From positions 3,047-67,046 of the forward strand of contig JAGAUI010000037.1 in NCBI GenBank assembly GCA_017620815.1: DNA of 64,000 nucleotides. The letters run 5' to 3'. The DNA comes from Flavobacteriales bacterium. Its GTDB lineage: Bacteria > Bacteroidota > Bacteroidia > Flavobacteriales > UBA1820. Below the pieces are notes generated by a model that worked only from the letters and a program-made list of their open reading frames with translations, made no database searches and was not told the origin of the DNA. Shown piece after piece: positions 1 through 64,000 of the stretch. The translations under genes and the position numbers were made by a program. The stretch's first letter is position 1. The number at the start of each line of letters is the position of its first letter.

Positions 1-20
1 TATGTTTTATATTCTGATGA

Positions 21-1016
21 TTAAAATGCAGTTGCTTTGAGGTTAAGCCCCATGTCTTCTGGCAGACCAAACATGATGTTCATGTTCTGAACTGCCTGTC
101 CAGAGGCTCCTTTTACTAGGTTGTCTATGACAGATGTGATAAGGAGTTTGTTGCCATGTTTAAGCAGTCCTATGACACATTTGTTGGTATTGACAGCCAT
201 TTTAAGGTGTACGTCTTTGGCGTGAGATATATGGGTAAAGGCGGCTGTACGATAAAAATCTTCATACAGTGCATAAGCCTCTTCTATCGTCCCGTCATAG
301 TCTGTGTATGCTGTGGCATATATACCACGGGTGTGATTACCGCGTATAGGCAGGAAGTAAATCTCGTGTTCAAGACCTCCGTTAAGACGAGATAGAGTCT
401 CTCCTATCTCTCCTAGATGCTGATGTGTAAATGCTTTGTAGTGGGATAGGTTTCCTTCTCTCCATGAAAAATGTGTAGTAGCTGCAGGTTTTACACCTGC
501 TCCTGTAGAGCCTGTGATAGCATTTACATGGATGTCGCTTTTAAGAAGACCAGCAGAGGCTAGTGGTGCTAATGCCAACTGTATAGCTGTAGCAAAACAA
601 CCGGGATTGGCTATGTCGTGAGCTCCTACTATCTTGGCACGATTTACTTCTGGAAGTCCATAGACAAATTTACGTCCCATAAAACGAGAGTCTGCCTTGA
701 GACGGAATTCGTTGGAGAGGTCTATGATGCGTGTATGCTCACACACAGGGTGTTCCTTGAGAAAGTTTCCTGTATCACCGTGGGCGGTACACATAAACAG
801 TACGTCCACCGTAGGGTTAATCTCATCTGTAAAACACATATCTGTAACACCTAGAAGGTCATAGTGTATGCTATGAAGTGGTTTTCCTGCACTAGAAGTA
901 GAATATACAAAATCTACTTTTACCATAGGGTGTCCCATCACTATTCGTAATAGTTCGCCGGCGGTGTATCCAGCACCTCCTACTATGCCTATCTTGATTT
1001 TTTTCTGTGTGTCCAT
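21..1016 (-). CDS. argC: N-acetyl-gamma-glutamyl-phosphate reductase
   Basis: 331 aa. N-terminal Rossmann segment KIGIVGGAGYTAGELLR and active-site segment ANPGCFATA. Lies in a cluster with argG. Confidence 0.93.
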   Translation of the reverse strand: MDTQKKIKIGIVGGAGYTAGELLRIVMGHPMVKVDFVYSTSSAGKPLHSIHYDLLGVTDMCFTDEINPTVDVLFMCTAHGDTGNFLKEHPVCEHTRIIDLSNEFRLKADSRFMGRKFVYGLPEVNRAKIVGAHDIANPGCFATAIQLALAPLASAGLLKSDIHVNAITGSTGAGVKPAATTHFSWREGNLSHYKAFTHQHLGEIGETLSRLNGGLEHEIYFLPIRGNHTRGIYATAYTDYDGTIEEAYALYEDFYRTAAFTHISHAKDVHLKMAVNTNKCVIGLLKHGNKLLITSVIDNLVKGASGQAVQNMNIMFGLPEDMGLNLKATAF

Positions 1017-1040
1017 ATCTTATGTGTTTATAATTTCGTT

Positions 1041-1457
1041 TTATTTATTGTCGTTTTTTATAGTTGGAGGGAGGATAAGGGGGAGACGTTTTTTCTTCCA
1101 TGCCACTATCCCTCCTTCTAAGTTATATACAGTGTATCCGCCTTGTGTGGAGAGTAGTATGGCGGCATGAGAGCTACGCACACCACCATGGCAATACACA
1201 GCAAAAAGACGTTTGCCTTGTAGGGAGTCTATACTTTGCCAGAATGCTATCTCATCACTCACGGGGATATTTATAGCTCCTTCTATATGCCCGGAATTAT
1301 ACTCTTTGGCTGTGCGTACATCTATAAGGTGTACCTTCCCGCAACTATTTATAAATGATTCAAACTGCCGTGGGGTCATATCATAGTAACTCTTGCTACA
1401 CGATGTAACTATGATAGCACATAAAACTATGAGTATGTATTTCCCCAGTGATGGCAT
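1041..1457 (-). CDS. Rhodanese-like sulfurtransferase lipoprotein
   Basis: 138 aa. Signal peptide with a lipobox (IVTSC). Rhodanese fold motifs HLIDVRTAKEYNSGHIEGAINIP and active-site loop CHGGVRS. Confidence 0.85.
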   Translation of the reverse strand: MPSLGKYILIVLCAIIVTSCSKSYYDMTPRQFESFINSCGKVHLIDVRTAKEYNSGHIEGAINIPVSDEIAFWQSIDSLQGKRLFAVYCHGGVRSSHAAILLSTQGGYTVYNLEGGIVAWKKKRLPLILPPTIKNDNK

Positions 1458-1467
1458 AAGGAAAAAT

Positions 1468-2667
1468 TTATTTTTTGTCTTGGTTTACGTGATAGTATAT
1501 TTTGTTGGAAAGAGAAAGAACCTTGATAAATCCTTTGGCATCTTCACCATCAAATGCTTTGTTTTCCTCACCATATGCACCGAAACCGCTGTTCATAAGG
1601 TCGTGGTCTGATGTGATACCTTCCACCATAAACGAATATGGACGCAATATAACGGTAACAGTACCACTTACACATTCCTGTGAAGATTTAAGCAGAGCTT
1701 CCATATCACGCATAACAGGGTCTAGATATTGACCTTCGTGCATAAGCATTCCATAGAAATTACCCACCTGTTCTTTCCAGTAGGCCTGCCATTTGGTCTG
1801 TGTGTGTTTTTCAAGCATGTGGTGAGCCTTGATGATAACCATAGCTGCTGCCGCTTCAAATCCTACACGACCCTTGATACCTATGATGGTATCTCCCACG
1901 TGCATATCACGACCCACACCATAACGCGAAGCTATCTCTTCTAGTTTGGTTATTACAGATAGAGGACTCATCTTTTCACCGTTAAGAGCTACAGGTTCGC
2001 CTTTTTCAAATTCTATGCTCACTGTGCGAGGCTCTTTTTCTACCACTTGTGAAGGGTATGCTTCCTCGGGTAGGGTGCTGTGAGAATGTAGAGTCTCTAC
2101 TCCTCCTACCGATGTACCCCATATACCCTTGTTTATAGAGTATTTGGATTTTTCCCATGATGCTTGAGCTCCGTGTTTTTTAAGGTAGTCTATCTCTTCC
2201 TGACGTGAAAGAGCCATATCACGTATAGGAGTAATGATTTCTATCTCTGGTGCTAGAGTTTGGAATATCATATCAAAACGTACTTGGTCGTTACCAGCAC
2301 CTGTGCTACCATGAGCAACGGCAGTAGCTCCTATTTCTTTGGCATAAGATATGATAGCTATAGCTTGGAATACACGTTCTGAACTTACAGATATAGGGTA
2401 TGTGTTTCCTCTCAACACATTGCCAAATATCATATAACGCACAGCCTTTTCATAAAATTCCTGTGTGATGTCTATATTTTTATGGCTCACAGCTCCTAGT
2501 GCCAATGCCTTTTCTGTAACTGTGTCTAGTTCGCTGGAAGGGAAACCGCCAGTGTTTACAAGTGCGGTGTGAACCTCATAACCTTTGTCTTCTTTGAGGT
2601 ATTTTACGCAGAAGGAAGTATCTAGACCTCCGCTGAAGGCTACCAATACTTTTTTATTGTTTTCCAT
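1468..2667 (-). CDS. argG: Argininosuccinate synthase
   Basis: 399 aa. N-terminal ATP-pyrophosphatase motif AFSGGLDTS and full-length resemblance to ArgG. Confidence 0.95.
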   Translation of the reverse strand: MENNKKVLVAFSGGLDTSFCVKYLKEDKGYEVHTALVNTGGFPSSELDTVTEKALALGAVSHKNIDITQEFYEKAVRYMIFGNVLRGNTYPISVSSERVFQAIAIISYAKEIGATAVAHGSTGAGNDQVRFDMIFQTLAPEIEIITPIRDMALSRQEEIDYLKKHGAQASWEKSKYSINKGIWGTSVGGVETLHSHSTLPEEAYPSQVVEKEPRTVSIEFEKGEPVALNGEKMSPLSVITKLEEIASRYGVGRDMHVGDTIIGIKGRVGFEAAAAMVIIKAHHMLEKHTQTKWQAYWKEQVGNFYGMLMHEGQYLDPVMRDMEALLKSSQECVSGTVTVILRPYSFMVEGITSDHDLMNSGFGAYGEENKAFDGEDAKGFIKVLSLSNKIYYHVNQDKK

Positions 2668-2712
2668 TATATCTATGTTTTATTTATTATTCTCTATGAG
2701 TGTGAAAAAATA

Positions 2713-3330
2713 CTATTTGGAGCTAAGGGTTTCTAGATGGAATGTATCTATAACGCCATCATCTACCTTGACATGAGAGAGGATTTCTTTATCATCATGT
2801 GAAGCAGGGTCATACAGCATACCATAGCATAGACACATACGGCGGTTGTTACGTGATAGAACGTCATAGTTCACACAGCCTTTGCAGCCTTCCCAGAAGG
2901 TATCATCGGTAGTGAGTTCAGAAAAGGTAACAGGAGTGTAACCTATCTCTGTGTTTAGTTTCATAACTGGCAGCGAAGTGGTGATACTGAATATCTTGGA
3001 CGTAGCAAATTTGGTGCGGGCTAGATAGAATGTGCCTAGTTTTATGCGTTTGGCTAGACCAGACATACGGAATTTGGGTACCACGATAAGTCCCGATGTA
3101 GCTACATATTTCTCGTGTTCCCAAGTCTCTATATAACTGAATCCAGCAAACTCTCCATCTTCTGTAAGAGCTATTACAGCCTTGCCAGCACGTATTTTAT
3201 CTTCTATGTATGAAGGGTGGCGTTTGGCAATACCAGTGCCACGCAAATATGCTGCTTTCTCTATTTCATCACAGATGGTCTGTGCATATTTAAGGTGTGA
3301 TAGGTCTGCGACCAATACGTTTATTTTCAT
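2713..3330 (-). CDS. GNAT-family N-acetyltransferase, first gene of the arg cluster
   Basis: 205 aa. GNAT motif-A-like segment VVPKFRMSGLAKRI (RxxGxA). Its position upstream of argG matches Bacteroidetes arg clusters. Confidence 0.7.
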   Translation of the reverse strand: MKINVLVADLSHLKYAQTICDEIEKAAYLRGTGIAKRHPSYIEDKIRAGKAVIALTEDGEFAGFSYIETWEHEKYVATSGLIVVPKFRMSGLAKRIKLGTFYLARTKFATSKIFSITTSLPVMKLNTEIGYTPVTFSELTTDDTFWEGCKGCVNYDVLSRNNRRMCLCYGMLYDPASHDDKEILSHVKVDDGVIDTFHLETLSSK

Positions 3331-3579
3331 TTCTTATGATATAAAAATTCAGATAATTTTATCTCATTTTCCAAAAGTGTAAAGGTATGAAAAATGAATG
3401 TTATAATAATTAAAATATACAGGGAAAAAATGATGTAATACCTCCCTTTAATTAAGGTATGGGGTGTGGACTATCAAGGCGTTATCACGCCTGCATCGGG
3501 AGAGAAAATATGTAGTGTGTCCTGTTTTCATTTGTCCATAGAGGATTACAGAGTGCAAAGGTAAAAAAAAGAATGAAAT

Positions 3580-3611
3580 GCGGCTCAAAAAATATAGATT
3601 TTTTGAGCCGC
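3580..3611 (-). terminator. Stem-loop terminator downstream of the 615-aa Fe-S membrane protein gene
   Basis: Perfect 13-bp arms gcggctcaaaaaa/ttttttgagccgc with a 6-nt loop, 22 nt after the stop at 3633. A/T runs on both sides. Confidence 0.7.
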
Positions 3612-3632
3612 ACCTATCTTATTCTTACAATG

Positions 3633-5480
3633 TTATGCTATGGTGTGTGCTGTAGATTTCTCTATGCTTTCCTCACATGGAGAAGAAAGATTTTTTTCCA
3701 TAGCCTCTACCACTACTTGTGCTATGTCTTTGACTGCCGAATGTCCTTCACTTACCCCTTCAAATGTCTTTTTACATAGTGGACATGCAGTAGCCAGTAC
3801 GTCTGGAGAAGAGGCTGTGAGTTGCTGGAAGGCATCCACTGTTACTGCACGACGGCTTGATTCGCTAAGTGCGGTATTGGCTAGGGAACCTCCACAGCAT
3901 AGAGCTTTCTTGCGGTCTATAGCCGATGGTATAGCTGTAAGGTGAGCCACAGCATCTATCACACGGCGAGGTTCTTTATATACTTTACTGCCTCTGCCTA
4001 AATCACAAGGGTCGTGATATACCACATTGAGTGAAGATTTTTCTACTTTTATACGTCCAGAAGATATAAGACGGTCTATGTATTGGCTGTGGTGGAGTAT
4101 TTCAACGTCTTGTAGAGAGTATTGTTCACAGAATACTTTGTAGCATATAGGACACGATGTAACGAGTGTTTTGGCTCCGCTACGGCGAATGATTTCTGTG
4201 TTTTTCATTATCATAGCACGAGCCGCATCTATCTGTCCTGTAAGTAGCATAGGACGACCACAGCATATAGTGCTAGAAGCATCCATATGCAGGTATTTAT
4301 CCCCACTATTACGCAATATGGTTTTCATAGCGTTTAATATAGATGGCATATTGCGTGTCATGCAACCAGAAAAATACAACACATCGGCCTGTCCTATATC
4401 CATAGCTGGCAGATATGAATAATCACTTTGGTCTTTGGGGGCTTTCAGTTCACGTACGTTCTGTCTTAAACGTATGGAGTCTATACCTACGGGACAAGCC
4501 TGCACACAGCGTCCGCACATAAAGCAGTTTTCGGCACTTTTAAGGGCTGCAGGGTCGCCTTCGCGTAGCTGACGTATGAAATAGACGGCAGTGTCTTTGG
4601 GTTTACGAGCTGCCGATGATATTTGACAGGCATCTATACATATACCGCATCGTGAGCAGGAGTAGATAGCTGCCGTAGCCACACCATCGCCCTTTTTACG
4701 AGAACGAATACCTGCGTTTTTAAATAGTATAAGTAGTGCTTCGGTAGGGATATGCATATATCGTGAGCCCGGCAGTGCAAAGAAAAACAATCCCAATGCT
4801 ATAGAGTATGCCCACCAGAACCCTCGTCCATAGTCTTCGGGGACTATACCTACCAGATACCCTACGGTATTGGTAAGGAAACTGCCTCCTGCTATTTCGG
4901 CAGTGTGGCTTTCGGCAAGTAGTCGCAATGGGAATATGAGCCATAGGGTGTAGAGTGCTATGCGGTCGGCATTTTTAAGACGTGTGGTACGACGCATACC
5001 CATGGCTCGGCTGTTAAACCTTTTATAGAGTGCCATACCTATACCTATGAGTACGAGCAGTAGGAAAAAGTCCATCATGAAAAAGAAAAACGCTCCCTGC
5101 ATACTGTGTTCTGTCTCTTTCATGAAATAACGGAAGAATATAGGGAAATATGGCAGGTTAAGACGGTGTGGAGCATATAGTTTGACTTCTATGTGTCCCA
5201 GTACTATAATCATAAACCAACCGAATGCTATACTCATGTGCATAAATCCCAGTATCTTGTTACGGCGGAATATGCGTACGTGTAGCAGACATTCACATAT
5301 TATATCTTTAATAGATACAAATATCCTCCATGAAAACAGACTCCTGAAAAATCTCTTGCGGTCATCTGTGGGGAGGTCATATATCACTTTGCCAGCAGCT
5401 ACTGCCAGATATATTATTATAAATAGCAGTCCAATGGTAAACGGCAATACAAATGGGTCAAAACTGAATCTTTCTTCCAC
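3633..5480 (-). CDS. Fused membrane (NarI/HdrE/DsrM-like) + HdrD/DsrK-like Fe-S protein
   Basis: 615 aa. About 6 N-terminal TM helices with conserved His residues (GFMHMS, LGHIEV). Two ferredoxin motifs (CSRCGICIDAC, CFMCGRCVQACP). Two CCG-type cysteine-rich domains (ICCGRP...CPICYK; DPCDLGR...CCGGS...CPLCKK). Confidence 0.8.
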   Translation of the reverse strand: MEERFSFDPFVLPFTIGLLFIIIYLAVAAGKVIYDLPTDDRKRFFRSLFSWRIFVSIKDIICECLLHVRIFRRNKILGFMHMSIAFGWFMIIVLGHIEVKLYAPHRLNLPYFPIFFRYFMKETEHSMQGAFFFFMMDFFLLLVLIGIGMALYKRFNSRAMGMRRTTRLKNADRIALYTLWLIFPLRLLAESHTAEIAGGSFLTNTVGYLVGIVPEDYGRGFWWAYSIALGLFFFALPGSRYMHIPTEALLILFKNAGIRSRKKGDGVATAAIYSCSRCGICIDACQISSAARKPKDTAVYFIRQLREGDPAALKSAENCFMCGRCVQACPVGIDSIRLRQNVRELKAPKDQSDYSYLPAMDIGQADVLYFSGCMTRNMPSILNAMKTILRNSGDKYLHMDASSTICCGRPMLLTGQIDAARAMIMKNTEIIRRSGAKTLVTSCPICYKVFCEQYSLQDVEILHHSQYIDRLISSGRIKVEKSSLNVVYHDPCDLGRGSKVYKEPRRVIDAVAHLTAIPSAIDRKKALCCGGSLANTALSESSRRAVTVDAFQQLTASSPDVLATACPLCKKTFEGVSEGHSAVKDIAQVVVEAMEKNLSSPCEESIEKSTAHTIA

Positions 5481-5565
5481 GATGGATGTTTTTTATAAGA
5501 AATTGATATAGATAGGAATAGGATAGTTACACTGCATAGGGTGATTTACAATGGCAGTGTTACCT

Positions 5566-5928
5566 TTAAAAAATGTCGCGTGTAACAGCAGGGGTCTTGC
5601 GCCCATCATCTAGAGCTCGGTATAGTTTGCTCCATAGACTACGCAGGCTTATACCGCGAGGACACAGCATTTGGCAACGTCCACACAACATACATTTTTT
5701 AAGGTCTTCTTTCAGGTTTTCTGTCTGCCCGTTGAGTATCATCAGTTGGATTTTACGGGGATTGTAGGCAGTGAAATGCCCAGCAGTACACCCGGCAGTG
5801 CAAGTCCCACAACCTATGCAAGTGGCAAAACTCTTCTCACGACGAGCCATCTTGCGGGCTAGTGAGAGGTCGGCTTCGTCTAGGTTGAGACGGTTGCTGC
5901 GAGTTATTCCGTATCCGAAATCTATCAT
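5566..5928 (-). CDS. Small 2x[4Fe-4S] ferredoxin-like protein (HdrC/QmoC N-terminal-like)
   Basis: 120 aa. Motifs CIGCGTCTAGC and CMLCGRCQMLCP. There is a 4-nt start/stop overlap with the upstream gene. Confidence 0.75.
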   Translation of the reverse strand: MIDFGYGITRSNRLNLDEADLSLARKMARREKSFATCIGCGTCTAGCTAGHFTAYNPRKIQLMILNGQTENLKEDLKKCMLCGRCQMLCPRGISLRSLWSKLYRALDDGRKTPAVTRDIF

Positions 5929-6950
5929 TTTTTACGTTTTTTCAAGTATTCATCTATTCGTATAGCCGCACTGCGAGCATCGGCTATAGTCTGTGGTATG
6001 GTCTTGGGGCCTGTGCAAGTTCCTGCCAGGAATACACCATCTACTTCGGTCTCGTTACCGCGGGAGAATATATCCACAGGTGTGAGGAATCCTTCTTTAT
6101 TACAGTGAAGTCCTAGCATAGTGGCGATACGGGCAGTATCACTAGCAGGACGCATACCTGCCATAAGAACGAGCATATCTACCGAAAGATTAAGTGTCTG
6201 CCCAGCTAGAGTATCTTCTACTTTAAGGATTACGCTTTTGTCCATCTTTTCGGCAGCTTCACATAGGCGACCTCTTATGAAACGCACACCGTATAGTTTC
6301 TGGGCATTGAAGTACATATCCTCATATGGCAGTTCAAACATTCGCAAGTCCATATAGAAACAATACACTTGTGCATCGGGGTAGAGCTGTTTAATTTCTG
6401 ATGCTTGTTTAACGGCCGTAACGCAACATACCTTTGAACAATAACGGTTGCCTACTTTTTCATCTCGCGAACCTACACAATGTACAAATCCTATGCGGCG
6501 AGGTATGTCTCCGCTACGGGTAAGGACTTTCCCAGAAGAGAACATGGATTCTAGGTCGGCCTGTGTATAGACATTGTCATAGATTCCATAGCCGTATTCT
6601 TCCTTGAGGTGTGCATCAAATAACGAAAACCCACTTGCCACCAGTAGAGCATCGGCATGTATAATGCCTAGAGATTCTGTCCCCACACCTATACGGCCGT
6701 CTTTCATCTTTACCAGCGAAGTTATTCTCTGGTCATAGTGTATGGTTACGCCTTCTCCTAATGGGCGTCTTACATCATCTATGAGGCGTGATGCACGACG
6801 AGAGTCTGGAAATAACCTATCCCATGAAGCTACATTACCTCCATCGTATGTCTTTTTTTCTATGATGGTAACGTTATATCCTATGTCTTTGAGTCTGGCG
6901 GCAGCAGTGAGACCTGCTACACCTGCTCCTATTATGACTACATTTTTCAT
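5925..6950 (-). CDS. HdrA/QmoA-like FAD-dependent oxidoreductase
   Basis: 341 aa. FAD-binding motif VVIIGAGVAGLTAA and the HdrA-type cysteine motif CSKVCC. Confidence 0.75.
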   Translation of the reverse strand: MKNVVIIGAGVAGLTAAARLKDIGYNVTIIEKKTYDGGNVASWDRLFPDSRRASRLIDDVRRPLGEGVTIHYDQRITSLVKMKDGRIGVGTESLGIIHADALLVASGFSLFDAHLKEEYGYGIYDNVYTQADLESMFSSGKVLTRSGDIPRRIGFVHCVGSRDEKVGNRYCSKVCCVTAVKQASEIKQLYPDAQVYCFYMDLRMFELPYEDMYFNAQKLYGVRFIRGRLCEAAEKMDKSVILKVEDTLAGQTLNLSVDMLVLMAGMRPASDTARIATMLGLHCNKEGFLTPVDIFSRGNETEVDGVFLAGTCTGPKTIPQTIADARSAAIRIDEYLKKRKK

Positions 6951-6966
6951 TATCTAGTATGAGAAA

Positions 6967-8085
6967 TTATAAGCAGTGGGGACATAGTTCTGTCTTGAGA
7001 ACACGAGGTTCTTCTGGACGACCTAAATCCTTTCCACCTATTCCTTTGTATTTCTGTGAAGGGTCATATTCTATACCCATTTTATCTAGCAGTGGTTCTA
7101 CCGATGTCTGATGCACCTGTAGTCCCAAATCCCAAGGGTCATAACCTAGTACTAGTCCTGCCAGTTCTTCATAAGTGAGTACCGGTATGCCAAAACCATT
7201 CTCTCCATAGGTCTTGCCTTCCATTTCTGCTATTACATACTGCCAACGGTCCATAAAGTAAGGGCAACCGGGACAGTTGGTTATGATGGCATCGGGGTGA
7301 TATGGTTCCATAGAATCAAATTTCTTTTTGGTATTGGATATGGAGTATCCGCGATTGGCTTGTACTAGATATTGGCGGAAGCCAAAACCACAGCACTGGC
7401 GACGTTCTGGGTAGTCCACTATCTGTCCTCCCCATGCTTCGGCCATGCCAGAAAGCACACAAGGGTATTCGGCTCCTCCCACACCTTTGGAAGGGAACAT
7501 TTTGGCATAGTGGCAGCCTATGTGTTCTACTATACGCAATGGTTCGCCTGTGTTTTTATTTACCAGACGATATTTTGCTTTCTGTGAAATCTCATCGCGT
7601 AGAGAATAGATGATATCGCTAGCATGGGCTACACATTTGGGTAGTACAAGTTCACGTCCAGTGGCTTTATATAGGTTTTCGGCTATGCGTTCTCTTATAT
7701 GTGGGAAATGTTGCCAAGTCTCTAGAAATTCTGTGTATAGTCCAAACGAAGTGATACACGATACAGCAAGGTTTTCATAACCAGCTTCGGCCATAAGTGC
7801 AAACTGACGTGCAACGATAGTCATACTTGTCTCTAGTGGTACTACATCACTGTGATAACCTATGCCACTGCAAGTAGTGTGGTGAGGATTTTCATAAACG
7901 TCCTTGCCTAGGGTCTCACGCATTATCTTGAGAAAATGCACTTCGCTGGCGGGGAATATATTTTGGCGTATGCAGCTGCGTACATAGAAGTATTTATCGG
8001 AAGGGATAACTTTCTGATATTCTTTCCATACGCGGCGGCGACCTGTAAGAGGATTGGTTCCTATGTTATCTATGTCGTGTCCCAT
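6967..8085 (-). CDS. Heterodisulfide reductase subunit B-like (CCG domain) protein
   Basis: 372 aa. CCG-type motif QCCGFGFR...NCPGCPYF. Sits between HdrC-like and HdrA-like genes. Confidence 0.7.
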   Translation of the reverse strand: MGHDIDNIGTNPLTGRRRVWKEYQKVIPSDKYFYVRSCIRQNIFPASEVHFLKIMRETLGKDVYENPHHTTCSGIGYHSDVVPLETSMTIVARQFALMAEAGYENLAVSCITSFGLYTEFLETWQHFPHIRERIAENLYKATGRELVLPKCVAHASDIIYSLRDEISQKAKYRLVNKNTGEPLRIVEHIGCHYAKMFPSKGVGGAEYPCVLSGMAEAWGGQIVDYPERRQCCGFGFRQYLVQANRGYSISNTKKKFDSMEPYHPDAIITNCPGCPYFMDRWQYVIAEMEGKTYGENGFGIPVLTYEELAGLVLGYDPWDLGLQVHQTSVEPLLDKMGIEYDPSQKYKGIGGKDLGRPEEPRVLKTELCPHCL

Positions 8086-8130
8086 AGTGATTTTATCGTG
8101 GTTAATAGGGGATTTTGTGAGGAGATGGTT

Positions 8131-8823
8131 TTATTTAAAATGTGAACCGTTATTCTGTGTAAATACCATCTCATAGTATTCTTCATCACTCATACCCATT
8201 TCGGCGGCCTTGCGTGATGAAGCTTTTTCTATCATTTCAAAACGGGCTTTCCCTCCCGTTACTTCAAATATGCGGTCTAGTTCGTCAAGGGATTCGCGTG
8301 GGATTTGGCGGAGAACACCGGGACCTTCACCGTCTAGATTGGCTCCTAGGCGTTCAAATATGTCTTCTAGGTGTTCTGTCTCCCATTTCCATATAAGTCC
8401 TGCCTCGCGGTGGCGTTCATATGTCATGGTGCGAGGAGTGATACAATAACCCTTGCGGAGTATATTCTCTCCTACGGTACGTTTAAGTGCCAATTGCTGA
8501 CGACCTTTTTCACTCTCTACAAAATAGCCTTCGTCCTGTGAAAGCGAACGAAGTGCCATTATCACCAGCCCCGGAGCGTTCTTACGTGGGCAACGTGTAA
8601 CACAAGACATACATTCGCCACAGTACCATATGACGTCGCTTTTAAGGAGTTCGCGTATCTGGTCATCGTCTTGGCTTTGGACTATATTTACTATGCGTTT
8701 GGGGTCGTATTTATAAAATTCGGCAGCAGGGCATACAGCTGTACAGGTCCCGCAGTTTATACATGCCACGAGCCCCTCCTCAAGACGTACGTCTGATGCT
8801 AGTTTGTCATAAAGTTTTCCCAT
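8131..8823 (-). CDS. Heterodisulfide reductase subunit C-like 2x[4Fe-4S] protein
   Basis: Motifs CINCGTCTAVCP and CGECMSCVTRCP. I prefer the start at MGKLYDKL (8823). The 19-codon upstream extension to 8880 is A/T-rich and contains a near-consensus -7 box. Confidence 0.7.
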   Translation of the reverse strand: MGKLYDKLASDVRLEEGLVACINCGTCTAVCPAAEFYKYDPKRIVNIVQSQDDDQIRELLKSDVIWYCGECMSCVTRCPRKNAPGLVIMALRSLSQDEGYFVESEKGRQQLALKRTVGENILRKGYCITPRTMTYERHREAGLIWKWETEHLEDIFERLGANLDGEGPGVLRQIPRESLDELDRIFEVTGGKARFEMIEKASSRKAAEMGMSDEEYYEMVFTQNNGSHFK

Positions 8824-9074
8824 CGTTTTTTCTGTTTTTACAAATGGTGGGGTAAATGTATAAATAATATTTAAATACACCGCAAAAAGGATAACATATT
8901 TTTATCTATTATAACAAAAAGTAATAGTGTCTTGCCTAAATCAAATGCCATTATAACCAAAACAACTCCTATTCATAAAAAATGATAACAGAAGCAGAAA
9001 GCATAAAAAAATTTGCAGAGAAGGGATAAAACCATTATATTTATTTTCAAACTATAACCCTAAAAATCACTGCT

Positions 9075-9635
9075 ATGAATCCAGAAAAAAACAACGAATG
9101 CTGCTCGTCACATCGTAGAGGTGGTGTATGGCTGCTCTTTATCTCGCTAGTGCTTTTTGCTCTGGCACTGTATGTAACATTCCGCCCTATGGAGAGTTAT
9201 GTGGACTTATCCATAGTATTTGGTTGGATATTTATCTTTATAGGTATATCCAAGATTTTTGTATCTATGTACAGATATGCCTCATCGTGGGGATGGTATC
9301 TGGCCTATGGTATCATTTCACTGGCTCTAGGAGTGTATCTGGTTGCACATCTAGTGCTTACTATGGAGATGCTGCCTATGATATTTGCTTTCTGGTTACT
9401 GCTCCAAGGTTCTTTTGTAATGTCAAACGCCATAACCATGCATCCGCGTAGCGGATGGGGTTGGGTCATGACAGGAGGAGTACTTATAGTCATAGTGTCT
9501 TTCTTCCTGTTATTTATGCCGGCATTGAGTCTTATGACACTCATCATATGGACTGCCATAGGCCTATATGTTGCTGCTGTGGTTTACCTTATCATGGGTA
9601 TCAAGTCCATGAAGGGAAAATGTCATAAAGAGTAA
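9075..9635 (+). CDS. HdeD/DUF308-like small integral membrane protein
   Basis: 186 aa. About 6 TM helices in the repeated pattern typical of HdeD-family proteins. Confidence 0.6.
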   Translation: MNPEKNNECCSSHRRGGVWLLFISLVLFALALYVTFRPMESYVDLSIVFGWIFIFIGISKIFVSMYRYASSWGWYLAYGIISLALGVYLVAHLVLTMEMLPMIFAFWLLLQGSFVMSNAITMHPRSGWGWVMTGGVLIVIVSFFLLFMPALSLMTLIIWTAIGLYVAAVVYLIMGIKSMKGKCHKE

Positions 9636-9650
9636 AATCCTCCTGATGAC

Positions 9651-9686
9651 AAAACGCACTTTGAGCAATTGCTCAAAGTGCGTTTT
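9651..9686 (+). terminator. Rho-independent terminator after the HdeD-like gene
   Basis: Perfect palindrome aaaacgcactttgagca|at|tgctcaaagtgcgtttt followed by T-rich sequence. Confidence 0.8.
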
Positions 9687-9707
9687 GTTTATATGGGACA
9701 TTATAGC

Positions 9708-9715
9708 TATATTTG
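9708..9715 (+). promoter_or_regulatory. Bacteroidetes -7 promoter box (TATATTTG) for fabD
   Basis: Matches the TAnnTTTG consensus, about 45 nt upstream of the fabD ATG. Confidence 0.5.
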
Positions 9716-9759
9716 CACCACCAAAAAAAAGAATATAAACAATACATACACATAACATT

Positions 9760-10644
9760 ATGAAAGCATACGTTTTCCCAGGACAAGGTGCACAGTTCTC
9801 TGGAATGGGTGCAGACCTATATGAAAAATACCCTATAGCTCGTGAATTATTTGATAAGGCCGATGAAATACTAGGTTTTTCTATAAGCAAAATCATGTTC
9901 ACAGGTAGTGACGAAGAACTTAAACAGACCAAGGTTACTCAACCTGCCGTATTTTTGCATTCGGTGATACTAGCCAAAGTCCTAGGTGATAGCTTCCGCC
10001 CAGATATGGTGGCAGGACACTCTCTAGGAGAATTTTCGGCACTAGTGGCTGCAGGTGCTATGTCGTTTGAAGATGGTCTTAAACTGGTTTCTGCTCGTGC
10101 TATGGCCATGCAGAAAGCTTGTGAGGCTGTGCCTAGCACTATGGCTGCCGTGCTTAACCTTACAGACGAGGCAGTAGAAAAGATATGTGAAGAAACAGAA
10201 GGTGTAGTAGTAGCTGCCAACTATAACTGCCCAGGACAGCTGGTTATATCTGGTGAGATTCCAGCAGTAGATGCTGCTTGTGAAGCTGCTAAGGCTGCAG
10301 GTGCTCGTCGTGCATTGCGTCTGCCAGTGGGTGGTGCGTTCCACTCTCCTCTTATGGAGCCTGCTCGTGAGGAATTGGCTGCTGCAATAGCAAATACTCC
10401 TTTCTCTACTCCTGTATGTCCAGTGTACCAAAACGTATCTACACATGGAGAAACAGACCCAGAGGTCATCAAAAATAACCTTATAGCACAGCTTACAGCT
10501 CCTGTTAAATGGACACAGAGCGTGCGCAATATGGTAGCAGATGGTGCTAGCGAATTTGTAGAAGTGGGACCAGGTAAAGTACTACAAGGTCTAGTGAAGA
10601 AAATAGCTAGCGATGTTACTGCCGCAAGTGCTGTGGTAGAATAA
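9760..10644 (+). CDS. fabD: Malonyl-CoA:ACP transacylase
   Basis: 294 aa. Motifs FPGQGAQ and the active-site GHSLGE. Confidence 0.95.
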   Translation: MKAYVFPGQGAQFSGMGADLYEKYPIARELFDKADEILGFSISKIMFTGSDEELKQTKVTQPAVFLHSVILAKVLGDSFRPDMVAGHSLGEFSALVAAGAMSFEDGLKLVSARAMAMQKACEAVPSTMAAVLNLTDEAVEKICEETEGVVVAANYNCPGQLVISGEIPAVDAACEAAKAAGARRALRLPVGGAFHSPLMEPAREELAAAIANTPFSTPVCPVYQNVSTHGETDPEVIKNNLIAQLTAPVKWTQSVRNMVADGASEFVEVGPGKVLQGLVKKIASDVTAASAVVE

Positions 10645-10674
10645 TAGCATAGTTTAAGATAAACACGGTGATAT

Positions 10675-10717
10675 ACACTGAAAATGGCGAGCCCTCTGGG
10701 CTCGCCTTTTTCAGTGT
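10675..10717. terminator. Bidirectional terminator between convergent fabD and nadD
   Basis: GC-rich stem ggcgagccc/gggctcgcc extended by acactgaaaa/ttttcagtgt. A-run on the 5' side and T-run on the 3' side. Confidence 0.8.
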
Positions 10718-10738
10718 ATGATACAATAGGGAGTGTAT

Positions 10739-11338
10739 TTATTTATAAAGTCCCTTTTTATCTATGTAATCCAGCACCTGTGGTGGAAGTAAAGCTCTTA
10801 CCGAACGATTTTCTTTTATATCACAACGTATGGCAGTAGCCGATATTTCTACTTGTGGGGCGTCATTGAGGATGGTTACATCGGCATTTTCAAATAACGC
10901 ACTGCTGGATTCATAACCCGGACGAGGGTAGATGTAAAAAGAAAAGTATTTGAGGATAAACTCATAGTTCTTCCACCTCTCAAAACCTATAAGACTATCG
11001 GCTCCCATTATAAGACAGAAGTGATAGTCTGGATACTTTTCGCTAAGGCGTAAAAGGGTATCGCACGTGTATGATGGTTTTTCCATGCGAAACTCTATAT
11101 CACATGCCCTAATGTTTTCATATCCTTCTATGGCACGATGCACCATTTCCAGACGGTCATAGTCTGATGCTAGAGTAGATTTCTTTTTAAATGGATTGTG
11201 TGGAGAGATGACTATCCATACTTGGTCTAGGTCTGTGTGTTCCACTATGTGGGACGCCACTATGAGATGACCGTGGTGTATGGGGTTAAAAGACCCGAAA
11301 TATAGTCCTATGCGTTTCTTTTTACTCTCCTGTTCCAT
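10739..11338 (-). CDS. nadD: Nicotinate-nucleotide adenylyltransferase
   Basis: 199 aa. Motif GLYFGSFNPIHHGH (the HxGH nucleotidyltransferase motif). Confidence 0.9.
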   Translation of the reverse strand: MEQESKKKRIGLYFGSFNPIHHGHLIVASHIVEHTDLDQVWIVISPHNPFKKKSTLASDYDRLEMVHRAIEGYENIRACDIEFRMEKPSYTCDTLLRLSEKYPDYHFCLIMGADSLIGFERWKNYEFILKYFSFYIYPRPGYESSSALFENADVTILNDAPQVEISATAIRCDIKENRSVRALLPPQVLDYIDKKGLYK

Positions 11339-11340
11339 AT

Positions 11341-11919
11341 TTATTTAAGTGCGTCTTCTATGATAGAGCGGGCTTTGTTTATGGCGTCTTCTAGGCAGTC
11401 GTTAATTACTACATGGTCAAACTGTGAGGCATAACCCATCTCTTGTTCTGCTTTGCGGATACGCATGTCTATCTTATCGGGAGAGTCTGTGCCACGACCT
11501 TCCAGACGACGACGCAATTCTTCCACGCTGGGTGGCATGACAAATATAAGGCAAGTCTCTTCTGGGTATAAGCGTTTGACATTAAGACCTCCCATCACAT
11601 CTACATCCAGTATTACGGCATTGCCTTTGTTCCATATACGGTCTAGTTCGCTGCGTAATGTCCCGTAATAAGTATCGGTATATACCTGTTCCCATTCTAG
11701 GAAAAGGTCTTCATCTATCTTTTTGCGGAACTCATCGGGAGAGAGGAAGTAGTATTCCACTCCGTTTTTTTCACTTCCACGAGGAGAACGAGATGTAGCC
11801 GAAACAGAAAACTCCAGTGGGTATTTGCCTTCTGAAAGTATGCTGTTTACTATCGTGGTTTTTCCGCTGCCGCTAGGGGCAGAAAATATAAATATCTTGT
11901 GGTGTGATGATTGGCTCAT
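11341..11919 (-). CDS. gmk: Guanylate kinase
   Basis: 192 aa. P-loop SAPSGSGKTT and the GMP-binding segment SATSRSPRGSEKNGVEYYF. Confidence 0.93.
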   Translation of the reverse strand: MSQSSHHKIFIFSAPSGSGKTTIVNSILSEGKYPLEFSVSATSRSPRGSEKNGVEYYFLSPDEFRKKIDEDLFLEWEQVYTDTYYGTLRSELDRIWNKGNAVILDVDVMGGLNVKRLYPEETCLIFVMPPSVEELRRRLEGRGTDSPDKIDMRIRKAEQEMGYASQFDHVVINDCLEDAINKARSIIEDALK

Positions 11920-11924
11920 GGGCG

Positions 11925-12785
11925 TTAAAGTACATTTAGGGATTGTTCTTTAATCTTTTCTAGTTCGTCTTTCATGCGAACGACTATCTTCTGCATATCG
12001 GCTTGGTTGGATTTGGAGCCTAGGGTGTTTATCTCTCGTCCCATCTCTTGGGCTATAAACCCTAGTTTTTTACCGCAATCCACTTCTTCTTCCATCGTTT
12101 TAAGGAAGTAATCTATGTGCAATCCTAGACGTACTTTTTCTTCTGTGACATCCAGTTTTTCTAGATAGAATATCATCTCCTGTTCCAGACGGTTTTTATC
12201 TACCTCTACTGGTAGTTCAGAAAGGTTTTTAACTAGACGTTCCTTGATAGCTTCTACACGTCCCTTTTCATATGGTTCTACCTGTGAGAGTAGAGTGCGG
12301 ATGTTCTCCACATATGACGTTAGTTCGCTTTTAAGGATAGCTCCTTCGCTAGTGCGGTATGTATCTATTGCCTTTATCGCTTCGTTTACTCCCTCCATGA
12401 CGGTATTCCATTCCTCTTCTGTGAGTTCCTCTCTCTCCCCGCGGAATACATCGGGCAGACGCATAGCCATTTCTAGACGTTTTTCTGCCGAAACAGAAGG
12501 CTCTATCTCTCCCAATTGCTGCATATATGAAAGTACGGTAGCTACGTTTATGTCGTGGCTCATATCGGCATCGTCTGTTTCGGCATAGATAGAAAAATCT
12601 ACCTTGCCGCGGGTAAGGCGAGAGGTGATATGACGTCGCAATTCTGGGTCTTTTTCACGGTATAGAGATGGGATACGGGTAGATAGGTCCATCTGTTTAC
12701 TATTGAGGCTTTTTATTTCTATGGTCAGCTTTTTGCCCTCTAGGCTTATCTGTGAGCGACCAAAACCTGTCATTGATTTTACCAT
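11925..12785 (-). CDS. yicC: YicC-family stress-induced protein
   Basis: N-terminus MVKSMTGFG resembles the YicC N-terminus. The start was moved to M21 (12785) because a TACTTTTG -7 box lies inside the longer ORF. Confidence 0.8.
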   Translation of the reverse strand: MVKSMTGFGRSQISLEGKKLTIEIKSLNSKQMDLSTRIPSLYREKDPELRRHITSRLTRGKVDFSIYAETDDADMSHDINVATVLSYMQQLGEIEPSVSAEKRLEMAMRLPDVFRGEREELTEEEWNTVMEGVNEAIKAIDTYRTSEGAILKSELTSYVENIRTLLSQVEPYEKGRVEAIKERLVKNLSELPVEVDKNRLEQEMIFYLEKLDVTEEKVRLGLHIDYFLKTMEEEVDCGKKLGFIAQEMGREINTLGSKSNQADMQKIVVRMKDELEKIKEQSLNVL

Positions 12786-12813
12786 AGGAGTATGTCGTTT
12801 GTTTTTAAGACTA

Positions 12814-12821
12814 CAAAAGTA
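12814..12821 (-). promoter_or_regulatory. -7 promoter box (TACTTTTG) for yicC-gmk-nadD
   Basis: Matches TAnnTTTG on the minus strand, 29 nt upstream of the ATG at 12785. Confidence 0.5.
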
Positions 12822-12896
12822 AAGAACTATTCTCTTTTTTGCCAATATTTTGGGTTATAATATCATTCTATACCTCATAAGAGTGGATTTATTGCT

Positions 12897-12904
12897 TACC
12901 TTTG
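12897..12904 (+). promoter_or_regulatory. -7 promoter box (TACCTTTG) for the ABC-F gene
   Basis: Matches TAnnTTTG, 30 nt upstream of the ATG at 12934. Confidence 0.5.
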
Positions 12905-12933
12905 TACTACTTGAAAACACATATGATGTCTAT

Positions 12934-14805
12934 ATGAATTATCTATCGGTAGAGAACCTTTCCAAATCATACGGAATACGCACACTTTTCAGTGATGTTA
13001 CATTTGGTATATCACAAGGGGAAAAGATAGCCTTTGTAGCCAAAAATGGCAGTGGTAAATCAACGCTTATGCGTATATTATGTGGACGTGAGGACGCCGA
13101 TAACGGCACTGTTACATTCCGCCGAGGTGTAAGTGTGGGATTCCTCTCCCAAGACTATGATTTCCCTCCCACAGCGACCATAGAGGATATAATCTATGGT
13201 GCCGATACCCCTATGTTGCGTACCATACGACGTTATGAGAGAGCTGTACATGATAGTAATTATGCTCATGATTTCCAGTCTGCATATGAAGAGATGGAAA
13301 GTCAAGGGGCGTGGGAGTATGAGTTGAGAATACAGACCGTTCTATCCCAACTCAAACTAGACAACATATCGGTTACATGTGCCCAGATGTCGGGAGGACA
13401 GTTACGGCGTCTAGCTCTAGCACAGGTGCTTATAGAAGCTCCCGATTTCCTCATACTAGATGAACCTACCAACCATCTTGACCTGCCTATGGTAGAATGG
13501 CTAGAGAATTATCTCTCTGGTGAAAAAATAACACTCTTTATGGTTACCCACGACCGTTATTTTCTAGATAGAGTATGTACCGATATTCTAGAACTGGACG
13601 CAGGTAAGCTGTGGCGTTATCACGGGAACTATTCGTATTTTATGGAGAAACGTGCCGAACGCTATGCCGCTGTTACTGCCGAGGCCGAAAAAGCACGTAA
13701 CCTCATGCGGCGTGAAGCAGAATGGATACGCCGTCAGCCACAGGCACGTGGCACCAAGGCAAAGGCTCGTATAGATTCATTTGAAGTGTTACGACAGAAG
13801 GCTTCGTTCCGTATAGATGAACGTGTACTAGAGCTGGGTATAAATATGGAGCGACTGGGTAGCAAAGTCGTTGAGATGCATTCGGTGAGCAAGAGTTGGG
13901 AGGATATGAAGATACTAGATAAGTTTGATTATGTCTTCCGCCGTGGCGAACGCGTGGGTATAGTAGGAGATAATGGCAGTGGCAAATCTACATTTTTACG
14001 AGTGGCTAGTGGTGAAGAAGCTCCCGATAGTGGCAAAGTGGTAATAGGAGATACGGTGGTATTTGGGCATTATCGTCAGGAAGGGATAGAGATAAATCCC
14101 AGAGAAAAAGTGATAGAAGTCCTTAAAAAATATGGCGAATATATCCCACTTGCCAAAGGACGTCGTCTTTCGGCCGAACAACTCCTAGAACGCTTCCTCT
14201 TTACCCGTTCACAGCAGTGGGATTATGTGGAGAAATTATCGGGAGGAGAGCGTCGTCGCTTGTATCTATGTACCGTTCTTATCTCCAATCCCAATTTCCT
14301 CATACTGGACGAGCCTACCAACGACCTAGACATTATAACTCTTACTGTACTGGAAGAATTCCTCATAGAGTATCCGGGTGTGCTACTTATAGTGAGTCAC
14401 GACCGTTATTTTATGGACAAGATAGTTGACCATTTATTTGTATTTGAGGGAGGGGGAAAAATAAAGGATTTTCCCGGCACATATACCGAATACCGCATAT
14501 GGCATAAATCCCAAAAAGCAGTGGATACAGCCACTGCCATAGAGGATAAAAAACCATGTGTAGAAAAACCTCGTGAAAAGAAAAATCGTCTTTCATATAA
14601 AGAGCAGAAAGAGTTTGATGCTCTGGAAGAGGAGATACCTGCACTGGAGAGTGAGAAAAAAGAGATAGAATCTATATTTGCCAGTGGGGAGGAACTATCA
14701 CCCAGCAGGGTAAATGCTCTCTCTGCCCGTATGGAAGAAATTCTTTCTATGCTGGAAGAGAAAGAAGAGAGATGGATAGAGCTCTCTATGATGATAGAGG
14801 ATTAA
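12934..14805 (+). CDS. ABC-F family ATPase (Uup-like, two ABC domains plus C-terminal coiled coil)
   Basis: Two Walker A motifs (GKNGSGKST, GDNGSGKST) and two signature motifs (MSGGQ, LSGGE). No TM domain. Charged coiled-coil tail. I prefer the start at MNYLSVENL. Confidence 0.9.
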   Translation: MNYLSVENLSKSYGIRTLFSDVTFGISQGEKIAFVAKNGSGKSTLMRILCGREDADNGTVTFRRGVSVGFLSQDYDFPPTATIEDIIYGADTPMLRTIRRYERAVHDSNYAHDFQSAYEEMESQGAWEYELRIQTVLSQLKLDNISVTCAQMSGGQLRRLALAQVLIEAPDFLILDEPTNHLDLPMVEWLENYLSGEKITLFMVTHDRYFLDRVCTDILELDAGKLWRYHGNYSYFMEKRAERYAAVTAEAEKARNLMRREAEWIRRQPQARGTKAKARIDSFEVLRQKASFRIDERVLELGINMERLGSKVVEMHSVSKSWEDMKILDKFDYVFRRGERVGIVGDNGSGKSTFLRVASGEEAPDSGKVVIGDTVVFGHYRQEGIEINPREKVIEVLKKYGEYIPLAKGRRLSAEQLLERFLFTRSQQWDYVEKLSGGERRRLYLCTVLISNPNFLILDEPTNDLDIITLTVLEEFLIEYPGVLLIVSHDRYFMDKIVDHLFVFEGGGKIKDFPGTYTEYRIWHKSQKAVDTATAIEDKKPCVEKPREKKNRLSYKEQKEFDALEEEIPALESEKKEIESIFASGEELSPSRVNALSARMEEILSMLEEKEERWIELSMMIED

Positions 14806-15242
14806 AGGAAAGGGATTTTTTTCTTTATCCACCACACTGCTGCTACTATGGTTAGAGCTACTGCTGCCCATAGGTATATTTTATGTGAGGTATTAGGATG
14901 TGTTTTTTCATTTATATTCCCTGTGTGGCTGATGTATCTAGCAGATGTATCTATGGCGACGTTCATAGTGGTATCACAGGAAGTGGTACTGCTGTTTTCT
15001 TTAATGTCATAATGACGGGTTATGACACGTGTGGTACGTCCTGCAGTATCAATTTCTCGTATTTCTTCTTCTATGACATGCGTGCTAGAAAGTGAACATA
15101 GCGTGGAGTTTATATGACCTTTGACTATGTGTAGATTTCTTTTTTCTATAATCTCCCCTTCCGATTTTACATTTATGTTTTTCTTTATCCCACAGGCTCC
15201 TACTATCATAAGAACTGTGATGTATATTACTGTTTTTCTCAT
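14802..15242 (-). CDS. Small protein with an N-terminal lipoprotein signal and a C-terminal TM anchor (unimolecular-spanin-like architecture)
   Basis: 146 aa. Lipobox IVGAC at the N-terminus. C-terminal TM IYLWAAVALTIVAAVWWIKKK. There is a 4-nt start overlap with the upstream gene. Confidence 0.55.
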   Translation of the reverse strand: MRKTVIYITVLMIVGACGIKKNINVKSEGEIIEKRNLHIVKGHINSTLCSLSSTHVIEEEIREIDTAGRTTRVITRHYDIKENSSTTSCDTTMNVAIDTSARYISHTGNINEKTHPNTSHKIYLWAAVALTIVAAVWWIKKKIPFL

Positions 15243-15649
15243 CTTATCTCTATATAATTAAGTTCTTTTTTACGGGAGCATTCGGTGAGGAGTTTTACTA
15301 TTTTATCTTCGGTAGTTTGGCTGTTTTTTATGATGCCCTCTCCTGCTTTTTCTCCCACTAGGATGCATCCGCTGGTATCGTTGGCTGTGTTGCCACTGTG
15401 TATGCGTATGCCAGTGAATTGTGGTACGTCTTCCACAAGAGGCAGTGTGCGGCGGAATTTGGGGGAGTAAGAAAGCGTTATCTTGTATGTCCCGCATGGT
15501 ATAGCTGTATGGTGAGCTATCTTGGGTGAGGAGGAGAGGTCTCTTTCTGTATCTTCCAGACTATGGCATATAAATGTGCCGTGAGAGTTCATTATTACAC
15601 CTTCGCTGTAGAGAGGTGTTTTATGTGTTCGGGTGAGTATTAACTTCAT
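15239..15649 (-). CDS. DUF5675-like protein (phage-associated, possible cell-wall enzyme)
   Basis: 136 aa. Motifs IPCGTYKITL...VPQFTGIRIHSGNTANDTSGCILVGE match my recollection of the roughly 130-aa bacterial/viral DUF5675 family. Confidence 0.55.
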   Translation of the reverse strand: MKLILTRTHKTPLYSEGVIMNSHGTFICHSLEDTERDLSSSPKIAHHTAIPCGTYKITLSYSPKFRRTLPLVEDVPQFTGIRIHSGNTANDTSGCILVGEKAGEGIIKNSQTTEDKIVKLLTECSRKKELNYIEIR

Positions 15650-16025
15650 TTGTTTTTATTGTTTGGCGGAAGGGGCAGTCTGCATCACCACACGAGGTGC
15701 TTTCTATGCGTGAACGCAATAACTGTGTTTCCAGTTCTATTTTATAAAGTTTTTTGGATAGAGTGTTTATAAGGGCTCGTTTTTCATTGAGTTCTTCCTG
15801 CATGCGGTCCACCTCGCTATATGCCTCGCGGATGCTCTCTTTGAGGAAGAGTATTTGTTCGCGGGAGGCTTCTTGGAGGCGGGCGGTGTTTTCTGTATTT
15901 ACCGTTTCTATGTCTTCGCGGCGGCGGAATATAGAACTGAATATCACAGGCAGTAGCTCCCTTAATCCCAATGCTCCTATGAGAGTTATTACCATCTGTC
16001 CTATGCTTATACCATCATTTGTCAT
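15621..16025 (-). CDS. Small membrane protein with a C-terminal coiled coil (holin-like position)
   Basis: N-terminal TM ISIGQMVITLIGALGLRELLPVIF followed by a heptad-rich E/L/K/R segment. The start was set at M18 because a TATATTTG -7 box overlaps the first ATG at 16076. An alternative start is M5 at 16064. Confidence 0.5.
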   Translation of the reverse strand: MTNDGISIGQMVITLIGALGLRELLPVIFSSIFRRREDIETVNTENTARLQEASREQILFLKESIREAYSEVDRMQEELNEKRALINTLSKKLYKIELETQLLRSRIESTSCGDADCPFRQTIKTNEVNTHPNT

Positions 16026-16073
16026 TTTTGCACATTTATTTTCCTTCTTGTCTACTAGATGCATGGTTTCATA

Positions 16074-16081
16074 CAAATATA
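16074..16081 (-). promoter_or_regulatory. -7 promoter box (TATATTTG) for the three-gene lysis-like cassette
   Basis: Matches TAnnTTTG on the minus strand and overlaps the first in-frame ATG of the 151-aa ORF. Confidence 0.45.
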
Positions 16082-16168
16082 ATAATCAAAAAGGAAATAA
16101 AAAAGCATTTTGGGTAGAAATAGATGTTAAAATTTGTGTAAACGAGATAATGTGCTTATTTTTACCAA

Positions 16169-16783
16169 ATGAATTATAAAAACGAGATGATTCGTCCAGT
16201 AGTTGAAAATGAAAGGATTAGTAAACGTGCGGCCATACTTAACAGCACGTTATTCCTAGTTTCTGTATATGGATTTCACGGGACATCTATGGCTATGATA
16301 GCCGAAAATGCTTCAATAGGGGCTGGTACTATCTATCGTTATTTTAAGAATAAAGATGAGCTTATCATGTCCCTTATGCAGGATATCCAGCACAAGGTGG
16401 TAGATGCTATGCTGGCAGATTATGATGAGAATGTACCATATAGAGAGCGTTTTGAGCGTATGTGGCTCAATATGACACGCTATTATATGGAACACCCCGC
16501 CGAATTCCAATATGCAGAACAACATCGTCATTCTGGATATATGGAACACCTTTCACGTCTTTCAAGTGTGAAAATCCTCAATCCCGTTCTTCAGTTTTTT
16601 GTGGAGGGGAAAAAGAAACATCTCATAAAAGATATGCCTCTGTATTCAATCATAGCAATATCTCGTGGCCCTATAGTAGAGATGGCAAAACTACATATAG
16701 ACCATAAACAGAAACTTACCGAGGAAAAAATACAACAAGTATGCCGTGCCTGCTGGGATGGTTTACGCAATAGTGAAGAATAA
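16169..16783 (+). CDS. TetR/AcrR-family transcriptional regulator
   Basis: 204 aa. N-terminal helix-turn-helix segment FHGTSMAMIAENASIGAGTIYRYFKNKDEL. Confidence 0.88.
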   Translation: MNYKNEMIRPVVENERISKRAAILNSTLFLVSVYGFHGTSMAMIAENASIGAGTIYRYFKNKDELIMSLMQDIQHKVVDAMLADYDENVPYRERFERMWLNMTRYYMEHPAEFQYAEQHRHSGYMEHLSRLSSVKILNPVLQFFVEGKKKHLIKDMPLYSIIAISRGPIVEMAKLHIDHKQKLTEEKIQQVCRACWDGLRNSEE

Positions 16784-16800
16784 TTTTTATACATTTTTAT

Positions 16801-17898
16801 ATGGAAAAATACATAAATACTGTCATTGTAGGTTCTGGAAGTTATATGGCTGGGCAAGTAATAAAAAATGATTACTTCCTAAATGCCGAATTTTATGATA
16901 CCAACAATGAACGTATCCCACGCTCCAACGAAGAAATTATAGAGAAATTTAAGGAAATAGTAGGGATAGATGAACGACGTTATGCCGATGACCATATCAC
17001 CAATTCAGATATGGCCTCTGCTGCCGCTCAAATAGCTATAGAAGAGTGGGGAGGAGATAAAAATACACTGGATTATGTGATAGTGGCACACAACTATGGA
17101 GATATGGTTCAGGGTGTTCACGCTGTAGAAATAGTGCCAAATATGGCTTGCCGTGTAAAACATAAACTGGGCATTACCAATAACAAATGTATCCCTTATG
17201 ATATGATATTTGGTTGTCCGGGGTGGTTGCAAGGTGTGATATTGGGACACCAGTTCATACAGGCAGGATTGGCCAAAAACATATTGGTTATAGGTAGTGA
17301 TACTCTTTCACGAGCATATGACCCACATGACCGCGATAGTATGATATTTGCCGATGGAGCAGGAGCAGTGGTGCTTTCGGCGATAGAGGATAGTAAAAAA
17401 TATGGTGTCCTTTCTACGGCAGTACAGTCAGACAATGGCGACGAGATAGAGTACCTCAAAGGTGGCCCAAGTCTTAACCCAGACTATGCTGGCAAACGTC
17501 CATCAATGATACGTATGGCTGGTCGTAAGGTATATGAATATGTGCTTAAAAATGTGCCAGCAGCTATAAAAGAAGCTATGGACAAGGCAGGTGTAGAACT
17601 GCAAGATACAGAAAAAATGCTCATCCATCAAGCCAATGAAAAAATGGACGAAGCGGTATTCTTGCGTCTTAAACGTCTGTATCGTGGTTGCACACACGAG
17701 AGCAAAGACTTTATGCCTCTTACTCTTTCATTCCTAGGTAATAGTTCGGTAGCCACAGTACCTACGCTGTATGACCTAGTGAAGAAAGGCAAACTGGGAG
17801 AGCATCATTTTACAGCAGGAGGAAATATCATAATGGCATCGGTAGGTGCGGGTATGAATATAAATGCACTGGTGTACCGTTTCCCAGAGGGAGAATAA
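16801..17898 (+). CDS. 3-oxoacyl-ACP synthase III family (FabH-like KAS III)
   Basis: 365 aa. Cys-His-Asn triad context: FGCPGW, IHQANEKM and GNSSVATVP. Confidence 0.8.
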   Translation: MEKYINTVIVGSGSYMAGQVIKNDYFLNAEFYDTNNERIPRSNEEIIEKFKEIVGIDERRYADDHITNSDMASAAAQIAIEEWGGDKNTLDYVIVAHNYGDMVQGVHAVEIVPNMACRVKHKLGITNNKCIPYDMIFGCPGWLQGVILGHQFIQAGLAKNILVIGSDTLSRAYDPHDRDSMIFADGAGAVVLSAIEDSKKYGVLSTAVQSDNGDEIEYLKGGPSLNPDYAGKRPSMIRMAGRKVYEYVLKNVPAAIKEAMDKAGVELQDTEKMLIHQANEKMDEAVFLRLKRLYRGCTHESKDFMPLTLSFLGNSSVATVPTLYDLVKKGKLGEHHFTAGGNIIMASVGAGMNINALVYRFPEGE

Positions 17899-17963
17899 TT
17901 TAAGTTAAATATTTTTCATTTTGTTTATTTAATAATATTGATGTCTGTTTTTAGACATTAAAG

Positions 17964-17986
17964 AAGCCACCGTTAGGTGGCTTTTT
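17964..17986 (+). terminator. Rho-independent terminator after the KAS III gene
   Basis: Stem aagccacc/ggtggctt with loop gtta, followed by a T-run. Confidence 0.75.
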
Positions 17987-18012
17987 ATTTTGTGGAGTTA
18001 CGTTACTTTTCC

Positions 18013-18020
18013 TATATTTG
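18013..18020 (+). promoter_or_regulatory. -7 promoter box (TATATTTG) for the beta-propeller lipoprotein gene
   Basis: Matches TAnnTTTG, 24 nt upstream of the ATG at 18044. Confidence 0.5.
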
Positions 18021-18043
18021 TGGGGTAAAGAAATGATATTGTT

Positions 18044-19366
18044 ATGAAAAAAACACCATTTATCTTGATTGTTCTTTCCATACTCATAGGCTGTGGAAAT
18101 ATAGATAAAAACGTAAAGCACGATGTTCCTCATATTTATATAGATGTGGATAGCACAGAACACTATATGGACCTCACCGAGTTTCTGGATACCTCTTTCT
18201 ACCGCGTGATACCACTGGAAACCACCCCTGAATGTCTGGTGGGAAGTGAAATACAAAAAGTATTTTATCGTAATGGCAGGATATATGTATGGGAAGAACA
18301 ATCAAACGGTGTTTTTATGTTTGATGAAAACGGCAACTACCTAAATAAAATACAGACACCGGGAGAAGGTCCACAAGATTATATACAGATAGATAATGTA
18401 TGTATAACAGATAATTATATATACATACGAGATGATTATGGACAAAAGGTGCTGTACTATGACCTTGACTGTAATTTTATAAAAAGTGTTTCCACAAAAA
18501 CAATTGCACGTAATATTATTACACCTGCTCATTCCTTTATGGTGGGAGACAGGGTTTATTTTGGGATTCATTTTTTGGATAACTTCCCTAAAAGATTAGG
18601 ACAGCCATATAAATGGGTGTCATTAGATATGGATTTGGATACAAGTAGCGTTAAACGTTTTATGCCTTATGACCCTGCCGACCCATCTATTCCAGCCACT
18701 CATTTCAGTCTTCAAAGTGCAGGGAGAAATTTTTCTTATATGAATTGTGGAGATACGGTACGATTTATGATATCAAACCTTGACACCATTTATATTGCCA
18801 CACGAGATACCATAGTGCCAGAATATGTAGTGGACTTTGGAGATAAGACTCTCCCTGAAAGCATGCGTCACTGCACCTTTCACGAGAAAATGGAAAAAGA
18901 TGAATATGCCAACTATGTGGTGGGCATAAAAGGTTTATATGACACAAAAGACTACCTCATATTGGTATTTTACTGGGGGGATTATTCTATGAAAGAAATA
19001 ATGGCAGCTCTACCGGAAGAGATAAGAGATGACCGCGATAAAAAAGAGTTGTGGTTGAGAAATCACCGTCCCACCAGTGAATGTGTACTTATCTTAAATA
19101 AAAAGACAGGTGAAACCCGCCTTACCAACGGCATCAATATCAATGTGTTTAATCGCTATCCCTTTTTCTTCAGGTTCTACGATGGGCAGTATATCATGTC
19201 TGCTATGAGTGTGTTTGATGGTCTATTTGATAAGGATGGAAATGCACGCGTATATAAAACGCCAGAAAGCCCCGGCTATCAACGAGCGTTAAAAGAAGCA
19301 TATTCAAAACTCACACCTATGAGTAACCCTATTCTATATATCTATAAATTTAAAGACGTAGAGTAA
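18044..19366 (+). CDS. 6-bladed beta-propeller lipoprotein (BF3164-like family)
   Basis: 440 aa. Lipobox LIGCG. Repeated segments of the type FMFDENGNYLNKIQTPGEGPQDY are typical of Bacteroides 6-bladed propeller lipoproteins. Confidence 0.6.
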   Translation: MKKTPFILIVLSILIGCGNIDKNVKHDVPHIYIDVDSTEHYMDLTEFLDTSFYRVIPLETTPECLVGSEIQKVFYRNGRIYVWEEQSNGVFMFDENGNYLNKIQTPGEGPQDYIQIDNVCITDNYIYIRDDYGQKVLYYDLDCNFIKSVSTKTIARNIITPAHSFMVGDRVYFGIHFLDNFPKRLGQPYKWVSLDMDLDTSSVKRFMPYDPADPSIPATHFSLQSAGRNFSYMNCGDTVRFMISNLDTIYIATRDTIVPEYVVDFGDKTLPESMRHCTFHEKMEKDEYANYVVGIKGLYDTKDYLILVFYWGDYSMKEIMAALPEEIRDDRDKKELWLRNHRPTSECVLILNKKTGETRLTNGININVFNRYPFFFRFYDGQYIMSAMSVFDGLFDKDGNARVYKTPESPGYQRALKEAYSKLTPMSNPILYIYKFKDVE

Positions 19367-19402
19367 ATTCATTTAGGTATATAAGATTTAAAACTAAAAC
19401 CC

Positions 19403-19428
19403 CCGCCACGAGTGGCGGTTTTTTTTTT
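19403..19428 (+). terminator. Rho-independent terminator after the propeller gene
   Basis: Stem ccgcca/tggcgg followed by a 10-nt T-run. Confidence 0.75.
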
Positions 19429-19487
19429 CGGCATAACTATTTAAAACCGCCAGCAGGTGCTACCTGCCAGCGGCAGGGCTTCCCTGC

Positions 19488-20201
19488 TTATTGTGCTGGG
19501 ACTTCTTTCTCGTTGGTTTTGGGTTTAACCTCTTGGATATGCCCGTCTTCCTCTATACGCAATGTGCGGGCAGGGAACTTGAGTATCATAGTGTAGTCGT
19601 GTGTAGCCATTACAACTGCCGTACCATGAGTCTGGTTTATATGACGCAATAGTCGCATTATCTCGGCCGAAGTGTTTGGGTCTAGGTTACCAGTGGGTTC
19701 ATCGGCTATGATGACATCGGGACTGTTAAGCAAGGCACGGGCTATGGCTATGCGTTGCTGTTCTCCTCCCGAAAGCTGGAATATCTCACGTCCTTCGCTG
19801 CCTTCCATGCCTACGCTTTTAAGCACTTCTAGGATGCGTTCTTTCATTTTGACCTCGTCCTTCCAGCCAGTAGCCCTTAATACAAATGACAGGTTTTGGA
19901 ATACATTGCGGTCTGAAAGCAATTGGAAATCCTGAAATACTATACCCAGTTTACGCCGCAAAAAAGGTATTTTACTCTCTGGTAGGTGACGAAGGTCAAA
20001 CCCAGCCACCATTCCTTCTCCTTCGTTAAGAGGGAGGTCGGCATACAGCACGCGTAGTAGTGTACTCTTACCGCTACCAGTCTTACCTATCAAGTAAACA
20101 AATTCGCCTTCGTCTATGTTTATGTCCACGTCATGTAGAACAGCTTTGGTGCGTTGTCCTACTATGGGAGCGTTTATATGTAGTATGGATTTTGTGCTCA
20201 T
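19488..20201 (-). CDS. ftsE: FtsE-like ABC transporter ATP-binding protein
   Basis: 237 aa. Walker [10 protein letters not shown], signature LSGGEQQR and Walker B VIIADEP. Size and sequence are typical of FtsE. Confidence 0.7.
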
Positions 20202-20207
20202 GGGTTT

Positions 20208-21953
20208 TTATTCTTCTATGATGGAATTATAGCATAGTTTCTGTATGCGGTTGCGATATGAACCACGGGAAAGTTGGTTGTTGTTCATTGATTCAAATGT
20301 ACGGTTGGATAGGAAGATGTATATCATATCGGCTTCGGGGTCTATCCATACTGCTGTACCTGTAAATCCTGTATGTCCAAACGTAGCAGGCCCCATAATC
20401 TTGTTGGAGAAAGATGGACGGTCAAATCCCAGACCGCGGTAGTTGCCTTCATTGCAATAATAGCATGATGAGAATAGTTTTACAGTGCTTTCATTGATGT
20501 AACGGATGCCGCCATACTCTCCTTTCCATAGGTACATCTGTGCCATTTTGGCCATATCGTCGGCAGTAGAGAAAAGACCTGCGTGACCGCTTACACCATC
20601 TAGGAATGCTGCTGCCATATCATGTACATAGCCTTGTACTATAGTGTGTCGCCAGTATTTCTCGTTTTCAGATGGTACTATCATATTGCGGGAGAATCTA
20701 TCCAGTGGGTTATATCCACTCTTCCAAGCACCTATAGAACGATATAGATTATCCTGTACCAGAGTGTCTAGTCTGTTACCATAGAACTGTTCTGCCATCT
20801 GACGGAATATAAAAAACGCAAAGTCTGAATAAACGTATTTTTTATCATCGCGTACAGGAGATTCTATCATTTGTTTTTCTATGGTATCTGTGATAGAATC
20901 TATGGCATACATACCATCTACTACCTTGTGAGAGAAGCCCGGTGTAGGAGTAGTGCGGTAGTATTGAGGTAGAGGTTCGTCGTTTTCATCTAGTGTCTGC
21001 AAGTAATATGGTATCCAAGCCTTGAGCCCTGCACGGTGGGTGAGGATATCGGCTAGTATCATGTTTTCTTTATTGGTGCCTTTGAATTTGGGCATTACAT
21101 CGCCTAGACGGTCATCTAGTTTTATTTTGCCTTCGTCATATAGTTTCATGACAAATGGAAGGCAAGCCATCACTTTGGTAACCGATGCCATGTCATATAT
21201 CATATCTCCTGTTACAGGTAGGGATTCTTTCATATCTCCCATAGTAGTACCAGTCCAGCGGTCATAAACCACACGTCCATGACGAGCTACTAGAACGTGG
21301 ACTCCCGGAGCAGCACCACTGCTTACCACTTCATTCATTATATTATCTATTTTGGCGAGAGAGTCTGCACTCATACCTACTTGGCTAGGAAGACCATAGG
21401 ATAGACGTTTTACAGAACGATTTTCATCTCCTATACCTCCAAAGATAAGCGAAGCGGCAGCTATCTGTGAGAAATATGAGGTAGAAGAAGCATATACTAC
21501 ATTGGAAGAGCATTCTTCTATTTTTCTTTTTACAAATGAACTCTTTTCTCCAAATGATGCGATGATGGTACGTGGGTGAGCCGCTAGTGTCTGAAGAAGA
21601 GCTATGTCTGCACGACCATCTGTGTATGAGATGATGAGTATGTCTTTTTCTGTAAGTTTTTTAAGCTCTACACGGGATATGGGATTTATCTGTACATAGC
21701 GGGAGAGGTATTTGACAAATGTAGGTGTCTGTTCCCCACAATGTAAGTAGTAGAAACGACCTTCGTCTAGACGTGCAACGGGTATCATATCACCCTGCCA
21801 TTTGAGGTCTTTTTCGGCCATATCCATCACCATAGCCGAATCCTTGGTCTGTGATAAATTGCGAATGGCTCTAGTATAAGAATTGTCGGCATCTGTGCCA
21901 TACATTGCCATTGTAGCTGCTACTAGAAGTAGCATAGAGTATAGATATTTCAT
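20208..21953 (-). CDS. Serine hydrolase of the beta-lactamase/PBP family, with an N-terminal extra domain
   Basis: 581 aa with a signal peptide. SxxK motif SVTK, a YSD (YxN-like) motif and an HTG(FTG) motif. Confidence 0.75.
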   Translation of the reverse strand: MKYLYSMLLLVAATMAMYGTDADNSYTRAIRNLSQTKDSAMVMDMAEKDLKWQGDMIPVARLDEGRFYYLHCGEQTPTFVKYLSRYVQINPISRVELKKLTEKDILIISYTDGRADIALLQTLAAHPRTIIASFGEKSSFVKRKIEECSSNVVYASSTSYFSQIAAASLIFGGIGDENRSVKRLSYGLPSQVGMSADSLAKIDNIMNEVVSSGAAPGVHVLVARHGRVVYDRWTGTTMGDMKESLPVTGDMIYDMASVTKVMACLPFVMKLYDEGKIKLDDRLGDVMPKFKGTNKENMILADILTHRAGLKAWIPYYLQTLDENDEPLPQYYRTTPTPGFSHKVVDGMYAIDSITDTIEKQMIESPVRDDKKYVYSDFAFFIFRQMAEQFYGNRLDTLVQDNLYRSIGAWKSGYNPLDRFSRNMIVPSENEKYWRHTIVQGYVHDMAAAFLDGVSGHAGLFSTADDMAKMAQMYLWKGEYGGIRYINESTVKLFSSCYYCNEGNYRGLGFDRPSFSNKIMGPATFGHTGFTGTAVWIDPEADMIYIFLSNRTFESMNNNQLSRGSYRNRIQKLCYNSIIEE

Positions 21954-21983
21954 ATAGATATGATAGTTTATTGTGTATTCTTA

Positions 21984-22445
21984 TTATAAGTCTATTCTTT
22001 TCCCATCTTTAAGTGCTATCACAAATGCCGATGTATATCCCGCTTTACGAGCCTTTGGAACCATTGCATCTGCATCGGCTTTGGAGGGGAAACCTCCAGC
22101 ACAGTATTTGTAGAGTCCGTTATGGGTATAGCGGGTTATCTTACCTAGGCGGGACGCTGCTTTTTTCTGTTCTACATCGGCTTGCACGCGAGAGTAGAAA
22201 AGTTGGACGTAATAAAGTCGCCCGTCAGATGTCGTGGCAGTGGGTTTGCTTTCTGGCAGAATGGTTTTTTCCTCACTCGTAGAGGCTGGAGTAGCAGTCG
22301 TTGTGGCAGCAGGAGCAAATGCTTGTTCCAAAGCACTTTTTAAGCGTTCGCTTTCGGCATTTTGAGCCATAGATGGACTCGCCCACGATAATGTGAGGAT
22401 GATGGTGATGATTATAGCGTGGATATAATGTTTCATATTGCTCAC
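21984..22445 (-). CDS. SPOR domain-containing protein
   Basis: 153 aa with a signal peptide. C-terminal segment YYVQLFYSR...YKYCAGGFPSKADADAMVPKARKAGYTSAFV is a typical SPOR fold sequence. Confidence 0.8.
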   Translation of the reverse strand: MSNMKHYIHAIIITIILTLSWASPSMAQNAESERLKSALEQAFAPAATTTATPASTSEEKTILPESKPTATTSDGRLYYVQLFYSRVQADVEQKKAASRLGKITRYTHNGLYKYCAGGFPSKADADAMVPKARKAGYTSAFVIALKDGKRIDL

Positions 22446-22467
22446 TTATCTATGTGTTACACGAGTA

Positions 22468-22475
22468 CAAATATA
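22468..22475 (-). promoter_or_regulatory. -7 promoter box (TATATTTG) upstream of the SPOR gene
   Basis: Matches TAnnTTTG on the minus strand, 23 nt upstream of the ATG at 22445. Confidence 0.45.
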
Positions 22476-22508
22476 TGCAATGATAATCTCAATGACAAAA
22501 AATAATCG

Positions 22509-23231
22509 TTATATACATTCGGCAACTAGTATAGCTATATCCTTGATAATGGTGCTGTCTTCATTGCGTGCAGAAAGTAGCATGTCATGACACACAGGGC
22601 AAGCAGTGATAATAACATCGCTAGCGGTGGATAGCAGCTGCTCATATCTCATTATAGAAACCTTTACTGGTATGGAAGATGTGTCCAGAAATGCCCCTCC
22701 TCCACAGCAGATAGACATACGAGAGTGATGTGGTGCTTCTATGAGTGTAGCTCCTAGGTGATTTAATATATAGCGTACAGCATCGGTTTTTCCTATGCGT
22801 GAAAGACGACAGGGGTCGTGATAAGTTATGCGTTTTTTCTCTAGAGCCTTTTTTATAGGAAGCAAATCCTGTGATATGAGAGCAGCTATAAAATCGCTAT
22901 GATGATATACCTCTATGTCTAGTCCCATAGCTGTATAGTATCCTTTTATGACATTATAACTATGAGGGCAGGGAGTGATTATATGTTTAAGCCCACTGCG
23001 AGTGATAGTGTCTATGTTTCTGCGGGCACATATCTCAAATGTGTATTCGTCACCACGATATCTCAACTCTTCGCTGCAATCACATTCTTCTACACATATG
23101 TACTTGACACCAGATGTAGTGAGAATATGTGTAAGACTTTCTCTCATATCACTGGAGAGGGTATAAGCACTGCTGCCCCACCATAGTATGTAGGTAGTAT
23201 CAAGGTCTATGTGTGCAGTAGTGTTTTTCAT
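22509..23231 (-). CDS. (Fe-S)-binding CCG-domain protein (HdrD C-terminal/LutA-like)
   Basis: 240 aa. Motifs CPHSYN and DPCRLSR...CCGGG...CPVCHD. There is a 4-nt overlap with the upstream membrane Fe-S gene. Confidence 0.75.
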   Translation of the reverse strand: MKNTTAHIDLDTTYILWWGSSAYTLSSDMRESLTHILTTSGVKYICVEECDCSEELRYRGDEYTFEICARRNIDTITRSGLKHIITPCPHSYNVIKGYYTAMGLDIEVYHHSDFIAALISQDLLPIKKALEKKRITYHDPCRLSRIGKTDAVRYILNHLGATLIEAPHHSRMSICCGGGAFLDTSSIPVKVSIMRYEQLLSTASDVIITACPVCHDMLLSARNEDSTIIKDIAILVAECI

Positions 23232-24283
23232 CTTTTATCTAGATATGTGGGTAGAGGATATGAACTGTTCTGTGTGCTTTGCGAAGCGGTGTGATATGAT
23301 GATGGCATGTATCCTTTTTCCAGATGTGCATAGCGTTTGACTTCCCATAGTAGTTTCATAGGGTTGATACCTACGGGGCAAGCGGCTCTACATGCTCCAC
23401 AAGATATGCACATAGATATAAAATTATCATCCAGTGCATCGGGATAGAAATTGACTCCCTTTTCTATGGAGTATCTTATACGGGTGGTTATTTCCATAGG
23501 GGAAAATTCCTCGCCTACTAGGTAGGGAGGACATAGCTCTACACAACGTCCGCATTGGGTACAGGAAAACACTCCCAATACATCTAGACGTGATAGTTCG
23601 TTGGCATTTGAGGCACCCATAGTAGTCGTACTTGCGTCTATGGATGCTGCCTTACCTTCCATCATATCCATCATAGCACATACTCCGCTTACTCTTTCCA
23701 TGTCATAAACACCTCGTCCACGGTTGAGATATCTATATATCCAAGCTGTGATGATATGCAGGTGTTTGGAGTATGTGATATACACAGCAAATGACGCTAG
23801 TGTGATATAGTGTGCCGTATCAAAACCTTGAAGTCCATATATAGAAGCTATAAGTGTTGCTCCAGATACTATTTCTAGTAGGAGAATGGTGTATGCATCT
23901 AGACGTTGGGAGGGAGAAAGAGTTGAAAATCGCATGGGACGTATAAAACATCTCCTCATTATGAATATCATAGCGGCTATAATAGCCCCCACAGCCCATA
24001 CCGATGCTATGATATCCCATAGTTCATTCTCTATGCCCAATAACGAACTAATGCTATGAGCCGTCATTGTAATAAAGGCCAAAACCAGAACGGTATGCAA
24101 TACCCCCGCTATCGTATGGGAAAAAAACACCCCTACACCATCATCATATATAGGTGAATGTGTAGGGTGTGGAGTCTTGTAAGCAGATTTTATCTTTTTA
24201 TATAGAAAGCATACTCTATAAAGCAGTGCGATAGCAAGCACCGCATATACGGCTATAAGTATGATGCTCCCTAGATGTGTCAA
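23228..24283 (-). CDS. Membrane protein with a C-terminal 2x[4Fe-4S] domain (DsrM/HdrE-like plus ferredoxin)
   Basis: 351 aa. About 5-6 TM helices, then CTQCGRCVELCP and CISCGACRAACPVG. Together with 22509-23231 it has the same domain order as the fused 615-aa protein. Confidence 0.75.
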   Translation of the reverse strand: MTHLGSIILIAVYAVLAIALLYRVCFLYKKIKSAYKTPHPTHSPIYDDGVGVFFSHTIAGVLHTVLVLAFITMTAHSISSLLGIENELWDIIASVWAVGAIIAAMIFIMRRCFIRPMRFSTLSPSQRLDAYTILLLEIVSGATLIASIYGLQGFDTAHYITLASFAVYITYSKHLHIITAWIYRYLNRGRGVYDMERVSGVCAMMDMMEGKAASIDASTTTMGASNANELSRLDVLGVFSCTQCGRCVELCPPYLVGEEFSPMEITTRIRYSIEKGVNFYPDALDDNFISMCISCGACRAACPVGINPMKLLWEVKRYAHLEKGYMPSSYHTASQSTQNSSYPLPTYLDKR

Positions 24284-24294
24284 GTGTGTTTATC

Positions 24295-25275
24295 CTAATT
24301 TTTTCTGGCTCTATCTCTCAATCGTTCTGCGGCGATAGAGTCTTTGACTATTTTCTTTTCTGTGCGTTCCTTCTTTCCAAATACTGTTACGTTGATGTAC
24401 TTTTTGGGGTTTTCCTTGATGTCTTCTATCAGTAGGCCTAGTGATGATGTAGCATTGGAAAGATTTTGGTACAGGTTCTCGTCATATATCATACCGCCTA
24501 TCGTGCCCTCTCCCGAAGCTATCTTACTAGATATGGCATTTAGTTGTGCCATGGTGTTTTCTAGGTCTTTGAGGGTGCGGGATAGGCTGGCTGTGTCTAG
24601 CACTGAATTTAGTTTTTCAAGGCTAGATGCTGTGTTGAGAGCTATGGTGGAAAGGTGGGCTTTGTTTTCCTTTAATAGTGATTCTGTATGAGCTGTAACG
24701 CCTTCCATATTTTTAAGTGTTACAGATAGCGAAGCTATGCTGCGGGAAAGGTTTTCGCGGGTAGAGTCGTTAAGTACAGAATGAATGTCTTTAAGTACAG
24801 AGTCCATAGTAGATAGAGTAACTGTGAGTTGCTCCTTGATAGGGTTTATAGCTCCAAATATAGCATCTGTCATCCCTCCTGCTATGCGAGAATTTAGGGT
24901 GTCGCCTCTTTCGGCCATCACTTCGCCTGGAAGAAGGACTATTTTCATCTCTACGTCAGACATAAGACCTTCGCCCTGAGAGATTTCGGCTATTGAATTC
25001 TTGGAAAAGTGGTAATCTTTATCCACTTCAAATTTTACGGTAACACTATTTAAGGTCTCCGATGAAAACTCTATGGCCGATACTATACCTACTCTTACTC
25101 CGTTTATTTTTACAGGACGGCCTGTCTGTAGTCCTCCCGATGTAGGGTAGATAGCATAGTAGTAATCGTTGGGGTTGAAAAAGTTATATCCCTTTATAAA
25201 ATTGAGTACCCATATAAATGATACTAGAATTACTAGGCTTACAAGTCCTATCTTAAATTCTTTCCCGTATTTCAA
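24295..25275 (-). CDS. MlaD/MCE-family protein
   Basis: 326 aa. N-terminal TM, an MCE domain (GLQTGRPVKINGVRVGIV) and a long helical C-terminus. Confidence 0.8.
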   Translation of the reverse strand: MKYGKEFKIGLVSLVILVSFIWVLNFIKGYNFFNPNDYYYAIYPTSGGLQTGRPVKINGVRVGIVSAIEFSSETLNSVTVKFEVDKDYHFSKNSIAEISQGEGLMSDVEMKIVLLPGEVMAERGDTLNSRIAGGMTDAIFGAINPIKEQLTVTLSTMDSVLKDIHSVLNDSTRENLSRSIASLSVTLKNMEGVTAHTESLLKENKAHLSTIALNTASSLEKLNSVLDTASLSRTLKDLENTMAQLNAISSKIASGEGTIGGMIYDENLYQNLSNATSSLGLLIEDIKENPKKYINVTVFGKKERTEKKIVKDSIAAERLRDRARKN

Positions 25276-25362
25276 ATCTCTATGTGGTTTATAGTTAATG
25301 TTTTATTTTTTATCTTTCCCAGTGTGCAAATGTACGTAAAATTTCCAATACCATACTGCTAC

Positions 25363-26502
25363 TTACTCCCCTGTCATGCTGCGAGCGGTGTTCACGTTTA
25401 CCTTTTCTTTGTTCTTAAAGGCTATGATAAAGGCATCTTTGGCTCCTTTCTTGCGGGCATCGGATAGGTCTTTGAGGGCTTGGGCATAACTGCTTACACG
25501 GCGAGTAGTGTATTTATACATATTGCCTTCCTTGAAGTAGGTTACATCACTGAATCGTCTTAGCAAAACGTTGGTGCGGGTGCCTAGAGCTTTGCTGGAT
25601 GAGGTGAGCTGCACGCAATACTCTATCTTATCTACTGGGGCAGCAGGCGTAGGCTCTGCCATAGGGGCGGGTGAACTCTCTACTTCCGCTGTGGGGTGGG
25701 ATATATCATAAGTGCGGGCTTTGTAGTCTTTGAGGGCTTGGAATAGGGCTAGTGCCATAGCGTTCTGTCCTTTTTCTGAATGTAGGAATGCTTCTTCGGC
25801 AGGATTGGTAAGGAAACCCAGCTCCACCAGTACCGATGGGCATGTGCAAGCATATGTTACATAGATAATGGCTTGGACTATATGGCGGTCTTTACGCCCT
25901 CCTGTGCTACACATATATTTCTGTGTAAGGTCTGCAAAGACTATGCTACTGCGTATGGTGGAAAATTGTTCCAATGATTTGCCTATGTTTGCCAGAGGGT
26001 CGTTGATGTTAAAGTTTTTATAGTTTTCTTGGTGGTTTTCTTCTAGTACTATGTAGGCATTCTCACGTTTGGATATTTCAAGGTTGGCACTGGCACGTTC
26101 GGTAGCCATTACGAGGGTTTCGGCTCCGGTGGCTTGTGGATTGGCTGCGGCGTTACAGTGTATGGACAGGAAGAGATGTGCGTGGTTTTTATTGGCTAGA
26201 CGGGCACGGGACTGGAGGGTAGGATACACGTCTGTGCGACGGGTCATAAGGATTTTGACGTCTTTCATGTTATCCTTGATGAGTTTTTCCAGTTTGAGGG
26301 CTACATCCAGAACTACGTGTTTTTCATATATCTTGGTGCGGCGAGTACCTAGCGTTCCAGCATCGGCACCGCCATGTCCTGGGTCAATAACCAGTACAAA
26401 TGGGTCATCGGTAGTTGTTTCTTGGGCGTAAAGAGTAGAGGAAAACAACCCAATAATGGATATAAAAACAATGGTTTTTATCTTAAAAAACGTATTTAAC
26501 AT
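25363..26502 (-). CDS. N-acetylmuramoyl-L-alanine amidase (Amidase_3) with a C-terminal SPOR domain
   Basis: 379 aa with a signal peptide. Zn-amidase motif IDPGHGGADAGT. The C-terminal segment YCVQLTSSS...YKYTTRRVSSYAQALKDLSDARKKGAKDAFIIA is SPOR-like. Confidence 0.88.
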   Translation of the reverse strand: MLNTFFKIKTIVFISIIGLFSSTLYAQETTTDDPFVLVIDPGHGGADAGTLGTRRTKIYEKHVVLDVALKLEKLIKDNMKDVKILMTRRTDVYPTLQSRARLANKNHAHLFLSIHCNAAANPQATGAETLVMATERASANLEISKRENAYIVLEENHQENYKNFNINDPLANIGKSLEQFSTIRSSIVFADLTQKYMCSTGGRKDRHIVQAIIYVTYACTCPSVLVELGFLTNPAEEAFLHSEKGQNAMALALFQALKDYKARTYDISHPTAEVESSPAPMAEPTPAAPVDKIEYCVQLTSSSKALGTRTNVLLRRFSDVTYFKEGNMYKYTTRRVSSYAQALKDLSDARKKGAKDAFIIAFKNKEKVNVNTARSMTGE

Positions 26503-26737
26503 CTTTTTTGTCTATATTGATTTTGTGGTGTAACATGTTGTATTGTAGTCTTTTATGTGAGAAAAACGGGGTTTTTCTTCATCGGGAGTGAGATTTTATT
26601 CTCGATGGGGAAAAAAAGCCTTAAATAAGACGTAAAATTTCAGTATTTTTGACGCTTGTAAATTGGCATAGTTTTACCCACAAGTAAGACTGTACAAAAG
26701 TATAGGTTTTTCTCATATAAAAGAAAAAAAATAAGCA

Positions 26738-29458
26738 TTGCAAAGGTCATATAACATTATATATAAATGTATATCTCTGCTGGTATTGCTCTTGATGATA
26801 GGAGCAGATACCATGGCACAGAGTCGTCCTTTGCGTATCAAGGAGCAGGAGAAGGCGTCATCACGTAGTCTTCGTAAACCACTTGTTATGCCTATCTCTA
26901 GCACTATAGATACTGCTATGAAAGTAACGCGTGATAGTGCAGCGATAGCATCTATAGCTTCTCCAGAACTAGCCACCAAAGATACTGCCTCCAAATCTAC
27001 CAGTATCCTTATGTCTGACGTGCAATATAAAGCCAAAGACTTCTATGACATAGATGAGGTAAACAAACGTGCATATTTCTACAACGAGGCAGAAATTATC
27101 TATGGAGATATAAAACTCAATGCGGGATATATCATGCTTGACTATGGCAATGGTATAGCCTATGCTCGTGGTATAATGAACGATACTCTGGGTATCCAAG
27201 TCCAGAAACCTGTCTTCACACAGGGAGAGCAAAGCTATGACGCATATGCTATGGTGTATGATTTCAATAGCGAACGCGGTTATATCAAAAACGTTAAAAC
27301 AGAACAGACAGAAGGCTATGCTACGGGACGTTCTGTAAGAAAAGAGGGAGCTGATGTTTACTATGCCGAAGATTTCTATTTCTCTACCGATGAAAAATTA
27401 CGTGGGTGGATAGATGGTACAGGGGAGGTTACAGACTATTACATAAGAGCTTCACGAGCCAAGATGACCACAGGCAAGAGTTTGGTTACTGGGTTCTCAC
27501 AGATGTACATAGCCGATGTGCCTACACCGCTGGTCATTCCATTTGCATTTTTCCCTCTTAATACTTACCCTACTTCGGGTGTGATACTGCCTAGCTATAA
27601 CCTCACCGAAGACCAGGGATTTGGTCTTACAGGACTGGGGTATTATTTTGTTATAAATGATTACCTGCATATGCAACTGGAGGGAGATATTTATACCAAA
27701 GGGTCGTGGGCTATCAAGGCACAGATGGACTATTTATGGAAATATCACTTCCGTGGTTCACTTAATTTTGAGTATTCAAACGTAGTGATAGGGGAGGTAG
27801 GTCTTCCTAACTATTCCAAGAGCAAACCTTGGCGACTGGGATGGAGCCATTCGCAGGACAGCAAATGGTTGCCGGGTGTATCTATGTCGGCTAGTGTGAA
27901 TTTCTCTTCGGCGGGATATTACCAGCAGTCTCTAGACCAGATATATACCAATAACTACATAGCCAATACCGTTACCTCTTCATCTATTAACATCTCCAAA
28001 GTGTGGGGTAATAGTCCGTTCACCACTTCGATAAACATAAGCCAGTCCCAGAACAACTCTACGGGTACTATGTCGCTTACCTTACCCAACTTTACTTTAT
28101 CTATGAACCGTATATTCCCTTTCCGTAAGGCTAGTTCATCGGGTAGAAAGTGGTATGAAAAAATCAATGTAACGTGGAATATGAATGCCTCCAATACGGC
28201 TGCTAGTATGCCGATAGACGCATTTATGGGGCCAGATATGGGTAAATATATGAAACTGGGTGCTACACACTCTATCCCTATCAAGGCTTCTTATAACGTG
28301 CTTAAACATTTTAATCTTAACCTAGGTGTAAACTATAACGAGGCTTGGAACTTCAAGACTCTAGAGAAACGTTGGGATGATGAACTGGGGGCTGTGGTAG
28401 CCGATACGGTATCGGGTATGAAGTCTTTGCGTACATTCAGTACATCGGCTTCGTTGAGTACTATGCTCTATGGTACATTCCAGTTTAAGGGAAAGGGTTC
28501 GCTTAAGGCTATACGTCACGTGATGAATATATCTATGGGATATACATATGCTCCAGACTTCTCTACACCTTTCTGGGGTTATTACTATGATGTATATACA
28601 GGAGGCCCTATGGGAGCACTTGAACATTATTCATACTTTGACGGAAATCTAGGACCAGCAGTGCCACCTACTTATGGTAGTATGACACAAGCGATATCGT
28701 TCTCTATAAACAATAGTTTTGAGGCCAAAGTGATAGACCGTAGCGACACTACTGGCACCAAGACCAAAAAAGTTAAACTGCTGGATAACTTCACGATAGG
28801 AGGCTCATATAACTTTGCAGCACCGTCCTTTAAGTTATCATTGTTGCCTATATCATCTGGTATGTCATTTTTTGATAACCAGTTACAGGTGCGTTTTGGC
28901 ATAACGCTTAACCCATACAAGGTGGACGAAAATTACAAGCTGATAGACGAATACTGCTTCCCTCGTCTTACCAATGCCACTGTCAATGCTTCGTTTAATA
29001 TAGCCAACGGTACGTTCTCACGCTATAAAAACCAAGAGCAGGAAAAAGAAAAAGAGACAGAATCCTCACATAGTAAAAATAGAGACAGCGAAGGCGAATA
29101 TGACATGGATGGTTATATGAAATATACCCCACAATGGCGTATAGACATAAACCAGAGTTTCTCATATTCCAAGGTTTCTCCCAAATCCAATATCACCAAC
29201 TCATTGAGTCTAAGTGCTTCTATAATGCTATCTTCCAAATGGAGTGTAACGGCTAGAACAGGATTTGACTTTCAGAATAGTGAGTGGGCAGACGTACACT
29301 TTGGTTTTGCTAGAGACCTTAACACTTGGCAGATAACATTCTCTTGGGCTCCTGTATCATATTACTCAAACTACAGCTTCTTTATAGGTATAAAAGCCAA
29401 TATGCTTAAAGACCTTAAATATGAGCAGCGTAGAACATTCTCCCGTAGCATAATGTAA
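26738..29458 (+). CDS. Bacteroidetes-type LPS-assembly outer-membrane protein (LptD-like)
   Basis: 906 aa. Signal peptide, long beta-rich sequence, and divergent orientation to the amidase-MlaD operon. The only start that preserves the signal peptide is TTG at 26738. Confidence 0.65.
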   Translation: MQRSYNIIYKCISLLVLLLMIGADTMAQSRPLRIKEQEKASSRSLRKPLVMPISSTIDTAMKVTRDSAAIASIASPELATKDTASKSTSILMSDVQYKAKDFYDIDEVNKRAYFYNEAEIIYGDIKLNAGYIMLDYGNGIAYARGIMNDTLGIQVQKPVFTQGEQSYDAYAMVYDFNSERGYIKNVKTEQTEGYATGRSVRKEGADVYYAEDFYFSTDEKLRGWIDGTGEVTDYYIRASRAKMTTGKSLVTGFSQMYIADVPTPLVIPFAFFPLNTYPTSGVILPSYNLTEDQGFGLTGLGYYFVINDYLHMQLEGDIYTKGSWAIKAQMDYLWKYHFRGSLNFEYSNVVIGEVGLPNYSKSKPWRLGWSHSQDSKWLPGVSMSASVNFSSAGYYQQSLDQIYTNNYIANTVTSSSINISKVWGNSPFTTSINISQSQNNSTGTMSLTLPNFTLSMNRIFPFRKASSSGRKWYEKINVTWNMNASNTAASMPIDAFMGPDMGKYMKLGATHSIPIKASYNVLKHFNLNLGVNYNEAWNFKTLEKRWDDELGAVVADTVSGMKSLRTFSTSASLSTMLYGTFQFKGKGSLKAIRHVMNISMGYTYAPDFSTPFWGYYYDVYTGGPMGALEHYSYFDGNLGPAVPPTYGSMTQAISFSINNSFEAKVIDRSDTTGTKTKKVKLLDNFTIGGSYNFAAPSFKLSLLPISSGMSFFDNQLQVRFGITLNPYKVDENYKLIDEYCFPRLTNATVNASFNIANGTFSRYKNQEQEKEKETESSHSKNRDSEGEYDMDGYMKYTPQWRIDINQSFSYSKVSPKSNITNSLSLSASIMLSSKWSVTARTGFDFQNSEWADVHFGFARDLNTWQITFSWAPVSYYSNYSFFIGIKANMLKDLKYEQRRTFSRSIM

Positions 29459-29479
29459 TAACATAAATCCTCCATATAT

Positions 29480-29860
29480 ATGAAACAGATAATACTTACC
29501 CCAAATGCTCCATCTCCTATAGGAGCCTATTCACAAGCTGTTAAACACAACGGCATACTGTATATCTCTGGACAGATAGCTATAGACCCTAGTACCAATA
29601 AACTGGTATTTGACGGCATCAAAAAGGAAACAACTCTTATAATGGAAAACATAAGCAATATACTCCGAGAGGCTGGTATGACTTATGAAAATGTGTTGTT
29701 TACCACTATACTGCTTAAAGATATAAATGACTTTGAGCGTGTAAATGACATCTATTCCAAATACTTTAACCCAGATACAGCACCTGCTCGTGCCGCTTAC
29801 CAAGTAGCTACTCTCCCCAAAAACGTCAACATAGAGATTACTATGATAGCTGGAGAATAA
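29480..29860 (+). CDS. ridA: RidA/YjgF-family reactive-intermediate deaminase
   Basis: 126 aa. Motifs PIGAYSQAV...LYISGQI and ARAAYQVATLP...VEI. Confidence 0.9.
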   Translation: MKQIILTPNAPSPIGAYSQAVKHNGILYISGQIAIDPSTNKLVFDGIKKETTLIMENISNILREAGMTYENVLFTTILLKDINDFERVNDIYSKYFNPDTAPARAAYQVATLPKNVNIEITMIAGE

Positions 29861-29878
29861 TTTTATCTCACTATATGT

Positions 29879-29914
29879 AAATCCCCGCCTCCCAAAGGAG
29901 GCGGGGATTTTTTT
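29879..29914 (+). terminator. Rho-independent terminator after ridA
   Basis: 14-bp perfect stem aaatccccgcctcc/ggaggcggggattt with loop caaa, followed by a T-run. Confidence 0.85.
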
Positions 29915-29951
29915 ATGAGTCATGATATTTGGTAAATTTGTAGGAAATTAC

Positions 29952-29959
29952 TATATTTG
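29952..29959 (+). promoter_or_regulatory. -7 promoter box (TATATTTG) for the tail-like gene
   Basis: Matches TAnnTTTG, 17-26 nt upstream of the candidate ATGs at 29976 and 29985. Confidence 0.5.
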
Positions 29960-29975
29960 ATTATAATGTAAATAG

Positions 29976-32900
29976 ATGAGAAATATGAAAAATATAGTAT
30001 TAGAAAAAAAAGGAGGTAGTATTCTCCCACTCAATAGTAAAAGCCCTCTTATATCTGTTATAACCGCACAGGTGCAGGAGGTGATGATGGGTGATAGCAT
30101 TTTTACTATGGAGATAGAGAGTGCCTTGCCTGTGGATTTTGAGGTAGGGGATAAAGTAAAGGTATTTAATAGTTATTATTATCTCAATAGATTGCCACAA
30201 GTAGAACGTGTATCGTCTAGGCATTTGAAATATAGTGTTACTATGGAGAGTGCAGTGTATTTCCTCTCCCACGTCTTGCTTACCAATACATATGATAATC
30301 CTAGCAGCTTTAACGCCACCGAAGCCGATTTTACCTTCACTGCCGATGCCCGTGGACTACTCAATATGTTATGCCAGAATATGAACAGAGTCTATGGTGA
30401 TGGTCTATGGAGTTGGGAGATAGTGGATAACGGGGTGGACGAACACTTCAATCCAGAATACGACAAGGTGCACAGCATAGCTTTCTCTTCACAGAATGTG
30501 CTTTCGGCATTGGTTAATATAAACGAGTTGTGGGGAGCAGATTACCGTGTGGAAGAGACATCTACGGGATATGTGATACAGGTGGGGCGATATGGGCAGG
30601 ATATACATCAGTACACATTTTCTTATGGCAAGGGAAATGGTCTTTACAGCCTCACTCGTACATCATCACAGGATAGTGTTATAATCACCCGTCTATATGC
30701 TTATGGCAGTAGTCAGAATCTAGGTGCAGGGTATCGCGAGGGACGTAAAAGATTGGCACTGCCACTATCGGGAAATGATGAAAGAACCCGCAATGGACTA
30801 TACATACAGGACGATGTAGCAGTGGAGCGTTATGGGTTGGTAGAAGGAGCAGTGATATGGGACGACATATACCCTCATAGAGAAGGTGTGGTAAGTGCGA
30901 TAGATTCTAGTAGTGAGCTTTGTTTCTGTGATGAAGAAATGTTTGACCTTAACACTAGAGATGAAAAAGGGAATAGCCTATATCTTACATCGGGAGCTAG
31001 CCTTGCGGTACATTTTAATACGGGAGCATTGGCAGGGTATGAATTCAGTGTGGCAGGTTATAATAGTATTACACACCGCTTTACACTCATCCCTTTTACC
31101 GATGAGAATGATTATACATATCCTTCGCCTAATGATGCAGCTTTCCGCATAGCAGTGGGGGATAAATATGTACTGCTGGGCTTGAGCCTGCCAGATGAGT
31201 ATATTTCTAAAGCTGAAAGTGAACTGGAAAAACGTGCGGTAGAAAAATATGAAGAGTGTATAGCCCGTAGTAATAGTTATCAGCTATCTATAGAGGAAGA
31301 CTTTTTAAGACGTTATTTCCCAGTAGGAGATACTGGACATGCTTTCATGGTAGGTGATTATATCCATATCTATGATAGTGATATAACCGATGAAGTACTT
31401 GCATTGCGTGTGATGGCTGTAAATAGAGATGTTTACAGACCATGGTCATATAACCTCACACTAGGAAAGGCCGCTCCTGCTTCTTTCATGGAACAAATAG
31501 TCAAGGAAACAGTTGAAAACTCACGGGTGATACACCACAATAAACTCAAAGACCTTTCAAGAGCCCGCCGCAATACCCGTACTACTGCCGAGGTGATAGA
31601 TATGACATTTGATAGTGATGGGTATTTCATAGGGGGTAAGATACGTCCCGAAACGGTAGAGACGATGGTGCTTAATGTGGGAGCTACATCGGGTAATTTT
31701 ACTCTGGAGGGTGTGCAGATGACGGTAGATGCGGCAGGATATACTTCGCAGTTTGAGTTTACTGATGGCGTACTTTCACATTTCGGACTAGACAAAGAAA
31801 AAGTCATCACATGGAATATAATGGGAGGGACTATCTATGAGTTGGAAGATGACAAAGCATATTACATATATGCTCGTTGTGGAAAAAATGATAGTTCTGG
31901 CACAATCATAGCATCGAGGGATGCATATAGATATAATATAGAAGGTGAGTTTTATTATTTTCTCATAGGTGTACTATCCAGTGTGATGGATGGTTATAGG
32001 ACTCTATCGGCTTCTTATGGTACGACACTTATAAATGGTAGAGAGTTATGTACAGGGGTTATAAAATCGGTCGATGGGAATACATATTTTGACTTGGACG
32101 CAGGAGAGATAGGAGGCAGGATAGTTCTATCTGATAAATCACGTACCGATGCAGGGGAAACTATAATTTCTGGAGGCAAGTTAAACAATTTGCTTATAGA
32201 CACCGATACCCTTGTTGCCAAAAAGATAGAGAGCTGTGAGGGTACGATAGCCGATTTCACTATCCAAGAAAAACAACTGGTAGGCGATGGCAACAAAGTA
32301 ATCTTTTCAAACGAGGTACTGCCTACACTGGAGGACTTGTTAAGCAAAGGAGATACTACATACCCAATAGGTAATAGCAATGTTTCTAATGGCAGTGAAA
32401 CATCATCTATGGGTGATGGACGTGTAGAGCTATCATTAGGGGTGGAATTGCCTACTATGGAGATACCATACGCAGGTATGATGACATTCCGTGTGAGAAA
32501 CACTCGTGGTATCACGTGGAATGACGGGGGAGGTAGATTATCTACCGATGCAAGTAATACTAATGTGCGGGTACAACGAATAGATGCAGATGGTTCTCTT
32601 ACCGATACTGCTGTCTATGCCATAGAGCCAAACACCATTCGTACTATATCTACATACATACCACAGGCGGGAAGTTATCGTGTGATATGTGAGAGCAATC
32701 ACGAGTGCCAGAGTATGTGGATAGAGGATAGCGGTGTAGATGTTTACCCTACCTACACACTTGATGCCAAAATAGAGCTATTGGGTGTTGCGACAGATGG
32801 TATGGTACACCTTACAGGCGGTCAAGAGTGTACGCAGATAGGCACAGATGGTTTTTATTCGTTTTGGAGTGTGATAAACTACCTTTATTTCTCCCAAGAC

Positions 32901-33323
32901 GAAGGACTTAAATTTAAGGGCGATTTCACTGCTACATCATCTAATGGGGAATATAAACTTGCCATTACCGATAATGGTATCATCATAACGGGCGATGTAT
33001 CGGCAGACTATTCTTCGGGTAAGGTGTTATTTGATATAGCTAAAGACCGTACAAATGTAGAGTCTGGTGAGACCTTTGGAGAACTTTTCGGGAAAGTGCA
33101 ACGTTATTTTTCCGACCTTAAATCCGTTGCCTTTACGGGTAGTTACAACTCCCTAACAGATAAACCAGAAATACCTACTATCCCCGAAATTCCCGATGTG
33201 TCTTCTTTCATAACCACCGAAGAAGCACTGTCTGCTATTTCCACATATACGTATTCTAGGGAAGAGATAGAAGAAAAATATGTAGGGTATGACATCGTAG
33301 GAGAGACCGATATAGATATATGA
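29976..33323 (+). CDS. Phage tail-tip / minor structural / fibre-like protein (orphan)
   Basis: 1115 aa with no signal peptide. The N-terminal roughly 300 aa resembles the phage minor-structural/prophage-tail N-terminal region. It is followed by a coiled coil (SKAESELEKRAVEKYEE). The segment INGRELCTGVIKSVDGNTYFDLDAGEIGG and the C-terminal VAFTGSYNSLTDKPEIP motif are both common in phage tail fibres. Confidence 0.7.
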   Translation: MRNMKNIVLEKKGGSILPLNSKSPLISVITAQVQEVMMGDSIFTMEIESALPVDFEVGDKVKVFNSYYYLNRLPQVERVSSRHLKYSVTMESAVYFLSHVLLTNTYDNPSSFNATEADFTFTADARGLLNMLCQNMNRVYGDGLWSWEIVDNGVDEHFNPEYDKVHSIAFSSQNVLSALVNINELWGADYRVEETSTGYVIQVGRYGQDIHQYTFSYGKGNGLYSLTRTSSQDSVIITRLYAYGSSQNLGAGYREGRKRLALPLSGNDERTRNGLYIQDDVAVERYGLVEGAVIWDDIYPHREGVVSAIDSSSELCFCDEEMFDLNTRDEKGNSLYLTSGASLAVHFNTGALAGYEFSVAGYNSITHRFTLIPFTDENDYTYPSPNDAAFRIAVGDKYVLLGLSLPDEYISKAESELEKRAVEKYEECIARSNSYQLSIEEDFLRRYFPVGDTGHAFMVGDYIHIYDSDITDEVLALRVMAVNRDVYRPWSYNLTLGKAAPASFMEQIVKETVENSRVIHHNKLKDLSRARRNTRTTAEVIDMTFDSDGYFIGGKIRPETVETMVLNVGATSGNFTLEGVQMTVDAAGYTSQFEFTDGVLSHFGLDKEKVITWNIMGGTIYELEDDKAYYIYARCGKNDSSGTIIASRDAYRYNIEGEFYYFLIGVLSSVMDGYRTLSASYGTTLINGRELCTGVIKSVDGNTYFDLDAGEIGGRIVLSDKSRTDAGETIISGGKLNNLLIDTDTLVAKKIESCEGTIADFTIQEKQLVGDGNKVIFSNEVLPTLEDLLSKGDTTYPIGNSNVSNGSETSSMGDGRVELSLGVELPTMEIPYAGMMTFRVRNTRGITWNDGGGRLSTDASNTNVRVQRIDADGSLTDTAVYAIEPNTIRTISTYIPQAGSYRVICESNHECQSMWIEDSGVDVYPTYTLDAKIELLGVATDGMVHLTGGQECTQIGTDGFYSFWSVINYLYFSQDEGLKFKGDFTATSSNGEYKLAITDNGIIITGDVSADYSSGKVLFDIAKDRTNVESGETFGELFGKVQRYFSDLKSVAFTGSYNSLTDKPEIPTIPEIPDVSSFITTEEALSAISTYTYSREEIEEKYVGYDIVGETDIDI

Positions 33324-33376
33324 TGTTTAGATAAATATATATGTGTGTTTATGGGGTATTGGTGGTAAAAAAAGAC

Positions 33377-33384
33377 TACTTTTG
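33377..33384 (+). promoter_or_regulatory. -7 promoter box (TACTTTTG) for the secreted protein gene
   Basis: Matches TAnnTTTG, 20 nt upstream of the ATG at 33404 and inside the longer ORF prediction. Confidence 0.5.
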
Positions 33385-33403
33385 TACCATAAAACATTTT
33401 GGT

Positions 33404-34315
33404 ATGAAAAAGATAATTTTAGTTTTATCCCTTGCTTTCATGGGACTTTTTATAACAAGCGGTAATGTAAAATATGGTAAAAACACCCGCCTTACCAAGG
33501 ACTCTATGACACTGCCTTACTATCTCTCTAGTGGAGAGTCTAGTGTGAGTGCATTGGATTTCTTACATAGGGCAGATACAGCATCTTTCTGGAATCTGGA
33601 AGATATGATAGTAGATGAGGTGCTATCTGGTAATGTGCCTAGTGTGATGAAAAAATTACGCAAGATAGTATTTACTACTGCAGTGGTAGATAGTGTAGAG
33701 ATATTAAAACGTCCTCATAAGATAGAGATGTGGATACTGCCAGACTATATCTCCATAGGTAATGATAAAGACTATGTGCGAATGCCTATGGGGCCATTGG
33801 CAGCACAACGCATAGCCGATACATTGGGTTGTATCCTGCCTACTACATACATAGTTGACCGCATAGCCGAAGCCTCACAGGGACATCTGGACATATTCCC
33901 ATTCCGTCCGTTGGGTACTAGGAACAGCCAGCCTATAGTCTATCAGGACAGTAACAACGCCATTAAAGCTCTATATAAAGCATATGGATATAAATATGGA
34001 GAACTCATATCGGGGCTTAAAAAAGATGTGGTTCTCACATATAAAATACATACCCTCAAAGGTCATGAACGCTATGTAGCTATTTACGGTTGGCATCATC
34101 CAGATGGACGTGTACAACAGCCATTACATACTCGTCACGGTAACTTCTATGCCGACTATAGCCACGGCATAAGAATGATATACCGCACTATAAAAGTAGA
34201 TGGTGTGGAGTATGATGCACGAGAGATATTGGAGTCGGAATCGCTGTATCGCTTATTGAGTGATGAGCCTATGCCACTAGGACAAGCCTCCTATGCTGGT
34301 TTCCCTAGATACTAG
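33404..34315 (+). CDS. Secreted hypothetical protein
   Basis: About 303 aa from MKKIILVLSLAFMGLFITSG (signal peptide). Has a His/Tyr-rich conserved-looking C-terminal half (IYGWHHPDGRVQQPLHTRHGNFYADYSHG). I do not recognise a family. Confidence 0.6.
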   Translation: MKKIILVLSLAFMGLFITSGNVKYGKNTRLTKDSMTLPYYLSSGESSVSALDFLHRADTASFWNLEDMIVDEVLSGNVPSVMKKLRKIVFTTAVVDSVEILKRPHKIEMWILPDYISIGNDKDYVRMPMGPLAAQRIADTLGCILPTTYIVDRIAEASQGHLDIFPFRPLGTRNSQPIVYQDSNNAIKALYKAYGYKYGELISGLKKDVVLTYKIHTLKGHERYVAIYGWHHPDGRVQQPLHTRHGNFYADYSHGIRMIYRTIKVDGVEYDAREILESESLYRLLSDEPMPLGQASYAGFPRY

Positions 34316-34344
34316 GTATATATAGTACACTCGAGAGAATTGCG

Positions 34345-34352
34345 TATTTTTG
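34345..34352 (+). promoter_or_regulatory. -7 promoter box (TATTTTTG) for the FNT-like gene
   Basis: Matches TAnnTTTG, 18 nt upstream of the ATG at 34370. M6 at 34385 is an alternative start. Confidence 0.45.
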
Positions 34353-34369
34353 CTGCTTGAAATAAATAT

Positions 34370-34981
34370 ATGGTAAATAATAGTATGAAACATTTTCTAT
34401 CTATGTCTGTTTTTGCGGGACTTCTTATAGGTATAGGAGGATTGGTCTATCTACGTGTGGGAGGTCTGGCAGGGGCGATACTTTTTGCATTTGGGCTGAT
34501 GAGTGTGGTGATGTGTGGAGCTCAACTCTATACAGGAAAATCGGGATATCTACCAGTGAGAGAAATACCTCGTCTTATCTTGATGTTGGCGGGAAATGCT
34601 GTGGGGTGTTTTATAGCCGCTATGATAGCTGTTTATAGTGTAAATGATAATCTCACTGCCAATCTTTCGGCTATACTTTCTGCTCGTGAGAGTGCCACAT
34701 GGATAGGGCTTTTGCTTACATCATCTGGTACGGGAATGATAATGACTCTGGCGGTATATGGAGCTAGGGAGAAACATTATCTGCCATTACTCTTTGGTGT
34801 GCCAGTATTTATACTATGTGGACTGCCTCACTGTGTAGCCGATGCTTTTTATTATGCGGTTGCATTGTTGAGCGGTGAATTTACAATGCCACTTCTAGGG
34901 GCTTGGCTATGGGCTATACTGGGTAACTACATAGGTTGTAACCTGCCGCGTATATTTATGGGTAGTGCCTTTAAGAACTGA
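34370..34981 (+). CDS. Formate/nitrite transporter (FNT) family-like membrane protein, short form
   Basis: 203 aa with 6 TM helices. The segments AQLYTG and GLPHCVADAF resemble the FNT motifs (A/E)LFTG and FEHSIAN. Confidence 0.55.
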   Translation: MVNNSMKHFLSMSVFAGLLIGIGGLVYLRVGGLAGAILFAFGLMSVVMCGAQLYTGKSGYLPVREIPRLILMLAGNAVGCFIAAMIAVYSVNDNLTANLSAILSARESATWIGLLLTSSGTGMIMTLAVYGAREKHYLPLLFGVPVFILCGLPHCVADAFYYAVALLSGEFTMPLLGAWLWAILGNYIGCNLPRIFMGSAFKN

Positions 34982-35002
34982 ATATATACATGATTCATCT
35001 CA

Positions 35003-35029
35003 AACCCCACATAACCATGTGGGGTTTTT
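35003..35029 (+). terminator. Rho-independent terminator after the FNT-like gene
   Basis: Stem aaccccacat/atgtggggtt with loop aacc, followed by a T-run. Confidence 0.8.
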
Positions 35030-35119
35030 ATTTGGCTTTATCTATATGGGTATAGAAAAATTTTATGTAAAGGAGAAATAATTGTGATATGATAAAAGAT
35101 TTTTAAGTATTTTTACCCT

Positions 35120-35377
35120 GTGAGAATAGTGGTAAATAAAATAAAAGCCATCTGGAGATTTTATAGAGATGGGTTTAAGAATATGACTTGGGGGAGGGAG
35201 CTATGGTGGCTCATTCTTCTTAAGGTAGTCATACTTTTTGCTGTGTTGAGAGTTTTCTTTTTCCGCCCTGTGATGTCTGGCATGAGTGATGTGCAGAAGA
35301 GTGAGATGGTGGGAAATCATCTTGTAAATCCCGACTATATAGACAACAATGATACATTAAATTTAATAACAGATTAA
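35120..35377 (+). CDS. DUF4492-like small membrane protein upstream of cydAB
   Basis: 85 aa with a GTG start and one TM helix. Its position immediately upstream of cydA is typical of Bacteroides. Confidence 0.6.
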   Translation: MRIVVNKIKAIWRFYRDGFKNMTWGRELWWLILLKVVILFAVLRVFFFRPVMSGMSDVQKSEMVGNHLVNPDYIDNNDTLNLITD

Positions 35378-35380
35378 ACT

Positions 35381-36862
35381 ATGGACGTACTTCTCTGGTC
35401 TAGACTCCAATTTGCTATGACGGCGGCCTACCACTGGCTTTTTGTCCCACTTACACTGGGACTGGCACTGGTCATAGCGGTAATGGAGACGCTTTATGTA
35501 GTCAAAAAAGATGACTACTGGAAAAAAACTACACAGTTCTGGATGAAACTCTTTGCTATCAATTTTGCGGTAGGGATAGCTACTGGCATCATACTGGAGT
35601 TTGAGTTTGGAACCAACTGGAGCAACTATTCGTGGTTTGTGGGGGACATATTTGGTGCTCCATTAGCCATAGAAGGAATACTAGCTTTCTTTATGGAGGC
35701 TACGTTTTTTGCGGTGATGTTCTTCGGGTGGGAAAAGGTAAGCAAACGCTTTCATCTTATATCCACTTGGCTTACAGGCATAGGAGCATCTATTTCTGCC
35801 TACTGGATACTGGTAGCCAATAGCTGGATGCAACACCCTGTGGGAACTACATTTAATCCCGATACTGTGCGTAGTGAGATGGCATCGGTAGAGGCGTTTT
35901 GGGAGGTGATAAGTAACCCTGTGGCAGTAAGCAAATTTATACATTCGGTAACTAGTGGTTGGGTTACTGGTGGTGTATTTGTAGTGGGAGTGAGTTGTTA
36001 TTATCTATTGAGAGGTAGAAAAATAGAATTTGCCAGAAAGAGTGCATTGGTGGGTGCGGCAGTAGGTATGATGGGAACATTGGCGGTGATGTTTTCGGGA
36101 GACATATCGGGTATCCACACCGCCGAATTCCAACCTATGAAACTCGCCGCCGCCGAAGGTCTTGAAGATGGAGGACGTCGTGCTCCGTTTAGCATAGTGC
36201 CAGGTGTAGAGATACCCGGAATGCTCTCCATCCTAGCCACACACGATATAGATGGATATGTACCCGGCATAAATGATATCATAAACGGATACACAGATAA
36301 CCAAGGCAATGTCATACCATCGGTAGCAGAAAAGATGGAAAAGGGGCGTCTGGCTCTTTCATCTCTAGAAGAATATCGCAACCTTAAAGACACAGACCCA
36401 GATGCGGCAGCACTAGCACGTGGCGTTCTGGAGGAGAATGTGCAGTATATGGGTTATGGGTATCTAGAAAAACCCGAAGACGTGATACCACCAGTGGATA
36501 TGGTTTATTGGTCATTCCGTGTGATGGTAGGCGGAGGTATGTTCCTAGCGTTGGTATTGCTGCTGGTGTTATGGTATGGATATAAAGGACATATAGAAAA
36601 AACAAAATGGTTACAGTGGGTGGCAATGCTTTCGGTGCCGCTAGTATATCTCACAGGACAGGTGGGCTGGATAGTGGCTGAAGTAGGCCGTCAGCCGTGG
36701 ACCATACAGGGACTCCTACCAGTAAATGTGGCGACCTCCAGTGTAAGTCTAGCCGCTGTACAGACTACTTTCTTTGTGTTCTTGGCGGTATTTGCACTAT
36801 TTCTTATCATAGAGATAAGGATAATGATAAATGCCATAAAAAAAGGTCCCGAAGTAGAATAA
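35381..36862 (+). CDS. cydA: Cytochrome bd ubiquinol/menaquinol oxidase subunit I
   Basis: 493 aa. The N-terminus LSRLQFAMTAAYHWLFVPLTLG and the Q-loop region are typical of CydA. Confidence 0.95.
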   Translation: MDVLLWSRLQFAMTAAYHWLFVPLTLGLALVIAVMETLYVVKKDDYWKKTTQFWMKLFAINFAVGIATGIILEFEFGTNWSNYSWFVGDIFGAPLAIEGILAFFMEATFFAVMFFGWEKVSKRFHLISTWLTGIGASISAYWILVANSWMQHPVGTTFNPDTVRSEMASVEAFWEVISNPVAVSKFIHSVTSGWVTGGVFVVGVSCYYLLRGRKIEFARKSALVGAAVGMMGTLAVMFSGDISGIHTAEFQPMKLAAAEGLEDGGRRAPFSIVPGVEIPGMLSILATHDIDGYVPGINDIINGYTDNQGNVIPSVAEKMEKGRLALSSLEEYRNLKDTDPDAAALARGVLEENVQYMGYGYLEKPEDVIPPVDMVYWSFRVMVGGGMFLALVLLLVLWYGYKGHIEKTKWLQWVAMLSVPLVYLTGQVGWIVAEVGRQPWTIQGLLPVNVATSSVSLAAVQTTFFVFLAVFALFLIIEIRIMINAIKKGPEVE

Positions 36863-36882
36863 TCATATAAACAGGAAAAACT

Positions 36883-38022
36883 ATGTCATATATATTTTTA
36901 CAAAACTACTGGTGGTGCTTGATATCCCTACTAGGGGGATTGCTAGTGTTCCTGATGTTTGTACAGGGAGCCAATCTGCACCTTGTAAACCCTCGTCTTA
37001 CTGCCATAGAAAAAAATATGGTGGTAAACTCTACGGGACGTAAATGGGAACTGGCATTTACGACTCTTGTTACATTTGGTGGGGCGTTTTTTGCGTCATT
37101 CCCATTGTTTTACAGCACGAGCTTCGGTGGTGCATACTGGGTATGGATACTTCTGCTATTGACATTTGTATTCCAAGCCGTATCATATGAATTCCTCAAT
37201 AAAAAAGACAACCTACTAGGAGTAAAAGGTTTCCGCATAGCTCTAGTAGCCAATGGTTTTCTAGCCCCATTTGTAGTGGGGGTGGCGGTAGGAACGTTCT
37301 TTACAGGTAGTGATTTTGTGGTGAACAAGATGGCTATCCTAGATAGTGCTGCACCTGTTATAAGCACATGGGGGAACTCGTGGAGAGGGCTAGAGGCTCT
37401 ATCTAGTCCACATGCTGTATTATTGGGATTGGCACTAGTGGGGCTTACAGGGATACTGGGAGCACTTTATATAATCAATAACGTACAGGATGACAGTCTA
37501 GAAGAAAAGATGCGTCGTGCCATACGTGTTTTTGCATTGCCATTCCTAGTGTGCTTTATAGCATGGGTAGTAATCCTCCTGCTGAGGGATGGATATGCAG
37601 TAGATGAAACAGGAGTGGTATTTATGGAAGAGTACAAATACCTGCACAACCTGCTAGATATGCCAGCGGTGATAGTTATGTTGCTGGTAGGAGTGGTGGG
37701 TGTGCTGCTGGGACTATGGGCAGGGGCTTTCACCACATCTCGTTATGGTATATGGACAGCAGGTACTGGTACCGTACTGGTGGTTATGAGCGTATTTTTC
37801 ATAGCAGGATTTAATGGAACGGCATACTACCCTTCATCTACCGACCTTCAAAGTTCGCTAACTATAGCCAATAGTTCGTCAAGTAGTTTCACACTGACGG
37901 TCATGTCGTGTGTATCGCTGCTTATCCCATTTGTGCTGGCATATATAGTGTATGCATGGAGGGCGATGGACAAAACCAAAATCACTCAAGACGAGATAGA
38001 ATCCACACCTCATAAATACTAG
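36883..38022 (+). CDS. cydB: Cytochrome bd oxidase subunit II
   Basis: 379 aa polytopic membrane protein directly downstream of cydA. Confidence 0.9.
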   Translation: MSYIFLQNYWWCLISLLGGLLVFLMFVQGANLHLVNPRLTAIEKNMVVNSTGRKWELAFTTLVTFGGAFFASFPLFYSTSFGGAYWVWILLLLTFVFQAVSYEFLNKKDNLLGVKGFRIALVANGFLAPFVVGVAVGTFFTGSDFVVNKMAILDSAAPVISTWGNSWRGLEALSSPHAVLLGLALVGLTGILGALYIINNVQDDSLEEKMRRAIRVFALPFLVCFIAWVVILLLRDGYAVDETGVVFMEEYKYLHNLLDMPAVIVMLLVGVVGVLLGLWAGAFTTSRYGIWTAGTGTVLVVMSVFFIAGFNGTAYYPSSTDLQSSLTIANSSSSSFTLTVMSCVSLLIPFVLAYIVYAWRAMDKTKITQDEIESTPHKY

Positions 38023-38038
38023 CCATTAGAATGATTTC

Positions 38039-38073
38039 AAAACTATCCCCGCACGCGTGCGGGGATAGTTTTT
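38039..38073 (+). terminator. Rho-independent terminator after cydB
   Basis: Perfect palindrome aaaactatccccgcacg|cgtgcggggatagtttt. Confidence 0.85.
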
Positions 38074-38170
38074 AAGAGGAAGATAGCCTATGATAAAACT
38101 ACGGAAAGATTTTAACATAAATAAGAGATAAAAAAATACCAAATCAAGAAATTGGTACGACAAATATCTG

Positions 38171-38178
38171 TACATTTG
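38171..38178 (+). promoter_or_regulatory. -7 promoter box (TACATTTG) for the rhamnose operon
   Basis: Matches TAnnTTTG, 30 nt upstream of the rhaB ATG. Confidence 0.5.
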
Positions 38179-38207
38179 ATGGCAGAACCACATAAACTCA
38201 TATAGTT

Positions 38208-39632
38208 ATGACTACTCACAAGTTTTTGGCATTTGATTTGGGGGCTACTAGTGGCCGTGCTGTCATAGGATGTCTAGGCAGTGAAGGACTCACTATAGAA
38301 GAAATACATCGTTTCCCCAATGCTATACTCTCGCTACATAACAAATACTATTGGGATATATATCGTCTGTATTCAGAACTGGTGTATAGCCTTAAACTGT
38401 GTGCCAAAAGAGGTATCATACCACAATCAATAGGAATAGATACTTGGGGCGTGGACTATGGTTGTATAGGGGAGGATGGTACTATACTTGGATTGCCACG
38501 CTCATACCGCGACCCATATACCATAGGAGCTGCCGATGAGTTCTTTACTCACATACCACGCGATACTGTTTATCAAAAGACAGGGATACAGGTGATGGAT
38601 TTTAATACTCTGTACCAAATGTATCGTGCAGCAAAAGAAGACTTCTCTCCGCTTAAAAATGCCCACAAAGTGCTGTTTATGCCAGACCTGCTCTCATATA
38701 TGCTCACTGGCAATATGGTGTGTGAATATACCGATGCATCTACATCACAGATACTCAATCCTAGGGATAAGACATTTGATGGGGAACTGCTTAAGGAGGC
38801 AGGAGTGTATCCATCTTTGTTCCCAGATATAGTAATGCCGGGCACACTGGTGGGTAATTTAAGTGATGAAGTGTGTAGGCAGACGGGACTACCTCCCATA
38901 CCTGTGGTAGCCGTAGCTGGGCATGATACGGCATCGGCTGTGGCGGCTGTCCCATCGGCAGATGAGAATTTTGCATATCTGTCTAGTGGAACGTGGAGTC
39001 TGATGGGAATAGAGAGCAGTGAAGCTATCATCACGCAGGAGTCTATGGAAGAAAACTTCACCAACGAAGGAGGTATAGATGCAACGACTCGTTTCCTGAA
39101 AAACATAACGGGAATGTGGTTGCTAGAAGAGTGTATGCGTAGTTGGGAGAAAGAAGGTTATACATATTCCTATCCCGAGATAGTAGAGATGGCACATAGT
39201 GCATCATATTTTACTACACTCATAGAGCCAGACCATAAATTGTTCACATGTCCAGAAGATATGCCAAAGGCTATAAATACATATTGTAAAGAAAAAGGTC
39301 TTAAAGCTCCTTCTACCCATGCCGAATATGTGAGATGTATATTTGCATCGCTGGCATCTCGTTATGCTCATGTATTGGAAGTGTTGAAAAGGATGTCTCC
39401 TCATCCTATAGAACGTCTGCATGTGATAGGAGGAGGTTGTAAAAATGCTCTGTTGTGTCAAATGACAGCCGATGCAATAGGTATGCCAGTGGTAGCAGGC
39501 CCTGCCGAAGCTACAGCCATAGGTAATATAATGCTCCAAGCTAGATATGCAGGTATCGTATCCTCTCGATGGGATATGCGTAGGGCAATAGCTAGTGGGA
39601 TAGAGACTATCACATATAATCCAAAAAGATAA
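38208..39632 (+). CDS. rhaB: Rhamnulokinase
   Basis: 474 aa FGGY-family kinase (FDLGATSGR, GHDTASA). First gene of a rhaB-rhaA-rhaT-rhaD cluster. Confidence 0.9.
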   Translation: MTTHKFLAFDLGATSGRAVIGCLGSEGLTIEEIHRFPNAILSLHNKYYWDIYRLYSELVYSLKLCAKRGIIPQSIGIDTWGVDYGCIGEDGTILGLPRSYRDPYTIGAADEFFTHIPRDTVYQKTGIQVMDFNTLYQMYRAAKEDFSPLKNAHKVLFMPDLLSYMLTGNMVCEYTDASTSQILNPRDKTFDGELLKEAGVYPSLFPDIVMPGTLVGNLSDEVCRQTGLPPIPVVAVAGHDTASAVAAVPSADENFAYLSSGTWSLMGIESSEAIITQESMEENFTNEGGIDATTRFLKNITGMWLLEECMRSWEKEGYTYSYPEIVEMAHSASYFTTLIEPDHKLFTCPEDMPKAINTYCKEKGLKAPSTHAEYVRCIFASLASRYAHVLEVLKRMSPHPIERLHVIGGGCKNALLCQMTADAIGMPVVAGPAEATAIGNIMLQARYAGIVSSRWDMRRAIASGIETITYNPKR

Positions 39633-39659
39633 TTATTTAACTAAACAAAACATATAGAT

Positions 39660-40916
39660 ATGAAAGATACAGATATTTTGTCTGCATACCAGAGTGCCAA
39701 AGAACGTTATGCAGCACTAGGTGTAGATACAGACCTTGCACTAGAAAAACTGGAAAAGATTTCGTTGTCGTTACATTGTTGGCAAGCCGATGATGTAACA
39801 GGTTTTGAAGCACAAGGAGAGAGCCTTTCTGGAGGGATACAGGTAACGGGTAATTATCCTGGAAGAGCCCGCAATGTAGATGAGTTAAGAGAAGATATTC
39901 TCAAGGCATCATCACTTATAGGAGGTAAACATCGTCTTAATCTACACGAGATATATGGCGAATTTGGAGGGAAGAAGGTGGACCGCGATGAGGTGCTGCC
40001 AGAACATTTTGAGGGTTGGATGCAGTGGGCAGATGAACATGGCATGTACCTAGATTTCAATAGTACATCATTTTCCCACCCGAAAAGCGGAGATATGACA
40101 TTATCCCACCCCAATGATGACATTCGCAATTTCTGGATACGCCATACCAAAGCATGCCGAGCCATAGCCGAAGAGATGGGAAAAAGGCAGGGCGACCCTT
40201 GTATGATGAATCTATGGATACACGATGGAAGTAAAGAAGTACCAGTTAATCGTTTGAGATACCGTAAGATACTGGAAGAGAGTCTGGATGATATATTTTC
40301 TATCAAATATGAAAATATGAAAGACTGCATAGAGGCCAAACTCTTTGGTATAGGGCTGGAGAATTACACTGTGGGTTCATATGATTTCTATCTAGGTTAT
40401 GGAGCCAAAAAAGGCAAGATAGTAACACTGGATACAGGTCATTTCCATCTTACAGAAAGTATAGCCGATAAAGTATCTTCACTGCTACTGTTCACTCCCG
40501 AGATAATGCTCCACGTGAGCCGTCCTGTGAGATGGGATAGTGACCATGTGGTTACTATGACCGATGATTTGCTAGACCTAGCAAGAGAGATAGTACGCAG
40601 CGATGCACTAGAGCGTGTTCATATAGGTCTAGACTATTTTGATGCAACGATAAACCGCATAGGAGCATATGTGATAGGTTGTAGAGCCACACAAAAGGCA
40701 TTTTTGCAGGCATTGCTAGAACCACAGCTATTGCTCAACCAGTATGAAGATAGCGGTAAGTATTTCCAACGTCTAGCTGTGCAAGAAGAGCTCAAGAGTA
40801 TGCCTTGGCAGGCGGTGTGGGATATGTTCTGTATGAAGATGAATGTGCCTGTAGGCGAAAGCTATATCCTCGAAATAGAAAAATATGAACAGACAGTAAC
40901 TTCAAAACGAGTATAG
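39660..40916 (+). CDS. rhaA: L-rhamnose isomerase
   Basis: 418 aa. Full-length resemblance to RhaA (LHCWQ...D, NLHAIY-like NLHEIY, DTGHF). Confidence 0.93.
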   Translation: MKDTDILSAYQSAKERYAALGVDTDLALEKLEKISLSLHCWQADDVTGFEAQGESLSGGIQVTGNYPGRARNVDELREDILKASSLIGGKHRLNLHEIYGEFGGKKVDRDEVLPEHFEGWMQWADEHGMYLDFNSTSFSHPKSGDMTLSHPNDDIRNFWIRHTKACRAIAEEMGKRQGDPCMMNLWIHDGSKEVPVNRLRYRKILEESLDDIFSIKYENMKDCIEAKLFGIGLENYTVGSYDFYLGYGAKKGKIVTLDTGHFHLTESIADKVSSLLLFTPEIMLHVSRPVRWDSDHVVTMTDDLLDLAREIVRSDALERVHIGLDYFDATINRIGAYVIGCRATQKAFLQALLEPQLLLNQYEDSGKYFQRLAVQEELKSMPWQAVWDMFCMKMNVPVGESYILEIEKYEQTVTSKRV

Positions 40917-40917
40917 T

Positions 40918-41934
40918 ATGGAAATAATCATAGGATTACTCATCATAGCGGTGGGTAGTTTTGGGCAGTCCAGTTCCTATGTGCCTATCAATAAAATCAA
41001 ACAATGGTCATGGGAGAGTTTTTGGCTGGTGCAAGGTGTATTTGCGTGGATAGTATTTCCATATATGGGGGCAATGCTTGCTGTCCCCGAAGGCAGTAGC
41101 CTATGGCAGATAATTTCTACCTCTCCATCATCGGCACTGCATGCTGCGTTTTATGGTATGTTGTGGGGTGTAGGCGGACTTACATTTGGACTTTCAATGA
41201 GGTATCTGGGTGTTGCTCTAGGGCAGAGTATAGCACTAGGTACGTGTTCGGCATTTGGAACTATAATACCAGCACTCATAGCAGGGGAGAACTTACTGGA
41301 GGGTAGTGGTCTTATACTTCTGGTAGGAGTATCTGTAACCATTGCGGGTATAGCTGTGATAGGATATGCCGGTAGTATGCGAGCCAAAAACATGAGCGAA
41401 GAGGAGAAAAAAGCTGCAGTCAAAGACTTTGCATTGGGACGAGGTCTGGCAGTTGCATTGCTGGCAGGTGTGATGAGTGCGTGTTTTAATCTAGGACTAC
41501 AGTCTGGCGAGGCACTAGTGGTAGATGGAGCTAACGAATTATTCAAGACTCTACCTACTACTATGATGGTAACACTGGGAGGATTTATAACCAATGCTGT
41601 GTATTGCCTCTACCAAAACGTTAAAAATCATACATTCTCAGACTATGGTAACAGCAGTGTTCTAGTACCAAATGTCTTACTATGTGCATTGGCAGGGGGG
41701 CTATGGTATTCGCAGTTCTTTGGGCTGGGTATGGGCAAGAGCTTTCTGGCATCATCTCCCGTCATGCTAGCATTTTCATGGAGTATTCTCATGGCACTCA
41801 ATGTAGTGTTCAGTAATGTGTGGGGTATAATCCTCCGCGAATGGAAAGGAGCTGGGCGTTCTACTGCCTATGTGCTTACCATAGGAATGGCGATACTTAT
41901 ACTATCTGCCTTTTTACCCAATATATTGGGCTAG
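40918..41934 (+). CDS. rhaT: L-rhamnose/H+ symporter
   Basis: 338 aa with about 10 TM helices. N-terminus GLLIIAVGSFGQSSSYVP is typical of RhaT. Confidence 0.9.
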   Translation: MEIIIGLLIIAVGSFGQSSSYVPINKIKQWSWESFWLVQGVFAWIVFPYMGAMLAVPEGSSLWQIISTSPSSALHAAFYGMLWGVGGLTFGLSMRYLGVALGQSIALGTCSAFGTIIPALIAGENLLEGSGLILLVGVSVTIAGIAVIGYAGSMRAKNMSEEEKKAAVKDFALGRGLAVALLAGVMSACFNLGLQSGEALVVDGANELFKTLPTTMMVTLGGFITNAVYCLYQNVKNHTFSDYGNSSVLVPNVLLCALAGGLWYSQFFGLGMGKSFLASSPVMLAFSWSILMALNVVFSNVWGIILREWKGAGRSTAYVLTIGMAILILSAFLPNILG

Positions 41935-41949
41935 GGAAACATTTAAGTT

Positions 41950-42768
41950 ATGTGTAATATGATAGAAGAAAACATAATCCTTAATAAAGAAATAGCCAAA
42001 ATAGCCGAAGTCGCAGGTTATCTATGGCAACGCGGTTGGGCGGAATACAACGGAGGAAATATATCGGTATGTGTGACTCATGCTCTCAGAGATGATGAAA
42101 AAAAAGTCCCTGCTATAAGTCCTCGTGTAGAACTGCCAGTGGTAATGTCCCATCTATGTGGAGATGTGTTTTATGTTACAGGTACAGGCAAACGTATGCG
42201 TTATGTGTCCAGTGATGTGTGGGATAATGGTTCGCTTATACGTATAAGTGATGATGGTTCATACTATGAAATCATATATAAAAACCCTGTGCGTCCTACA
42301 TCTGAACTGCCATCACATCTCTCTATGCATGACTATATGAGAGAGATAGGAAGGGATTCACGGGTGGTGCTACACACACATCCTACCGACCTTATAGCTC
42401 TCACTCATGATACACATTGGCTGGATAGTGAAAACATTACTCATATGCTGTGGAGTATGATTCCCGAATGCCGTATTATAGTTCCTAGAGGAGTGGGAAT
42501 AGTGCCTTATGAGATACCGGGAACTATGGATTTGGCACGTTCCACCATAAAACAACTCAAAAATCACGATGTAGTATTCTGGGAGAAACATGGAATACTA
42601 GCTACAGGAGCCGACGTAGTGGATTGTTTTGATGTGATAGACACACTTAGTAAATCGGCACAGATATATCTCACGGCACGTACAGCAGGATTTATCCCCG
42701 AGGGTATGAGTGATAAACAATTGGACGACCTAGTTGTGGCGTTTCATCTAGAAAAATACCAAAAGTAA
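41950..42768 (+). CDS. rhaD: Rhamnulose-1-phosphate aldolase
   Basis: 272 aa class II aldolase (GWAEYNGGNIS, HTHPT). The start may instead be M4 at 41959. Confidence 0.9.
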   Translation: MCNMIEENIILNKEIAKIAEVAGYLWQRGWAEYNGGNISVCVTHALRDDEKKVPAISPRVELPVVMSHLCGDVFYVTGTGKRMRYVSSDVWDNGSLIRISDDGSYYEIIYKNPVRPTSELPSHLSMHDYMREIGRDSRVVLHTHPTDLIALTHDTHWLDSENITHMLWSMIPECRIIVPRGVGIVPYEIPGTMDLARSTIKQLKNHDVVFWEKHGILATGADVVDCFDVIDTLSKSAQIYLTARTAGFIPEGMSDKQLDDLVVAFHLEKYQK

Positions 42769-42772
42769 TAGT

Positions 42773-44497
42773 ATGGATATAAGAAAAACATTCTTTTTAT
42801 CTTTCTTGCTACTCTCACTCACAGTTGTAGCACAGAAGAGTAATCTAGTGAGGGAGTATGTTTCTCCATCAAGGGTGGTGTCATGTACTGGAGATGTGAG
42901 TAACGTAGAACGTCTGCTTAAAAAGGGTATAGGACAGTCCACTTTGAGTAATGATGATGTATGTGCTATAAAAGGGCGTGCTACTATCATACTTGACTAT
43001 GGGGAAGAACTGCACGGAGGGCTGCAGATAGTAACAGGTATGTCTCCTACTGCGGGGCCACAGAATCTTCATATCACATTTGGAGAGAGTGTGAGCGAAG
43101 CCATGAGTCGTGAAGGAGAAAAAGGAGCTACCAATGACCACGCTATGCGTTGTCTAGATGTGAAAGTCCCTTGGTTGGGGGTGGCAGAAATAGGCAATAC
43201 GGGATACAGATTCTTGCGTATAGAAACTCTAGATGATAATGCCACACTTTTTTTAAGAGAAATAAGAGCAGTATCTGTGTATAGAGATATAGAACGTGTT
43301 GGTTCATTTGAGAGTGATGATAGCCTGCTTAACAGGATATGGGATGTAGGTGCTAGAACAGTTCATCTATGTATGCAGGATTATCTATGGGATGGGATAA
43401 AACGCGACCGTCTGGTATGGATAGGAGATATGATGCCCGAAGTCATGTCTATCCTCTCTATATATGGTGCCGATGATATTATCCCCCGTAGCTTAGACCT
43501 CACGCGAGATGCTACGCCTCTACCGGGGTGGATGAATGGCATTAGCTCTTATTCATTGTGGTGGATACTTCTTCACGAGAAATGGTATGAGTACACGGGT
43601 GATATCACATATCTGCAAAAGCAGGCGGATTATCTTTATCCACTTGTGGAACAGATTATCTCTACCATAGATAAAGACGGTCGTGAACATCTAGGAGGTA
43701 CGCGTTTCCTAGACTGGCCTTCCAATGCCAATACTATGGCGGTAGATGCAGGATTACAAGCACTTACAGTGATGACACTCTCTAGCGGGGAGAAACTATG
43801 TCGCATACTGGGGAATGAGGCATTGGCAGATAAATGTCATTCATATCATCAGAAGACATTTGCTGCTGCCAGGAAAGTGGCTCGTGATTTTGTAAAAAAG
43901 AATACCAATCCCATAGGTGAGAAACAGGCCGTATCATTACTCTCATTGTGTGGGGCAATAGATAGCCATCAAGCCGCCAGTATTATAGAAAAAAACACTA
44001 CCGATGGTTTCTCTACATTCTATGGTTATTTCATGTGTGAAGCACTAGCAAAGGCTTCGCATCATAAAGAGGCTATGGATATTATCAAACGCTATTGGGG
44101 AGGTATGCTTAAAATGGGAGCGACATCGTTCTGGGAGGATTTTGATTTAAGATGGATAGAAAACGCAAGCCCTATAGACCAGATAGTACCTGCGGGTGGT
44201 ATAGATATACATGGGGACTTCGGAGCGTATTGTTATAAAGGTTTCCGTCATAGTCTGTGTCATGGTTGGGCGAGTGGGCCTACATCGTGGTTGTCTCATC
44301 ATGTATTGGGTGTAGAGGTGATGGATACTGCTTGCCGTAAGGTACGTATTATTCCTCATTTAGGACATCTTAAATGGGTAAAAGGAACATATCCTACCCC
44401 ATATGGAGCTATAAGAATTGAGCATCGTGTGATGGAAAACGGCGAAATAAAAACCGAAATAGAAGCACCAAAAGAAATAACAATTATAAGACAATAA
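42773..44497 (+). CDS. GH78-like alpha-L-rhamnosidase-related six-hairpin glycosidase
   Basis: 574 aa with a signal peptide. The segment DGIKRDRLVWIGDM is comparable to the GH78 DCPxRErxxWxGD motif. Lies directly downstream of rhaD. Confidence 0.6.
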   Translation: MDIRKTFFLSFLLLSLTVVAQKSNLVREYVSPSRVVSCTGDVSNVERLLKKGIGQSTLSNDDVCAIKGRATIILDYGEELHGGLQIVTGMSPTAGPQNLHITFGESVSEAMSREGEKGATNDHAMRCLDVKVPWLGVAEIGNTGYRFLRIETLDDNATLFLREIRAVSVYRDIERVGSFESDDSLLNRIWDVGARTVHLCMQDYLWDGIKRDRLVWIGDMMPEVMSILSIYGADDIIPRSLDLTRDATPLPGWMNGISSYSLWWILLHEKWYEYTGDITYLQKQADYLYPLVEQIISTIDKDGREHLGGTRFLDWPSNANTMAVDAGLQALTVMTLSSGEKLCRILGNEALADKCHSYHQKTFAAARKVARDFVKKNTNPIGEKQAVSLLSLCGAIDSHQAASIIEKNTTDGFSTFYGYFMCEALAKASHHKEAMDIIKRYWGGMLKMGATSFWEDFDLRWIENASPIDQIVPAGGIDIHGDFGAYCYKGFRHSLCHGWASGPTSWLSHHVLGVEVMDTACRKVRIIPHLGHLKWVKGTYPTPYGAIRIEHRVMENGEIKTEIEAPKEITIIRQ

Positions 44498-44504
44498 AAA
44501 CATT

Positions 44505-46703
44505 ATGAAACGATTTTTTATAATAGTAATGATGGCTGTATGCTTGTCATCGTGTAGCAGTAGCTATGACAGTCTTAATGCTCCTATAAAGGGCAAATGG
44601 ATAACAGCCTCCTCTTGCAGTCATAAGCCCAATACGTGGATTATGTATCGTCATACTCCTGTCATTTCATCCCTGCCCGATGAGATGATAGCCCGTATAG
44701 CGGTAGATAGTAAGTATTGGTTATGGATAAATGGAGAAATGGTGGTATTTGAAGGGGGGCTTAAACGTGGCCCTATGCCCGAAGGTACATATTATGATAC
44801 TATAGACATAGCTCCATATCTTAAAAAAGGAAAAAACACCATAGCTATACTTATGTGGTACTGGGGTAAAGATGGTTTCAGTCATAATAGCAGTGGACGT
44901 GCGGGATTATTATTTGATGCACAGAGCCAAAACGAAATCATATGCAGTGATACTACTTGGACGAGCAGTGTGTATGACGCATACAGCGATACCGATGCTC
45001 CACATCCTAACTATCGTCTGCCAGAGAGCAACATACGTTATGACGCACGTCTAGGTATAAATGACTGGTATAAAGAAGAGAGTGATATCTCCCTGCCACA
45101 GGCGATAGAGCTAGATAGTATCCCCTATGGTACACTCGTGGCACGTCCTATCCCTATGTGGAAGGACTATGGTCTTAAAGAATATGTAGATACTATGCGT
45201 TGTGGAGATACGCTTAAATGTCGTCTGCCATATAACTGCCATGTAACACCATACATACAGCTATCTAGTGTAGATGGAGGAGATACTGTGCGTATAATGA
45301 CCGACAACTATAATGGCGGTAGTGAGAAAAACGTTCGCGGGGAATACATCACTACTAGTGGTGTACAGGAATATGAGAATCTAGGTTGGATGAATGGACA
45401 TTATGTATGGTATATTATCCCAGATGACGTAAAAGTGATGAGTGTAAAATATCGTGAGACGGGTTATGACACCGAATTTGTAGGGGCGTTTACATGTGAT
45501 GACCCATTCCTTAACGAAGTGTGGAAACGTTCTGCTCGTACACTATATGTTACCATGCGTGATACATATATGGACTGCCCCGACCGCGAACGTGCACAGT
45601 GGTGGGGTGATGCTGTAAACGAATTGGGAGAGGCGTTTTATGCTTTGTCTCCATCGTCTCAATTACTGGCTAAAAAGGGTATATATGAGCTGATGAACTA
45701 TCAACGAGAAAATGGTACTATATACTCTCCTGTGCCATCTGGCAGTTGGAATACAGAATTACCATTGCAGATGTTGGCATCGGTGGGATGGTATGGTTTT
45801 TATACGCAGTATTATTATAGTGGAGATAGCAGTTTTGTAGCTGATATTTATCCTCGTTTGCATCGTTATTTACATGATGTATGGCAGGTAGATGAAAAAG
45901 GTATGACCATATTGCGTAAAGGCGAATGGAACTGGGGAGATTGGGGAGAGGATATAGACATGGGAGTACTTACCTCTTGCTGGTATTATCTAGCTCTTAA
46001 GGCCGAAAAAGAATTTGCACGTATGGTAGGCAGAAATGAGGATATCCCACAGATAGATACTCTAATGAAGGGTATAGAAAAGGGATTTGATGAGGCGTTC
46101 TGGAATGGAAGGGTGTACCGCTCAAAAGAACACATAGGTGCCGATGATGACCGTGCACAGGCAATGGCCGTAGTATCTGGTCTAGCCAATAAAGAGTACT
46201 ATCCACACATAATAGAGGCTCTTAAAAAAGAGTATCACGCTAGTCCATACATGGAAAAATATGTACTGGAAGCTCTCTATATGCTAGGCGAAGACACATT
46301 TGCTCTTCAACGCATACACGACCGCTATGCCAAGATGTTGGCTTATGAAGATTATACCACACTTTTTGAAGGATGGGGTATAGGAGCCGAAGGATTTGGC
46401 GGAGGAACCATAAATCACGCTTGGAGTGGAGGCCCTCTTACTATGATGAGTCAGAAAGTGTGTGGAATAACGCCTACATCACCAGCATTTAAGACTTTCT
46501 GTGTAAAACCACAGATGGGTTATCTCACTCATGCTAGTGCTACTATGATGGTATCTGGTGGAGGAGTAATAAATGTAGATGTAAAAGTAGAAGGAGAAAA
46601 GACCATAGTGGAAGTAGATGTCCCCAAAGGACACAGTGCAGAAGTAATCCTGCCTTGTGGTAAGAGCGTATCATTAGGCGAAGGACACCATGTGGTAGAG
46701 TAA
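44505..46703 (+). CDS. Alpha-L-rhamnosidase (GH78 family)
   Basis: 732 aa lipoprotein (LSSCSS). Carries the GH78 hallmark motif MDCPDRERAQWWGDA. Confidence 0.75.
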   Translation: MKRFFIIVMMAVCLSSCSSSYDSLNAPIKGKWITASSCSHKPNTWIMYRHTPVISSLPDEMIARIAVDSKYWLWINGEMVVFEGGLKRGPMPEGTYYDTIDIAPYLKKGKNTIAILMWYWGKDGFSHNSSGRAGLLFDAQSQNEIICSDTTWTSSVYDAYSDTDAPHPNYRLPESNIRYDARLGINDWYKEESDISLPQAIELDSIPYGTLVARPIPMWKDYGLKEYVDTMRCGDTLKCRLPYNCHVTPYIQLSSVDGGDTVRIMTDNYNGGSEKNVRGEYITTSGVQEYENLGWMNGHYVWYIIPDDVKVMSVKYRETGYDTEFVGAFTCDDPFLNEVWKRSARTLYVTMRDTYMDCPDRERAQWWGDAVNELGEAFYALSPSSQLLAKKGIYELMNYQRENGTIYSPVPSGSWNTELPLQMLASVGWYGFYTQYYYSGDSSFVADIYPRLHRYLHDVWQVDEKGMTILRKGEWNWGDWGEDIDMGVLTSCWYYLALKAEKEFARMVGRNEDIPQIDTLMKGIEKGFDEAFWNGRVYRSKEHIGADDDRAQAMAVVSGLANKEYYPHIIEALKKEYHASPYMEKYVLEALYMLGEDTFALQRIHDRYAKMLAYEDYTTLFEGWGIGAEGFGGGTINHAWSGGPLTMMSQKVCGITPTSPAFKTFCVKPQMGYLTHASATMMVSGGGVINVDVKVEGEKTIVEVDVPKGHSAEVILPCGKSVSLGEGHHVVE

Positions 46704-46716
46704 ATATCTGATTACT

Positions 46717-46767
46717 AGTCATACTGAAAAGCCGCACCCTGAAAGGGTGCGGCTTTTCAGTATGACT
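46717..46767. terminator. Bidirectional terminator between the convergent GH78 and GH3 genes
   Basis: 24-bp perfect stem agtcatactgaaaagccgcaccct/agggtgcggcttttcagtatgact with loop gaa. Confidence 0.85.
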
Positions 46768-46791
46768 CCTATGTTATAGTTGAAAAGGATG

Positions 46792-49137
46792 CTAATCTAT
46801 ATTTGGAGTGTCCCATACTACGGTTTTATCACAGTGAACCGTAACTACTTGGTCGGCTATCTGGATACGGAAATCACCTTTTTCTAGAGTCCATTTTTTA
46901 TCATAGTTTACAAATGCAAGGTCTCTGGCAGGCACCGCCAATTTCACTATTTTACTTTCACCTGCCTGTAATTCTATCTTTTCAAATGCTCTTAGCCTTC
47001 TAGAATCTGGCACTAGGCTGGCAATTATATCACTGGAATATAGTAGTACTGCTTCCTTACCAGCAACATTGCCGGTATTGGTAACTTTTACCTCAAATTC
47101 TAGTATATCATCGGCATTGAAGTTTTCTTTATTGACCTTAATGTCGCTATACTTAAAAGTAGTATAACTTAACCCATAACCAAATGGCCATAAGACATCT
47201 ATGCGGGCGTCATAGTTGTACACGCCTTCCATCGTTGCCGATACTTCAGATACTTTATAGTCATAAGTAGATAGCATATTGATGTATTTTGAGTAGGTGT
47301 AGGGTAGTTTCCCGCTGAAGTTCTCACGACCAGATATAAGGGCAGCAAGAGCGTCCCCACCGTAGTTCCCTGGAAGAAGGATATTTACCACAGCATCGGC
47401 TATGGGTTCTATGTCGTTGATGATGCGAGGACGACCTCCGTTTAATATGAGGATGATAGGTTTCCCTGTCTTTGATAGGGCTTTAATCAAACTCTTCTGG
47501 CCTTGAGATAGATTTATGTCTTCTACATTTCCGGGAGTCTCACAGTAGCTGTTTTCTCCCACACAGGCTATTATGACATCATAGTTTTTGGCAGCTCCTA
47601 CAACTTTATTGATACTTTCATCACTGTATTTTTCTCCTTCCCAGTTCTGGTTATCGGGCAGATAAGACACACCGGGGATATATTTTACATTTGATACGCC
47701 ATATTCGTTTGAAAGGGCTTCATATATGGTGTTAAAGTGTTGTGTGTATTCATTTGCCTTGTCCCCTTGCCAAGTATATGACCAACCACCGTTGAGAACT
47801 CGCATGTTGTCGGCATTAGGGCCAGTTACTAGAATCTTTGTGCCTTTTTTAAGAGGAAGAAGGTTATTTTCGTTTTTAAGCAGTACTTGAGATTCTACAG
47901 CTGCTTGGTATGATTTCTGGGCAAATTCTTCACTGCCATATTTTTCATATTTACTCAAATCCCACGAAGGATTATCAAAAAGGCCTAAACGGAATTTAAG
48001 TCTCAATACGCGGCGTACGGCATCGTCAATACGGGAAAGTGGCACAGCACCTTCGTTTACCAGTTCTACCAGATAGTTACAGAACTGCCAGTCGTTGGGA
48101 ATCATGGACATATCTATGCCTGCGTTTACAGCTATGCGTACAGCGTCTTTGCGGCTGGAGGCTATGCGTTCGCGGGTGTAAAGGTTGTCTATATCTGCCC
48201 AGTCTGTTACTATCATTCCATCCCAGTTGAGTTCTTCTTTAAGCCATACGGTGAGTAGTTCATAGTTTGCGTGGAAAGGCATACCTATATTGCTACTGGA
48301 GTTCACCATAAGTGATAAAGCTCCTGCTTGAATACACTCCTTGAATGGTTCAAAATAGCGTTCACGCATATCTATCTCTCCTACCGAAGAAGGTGTTCTA
48401 TCTCTCCCAGAGACGGGGACACCATATGCCATGTAGTGCTTTATACAAGCAGCCATATGGTAAGGGTCTATGTCATTTGGGTTGTTGCCTTGAAGACCTA
48501 GGGTGTGAGCTACCCCCATTTGAGACTGTAGATACTCACTCTCGCCATAGCTCTCCCATAGTCTGGGCCATCTAGGGTCGCGTCCCAAATCCAGTGTAGG
48601 GCAAAATGTCCAAGGGACAAGTGCAGCACGAGATTCATAAGCCGTTACTTCACCCATATTAAAGGCGTGCTTTTTATCAAACGTAGCTGCTATATTGATT
48701 TCTTGGGGGAAGAGAGTGGCATCGGCTATGTATGAGGCTCCATGTATCTGGTCAAGCCCATAAAGACAGGGTATGCCTATATCCTTCATGGATTTTTCCT
48801 GAAGCTCATTTATCATACTAGCAGTGAGGTCTCGATTCTGTGCTTGGGCACTTATAACGTTGAGGATAGAGCCCACCTTGTATTTGGAGATGACAGAATC
48901 CAGCATGTCTTCTTTCCATTGAGGATTTCCGTTTTCGTCTTCACCTTGAATGGCGGTGATGGTTATCTGTGCCATCTGTCCTACCTTCTCCTCTAGGGTC
49001 ATTCCAGATAGAATTTTATCTATCTTTCTTTCCATCTCACTATCTGGGGTGATAGCGGGGGCTGCTTTCTCTTCTTTGCAAGCCACAAAGACTAATGCTG
49101 CACATAAACATACAGCAGAAAATAGACGTATTTTCAT
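46792..49137 (-). CDS. GH3 beta-glucosidase/beta-hexosidase (BglX-like)
   Basis: 781 aa with a signal peptide. GH3 motifs KHYMAYG and GMIVTDW (nucleophile Asp context), plus a C-terminal Fn3-like domain. Confidence 0.88.
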   Translation of the reverse strand: MKIRLFSAVCLCAALVFVACKEEKAAPAITPDSEMERKIDKILSGMTLEEKVGQMAQITITAIQGEDENGNPQWKEDMLDSVISKYKVGSILNVISAQAQNRDLTASMINELQEKSMKDIGIPCLYGLDQIHGASYIADATLFPQEINIAATFDKKHAFNMGEVTAYESRAALVPWTFCPTLDLGRDPRWPRLWESYGESEYLQSQMGVAHTLGLQGNNPNDIDPYHMAACIKHYMAYGVPVSGRDRTPSSVGEIDMRERYFEPFKECIQAGALSLMVNSSSNIGMPFHANYELLTVWLKEELNWDGMIVTDWADIDNLYTRERIASSRKDAVRIAVNAGIDMSMIPNDWQFCNYLVELVNEGAVPLSRIDDAVRRVLRLKFRLGLFDNPSWDLSKYEKYGSEEFAQKSYQAAVESQVLLKNENNLLPLKKGTKILVTGPNADNMRVLNGGWSYTWQGDKANEYTQHFNTIYEALSNEYGVSNVKYIPGVSYLPDNQNWEGEKYSDESINKVVGAAKNYDVIIACVGENSYCETPGNVEDINLSQGQKSLIKALSKTGKPIILILNGGRPRIINDIEPIADAVVNILLPGNYGGDALAALISGRENFSGKLPYTYSKYINMLSTYDYKVSEVSATMEGVYNYDARIDVLWPFGYGLSYTTFKYSDIKVNKENFNADDILEFEVKVTNTGNVAGKEAVLLYSSDIIASLVPDSRRLRAFEKIELQAGESKIVKLAVPARDLAFVNYDKKWTLEKGDFRIQIADQVVTVHCDKTVVWDTPNID

Positions 49138-49169
49138 ATTTGTCTTTTATGATTTAGAATAAATTTATA

Positions 49170-52310
<3,141 letters not shown>

Positions 52311-52315
52311 TTAAT

Positions 52316-53437
52316 CTATTGGACTTCAAATTTATATATACATGTGTGGGTGTAAGTCTCTCCCGGGTTGAGTAGAGTAGAAGGGAAATTCTCATGGTGT
52401 GGAGTATCTGGGAATTTCTGAGTCTCCAGAGCTATGGATTCGCGGAAACGCAATGGACGTTCATATTTTCCACATGTAGAACCATCAAAGAAATTTCCGC
52501 TGTAGAACTGCATACCTTCTTGGTCTGTATAGACAGATAGTTTTCTGCCAGATGCAGGTTCATAAACCGATGCAGCAAACTCTACTCCATCTCCCTTGCG
52601 GTCTATCACCCAGTTGTGGTCATAGCCTTTGCCATAACCCAGTTGTATGTCATCTGCTCCTATTCTCTCTCCTATGGTGTGAGGTGTACGGAAGTCAAAT
52701 GGTGTGCCTGTAACATCCATAATCTCTCCCGAAGGTATCAGTACTTCGTTTACAGGTGTTATCCCCGAAGCATTGATTACCATCACTAGGTCTTCTATGC
52801 TTCCGTTGCCTTCGCCTTTAAGGTTAAAGAAAGAGTGGTGGGAGATATTAACATGGGTGGATTTGTCTGTGCTGGCAGTGTAATCTACTCTGAACTCGTT
52901 TTCGGGAGTAAGGGTATAGGTCATAGTGATGGATAGGTTGCCGGGCATACCGTCCTGTCCATCCTCTCGTAGATAGTACAGCACTATTGAATTTTCAGTT
53001 ACCTCTTTTACGTCCCATACTACCATGTCTAGACCTTTAAGACCTCCGTGGAGAGTCTGACCGTTGTTGTTCTGAGGGAAATTATAGACTTCTTCGCCTA
53101 TGGTGTATGTGCCTCCTGCTATTCTATTGGCATAAGGGCCTACCACAGCACCTAGAAAACGTTCTCCGGGGTTATTGACATAGTTGTCTATGTTGTTATA
53201 TCCTAGGACTATATCTTCATATTTCCCATTGCGGTCTGGTGTCCATAGAGCGACAACTCTCGCACCAAAATTGGTAACCTGCATAGTTATATCTCCCGAT
53301 GTGAGAGTGTATAGAGAGACATCTTTCCCCTCTACCGTAGTCTGGAAATCTTCCACAGGGAAGAGCACTGGGGCTTCTGTTTTATCACAGGCGGCCATCA
53401 TAGTACATGCTAATGCCATAATTGCTAATTTTTTCAT
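52316..53437 (-). CDS. galM: Aldose 1-epimerase (galactose mutarotase)
   Basis: 373 aa lipoprotein. Mutarotase motifs GPYANRI, LHGG and HHSFFNL. Confidence 0.88.
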   Translation of the reverse strand: MKKLAIMALACTMMAACDKTEAPVLFPVEDFQTTVEGKDVSLYTLTSGDITMQVTNFGARVVALWTPDRNGKYEDIVLGYNNIDNYVNNPGERFLGAVVGPYANRIAGGTYTIGEEVYNFPQNNNGQTLHGGLKGLDMVVWDVKEVTENSIVLYYLREDGQDGMPGNLSITMTYTLTPENEFRVDYTASTDKSTHVNISHHSFFNLKGEGNGSIEDLVMVINASGITPVNEVLIPSGEIMDVTGTPFDFRTPHTIGERIGADDIQLGYGKGYDHNWVIDRKGDGVEFAASVYEPASGRKLSVYTDQEGMQFYSGNFFDGSTCGKYERPLRFRESIALETQKFPDTPHHENFPSTLLNPGETYTHTCIYKFEVQ

Positions 53438-53464
53438 ATTTGTTTTCAGAATTAAAATCTATGG

Positions 53465-54619
53465 TTATAGTTCTAGTTTACGAGCACCATCTGAAATGAT
53501 GACATCATATACTTTGGGATAATGACCATATGAGGCATTGAATTTTTCTTTGGCAGTAGAGATAAATGTGTCATATAGCTCGCTTTTTACCAGATTGATA
53601 GTACAACCACCAAATCCTCCTCCCATAATGCGTGAGCCTGCCACGCCACATTCTCTAGCTATGGTAGCTAGCAGGTCTAGTTCTTCACAGCTCACCTCAT
53701 AGTCTTTGGACATTCCCCAGTGAGTCTCATACATGCGTTCGCCTACTGTTTCTAGGTCGCCAGCCTCCAGTGCGGCACATACGTCTAGCACTCGTTTTTC
53801 CTCACCTATGACATAGCGGGCACGCATATAGTCTTCTTCAGAAATCTGACCTTTGATAGCGTCTAGCTGTGTCATAGTGGCTCCGCGTAATGTCTCCTGT
53901 CCCAGTAGTGCAGATACACGTTCACAGGATTCGCGGCGTTTGTTATATGGAGAACCCACCAATTCGTGTTTTACTACCGAATCCAGTAGTACCAGGCGAT
54001 AACCATATTTCTCTGGGTCAAACGGGAAATAAGTGAATTCCATAGAACGGCAGTCAAGACGCATAAGATTTCCTTTCTTTCCAAATACCGATGCAAACTG
54101 GTCCATGATGCCACATTTTACTCCACAGTAGTTGTGTTCGGTAGATTGACCTATACGAGCTAGCTCAAATTTGTCTATCTTGTCATCATTGAATATATGG
54201 TTAAGAGCATAGGCATAGGTAGATTCCAGTGCCGCCGATGAAGACATACCTGCACCCAGTGGAACATCTCCAGCAAATGCCGTATCAAATCCTTTTACCA
54301 CACCACCGCGTTTAAGGATTTCACGAGCCACACCAAATATATAACAAGCCCACGAAGCCGATGGTTTGTCCTCTTCCTCTAGACCAAATTCTGCATAGTC
54401 TTTCAAGTCCACCGAATATGCACGTATCTTGTCTGTGCCATTGGGTTTGATTTCTGCTATCATGCTTTTATCTATGGCACCAGGAAATACAAATCCTCCG
54501 TTGTAGTCTGTATGTTCACCTATGAGGTTTATACGACCGGGTGAAGTGTACAACTCTCCCTCTGTGGCAAAATGACGGGAGAATTCCTCACGTATCTGTT
54601 TAATGTCTTTTGTGTCCAA
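53465..54619 (-). CDS. galK: Galactokinase
   Basis: 384 aa. Galactokinase signature GRINLIGEHTDYNGG and the GHMP motif PLGAGMSSSAA. Confidence 0.95.
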   Translation of the reverse strand: MDTKDIKQIREEFSRHFATEGELYTSPGRINLIGEHTDYNGGFVFPGAIDKSMIAEIKPNGTDKIRAYSVDLKDYAEFGLEEEDKPSASWACYIFGVAREILKRGGVVKGFDTAFAGDVPLGAGMSSSAALESTYAYALNHIFNDDKIDKFELARIGQSTEHNYCGVKCGIMDQFASVFGKKGNLMRLDCRSMEFTYFPFDPEKYGYRLVLLDSVVKHELVGSPYNKRRESCERVSALLGQETLRGATMTQLDAIKGQISEEDYMRARYVIGEEKRVLDVCAALEAGDLETVGERMYETHWGMSKDYEVSCEELDLLATIARECGVAGSRIMGGGFGGCTINLVKSELYDTFISTAKEKFNASYGHYPKVYDVIISDGARKLEL

Positions 54620-54671
54620 TGTCTTATATGTTTATGAGTTTATATGTCTATGTGAGATGTATTAGAGATGG

Positions 54672-56498
54672 TTATTTTTCTTTCTGTCCTTCTTCTGGAA
54701 GAGCCATCTGGAATATCTTGCGTACGCGTTCCATATCATATTTCACGCCACGGTCAAAATAGTAAACACCATTCTGTTCCTGTTCCACGTCTGTGAGTTG
54801 TGTGTAGCAGAAACCACATATCTTGTCGCTATGGTCGATGATGGCTTTCACTTGTGATTCCAGACGTTTATAGAAATCTTCCTTGGTGATAGCTGCATCT
54901 CCATATCCCCAAGAGTCGCCTTTGGAAGGGTTGGCTTCGGCACATTTAATGCCTCCAAATTCGTCTATGATGTATGGGACTTTACCGTCATAGTATAGAT
55001 GTGTAAGGGTGTTTTTATGTACTTTGCCGGGCATCTGTGGCTGGTAGAATTTCTTGCCGTCATAGAGCATGGTGTGTAGTTTGGCAGCGTCCTGCTGATA
55101 ACTGTGTGTGGTGCAGAAATCTGATATCACATATAGACCTCCGCTTATGGTATTTACAGGGCGTGAAGGGTCTAGTTTGCGGGTTAATTCATATACATCT
55201 GTAAAGAAACGTCCCATTTCGTTGCTGGTATCTGCCCATTCTTCGTTGAATGGCGTCCAGGTGACCAGAGCAGGGTGGTTGCGGTCTCTTACCACGATAT
55301 TGGTCCATTCAGATATAAAGTTACGGGCAGCTGCTACTGCACTGGAATTCTTACCCCATGAGGCCATCTCTCCCCATACTAGGTAGCCTAGTTTGTCTGC
55401 CCAATAGTAGAAACGCTCTTCAAATACCTTCTGGTGTAGGCGAGCTCCATTAAATCCAGCAGCCATAGACATCTCTATGTCTTTTTTCAATGCTTGGTCT
55501 GAAGGTGCTGTCCATACGCCATCGGGATAGAAACCTTGGTCTAGGACTAGGCGTTGGTAGTATGGTTTATTGTTCAGGTAAATCTTGGTGCCGTCTATGT
55601 GGATTTTACGCATACCTACATAGGCGTCTATTTTATCTAGGACTTCTCCCGATGTATTTTTTACTTCATACACCACATCATATAGAAATGGTGAAGATGG
55701 ACTCCATAGTTTAGGTTTTTTGATAGGTATTACAACAGGAATGCCCTGTGCAGCGACTACGTCTGTTTTGGCGACTACTTTGTTGCCGTCTTTTACACTT
55801 ATGATAAAGCGGTTGCCGTTTGATAGGTTATAGAATGTAGGGGTTACTATCAGTTTGTTTTGGTCTATGTCTGTGAATACCTGTACACGTTCTAGTCCGT
55901 ATTTATCTACGGCTTCCATCCATACTGTCTGCCATATACCAGTGGTACGTGTGTACATACAACCGTGCGAATAGAGTTTTTGTGATTGTTTACCAGCAGG
56001 AAGGTTTTCTGAACGTAGGTCGCTTTCTGCATGAACCACTAGGCTGTGTTTCTTTCCATCGGCAACAAAAGGTGTGATGTCAAATGAAAAAGAGTCTGAA
56101 CCGCCATAGTGACGTCCTACAAATTTTCCGTCTATGTAGATTTCAGATTCATAATACACTGCTCCGAAATTCAGTTTGATGTTCTTGCCTGTCCATTCAG
56201 CAGGGATTTGAATGTCGCGTTGGTACCATACGGCATTGATAAATTCTGTATGGGCAATGCCAGATAGTTTACTTTCGGGAGCAAAAGGTACGATGATTTT
56301 CCCGTCAAAGCCTTGACTGTTGATATATCCACGTTCATGACCTGTGTCTGCTAGGTCAAGAGTGAAACTCCACTCCCCGTTAAGGTTTATCCATGCATCA
56401 CGTTCAAATTGCGGACGAGGATATTCTGCTCGTGGTTGCTGTGCATACAATGTAGCAAAAGAGAGAAATACTGTGAAAATGAATAATGCTTTCTTCAT
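54672..56498 (-). CDS. GH2 family glycoside hydrolase (beta-galactosidase/beta-glucuronidase-like)
   Basis: 608 aa with a signal peptide. Sugar-binding, Ig-like and TIM-barrel domain order, with the segment WTPFNEEW. Confidence 0.8.
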   Translation of the reverse strand: MKKALFIFTVFLSFATLYAQQPRAEYPRPQFERDAWINLNGEWSFTLDLADTGHERGYINSQGFDGKIIVPFAPESKLSGIAHTEFINAVWYQRDIQIPAEWTGKNIKLNFGAVYYESEIYIDGKFVGRHYGGSDSFSFDITPFVADGKKHSLVVHAESDLRSENLPAGKQSQKLYSHGCMYTRTTGIWQTVWMEAVDKYGLERVQVFTDIDQNKLIVTPTFYNLSNGNRFIISVKDGNKVVAKTDVVAAQGIPVVIPIKKPKLWSPSSPFLYDVVYEVKNTSGEVLDKIDAYVGMRKIHIDGTKIYLNNKPYYQRLVLDQGFYPDGVWTAPSDQALKKDIEMSMAAGFNGARLHQKVFEERFYYWADKLGYLVWGEMASWGKNSSAVAAARNFISEWTNIVVRDRNHPALVTWTPFNEEWADTSNEMGRFFTDVYELTRKLDPSRPVNTISGGLYVISDFCTTHSYQQDAAKLHTMLYDGKKFYQPQMPGKVHKNTLTHLYYDGKVPYIIDEFGGIKCAEANPSKGDSWGYGDAAITKEDFYKRLESQVKAIIDHSDKICGFCYTQLTDVEQEQNGVYYFDRGVKYDMERVRKIFQMALPEEGQKEK

Positions 56499-56536
56499 GA
56501 TATTTTGTATATATATGTTTATAGTTTATCGTCTAG

Positions 56537-56544
56537 CAAACTTA
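56537..56544 (-). promoter_or_regulatory. -7 promoter box (TAAGTTTG) for the GH2-galK-galM-GH2-GH3 operon
   Basis: Matches TAnnTTTG on the minus strand, 39 nt upstream of the ATG at 56498. Confidence 0.45.
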
Positions 56545-56725
56545 CGATTTTTTGCTCTTAAAATGTATTACTTGTATAGAAATTTGATGGTCTTAATGGG
56601 GTGAGGGTGAGATAGAAAAAGGATGGAATAATTTTATCTAAAATATGTTCCTGAATTGCGTGCAAGAGCAAAATAATGTGTATCTTGCGAGTTAAAATAG
56701 ATAAGAATAAAATAGTGGTATATAT

Positions 56726-58489
56726 ATGAAATACGACGTATTTATAAGTTATTCGACCAAAGACAAGAAGGTAGTTGAAGGTCTATGTGCATATCTAGAA
56801 CAGCACAAGATAAGGTGTTTTGTGGCGTATAGAGATGTAGATAAAACAGCTGTATGGGCCGAGAAGATAGTAGAGGGATTGGAAGAGAGTAGAATGATGT
56901 TGGTAGTTTTTTCAGAAAACTACAACTGTTCCGACCAAGTGAATAGGGAGATAGAGATAGCCAGCGAAGATAAAAAACCAATACTCACTTTCCGCCTGAC
57001 AGATACCAAATTTAAGGGTGCCAAAAAGTATTATCTTAAAAATCTTAACTGGATAGATGCTTTTCCACATCCCGAAGAATCATTTGGTAGCGTAACCAAT
57101 GATATCTCACGTCTGCTGGGTATAAAAATACCACCTATTACACGTGAAGAACAATCAAATGCTGGAGGAGGGATTGCACCTATACCTACTCCTATGCCAA
57201 AAAAGAAACATAAACATACGTTGGGAATAGCACTGTTTTCTATCGTAGGGATAGCATTGTTGTGTTTTATCATTTATTTTAACGAATGGGGTAATAAAGG
57301 AGAAGAGAAACCCGATGTTCCCGATGTAGTACTGGTGAATGACTCTATAAATAAGCCTGTTGAAGATGTCTCAATCCCTACTAATGTGGCGACTGAAAAA
57401 CCATCATCACAGAAGGCAGAGAAGATAGATACTACCCCAGTTAAGGTAGTAACTACCGAGCAGCAGAAGACCACTACAACAAAGGCGGTTTCCACCCCAG
57501 TTAAGGTAGTAACTACCGAGCAGCAGAAGACCACTACAACAAAGGCGGTTTCTACTCCAGTTAAGGTTGTAACTACCGAGCCGAAGAAGACTAGTACAAC
57601 AAAGGCGGTTTCCACCCCAGTTAAGGCCGTAACTACCGAGCAGAAGAAGACCACTACAACAAAGACGGTTTCCACTCCAGTAAAAGAAGAAAAAGCTACG
57701 GTGTATTTTATGGATAGTTATGGTAATGTGGGATATTTTAAGGAAGGAATTGTGCATGTTGAAGGTCGTAAATATGGTTATATAGACGAGACAGGCAAAG
57801 AGGTTACCCCTTGTATATATGATTTTGCAGGGGAATTTTCCGAAGGCTTGGCTTCGGTAAAGAAAGATGGCAAATGGGGTTATATAGATAAGACGGGAAA
57901 AGAGGTTATTCCATGTGAGTATGATAAAGCATATTATTTTTCCGAAGGCTTGGCGGTGGTAGGGAAAGGTAAAAAATGGGGGCATATAGATAAGATAGGA
58001 AATGTAGTTACCCCTTTTATATATGATTATACAGATTTTTTTAACGAAGGCTTGGCATATGTTATTAAAGGAAGAAAATTTGGATTTGTAGATAAGACAG
58101 GCAAAGAGATAGTACCTTGTATATATAATGATGCAAGTGAGTTTTCCGAAGGCTTGGCGGGGGTAGAGAAAGGTAAAAAATGGGGCTTTATAGACAAGAC
58201 AGGACGAGAGGTTGTCCCTTGTATATATGATGATACAGGGTTATTTCACGAAGGCTTGGCAAGTGTTGAGAAAGATGGGAAAGAAGGTTATATAGATAAG
58301 ACAGGAAAAGTGGTTGTTAAATTTATATATGATTTTGCCTCGAGTTTTTCCAAAGGCGTGGCTCATGTGAAAAAAGATGATAAGTGGGGCTATATAGATA
58401 AAACAGGAAAAGAGGTTATCCCTTGTATATATGATTATACAGTGTCTTTTTCCGAAGGCTTGGCTCATATGAAAAAAGATGGTAAGTGA
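56726..58489 (+). CDS. TIR domain - single TM - Thr/Pro/Lys-rich tandem-repeat stalk - WG-repeat array protein
   Basis: 587 aa. N-terminal TIR_2-type sequence MKYDVFISYSTKDKK...LVVFSENYNCSDQVNREIEIA, with the Glu retained at the position of the TIR catalytic Glu. TM helix LGIALFSIVGIALLCFIIYF with KKKHKH on its N side. Then 4.2 copies of a 20-aa repeat and about 8 units of a 34-aa FSEGLAxVKKDGKWGYIDKTGKEVIPCIYD repeat. The ORF ends at a TGA that replaces the Trp of the last KWGYIDK motif. Confidence 0.85.
   Translation: MKYDVFISYSTKDKKVVEGLCAYLEQHKIRCFVAYRDVDKTAVWAEKIVEGLEESRMMLVVFSENYNCSDQVNREIEIASEDKKPILTFRLTDTKFKGAKKYYLKNLNWIDAFPHPEESFGSVTNDISRLLGIKIPPITREEQSNAGGGIAPIPTPMPKKKHKHTLGIALFSIVGIALLCFIIYFNEWGNKGEEKPDVPDVVLVNDSINKPVEDVSIPTNVATEKPSSQKAEKIDTTPVKVVTTEQQKTTTTKAVSTPVKVVTTEQQKTTTTKAVSTPVKVVTTEPKKTSTTKAVSTPVKAVTTEQKKTTTTKTVSTPVKEEKATVYFMDSYGNVGYFKEGIVHVEGRKYGYIDETGKEVTPCIYDFAGEFSEGLASVKKDGKWGYIDKTGKEVIPCEYDKAYYFSEGLAVVGKGKKWGHIDKIGNVVTPFIYDYTDFFNEGLAYVIKGRKFGFVDKTGKEIVPCIYNDASEFSEGLAGVEKGKKWGFIDKTGREVVPCIYDDTGLFHEGLASVEKDGKEGYIDKTGKVVVKFIYDFASSFSKGVAHVKKDDKWGYIDKTGKEVIPCIYDYTVSFSEGLAHMKKDGK
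57431..57682 (+). repeat. 60-bp (20-aa) tandem repeat, about 4.2 copies, inside the first TIR gene
   Basis: Unit ..ccccagttaaggtagtaactaccgagcagcagaagaccactacaacaaaggcggtt encodes TPVKVVTTEQQKTTTTKAVS. Copies 1 and 2 differ only in their first 3 nt. Confidence 0.95.
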
Positions 58490-58534
58490 GGCTATATAGA
58501 TAAGATAGGTAAAGTGGTGATAATGGAAAAATAA
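57700..58534 (+). repeat. 102-bp-period (34-aa) WG-repeat array of the first TIR gene
   Basis: The recurrent cc(a/t)tgtatatatga motif is spaced 102 bp apart. The array continues in frame past the TGA at 58487 to a TAA at 58532-58534. Confidence 0.85.
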
Positions 58535-58546
58535 TGAAGGAATAAA

Positions 58547-59425
58547 ATGATTAACCCATCAGAATTTATACACCCAGAAGACGCAGCAGCACTTCGCCAG
58601 TTGGAGAGTATACCCGGCTTTCCAGCATTGGTAAAAAAAGTGATGGCATTGGGATTTGAACAGTTGCAGTATGGACTTAATATGGCTACAGCTATACGCC
58701 TATCACCTACACAGCTGCCTCAATTATATAACCACCTCCCTCCTATATGTGAAAAATTAGGAATAGATGAACCAGAATTCTATCTGCAGATGGACCCTAT
58801 GCCCAATGCTTGGACGTTTGGAGATACGAGGATTTATATCACTATAACATCGGGACTGGTGGAGATGATGAATGATGAAGAACTAGATGCAATCATCGCC
58901 CACGAATGTGGTCATATACTATTCCGCCATGTGTTATATCATAGTATCGCCAGATATATCTTTTCGGGAGCCGATGCACTGGGGATATTGGGAGCATTTG
59001 CAGCACCTATAAAGTATGCTATCTATTATTGGGAACGTAAAAGCGAACTTTCCTGTGATAGATGTGCAAGCTTAATAACATCGGCCGATGTGGTATCTCG
59101 TGTGATGGCTCGCCTTTCGGGTGGACCAAAGTCTATAACTGCTTCGCTCAATATGCAGGAATGGGCCCTCCAAGCCGACAAATATGATGAAATATATAAC
59201 GATGGGCTATGGAATAAAGCATTGCAGATATCACAAATACTGGAATTGGACCATCCTTTCAGTGCTGTGCGTGTGCGTGAAATCCTCAAATGGAGTGAAA
59301 CCGCTCAATACAAAACAGCTAGAGATACTATAATAGGATATGCCTCTGCCAAAAAATGCCCCAAATGTCACAAAGGCGTTGACACAGAATGGAAGTTCTG
59401 TAAGTATTGTGGAGAAAAATTGTAG
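58547..59425 (+). CDS. M48-family zinc metallopeptidase with a C-terminal zinc ribbon
   Basis: 292 aa. HExxH motif (IAHECGHILFRH), a downstream RKSELSCDR segment (third-ligand Glu, ExxxD as in HtpX-type M48), and a C-terminal CPKC-x9-CKYC ribbon. Confidence 0.8.
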   Translation: MINPSEFIHPEDAAALRQLESIPGFPALVKKVMALGFEQLQYGLNMATAIRLSPTQLPQLYNHLPPICEKLGIDEPEFYLQMDPMPNAWTFGDTRIYITITSGLVEMMNDEELDAIIAHECGHILFRHVLYHSIARYIFSGADALGILGAFAAPIKYAIYYWERKSELSCDRCASLITSADVVSRVMARLSGGPKSITASLNMQEWALQADKYDEIYNDGLWNKALQISQILELDHPFSAVRVREILKWSETAQYKTARDTIIGYASAKKCPKCHKGVDTEWKFCKYCGEKL

Positions 59426-59499
59426 ATGTAATAATCCACCTAATGTAGTTCATGATAAATACCACATATACATATTTCAATAATTAAATATAATACATT

Positions 59500-59772
59500 A
59501 TGTTTTTTGATAAAGAAGGAAATCTAAATCTAGATGAACTGGTAATAGCCCATGATTCTTTTAAGAATATAATGGAAGATGGTCAAGTTACAGATGAAGA
59601 AATCGTTACTCAAACACAAAAAATTATAGGTATTCTCCGTGATATGGAAGGAAGATACAGTAAGGAAGAATTGGCAGAAATTAAAGAACTTCTTGTAGAG
59701 ATGAGTGTTCTATATGCTGCATATAATATATATTCAATTCAAAATATAAATAAAGGCTATGGGGACATTTAG
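59500..59772 (+). CDS. Small acidic hypothetical protein
   Basis: 90 aa, predicted helical, no recognised family. There is a 14-nt overlap with the next gene. Confidence 0.5.
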   Translation: MFFDKEGNLNLDELVIAHDSFKNIMEDGQVTDEEIVTQTQKIIGILRDMEGRYSKEELAEIKELLVEMSVLYAAYNIYSIQNINKGYGDI

Positions 59773-60265
59773 CACACGAGAGATTTTACAAGGGTCACCA
59801 TCTGTGATTTCTGTTATAGCAGACCATATAAAGACTGAATTTCAGAAAGATGGTTATGAGGTAATAGTAGATGTATTGAGTAGTGGAGGTTATGATATTT
59901 CTATTACAAAAGGGGGTATATTTAAAACGGTATTGGGTATGAAAACGGCGTTGAAGATTATGTTACTTCCTAGGGGTAATAGTATTTATTTTGATGCTAG
60001 TGTAGGGATATGGGGTCAGCAATTAATACCTACTATAGTATCTGTATTTTTCTTTTGGCCTGTATTGATTACCCAGATATGGGGAGTTGTAGAGCAGTCA
60101 AAACTTGATGATAGGGCATTGGATATAGCAAGAAGTATAATCTATCAAAATACCAATGATGAGGTGGTGCCATCTACATCAAACGGCAGTAAGTTCTGCA
60201 CGTGGTGTGGTACCAAAAATGAATCATCAGCCAATTTTTGCAAAGAATGTGGTCAAGCTTTATAA
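59759..60265 (+). CDS. Hypothetical protein with a central hydrophobic segment and a C-terminal zinc ribbon
   Basis: 168 aa. Hydrophobic segment LIPTIVSVFFFWPVLITQIWGVV. C-terminal CTWC-x10-CKEC ribbon of the same type as in the M48 protein. Its stop is 2 nt before the next start. Confidence 0.6.
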   Translation: MGTFSTREILQGSPSVISVIADHIKTEFQKDGYEVIVDVLSSGGYDISITKGGIFKTVLGMKTALKIMLLPRGNSIYFDASVGIWGQQLIPTIVSVFFFWPVLITQIWGVVEQSKLDDRALDIARSIIYQNTNDEVVPSTSNGSKFCTWCGTKNESSANFCKECGQAL

Positions 60266-60267
60266 TT

Positions 60268-62256
60268 ATGAAATACGACGTATTTATAAGTTATTCTCGC
60301 AAGGATTATGCCGAGGAGATAATAAATGAAAAGGGAGAAAAAGAAGAAAGGATAATCCCAGGGAATATCGTTTCCCAGATAATTAAATATTTGAAAAAGA
60401 ATAAGATATCATATTGGTGGGATGAGTATGGTATGTATTCGTCTGATGAGTTTATAGAGATTTTGGCGGAACATATAGCAGAATCAAGGATACTCCTGTT
60501 TATCTCTACCGAAAATTCCAATGCGTCCAAATGGACCCCAAAGGAGATATCTTCGGCTTTACATCTTGAGAAAAAGGTAATACCTTTTAGGGTAGATAAT
60601 TCAAAATACTCTAATAGCGTACTTTTTCTAATATCAGATATAGATTTTATAGATTATAGTAAAGACAAAAAGAAAGCTTTTAAAAAGCTGGAGGTATCTA
60701 TAAAGAAAATACTGGAAGACGAAAGATTGCGTCTAGAAGAGGAACGCAAGCGTAAAGAGGAAGAAGAACGTCGCCGTCAAGAGGAAGAGGAGAAAAAGAA
60801 AGAAAAGGAAATCAATAAGCCCATAAAGAAGGACTATAAGTACTACGCCAAGACAAGACACTGGAGTGTGAATGTGCTGTTATGTGGCATGTTTGGTGTA
60901 GCATTCGGGTTTGGTGTTCTTGCATATCTATTAAAAGAAATGGGAGAAATAAATAAAGTAGAGATGTGGTTGTATGTCTCGTTGGCAGCGGGGGGAGTAG
61001 CTGGTTTACTGGATATTCTACAGAACAATAAAAGAGGTGTATATATACTGCTCTCGCTTATGGTTATCCCATTGTGCGTGTTTATAATGGGCTATGCACA
61101 TACAAGAATTTTTACTATCCCTATAGTCTTTCTATTATCTATATATATTATTCTTATATGCATCATGCCTATCAAGAAAAATGGTATAAGAGCATATGAT
61201 TTACTAGAAAAAGGTAGATGCTGGATAAGTAAAAGTCGTCCACGAGATAACGCAAATGTTTTTCCTTATGTGCTTTTTATAATTTTCCTAATAGCCTTCA
61301 TACATGTAAATATAAAGTATAAATTTTTTAATTGTGGAGGAGGATTTAAGGAAGGTATGATGGCTGTTGGAAAATATGACAAGTGGGGTTTTATAGATAT
61401 GACAGGAAATATAGTTGTCCCTTTTAAGTATGATGATGCAGGGCATTTTTTCAAAGGCTTGGCGTTGGTGAAGAAAGATGGCAAGTGGGGTTATGTAGAT
61501 AAAACAGGGAAAGAAGTTATTCCATGTATATATGATTATGCCTCGGATTTTTCTGAAGGCTTGGCTTCGGTAGAGAAAGATGGGAAATGGGGTTATGTAG
61601 ATAAAACAGGCAAAGAGATAGCACCATGTATATATGATTATGCCTCGGGTTTTTCTGAAGGCTTGGCTTCGGTAGAGAAAGATGGGAAATGGGGTTTTAT
61701 AGATAAGACAGGCAAAGAGATAGTACCATGTATATATGATGATGCTGGGTGGTTTTCTAAAGGCTTGGCACGTGTTAAGAAAGATGGAAAATGGGGTTTT
61801 ATAGATAAGACAGGCAAAGAGATAGTACCATGTATATATGATGATGCTGGGTGGTTTTCTGAAGGCTTGGCACGTGTTAAGAAAGATGGTAATTGGGGTT
61901 TTATAGGTAAGACAGGAAAAGAGGTCAGTCCTTGTATATATGATTATGCTGGGTCTTTTACCGAAGGCATGGCACGTGTAGGGATATTATCTTTTGACGA
62001 TTTAAGATTTGGCTTTATAGATACAACTGGGAGAAAAGTTGTATCATGTGAATATCAAGAGGCGAGTGATTTTTCCGAAGGACTTGCTGCTGTGAAAAAA
62101 TATAATGATAAATGGGGTTTTATAGATAAGACAGGGAAAGAGGTTATTCCATGTGAGTATGATAAAGTAGAGTATTTTTCTGAAGGTCTGGCACGTGTTA
62201 AGAAAGATAGAGAGGTATTTATTATAGATAAAGAAGGAAATAGGGTGATAGATTAA
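60268..62256 (+). CDS. TIR domain - charged coiled coil - 5 TM - WG-repeat array protein
   Basis: About 662 aa from MKYDVFISYSRKDY. TIR_2-type sequence with SKWTPKEIS (Glu retained). An E/R/K-rich helix (EERKRKEEEERRRQEEEEKKKEKE). Five hydrophobic helices that obey the positive-inside rule. About 9 WG repeats. The upstream 10 codons of the ORF overlap the previous gene and were rejected. Confidence 0.85.
   Translation: MKYDVFISYSRKDYAEEIINEKGEKEERIIPGNIVSQIIKYLKKNKISYWWDEYGMYSSDEFIEILAEHIAESRILLFISTENSNASKWTPKEISSALHLEKKVIPFRVDNSKYSNSVLFLISDIDFIDYSKDKKKAFKKLEVSIKKILEDERLRLEEERKRKEEEERRRQEEEEKKKEKEINKPIKKDYKYYAKTRHWSVNVLLCGMFGVAFGFGVLAYLLKEMGEINKVEMWLYVSLAAGGVAGLLDILQNNKRGVYILLSLMVIPLCVFIMGYAHTRIFTIPIVFLLSIYIILICIMPIKKNGIRAYDLLEKGRCWISKSRPRDNANVFPYVLFIIFLIAFIHVNIKYKFFNCGGGFKEGMMAVGKYDKWGFIDMTGNIVVPFKYDDAGHFFKGLALVKKDGKWGYVDKTGKEVIPCIYDYASDFSEGLASVEKDGKWGYVDKTGKEIAPCIYDYASGFSEGLASVEKDGKWGFIDKTGKEIVPCIYDDAGWFSKGLARVKKDGKWGFIDKTGKEIVPCIYDDAGWFSEGLARVKKDGNWGFIGKTGKEVSPCIYDYAGSFTEGMARVGILSFDDLRFGFIDTTGRKVVSCEYQEASDFSEGLAAVKKYNDKWGFIDKTGKEVIPCEYDKVEYFSEGLARVKKDREVFIIDKEGNRVID
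61330..62240 (+). repeat. 102-bp-period WG-repeat array of the second TIR gene, with near-identical adjacent units
   Basis: Motif starts fall at 61522, 61624, 61726, 61828 and 61930. A 69-bp stretch at 61690-61758 is repeated exactly at 61792-61860. Confidence 0.9.
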
Positions 62257-62316
62257 AGAGTATCTAGTAAGATGTATAATAGTTAGATATTTGATAGTAA
62301 ATTATTTGTTATAAAT

Positions 62317-63924
62317 ATGTTGCAAGAAATAGCAGAATTGGTGAGAAATCTATGGGATAGAAATCCTCATAGAGATTCAATAGAATGGTGGGCAGAATAT
62401 AACCCCATAGATATAAATGTGTTTGTACTGTGGTTGGTTATATTCCTGGGAGCGTTGAGTGTCATAGTATATCTCATATATAAAGATAGATTGTCCTCCA
62501 TTAACGATTTTATATCTAGACACCTTCTCTTGCTGTCATTGGTGGTGTGGATAGCGGGAGTGGTCTTATATATGATAGGGTATTTCTGTTCCCATATGTC
62601 TTGGCTGTCTATTATACCGCGTGCTGTCATTTCTTCCTTTAAGATGTTTGTGGTGGTAAATGATTTGGCTAGGGTAGAGCCTTTGATGAGGGAAGACGCT
62701 GTGTATATGGCTATATTTTCTATTGTACATCTGTTGGCAGCCTATATAACATTCTTGTTTATCTTTAAGATAGTAGGTTTTAAAATAAAATCTAGTATAA
62801 AGATAATCAAATACAAGATGTTTATGGGTAGGGATAAGCAGGTGCATATCTTCTGGGGAGTGAACGAAGCATCATACTTATTGGCCAAATCCATATATGA
62901 AAAAGCATCTAATGATGATATCATCTTTATAGATGTAGATGAAGAAACCGAAGATAGTACCAATAGAAAAGCAACCATAGCCAATATAACCAATAGTATT
63001 ACCATAAAAAATAGTGATATCATACGCCTTAACCATATAGATGCAATGGTAGAACATTGCTATGGAGGGCCAGCATCGGTAGATACAAATGATTGTAATG
63101 ATGTATTCGGGGCGTTACGATTAAATAGTATAGGCTCTATTGTAAAAAGAAGTAAAAAAGTCAAATTTTATTTCTTTTCAAATGATGAATCGGCCAACGT
63201 ATTGGCGGCTATCAATATCCAGGCCGATTATAGAGTACGCTTAAAAAATAAAGAAGATGTTACTATCTATCTTCATGCCCGTAGAAATGTATGCAATGAG
63301 GTATTTGACCATTATGCACAGTATAACATGGATGATACCACTAGAAAACCTATCAAGATAGTGGATTCAGCATATATGGCATTGGAATGGGTGAAAAAAG
63401 AAAAACAATACCTACCAGTCAATAATGTAGATATTGAAAAAGGAACAGGTCTTGTTAAAGATTCTTCATTCACATCAATGGTTGTAGGATTTGGAGAGAC
63501 AGGTGTCGAAGCGTTCAAATTCCTGTATGAGTTTGCAGCATTTGTGGGAATAGATATGAAAAAAATCCCATTCAAATGTTATGCCATAGACCAAAATATG
63601 GATAAAAAAAGAGGTGCTATACGTGCCAAAATGCCTGCAATAAATGAAGATGAGCTATCTCTTGTTACAGCATCTGTGGATAGTGATGTTTTCTGGGAAC
63701 TATTGAAAAAGGAGATAAATAATCTCAATTACATATTCATAACACTTAATGATGATAATGTGGGATTGTCTCTGGCAGTTAATATCTTCAAGTATGCCTT
63801 GAGGTATCGCAATGATGATTTGCCAAAACTTAAAATAATGATAAGATGTTATAATGTGAGCAATGAGAAAAAAATGAAGGAGGTAAAAAACAGCCTCAAT
63901 AGATCTATCGATGGCCAAAAGTAG
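62317..63924 (+). CDS. Membrane protein with tandem KTN/RCK-like Rossmann domains
   Basis: 535 aa. About 4 N-terminal hydrophobic helices with no K+ selectivity-filter motif. Two beta-Gly-helix units follow: VHIFWGVNEASYLLAKSIYE...IIFIDVDEE, and MVVGFGETGVEAFKFLYE...CYAIDQN (GxGxxG plus an acidic beta2 end). Confidence 0.6.
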   Translation: MLQEIAELVRNLWDRNPHRDSIEWWAEYNPIDINVFVLWLVIFLGALSVIVYLIYKDRLSSINDFISRHLLLLSLVVWIAGVVLYMIGYFCSHMSWLSIIPRAVISSFKMFVVVNDLARVEPLMREDAVYMAIFSIVHLLAAYITFLFIFKIVGFKIKSSIKIIKYKMFMGRDKQVHIFWGVNEASYLLAKSIYEKASNDDIIFIDVDEETEDSTNRKATIANITNSITIKNSDIIRLNHIDAMVEHCYGGPASVDTNDCNDVFGALRLNSIGSIVKRSKKVKFYFFSNDESANVLAAINIQADYRVRLKNKEDVTIYLHARRNVCNEVFDHYAQYNMDDTTRKPIKIVDSAYMALEWVKKEKQYLPVNNVDIEKGTGLVKDSSFTSMVVGFGETGVEAFKFLYEFAAFVGIDMKKIPFKCYAIDQNMDKKRGAIRAKMPAINEDELSLVTASVDSDVFWELLKKEINNLNYIFITLNDDNVGLSLAVNIFKYALRYRNDDLPKLKIMIRCYNVSNEKKMKEVKNSLNRSIDGQK

Positions 63925-63932
63925 AGATATGT

Positions 63933-64000
63933 ATGTTTGGACTGATGGAAGATCTGTATAATTATGATACTATTTTATCAAATGCCGTTCTCAATGAAGC
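63933..64000 (+). CDS. Partial ORF at the window edge (a new gene or a frameshifted continuation of 62317-63924)
   Basis: The ORF MFGLMEDLYNYDTILSNAVLNE... is open to the window end. The same frame is open from 63903 (..KVEICMFG..) and overlaps the stop of the preceding gene. Confidence 0.35.
   Translation, partial: MFGLMEDLYNYDTILSNAVLNE

Follow-up and report, generated by a model that had tools for sequence, protein, structure and literature searches.

The type 10 secretion system (T10SS) is the closest known kind of system to the locus described here. T10SS derive from phage lysis cassettes and comprise a holin/hydrolase core, with spanins being optional (PMC13284979; PMC10847048); examples are Serratia ChiWXYZ, the Yersinia entomophaga lysis cassette, and the Salmonella ChiH/ChiP and TtsA systems. 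The systems that these papers describe are from Serratia, Yersinia, Salmonella and Clostridioides only (PMC13284979; PMC10847048), whereas our cassette lies in a member of the Bacteroidota. A second point of reference is the lysis module of crAss-like phages (Crassvirales), which consists of a DUF6549-like “lysis regulatory protein”, a “lysis regulatory protein/holin” (phrog_6664) and a DUF5675 “L,D-carboxypeptidase/transpeptidase”. We found no experimental study of crAss-like lysis genes in the literature, and their annotation is by inference only. Nor did the literature yield a characterised member of any of the three protein families discussed below.

The cassette consists of three minus-strand ORFs, in the order p1, p2 (DUF5675) and p3, within the window, that is, the whole 64,000-nt stretch of DNA that was analysed. 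Like a T10SS, it joins a chromosomal phage-derived gene in the holin position to a signal-less wall hydrolase and a spanin-type gene, all kept by the host outside any prophage. Unlike in T10SS, p1, p2 and p3 match no characterised family of holins, hydrolases or spanins in Pfam, NCBIfam or PHROGs. In addition, the hydrolase is an uncharacterised DUF5675 protein instead of an M15/M23 endopeptidase or muramidase, the spanin-type gene is unimolecular instead of two-component, and neither a cargo gene nor a dedicated activator adjoins the cassette. The hydrolase, which belongs to the defining core of T10SS, is moreover dispensable in one sub-clade. With respect to the crAss-like module, the DUF5675 enzyme is a shared component (approximately 40% identity). 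Those modules differ in carrying an N-terminal-TM DUF6549 protein, not a lipoprotein with a C-terminal TM helix, and in sitting among late structural genes, whereas the window cassette stands alone in a bacterial chromosome.

Consecutive genes overlap, by 29 nt for p1/p2 (15621-15649) and by 4 nt for p2/p3 (15239-15242), and the ORFs lie behind one promoter box, as originally predicted. The promoter block (16074..16104, minus strand), read in the sequence, comprises a -33-like TTTT element (16104-16101), a 19-nt spacer and the -7 box TATATTTG (16081-16074), which is of the TAnnTTTG type. The Bacteroidota sigma-A promoter pattern is TTTG-N19-TAnnTTTG; six of the eight aligned species have TTTG at the -33-like element, where the window has TTTT, and a sigma-70 scan of the block gave no match. 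The 30-nt block TTTGATATTTCCTTTTTGATTATTATATTTG is near-invariant in the window and seven other loci (8/8 species), whereas the surrounding intergenic DNA is variable. On either side, the cassette is bordered by an ABC-F ATPase gene and a TetR/FabH pair. Among the genes up to about 5 kb away in each direction, none has a recorded phage Pfam family, which bears out the claim that no other phage genes adjoin the cassette. We found no integrase beside it, no tRNA gene within the window, and no cargo gene, prophage, tailocin or gene-transfer-agent cluster either beside it or elsewhere in the window. The G+C content of the cassette is like that of the neighbouring genes.

p1 (15621..16025, minus strand) encodes a 134-aa bitopic membrane protein in the holin position. 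Read from a TTG codon, the ORF (15621-16076) would give 151 aa; this TTG, at 16076, falls within the -7 box, and the start was set by the orthologues, all of which keep the ATG at 16025 (MTNDG...). Its short acidic N-terminus precedes a single TM segment (15927..15995, minus strand; aa 11-33, with a Kyte-Doolittle 19-aa window maximum of 1.91); beyond this come an RRR stretch, about 100 aa of coiled-coil domain and, near the C-terminus, a C-x4-C-x2-R motif, in agreement with the expected N-terminal TM helix plus coiled coil. Within the clade, TM residues R22, E23 and P26 are invariant. Across 22 p1-like sequences, the flanks of the TM segment contain 9 Lys/Arg residues on the N-terminal side vs 87 on the C-terminal side; an N-out/C-in topology, with a cytoplasmic coiled coil, is therefore predicted. 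A role for p1 as an i-spanin was considered and is ruled out by this predicted topology.

The p1 family is small, with only 18 representatives among 1.84 billion proteins, and its sole invariant columns are the two cysteines of the C-x4-C motif (C112-x4-C117-x2-R120; 15666..15692, minus strand, from the family alignment). Fourteen of the 18 members match phrog_32423 (best E 5.5e-8). Profile comparison with the crAss-like “lysis regulatory protein/holin” group (hhalign probability 91%, E 9.5e-7) indicates remote homology between p1 and the gene that lies immediately upstream of DUF5675 in crAss-like phages. Both share an N-terminal TM segment, a basic stretch (RRK in the homologues), a coiled coil and the C-x4-C-x2-R tail (SICTDLTCQLRK in the crAss-like proteins). 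p1 itself gave no match to the known holin families of Pfam, NCBIfam or PHROGs, and its single TM segment, bearing an Arg-Glu pair, counts against reading it as a holin. A counterpart in topology is the Mu gp25 “releasin” (DUF2730), a small protein oriented N-out/C-in, whose N-terminal TM segment is combined with a C-terminal domain in the cytoplasm and whose gene lies near that of the endolysin in lysis regions; proteins of this type are paired with many endolysin types, one of which has weak L,D-transpeptidase similarity (PMC9239132). The topology predicted for p1 is the same. Only 2 of the 18 family members match Pfam DUF2730, and marginally so (E 0.03, which does not reach the cut-off). 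The target of Mu gp25 is a SAR endolysin, unlike p2, which has no membrane segment.

p2 (15239..15649, minus strand) encodes a 136-aa putative endolysin, possibly a Cys/His peptidoglycan peptidase. Its assignment to DUF5675 was confirmed by Pfam (E 4.4e-29, 101 bits against a cut-off of 26.7) and is accompanied by matches to phrog_1501 (E 4e-21), by about 40% identity to the crAss-like proteins annotated as L,D-carboxypeptidase/transpeptidase and, from an AF2 model with a pLDDT of 95.4, by BFVD matches to phage DUF5675 proteins down to E 1e-16. Hydropathy analysis gave no signal peptide or TM segment in p2, so a partner would be needed for its export. The candidate catalytic segment (15365..15400, minus strand) reads H84-S-G86-N ... 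T-S93-G94-C95, and H84, G86, G94 and C95 are invariant across 35 diverse DUF5675 proteins. The YkuD-like pattern of the original prediction held up in part. DUF5675 shares with the YkuD (MEROPS C82)/Tlde1 superfamily the invariant His ... Ser-Gly-Cys-hydrophobic motif and recurrent weak profile matches, all below Pfam cut-offs (Tlde1_dom in 16 of the 35 proteins, best 5.8e-4; YkuD in 5 of 35), and phage annotators also use the term “C82-like”, as does a 2026 preprint according to which the function of DUF5675 is still unknown. In contrast, the His-Cys spacing is 11 residues vs the 14-17 intervening residues of the published motif (PMC9638812). Despite the pLDDT-95 model, a Foldseek search of the PDB, where Tlde1a structures are deposited (PMC9638812), returned no solved L,D-transpeptidase, Csd6 or Tlde1a (best E 0.49), and a profile search of the PDB was also empty. 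YkuD-type chemistry for p2 is thus weakly supported, by the invariant His and Cys and by the sub-threshold Tlde1 and YkuD profiles.

p3 (14802..15242, minus strand), the last gene of the cassette, encodes a predicted 146-aa lipoprotein with a C-terminal TM anchor. As foreseen, it carries both a lipobox (I-V-G-A-C; 15192..15206, minus strand; Cys17) and a C-terminal TM helix (14826..14879, minus strand; aa 122-139, within a hydrophobic helix at aa 121-140; hydropathy 1.79) followed by KKKIPFL. No acidic surface-export signal follows Cys17. In Bacteroidota lipoproteins, a basic stretch at +2 to +5 means no surface export, and the GIKKN residues after Cys17 therefore suggest that p3 is not exported to the surface. 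The nine orthologues are only 20-59% identical to one another; conserved among them are the lipobox Cys (9/9), the motif E-x-D-T-x-G-R...R-x-Y in the centre, a Pro preceding the TM segment, and the C-terminal TM helix with its basic tail, the hydrophobic segment being found in every orthologue analysed. In metagenome scaffold L006, p3 is frame-shifted by a 37-bp deletion. AF2, run on the single sequence (pLDDT 53), places a beta hairpin (54-81) between a signal helix and a C-terminal helix (119-142), the last being the best-scoring part of the model.

By architecture and position, p3 matches a unimolecular spanin, as had been proposed. Kongari et al. 2018 (PMC6139136) characterise u-spanins by an N-terminal lipoprotein signal with a lipobox Cys, a C-terminal TM domain, a place at the end of the cassette behind the endolysin and the lack of a predicted periplasmic coiled coil. 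p3 shares these features with u-spanins of the T1 gp11 type. Unlike them, p3 has no sequence similarity to annotated spanin families (its search of PHROGs gave no significant match), contains two periplasmic cysteines in the window, whereas 0/58 catalogued u-spanins have any (PMC6139136), and is host-encoded, its spanin function being putative. No homology of p3 to DUF6549 (hhalign probability 1.7%) or to phage lipobox/TM proteins was detectable.

The phage-type character assigned to this orphan cassette is supported by the contexts in which its relatives occur. DUF5675 adjoins “lysis regulatory protein/holin” genes in crAss-like lysis cassettes. The remote homologue of p1 lies directly upstream of DUF5675 in cr85_1, cr128_1 and cr111_1, with an overlap in cr85_1 and cr111_1 like that of p1 and p2 in the window; in PhiCrAssBcn2 one gene intervenes. 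Other settings of DUF5675 are a prophage end, where it is flanked by Phage_holin_4_1 and a TM protein, a podovirus, in which three small genes precede it, Dulem virus 42, where the adjacent gene carries a holin annotation, and microviruses of 6.4 kb. Moreover, p1-like genes precede five endolysin families in phage and prophage contigs; in phage-like contigs they stand directly, or one small gene, before Peptidase_M23, a phrog_873 endolysin, Peptidase_M15_3 and Amidase_3. In three of these contigs (L106, L118 and L121), the gene after the endolysin encodes a lipobox and a C-terminal TM helix, as p3 does. The gene order p1-like/endolysin/lipobox-TM thus recurs in phage-like contigs, with other endolysin families.

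The nearest genomes are MAGs that bear the label Flavobacteriales rather than Bacteroidales. In nine lineages the cassette occupies the same ABC-F | TetR-FabH junction. Contigs with the same protein show an identical locus, and synteny with the housekeeping flanks extends to lineages whose DUF5675 is 84% and 53% identical and to six species representatives. Other species keep all three ORFs intact at the orthologous locus, and the DUF5675 proteins of the clade form one group in an NJ tree computed without bootstrap. Between the window and L013, dN/dS was 0.15 for p1, 0.07 for p2 and 0.21 for p3, with 0.06-0.07 for the flanking genes. In one sub-clade of four species, DUF5675 was cleanly lost, and p1 and p3 were retained with no endolysin between them; both are under purifying selection there (dN/dS of 0.10-0.25 for p1 and 0.20-0.39 for p3 in species pairs with unsaturated dS). 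Overall, dN/dS ranged from 0.07 to 0.39 at dS of 0.15-1.4, saturated-dS pairs being left out. Since the p1-p3 pair persists where DUF5675 was lost, it represents the selected core. The endolysin-free sub-clade is not predicted by a plain lysis-module reading: in these four species lysis by the cassette alone cannot be the function, unless a hydrolase is encoded elsewhere.

These data bear on whether the cassette is a relic or in use, a choice that the original prediction had left open. That it is the last, functionless piece of a degraded prophage accords with the phage origin of the genes, the frame-shifted p3 of L006 and the loss of DUF5675 from one sub-clade. However, the ORFs are intact, the overlaps preserved and the promoter near-invariant in lineages whose flanking ABC-F protein is just 68-73% identical; dN/dS values are low, the composition is ameliorated, and flanking phage genes, integrase and tRNA are all absent. 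Independent recent insertions are contradicted by the single DUF5675 branch and the identical insertion site. An inert remnant is thus largely refuted by the conservation data, and we consider it very unlikely. Even less credible, in our judgement, is a toxin-immunity pair, wherein DUF5675 would be a Tlde1-like effector sent into rival cells and p3 a periplasmic immunity lipoprotein. The sub-threshold Tlde1_dom matches and the lipoprotein gene that directly follows the enzyme gene with a 4-nt overlap would fit such a pair, but the flanks contain no T6SS or other delivery genes or domains, the putative immunity gene and p1 are kept where the putative toxin is absent, the same gene order occurs with unrelated endolysins in phage contigs, and a C-terminal TM anchor is unexpected for an immunity protein.

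That p1 and p3 persist and stay under purifying selection where the enzyme is missing is also what a non-lytic envelope module would produce. Here p1, as an inner-membrane anchor with its coiled coil in the cytoplasm, and p3, as a lipoprotein bridging the periplasm, would be repurposed as an envelope-spanning pair for homeostasis, wall remodelling or division, with DUF5675 as an optional L,D-carboxypeptidase-like trimmer and neither release nor death. The absence of a cargo gene, the conserved TetR regulator and FabH (lipid synthesis) neighbours, and a weak ZapG-like match of the crAss-like p1 homologue (E 0.003) point in the same direction. Nevertheless, the p1 relatives that we found outside the clade with informative contexts all lie in phage or prophage clusters, mostly beside an endolysin, and the rarity of the family is unlike a housekeeping envelope factor. 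Periplasmic housekeeping by a DUF5675 protein that lacks an export signal would still require a holin-like step. We therefore regard this module as a rather unlikely explanation. The homology of the genes to lysis genes of phages infecting related hosts would also suit phage defence or interference, either by premature suicide on infection (abortive infection) or by disturbing the lysis timing of crAss-like phages with homologous proteins. p3 evolves fast, as expected of a protein in conflict, and the promoter varies little, its invariant spacer being a possible operator. On the other hand, PADLOC gave no match, sensor and other defence genes are absent beside the cassette, its chromosomal position is stable across species, unlike that of a variable defence island, and dN/dS stays below 0.4 in pairs with unsaturated dS, with no sign of positive selection. 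Defence is accordingly improbable.

Taken together, the fixed synteny in nine lineages and the purifying selection favour domestication over a prophage relic. We propose, as the probable explanation, that a phage-derived lysis cassette was captured once by the ancestor of an animal-gut Flavobacteriales clade, has been vertically inherited at one site, and became a domesticated holin-like/endolysin/spanin-like host operon comparable to type 10 secretion, a form of programmed lysis or release. From the observed gene layout, one Bacteroidota-type promoter would give a tricistronic, translationally coupled mRNA. p1 would enter the inner membrane N-out/C-in and oligomerise via its cytoplasmic coiled coil and C-x4-C tail; as its homology and position suggest, it may let the signal-less DUF5675 protein reach the periplasm, through hole formation or release. 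DUF5675, with its conserved residues and phage context, would then cut peptidoglycan peptide stems via His84 and Cys95. p3 has the architecture to span the periplasm, with its N-terminal lipid anchor and its C-terminal TM helix in the inner membrane, and may disrupt or fuse the outer membrane after local wall removal. Given its vertical inheritance at one chromosomal site, the cassette appears to be used by the host, and the result would be either that part of the population lyses or that the envelope opens locally, releasing some cargo (proteins, DNA or vesicles).

The cassette consists of three overlapping minus-strand open reading frames behind a TATATTTG box (16081-16074, minus strand), as the original prediction had described. 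ORF 1 (15621-16076) opens with a TTG that falls within the box, and from the ATG at 16025 it encodes the 134-aa p1; this ATG is backed as the start of p1 by gene calls on identical metagenome contigs and by all orthologues. ORF 2, the DUF5675 gene p2 (15239-15649, minus strand), overlaps ORF 1 by 29 nt, and ORF 3, p3 (14802-15242, minus strand), overlaps the end of DUF5675 by 4 nt. To one side of the cassette are ABC-F, YicC, Gmk and NadD; TetR, FabH and a variable gene lie to the other. The exact DUF5675 protein of the window occurs on 23 metagenome contigs, and the order FabH, TetR, p1-p2-p3, ABC-F, YicC, Gmk, NadD, FabD is kept in the ten contigs shown, as far as each extends. At 14802-14805 the stop codon of ABC-F, whose gene runs convergently on the plus strand and ends at 14805, overlaps that of p3, which ends at 14802 on the minus strand, leaving neither intergenic space nor a terminator between the two transcription units; the same holds for the compared loci L003 and L013, and L017 has a 37-nt gap at this junction.

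No phage genes adjoin the cassette, in agreement with the earlier reading: no phage Pfam family was recorded among the flanking genes over ~5 kb on either side, and terminase, portal, capsid and protease queries gave no tblastn match elsewhere in the 64-kb window. There is no tRNA gene in the window, and the G+C content of the cassette (0.38-0.46) is like that of neighbouring genes. None of the usual marks of a prophage (flanking phage genes, integration, tRNA, atypical composition) was found at the locus.

p1 carries a single hydrophobic segment (~aa 11-33) followed by a coiled-coil-like region, in line with the predicted N-terminal TM helix plus coiled coil. Weak Pfam matches of p1 are spread over many unrelated coiled-coil families, and DUF5798, Fez1, DegS and the like were discarded as the family of p1 because they are generic coiled-coil noise, with different members matching different families. 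The p1 family is tiny: a search of 1.84 billion proteins gave 18 representatives (E up to 1e-3). Fourteen of them match phrog_32423, a phage family without assigned function (best E 5.5e-8), and two match phrog_6664 (E up to 0.019). Moreover, profile-profile comparison aligned p1 over 84 columns (probability 91%, E 9.5e-7) with a group of crAss-like phage proteins from cr85_1, cr128_1 and cr111_1, encoded directly upstream of DUF5675, and PhiCrAssBcn2, encoded one gene away. Common to both sides are the N-terminal TM segment, an RRK stretch, the coiled coil and a C-x4-C-x2-R tail.

A p1-like gene precedes DUF5675, M23, phrog_873, M15_3 or Amidase_3, either immediately or with one small gene in between; this constant position ahead of five unrelated endolysin families is as expected of a holin-type lysis partner. 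p1 is holin-like in being a small TM protein of a type encoded beside endolysins in phage cassettes, and it gave no match to a Pfam or NCBIfam holin family. The other p1-like genes all sit in phage-like surroundings. In three of these loci (L103-L105) the order is terminase, ClpP, capsid-like, portal, DUF6712, p1-like, Peptidase_M23 and DUF6549, then host genes; L107, on a 2.6-Mb contig, has the same head-gene cluster ending in the p1-like gene, and L119 has a p1-like gene near an SU10-type capsid gene. The order p1-like, endolysin, lipobox/C-terminal-TM gene recurs with other endolysin families: L106 encodes a p1-like protein, a phrog_873 endolysin and a 149-aa lipobox/C-terminal-TM protein; L118 a p1-like protein, a 49-aa TM protein, Peptidase_M15_3 and a lipobox/C-terminal-TM protein; and L121 a p1-like protein, Amidase_3 and a lipobox/C-terminal-TM protein, the latter two loci with an integrase nearby. 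No match to p1, to p3 or to two distant relatives of p1 came from a tblastn search of 50,697 phage records, short coiled-coil or low-complexity queries probably being filtered, and an IMG/VR scan with patterns from alignment A2 matched 252 places, none of which was confirmed.

The head-gene cluster of L103-L105 and L107 (positions 1-6400 in each) is compact, comprising Terminase_6N, ClpP, capsid-like, portal and DUF6712 genes, and abuts host genes, with no tail genes in the 5-6 kb available. It may represent a satellite or a gene-transfer-agent-like element, or just the end of a prophage. In L107 no endolysin comes after the p1-like gene.

Over 22 p1-like sequences, Lys and Arg number 9 in the N-terminal flank of the TM segment and 87 in the C-terminal flank, and the N-termini are short (2-10 aa) and acidic, so that an N-out/C-in topology with a cytoplasmic coiled coil is predicted. 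The predicted topology rules out p1 as an Rz-type i-spanin, for which the best Rz-like PHROG match has E 0.74. It resembles the topology of the Mu gp25 releasin (PMC9239132); unlike the Mu system, DUF5675 has no SAR or TM segment. Assignment of p1 to the releasin family itself (DUF2730) was rejected, the match (E 0.03) lying below the cut-off and involving only 2 of the 18 members.

p2 matches Pfam DUF5675 (PF18925) with 101.1 bits against a cut-off of 26.7 (E 4.4e-29; profile positions 2-113 of 114), a profile matched by 35/35 aligned relatives, and has no hydrophobic, SAR or TM segment. Part of p2 had been likened to the His...Ser-x-Gly-Cys pattern of YkuD-type enzymes. H84, G86, G94 and C95 are invariant in 35 diverse DUF5675 proteins; measured against the L,D-transpeptidase motif H-x(14-17)-[S/T]-H-G-C-h (PMC9638812), p2 has H84 and S93-G94-C95-I96, but its His-Cys spacing is 11 and Ser, not His, precedes Gly-Cys. 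The Tlde1_dom profile (PF10908) gave E 0.017 and 16 bits with p2, under the cut-off of 30.1; it matched 16/35 DUF5675 relatives (best 5.8e-4) and YkuD (PF03734) matched 5/35 (best 0.031), all below threshold. With H84 and C95 invariant and weak matches recurring, the likeness stands as a reasonable remote-homology lead, but it does not establish membership of the L,D-transpeptidase/carboxypeptidase superfamily (YkuD/Tlde1, MEROPS C82).

The AF2 model of p2 is confident (pLDDT 95.4). Foldseek of this model against 350,542 PDB chains found no solved-structure match (best E 0.49, no L,D-transpeptidase among the matches), and sequence (phmmer) and profile searches of DUF5675 against the PDB returned nothing relevant. 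A 2026 preprint, which terms the domain 'C82-like' and describes its function as still unknown, reports partial structural similarity for DUF5675 by another method. In BFVD the model matches phage DUF5675 proteins, including domains within 868-1251-aa proteins such as one of Ralstonia phage RP31. DUF5675 is also found in 6.4-kb ssDNA microviruses with only seven genes (Dulem virus 260, Microviridae; L111, 3650-4042). The fold thus appears to exist as an independent gene and also as one domain within very large phage proteins.

DUF5675 relatives were detected by tblastn in 116 phage records, mostly of crAss-like phages, with identity up to ~46%. The crAss-like copies are annotated 'L,D-carboxypeptidase/transpeptidase', and a crAss-like DUF5675 gene sits beside genes annotated 'lysis regulatory protein' and 'lysis regulatory protein/holin'. 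Elsewhere, at a prophage end after a tail-fibre gene, a Phage_holin_4_1 gene and a TM protein gene enclose a copy with 52% identity; a podovirus copy follows three small genes and precedes the terminase gene; and the copy of Dulem virus 42 adjoins a gene annotated holin. The p1-like/DUF5675 pair is a conserved putative lysis module of crAss-like phages, and DUF5675 is a candidate new endolysin class. A reverse-transcriptase gene stands upstream of lysis genes in two unrelated phage contexts: a 'retron-type' gene one gene upstream of DUF5675 in crAss-like phage cr55_1 (L115, 357-1682), and an RVT_1 gene directly upstream of the p1-like gene in L118 (2313-3731).

p3 begins with a lipoprotein signal (MRKTVIYITVLMIVGAC) whose lipobox, VGAC, ends in Cys17, invariant in nine orthologues. 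At its C-terminus is a TM segment (aa 121-140, hydropathy 1.79) followed by KKK, which AF2 renders as a helix (119-142), and every p3 orthologue analysed has a C-terminal hydrophobic segment. The predicted combination of lipobox and C-terminal TM anchor is therefore upheld. Across orthologues, p3 is only 20-59% identical to the window protein, and what persists through this divergence is the lipobox Cys, the E-x-D-T-x-G-R...R-x-Y motif in the centre, the Pro preceding the TM segment, and the C-terminal TM segment together with its basic tail. A single-sequence AF2 model of low confidence (mean pLDDT 53) contains only a beta hairpin (54-64/70-81) and no helix between the anchors. p3 is the last gene of the cassette and adjoins the putative endolysin gene, and a lipobox/C-terminal-TM gene follows the endolysin in the phage-like contigs L106, L118 and L121. 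In its predicted architecture and its position, p3 agrees with a unimolecular spanin of the T1 gp11 type in the definition of Kongari et al. (PMC6139136).

Searches of PHROG, Pfam and NCBIfam gave no significant match for p3. Homology to the phage lipobox/TM proteins was rejected, as only the signal peptide aligned in hhalign (probability 7.9%). Because spanin families are extremely diverse (PMC6139136), p3 may act as a spanin despite this lack of family similarity. Homology of p3 to DUF6549 was likewise rejected, none being detectable. The crAss-like 'lysis regulatory protein' belongs with Pfam DUF6549/phrog_14010 (L001, 2093-2671; L002, 1690-2292; L103, 5799-6374). This crAss-like protein is ~200 aa long; most of the copies examined begin with a TM segment, and a PPKKFFLFRWFQKKH motif is conserved close to the C-terminal end. 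The DUF6549 gene of L103 follows the endolysin gene, the position that p3 occupies in the window cassette; our literature search found no paper mentioning DUF6549.

By its flanking ABC-F protein, the locus is closest to a 'Flavobacteriales bacterium' MAG from water-buffalo caecum (91% identity), followed at 68-73% by six more gut MAG species, among them ones named UBA1820 and Candidatus Merdimorpha stercoravium; beyond these, identity is 53% or less. As the nearest relatives are Flavobacteriales/UBA1820-type gut MAGs, the organism is not a member of the Bacteroidales. The cassette occupies the same junction in loci whose DUF5675 is 84% (L013-L016) and 53% (L017) identical to that of the window, and in 6/6 related species representatives (L022-L027). 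Every lineage compared has p1, which measures 131-135 aa in the species representatives, and p3, of 146-153 aa. The window lineage, L013, L022 and L025/L017 have DUF5675 as well, and L023, L024, L026 and L027 lack it; in these four, the stop codon of p1 and the start codon of p3 share 4 nt. In a neighbour-joining tree of ABC-F, the four species without DUF5675 form one clade (bootstrap 100) nested among DUF5675-bearing lineages, and in a neighbour-joining tree without bootstrap the DUF5675 proteins of these Flavobacteriales cluster together among phage and metagenome relatives. The simplest history would be a single ancestral capture of the triad, then a single clean loss of the enzyme gene.

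dN/dS values (Nei-Gojobori) between the window and L013 were 0.15 for p1, 0.07 for p2 and 0.21 for p3, next to 0.06-0.07 for the flanking TetR, FabH and ABC-F. Among the DUF5675-less species, p1 and p3 gave 0.10 and 0.20 between L023 and L024, and 0.25 and 0.39 between L026 and L027. One metagenome scaffold of the same strain group (L006, ~2370; window ~15051-15087) has a 37-bp frame-shifting deletion within p3 together with a split TetR gene; the p3 deletion may be an assembly artefact, as the scaffold contains Ns, or a real inactivated variant.

In the window, L013 and L022-L027, a 30-nt block 5' of p1 (TTTGATATTTCCTTTTTGATTATTATATTTG; window 16074-16104, minus strand) is nearly invariant across eight species, and the remaining intergenic DNA is variable. 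The block fits TTTG-N19-TAnnTTTG, the promoter pattern of Bacteroidota. In the eight species, conservation extends beyond the -33 and -7 elements to the 19 nt of spacer that separate them, which suggests a possible overlapping operator for some regulator. The divergent TetR, whose gene always adjoins the cassette, is one candidate. In L023, L024, L026 and L027, the divergent TetR gene has its start codon within a perfect inverted repeat, GAATGA-ACAT-TCATTC, which lies ~150 nt upstream of p1; L022 has a diverged copy and the window lineage none. The GAATGAACATTCATTC palindrome was dropped as a TetR operator for the cassette because it overlaps the TetR start codon and is missing in the window lineage.

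The anatomy of the locus, together with the phage relatives of p1 and DUF5675, supports the view that this is an orphan cassette of phage origin, with a protein in the holin position, a putative endolysin and a u-spanin-like protein. One rival is an inert remnant, which the original prediction had entertained as a prophage relic. The fixed junction across species, the purifying selection and the conserved promoter block contradict such a decaying relic and indicate that the host uses the module. A role in phage defence or phage interference is a second rival, for which PADLOC returned no match. The sub-threshold Tlde1_dom matches bring to mind a Tlde1-like toxin/immunity pair; there are no delivery genes in the flanks, and the putative immunity gene would have been kept in species that lack the putative toxin.

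Within the lysis-type reading, p1 would let DUF5675 cross the inner membrane, and p3 would then act on the outer membrane. Since DUF5675 has no export signal, p1 is the obvious candidate for this step, unless an unlinked factor carries it out. In the close relatives compared, p1 and p3 are kept throughout and DUF5675 is lost in four species, which points either to the membrane pair as what selection maintains or to a further hydrolase gene at another locus. A rival account gives p1 and p3 a role in the envelope that involves no lysis. We also raise, as a speculation that we consider rather unlikely to hold, that p1 and p3 might form an endolysin-independent device bridging or fusing the inner and outer membranes, taken from phages by gut Flavobacteriales for regulated vesiculation or protein/DNA release in the manner of type 10 secretion systems (T10SS), with the p1 family (phrog_32423/phrog_6664; single TM, N-out/C-in, cytoplasmic coiled coil, C-x4-C tail) supplying the trigger of lysis, of holin or releasin type, in crAss-like phages and in many further phages of Bacteroidota.

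The closest described kind is the T10SS or programmed-lysis cassette. T10SSs have a holin/hydrolase core with optional spanins and are lytic or non-lytic depending on the system (PMC13284979; PMC10847048); those in the T10SS literature that we consulted belong to Serratia, Yersinia, Salmonella and Clostridioides, with no mention of Bacteroidota. Like them, the present locus has a chromosomal pair of phage origin, outside a prophage, with housekeeping flanks and a location fixed across species, its 'holin' being one by position only. In contrast to T10SSs, no linked cargo gene or dedicated regulator lies among the ABC-F, YicC, Gmk, NadD and TetR, FabH neighbours, p1 has no homology to any characterised holin, and one sub-clade keeps p1 and p3 without a hydrolase.

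Databases already annotate DUF5675 as a putative lysin of crAss-like phages, and the domestication of lysis cassettes is itself known. Judged from sequence comparison, four points appear to be new: p1 is tied by remote homology to phrog_32423 and the crAss-like 'holin' genes; the triad recurs among phages of Bacteroidota, its endolysin being interchangeable; gut Flavobacteriales have inherited such a cassette vertically throughout a clade; and a variant without the endolysin occurs naturally. A literature search found no published account of any of the four. The natural loss of the enzyme, with p1 and p3 kept, offers a ready comparison of the roles of membrane components and wall hydrolase. 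Domesticated phage lysis cassettes of the T10SS type are an emerging release route for large toxins and enzymes, and a vertically inherited cassette in gut Flavobacteriales would extend the T10SS principle to Bacteroidota through entirely different protein families.

Follow-up and report, generated by a model that had tools for sequence, protein, structure and literature searches.

A siphophage tail-tip gene and a separate lysis cassette conserved in the chromosomes of gut Flavobacteriales

A tail-tip gene among housekeeping genes

The 64-kb stretch of Flavobacteriales DNA analyzed here (the window) carries on its forward strand an open reading frame (29976..33323) that begins with ATG and encodes 1115 amino acids. 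We refer to this gene and its product as TAL. Homologues begin at M4 (ATG 29985), and the true start of TAL may lie 9 nt downstream of the first ATG. Upstream, ridA (PF01042) ends at 29860 and is followed by a forward-strand intrinsic terminator (29879..29910) with a 14-bp stem that includes nine G-C pairs, a loop of four nucleotides and a run of T residues, which shields TAL from transcription coming from upstream. The promoter region of TAL occupies positions 29938..29961 (+), where TAAATTTGTAGGA, a diverged copy of an element described below, is followed by a second −7 box, TATATTTG (29954-29961), that fits the Bacteroidota −7 consensus TAnnTTTG. The gene 3′ of TAL (mature start 33404) encodes a hydrophobic signal-like segment at its N terminus. 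TAL is set among housekeeping genes, whose synteny is kept in relatives. A preliminary description of this DNA had placed a tail gene between the ridA terminator and the downstream gene, with the TATATTTG box upstream, and had credited it with its own promoter in housekeeping surroundings; the features located here support each of these points.

Pfam family PF06605 (Prophage_tail) matches TAL at aa 168-299 with 33.6 bits (cutoff 31.3), and PHROGs 19846, 31303 and 15074 match it with E values from 1e-116 to 3e-168. Moreover, searches that included tblastn revealed 30-34% identity between TAL aa 2-730 and the gene following Dit (TMP-Dit-Tal order) in Porphyromonas, Riemerella and Bacteroides phages. 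The N-terminal portion (aa 1 to ~500; 29976..31475, +) is predicted by AlphaFold2, with pLDDT values mostly of 65-85, to form a hub domain of the gp27/Tal type. In Foldseek searches this domain matches Tal of phage NF5 (9m7n_A, E 3.7e-14) and gp18 of a Listeria prophage (3gs9, TM 0.63), with further matches to Mu gp44, VgrG and PVC spikes. Sequence and predicted fold indicate that TAL is a siphophage Tal, a trimeric tail-tip hub running on into a central fibre. The tail-tip or fibre identity proposed earlier is upheld by Pfam, PHROGs, tblastn and the predicted fold, and homology searches returned a phage family and no non-phage one (Pfam, PHROGs).

Homologues of TAL include the Tal proteins (PF06605) of Bacteroidota siphophages, for example XAW31829.1, the ‘tail protein’ of Porphyromonas phage phage005b, and further relatives are present in Riemerella RAP44-like phages and Bacteroides phage Versailles. 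Common to all are a gp27-like hub fold, an invariant INGR...YFDLD motif and a variable fibre after a conserved body. Unlike the phage proteins, TAL is encoded without an adjoining TMP, Dit or other structural gene, has its own promoter, occupies a fixed chromosomal position across several clades and carries a clade-specific extra region (aa 740-1006) for which phages yielded no counterpart. The shared motif belongs to the INGR...YFDLD.GEIGG segment INGRELCTGVIKSVDGNTYFDLDAGEIGG (aa 686-714; 32031..32117, +), a set of invariant alignment columns whose core residues are the same from chromosomal genes to phage homologues, and which gives weak matches to DUF1408 and phrog_5450.

Residues ~790-950 (32343..32825, +) are predicted, with pLDDT values of 72-95, to fold into a beta-sandwich domain specific to the chromosomal clade. 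No match to this domain was found in GenBank phages. In Foldseek it weakly resembles lambda tail-tip domains and jelly rolls of the CBM, MAM and TNF-like types, and full-length matches are present in ~15 of 1.84 billion representative proteins, mostly long proteins that carry it at an equivalent position. The domain is a possible ligand-binding module. Many Tal proteins, although not all, end in a lysin domain. In TAL, Pfam, NCBIfam and PHROGs reveal no enzymatic domain that would represent a C-terminal cell-wall-degrading (lysin) activity, and the C-terminal region matches no Pfam model. TAL also has no signal peptide; its N terminus is not hydrophobic, and those of its homologues are just as polar. 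Given this missing N-terminal signal peptide, a surface adhesin exported by the Sec or T9SS route was considered but found no support, the search for C-terminal domains having covered general Pfam models.

The fibre junction motif AFTGSYNSLTDKP (aa 1052-1064; 33129..33167, +; phrog_21765, E 2.9e-8) forms the boundary between the conserved body and a swappable distal module, and alignments diverge right after it. This stretch alone is matched by ~2,400 representative proteins, often as repeats. In the genus represented by the window the distal module is cut down to 48 aa, a short, fast-evolving C-terminal stub (aa 1068-1115; 33177..33320, +) with a dN of 0.75 relative to the sister species L001. 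At the same position other clades encode receptor-binding-like modules of 323-667 aa. Within one clade, identity is 97-100% over the N-terminal 1070 aa and 28-100% over the distal modules (again 323-667 aa), which are exchanged at the strain level. Such modules match tail-fibre and host-range PHROGs (seen in P0045). Both the INGR-type segment and the C-terminal fibre motif had been pointed out in the preliminary description, and both were located.

Descent of the tail gene and absence of other phage genes

Orthologues of TAL with 42-74% identity are present in gut Flavobacteriales MAGs, including UBA1820, and all 13 chromosomal copies in our tree fall into one clade that is sister to Porphyromonas-phage005-like viruses. 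The gene order LptD-RidA-TAL is kept at both 74% and 52% identity. The dS of TAL (1.09) resembles that of neighbour genes (0.61-1.08) and fits vertical inheritance in several clades of gut Flavobacteriales for which MAGs are the only source. The open reading frame, 1100-1850 aa long, is intact in 12 of the 13 lineages sampled, and a split copy with a frameshift is found in one MAG (L017 and L105 are the same contig). The window gives dN/dS values of 0.17 in comparison with L001 and of 0.19 in comparison with L010. Along the gene, aa 1-300 give ~0.09-0.10 and aa 301-520 give 0.20, and the hub domain is the most constrained part (dN/dS ~0.1).

The preliminary description had offered, among other options, that the gene is the last remnant of a decayed prophage or that it has been domesticated. 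Since TAL is intact, under purifying selection and vertically inherited, these sequence comparisons support domestication over a decaying remnant. The term remnant stands in a historical sense only; the dN/dS comparison of chromosomal copies gave purifying selection, and decay among orthologues, which had been named as contrary evidence, does not apply.

Structural and lysis proteins of Porphyromonas phage005b were searched for by blastx across the whole window, and Pfam scans were run on ORFs of at least 150 aa between ~16 and 64 kb plus two further upstream (another 11 such ORFs, within the first 13 kb, lay outside the Pfam scan). Neither search found homologues of capsid, terminase, portal, tape-measure, Dit or integrase genes. 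The window also contains no tRNA and, in agreement with the preliminary account, no convincing att-like repeat. When the phage005b proteins were compared by blastx with six chromosomal TAL loci (±10 kb), Tal was the sole match, as in the window, whereas the same comparison revealed complete MCP...TMP-Dit-Tal series in the phage005-like viral contigs tested and at least TMP or a second tail protein at prophage loci. TMP or Dit was never seen in the 10-kb flanks of TAL orthologues in gut Flavobacteriales MAGs. Judged by genes, tRNA and att repeats, no contiguous prophage, either intact or defective, is present at the TAL locus, and the possibility raised earlier that one might continue nearby found no support in the window or in the 10-kb flanks of relatives.

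A lysis cassette and a shared promoter element

A second phage-derived locus, overlooked in the preliminary description, lies 13.9 kb upstream of TAL on the reverse strand (16025-14802) and has the makeup of a lysis cassette. Its first gene, LysA (15621..16025, −), encodes a 134-aa protein that contains a coiled coil, a pair of conserved cysteines and, at its N terminus, a TM segment; it has the position of a holin and an i-spanin-like topology. LysA has no Pfam or phage homologue and no holin homology. It is represented by 25 protein clusters, whose named or context-checked members all come from Flavobacteriales MAGs or lie in the conserved slot. LysB (15239..15649, −) is a 136-aa protein of the DUF5675 family (PF18925, E 4.4e-29), an endolysin-type L,D-peptidase or C82-like enzyme by homology, with no signal peptide and no hydrophobic segment. 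Phage ORFs share 37-46% identity with LysB; several are annotated as L,D-carboxypeptidase/transpeptidase in crAss-like phages, and one of these adjoins a holin. Moreover, LysB is 41-42% identical to an ORF located between holin and spanin in phage005-like viral contigs, the sister viral clade of TAL. LysC (14802..15242, −) is a 146-aa lipoprotein with the lipobox LMIVGAC and a C-terminal TM segment, a unimolecular-spanin topology. Its position and topology are those of the spanins in phage005b and contigs L036, L062 and L024, although no sequence similarity to these spanins was found.

The chromosomal slot of the cassette (FabH-TetR|Lys|ABCF) is constant in every lineage sampled. The cassette is as conserved as TAL, and its genes are under purifying selection, with dN/dS values of 0.15 for LysA, 0.07 for LysB and 0.21 for LysC. 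LysB is missing in several lineages (L110, L115-117 and L121-123), and canonical lysis therefore cannot be universal in the group. TAL and the cassette are present together in the same MAGs (JAFYKQ01, IJ382 and PHD21); in IJ382 they are ~640 locus tags apart (IJ382_00725 versus IJ382_03940). No phage structural families are listed in the gene tables of the cassette loci.

Upstream of the cassette is a 25-nt promoter element, ATTTCCTTTTTGATTATTATATTTG (16074..16098, −), that consists of a spacer and a −7 box, with TTTG 19 nt upstream. With up to 3 mismatches allowed, this site alone matches within the window, where 0 matches are expected. The element recurs with 0-1 mismatch before every cassette examined for it (L099, L108, L110, L114-L116 and L118-L123), and it is found upstream of TAL at 11 loci (L004-L007 and L012-L018). 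In all clades except the window’s genus, the canonical element lies 56-72 nt 5′ of the TAL start codon. Two sister species, L001 and L011, have the remodelled TAL promoter of the window. A search of JGI metagenomes for exact 23-nt matches returned 11 TAL loci, three cassette loci and three chance matches in AT-rich, eukaryote-like DNA. The element was not found among the 2.9 million viral contigs of IMG/VR, nor at other bacterial sites at up to 5 mismatches in the 1.77 Mb of sequence examined. Because both loci carry it, TAL and the cassette are probably switched on together. A point against joint control is that the 25-nt element is close to a consensus Bacteroidota promoter. The preliminary description had called TAL an orphan, a term to be used with reservation, as a partner lysis cassette with the same promoter element lies within the window.

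Origin and possible functions

Both loci match the right arm of phage005-like siphophages, in which Tal is followed by holin, endolysin and spanin, and a common prophage origin is most likely for this reason. We infer that TAL and the LysA-LysB-LysC cassette are two halves of one two-locus unit, derived from a single ancient phage005-like prophage whose head, tube, tape-measure, Dit and integration genes have been lost. TAL, having no signal peptide, would fold in the cytoplasm, and the probably co-regulated cassette would permeabilize or lyse the producing cell or a subpopulation of cells, thereby allowing TAL to reach the outside. There, its distal modules might bind a variable surface ligand, such as a glycan or another cell. 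We favor this account, domestication of a prophage right arm with cassette-mediated release of a signal-less fibre protein, tentatively and at slightly less than an even chance. Several observations weigh against it. The constraint on the hub, which in phages docks on Dit and TMP, is easier to explain if this domain still docks on a tail. Neither LysA nor LysC detectably resembles holins or spanins in sequence, LysB is missing from some lineages, and the window’s genus has a diverged TAL promoter and a reduced distal module.

The first of these difficulties is met by supposing that TAL and the cassette are dispersed modules of a larger domesticated particle, similar to an F-type tailocin or a gene transfer agent, whose tube, tape-measure, Dit and possibly head genes reside elsewhere in the chromosome, with TAL as the tip and receptor-binding fibre and the cassette for release. 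Phage Tal is known to work only on a Dit/TMP/tube assembly, and a co-regulated lysis cassette and strain-level swapping of fibre tips are classic tailocin features; the ~640 locus tags between the loci in one MAG further imply that modules do disperse in these genomes. We nevertheless consider such a particle rather unlikely, as neither the window nor the ±10 kb around six TAL loci contains a tube, TMP, Dit or capsid homologue, the gene tables of cassette loci are likewise devoid of structural families, and the promoter-element scan yielded only TAL and cassette loci. Moreover, the retained genes correspond to the contiguous right end of a phage005-like genome, which fits a one-sided deletion better than it fits the keeping of all parts in scattered form. 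Strong conservation of the hub, the part that would dock on Dit and TMP of an incoming phage, is also expected of an anti-phage device. Infection by a phage005-like virus, perhaps through a late activator, would turn on the shared promoter; the host Tal would compete for Dit/TMP and yield defective tails, and the cassette would cause premature lysis (abortive infection). The dedicated element could sense infection, the closest relatives of TAL and LysB belong to one viral lineage, and the window’s genus retains the hub with nearly no distal module. However, the element is missing from the viral contigs searched, no defence genes adjoin either locus, and long receptor-binding-like modules swapped among strains would be useless in a poison subunit. 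PADLOC-DB 2.0 also gives no match at E ≤ 0.001 for any of the four proteins. We regard a defensive role as improbable.

An intact, promoter-equipped, cytoplasmic Tal with variable host-range-like modules might instead be supplied in trans as the tail tip of a satellite or of a phage that lacks one; the preliminary description had named, besides such supply, a receptor decoy as a further rival. Supply in trans is highly improbable, given that every related phage or viral contig examined has its own Tal, that no satellite-like element was seen near either locus and that fixed chromosomal positions in every lineage sampled argue for a host function. Least probable of all is that TAL is a neutral leftover of a decayed prophage without present function. 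The frameshift-split copy in one MAG and the loss of the distal module in the window’s genus are in line with such decay, but the long intact reading frames of the other lineages, dN/dS values of 0.17-0.19 with neighbour-like dS, the conserved promoter and the purifying selection on the lysis genes point the other way. By these sequence measures, selection and conservation contradict it.

For release of TAL by the cassette there are partial precedents. PblB of Streptococcus mitis phage SM1 and of pneumococcal prophages combines a Prophage_tail (PF06605) N terminus with a carbohydrate-binding distal part, and is freed when phage lytic functions permeabilize the cell, after which it acts as an adhesin (PMC4508584). 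The prophage that encodes PblB is intact and inducible and still requires this protein for tail morphogenesis, whereas here the tail-tip gene and the lysis cassette alone survive, at separate chromosomal sites and conserved as genes of the host. Phage lysis cassettes gave rise to type 10 secretion systems (T10SS; PMC13284979, PMC10847048). These systems consist of holin, peptidoglycan hydrolase and spanin, and release large signal-less proteins such as the Tc toxin of Yersinia entomophaga and the chitinase and typhoid toxin of Salmonella. In the loci described here, too, a large signal-less candidate cargo is paired with a phage-derived cassette, which comprises the membrane protein LysA, the signal-less putative peptidoglycan peptidase LysB and the spanin-like lipoprotein LysC. 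However, the candidate cargo is a phage tail protein and is not beside the cassette, to which it is linked by the shared promoter element alone; LysA, with its single TM segment, is not homologous to holins, and the hydrolase is missing in several lineages.

Some F-type tailocins and gene transfer agents have dispersed loci, as in RcGTA, whose main cluster does not include the fibre and spike genes. With tailocins and gene transfer agents the present loci share domesticated phage parts, host control, release by lysis (here proposed) and fast-evolving receptor-binding tips. Unlike them, they are accompanied by no tube, tape-measure, Dit or capsid genes in any sequence examined, and the adsorption and lysis ends alone are kept. 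To our knowledge, most descriptions of phage domestication concern whole machines (tailocins, gene transfer agents, contractile injection systems and T6SS) or single lysis cassettes (T10SS). What several clades of uncultured gut Flavobacteriales have kept of a siphophage genome is apparently limited to its adsorption and lysis ends. If the two loci are one unit, a tail-tip protein can be put to use by its host even when no tail is present, lysis-cassette-type secretion extends to Bacteroidota, and the group possesses a natural scaffold of exchangeable binding modules.

A bolder version of the favored account, which we hold to be possible though doubtful, is a tail-less ‘fibre release system’ in which a free tail-tip trimer, swappable receptor-binding modules, a minimal envelope-breaching cassette and one dedicated promoter element would serve the whole group as an adhesin or cell-targeting agent. 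Such a system would count as a new class among domesticated phage machines, apart from tailocins, gene transfer agents, contractile injection systems and classical T10SS cargo. The conservative reading is also useful, as it offers a clean, datable case of vertical inheritance and purifying selection acting on a single phage structural gene. In the window’s own genus the function may have shifted, because the TAL promoter has diverged there and the distal module retains only 48 aa.

A phage tail-tip gene among ordinary chromosomal genes

The 1115-aa open reading frame at 29976-33323 on the plus strand of the window, here called TAL, is uninterrupted, as the preliminary description had observed, and its identity as a siphophage tail-tip protein is secure on the evidence of Pfam, PHROGs, phage homologues, gene position and predicted fold. 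TAL scores above the curated Pfam cutoff for PF06605 (Prophage_tail), and three PHROG families match residues 4-750 with E values of 1e-116 to 3e-168. Over residues 2-730 it is 30-34% identical to the "tail protein" of Porphyromonas phage005, Riemerella RAP44-like phages and Bacteroides phage Versailles. In phage005b, a Porphyromonas siphophage used as the reference for structural and lysis proteins, the homologue comes after the genes for the tape measure (TMP) and the distal tail protein (Dit), the place of a Tal gene.

An AlphaFold2 model of TAL is moderately confident for residues 1-500 (pLDDT mostly 65-85), 575-680 and 790-950. Its structural matches in the PDB are the Tal of phage NF5, gp18 of a Listeria prophage, Mu gp44, and VgrG and PVC spikes, and "tail protein" models in BFVD match with E values down to 2e-49; a PDB sequence search with the TAL family profile gave no match. 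Both motifs cited earlier are present, INGRELCTGVIKSVDGNTYFDLDAGEIGG at residues 686-714 and AFTGSYNSLTDKP at residues 1052-1064. Because the N-terminus is polar, TAL is judged to have no signal peptide, and for this reason an adhesin exported through Sec or the T9SS was rejected.

Immediately upstream, ridA (PF01042) ends at 29860, and beyond it lies a strong hairpin terminator (29879-29910; a 14-bp stem with nine G-C pairs and a T-run). The -7 box TATATTTG (29954-29961), which matches the Bacteroidota -7 consensus TAnnTTTG, lies between this terminator and TAL. The flanking genes are ordinary on both sides: TetR, FabH, a DUF5128 protein, an ABC ATPase, a beta-lactamase-fold protein, CCG/Fer4 proteins, MlaD, amidase_3, LptD and RidA upstream, and a 303-aa secreted protein, a formate/nitrite transporter, DUF4492, CydAB, a rhamnose operon and glycoside hydrolases downstream. 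For eleven open reading frames of at least 150 aa in the first 13 kb, coverage was solely by blastx against phage005b proteins.

That blastx search with phage005b structural and lysis proteins found Tal alone in the whole window and in six chromosomal loci tested. In the same search, phage005-like viral contigs yielded the complete MCP...TMP-Dit-Tal-tail2-holin series, and prophage loci yielded at least TMP or the second tail protein. No tRNA, Rfam family or att-like repeat was found in the window. A contiguous prophage was rejected on the absence of other phage structural genes, tRNAs and att repeats from the window.

Inheritance and modular anatomy of TAL

Homologues with 42-74% identity over 95-100% coverage are present in MAGs from gut and rumen that carry the label Flavobacteriales bacterium, UBA1820 and Candidatus Merdimorpha among them, on contigs of up to 1.98 Mb. 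Gene order changes in step with sequence divergence. At 74% identity (loci L001 and L011) the gene order amidase-LptD-RidA-TAL-303-aa protein is retained, and at 52% identity (L012) so is LptD-RidA-TAL; in the clade of locus L004, ridA lies about 10 kb upstream of TAL, with an RND efflux operon in between. In a neighbour-joining tree built from the hub region, the 13 chromosomal copies all fall into a single clade, whose sister group is formed by the phage005-like viral contigs. The best match in IMG/VR reaches only 36% identity, and matches there mostly stop by residue 783.

Compared with L001, TAL has a dS of 1.09 (0.61-1.08 for eight neighbouring genes) and a dN/dS of 0.17 (0.05-0.13 for neighbours), and dN/dS is 0.19 against the 98%-identical L010 copy. 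A dS like that of the neighbours, together with these dN/dS values, indicates that TAL has evolved along with the rest of its genome and that the purifying selection acting on it is somewhat relaxed. The decayed remnant suggested previously thus gives way to an anciently domesticated gene, on the grounds of synteny, the single clade, neighbour-like dS and purifying selection.

One contig, present under two accessions (L017 and L105; CALJDR010000003.1 = OWIO01001323.1), has the TAL homologue in two frames, split near residue 604. The split is either an assembly error or a real frameshift, in which case one lineage would hold a pseudogene and decay would be occasional. At the end of contig USBC01000010.1, which is binned as uncultured Ruminococcaceae, lies a fragment of 124 aa (L021, 2-373) with 65% identity to TAL residues 288-411; this is probably a mis-binned Flavobacteriales contig.

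The conserved body of TAL extends to an AFTGSYN(S/D)L junction at about residue 1064, and everything beyond it varies by lineage. Within one clade the first 1070 residues are 97-100% identical among copies, and the distal modules range from 323 to 667 aa with pairwise identities of 28-100% (median 59%); a second clade shows the same pattern of conserved body and divergent distal modules. These modules match tail-fibre and host-range PHROGs, and an IMG/VR search with the C-terminus of one relative (P0045) found no close phage relatives of its distal module. In the genus of the window the distal module is only a fast-evolving 48-aa stub.

A search with HMMER of 1.84 billion representative proteins found about 2,400 that match the fibre junction stretch alone, often as repeats. 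The motif, ...FGK......DLK.VAFTGSYNDL..KP, occupies TAL residues ~1007-1090 (window 32994-33245) and occurs up to 21 times within one protein. So wide a distribution makes it a plausible site of recombination, and among phage fibres it has the look of a universal linker or recombination joint. Preceding it, residues 740-1006 contain a confidently modelled beta-sandwich (790-950) with weak structural matches to CBM, MAM and TNF-like folds. Full-length matches to this region in the same HMMER search number about 15 representative proteins, mostly long ones aligned at the equivalent position. A phage origin of residues 740-1115 was considered and rejected: tblastn against GenBank phages gave no match, and HMMER hits that are not full-length cover the junction motif alone.

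The gene that follows TAL differs among clades. In the genus of the window alone it is the 303-aa secreted protein (33404-34315, plus strand), which has no match in Pfam, PHROGs, NCBIfam or a PDB sequence search. This protein is 91% identical to its L001 counterpart with a dN/dS of 0.06 (range 0.04-0.06), far more conserved than TAL. A separate TActTTTG box some 20 nt upstream of it makes the protein probably independent of TAL; with its stronger conservation, and with other genes taking its position in other clades, it is probably not an operon partner. In other clades the gene after TAL encodes a protein of 258-601 aa that lacks a signal peptide; of three such proteins examined, two have InlB-B-repeat (Flg_new_2) domains. 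This accessory protein has no homology to the phage "tail2" protein. In two clades there is then a 64-72-aa open reading frame with two transmembrane segments, holin-like by topology only.

A promoter element common to TAL and a putative lysis cassette

Alignment of the regions upstream of all chromosomal TAL copies revealed a 25-nt element, ATTTC(C/T)TTT(T/A)TGATTATTATATTTG, that ends in the -7 box and has a TTTG 19 nt upstream (written with this TTTG, TTTG-N2-ATTTCYTTTWWGATTATTATATTTG). It lies 56-72 nt before the TAL start codon in every lineage outside the genus of the window, despite differing upstream neighbours. In several clades the neighbour directly upstream is a four-gene RND efflux operon (L004 371-9544, L006 1-8543, L013, L014 and L016); in L004 ridA is just past this operon, and the canonical element has remained attached to TAL.

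In front of the window's TAL gene the element is present only in diverged form. One exact copy exists in the window, at 16098-16074 on the minus strand (none is expected by chance), where it precedes three overlapping open reading frames, LysA, LysB and LysC. The preliminary description of TAL as an orphan needs tempering, since the window also holds this co-marked lysis cassette.

LysA (16025-15621, minus strand) has an N-terminal transmembrane segment, a coiled coil and two conserved cysteines, and no homologue was detected outside this bacterial group. LysB (15649-15239, minus strand) carries DUF5675 (E = 4.4e-29), a family classed as a C82-like peptidase lysin candidate in a 2026 preprint (10.64898/2026.04.11.717860). 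It is 37-46% identical to open reading frames from many phages; several of the crAss-like phage matches are annotated as L,D-carboxypeptidase/transpeptidase, and one (cr85_1) adjoins a holin. LysB is also 41-42% identical to the open reading frame between holin and spanin in the same phage005-like contigs that form the sister group of TAL. LysC (15242-14802, minus strand), a lipoprotein with a C-terminal transmembrane segment, shares the position and topology of the spanins of those phages and has no sequence similarity to them. Neither LysA nor LysC has sequence homology to phage proteins, and both are candidates for their cassette roles by topology. The window's most extreme AT skew (-0.29, at 15001-16000) coincides with this minus-strand cassette.

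The chromosomal slot of the cassette, between FabH-TetR and ABCF-YicC-Gmk, is identical in every lineage sampled, and the element, with zero or one mismatch, stands in front of every copy examined for it. Cassette dN/dS values are 0.07-0.21, and LysB is missing in L110, L115-117 and L121-123. TAL and the cassette are found together in the MAGs JAFYKQ01 (L011, L114), IJ382 (P0045, P0131) and PHD21 (P0004, P0138).

An exact 23-nt scan of JGI metagenomes located the element in 17 places, comprising 11 TAL loci, three cassette loci and three chance matches in AT-rich, eukaryote-like DNA of 17-36% G+C. Across the 1.77 Mb of loci analysed, the element had no further bacterial match with five or fewer mismatches; extra near-matches were one in a viral contig, with four mismatches, and several in eukaryote-like loci. 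Neither the JGI scan nor these bacterial loci produced further regulon members. IMG/VR holds no exact match, and on this ground a phage late promoter was rejected. Going by these searches, the element marks exactly two kinds of locus, and its sequence suggests that TAL and the cassette are co-regulated.

Possible origin and function

Taken together, the retained genes correspond to one uninterrupted stretch at the right end of a phage005-like genome, running from Tal through one or more accessory tail proteins to holin-endolysin-spanin. The most economical history would be that one ancient prophage lost everything left of Tal, that the remainder came under host control, and that rearrangement later split it. 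The distance between the two parts is 13.9 kb in the window, and in IJ382 hundreds of genes separate them. We tentatively propose, at somewhat less than an even chance, that a cytoplasmic hub-fibre trimer would be co-expressed with the envelope-breaching cassette and set free from lysing or permeabilized cells, and that its swappable fibre tip would bind a variable ligand. Two systems come closest as precedents: PblB, which combines Prophage_tail with a carbohydrate-binding domain and acts as an adhesin after release by phage-induced permeabilization (PMC4508584), and the type 10 secretion systems derived from phage lysis cassettes (PMC13284979, PMC10847048). TAL and the cassette would be a variant of domesticated prophage parts, with T10SS-like or PblB-like release, and a member of no single one of these groups. 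Weak points of the release model are that some lineages lack LysB, that topology is the basis for the roles given to LysA and LysC, and that co-regulation is deduced from sequence.

A further weak point is that no part of TAL is more constrained than the hub, as would be natural for a hub that still docked on a tail. A dispersed particle, either a tailocin or a GTA, accounts for this and is an appreciable, if rather unlikely, alternative; Tal was the only phage005b structural protein recovered in the window and around the six chromosomal copies tested. Interference with phages is a less probable role, and PADLOC returned no match to a known defence system for TAL, LysA, LysB or LysC. That TAL is supplied in trans to another system is very unlikely, and a neutral remnant, set against the purifying selection described here, is the least credible reading of all; a small share of the probability is assigned to none of these readings.

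Elsewhere in the window, a block of low GC content (0.34-0.39; 56726-63924, plus strand) may be a defence or signalling island. It encodes two paralogous proteins, each with a TIR domain and 7-8 WG beta-repeats, that give weak ThsB-like PADLOC hits, along with an M48 peptidase with a zinc ribbon, a 168-aa zinc-ribbon open reading frame and a 535-aa open reading frame lacking a Pfam hit.
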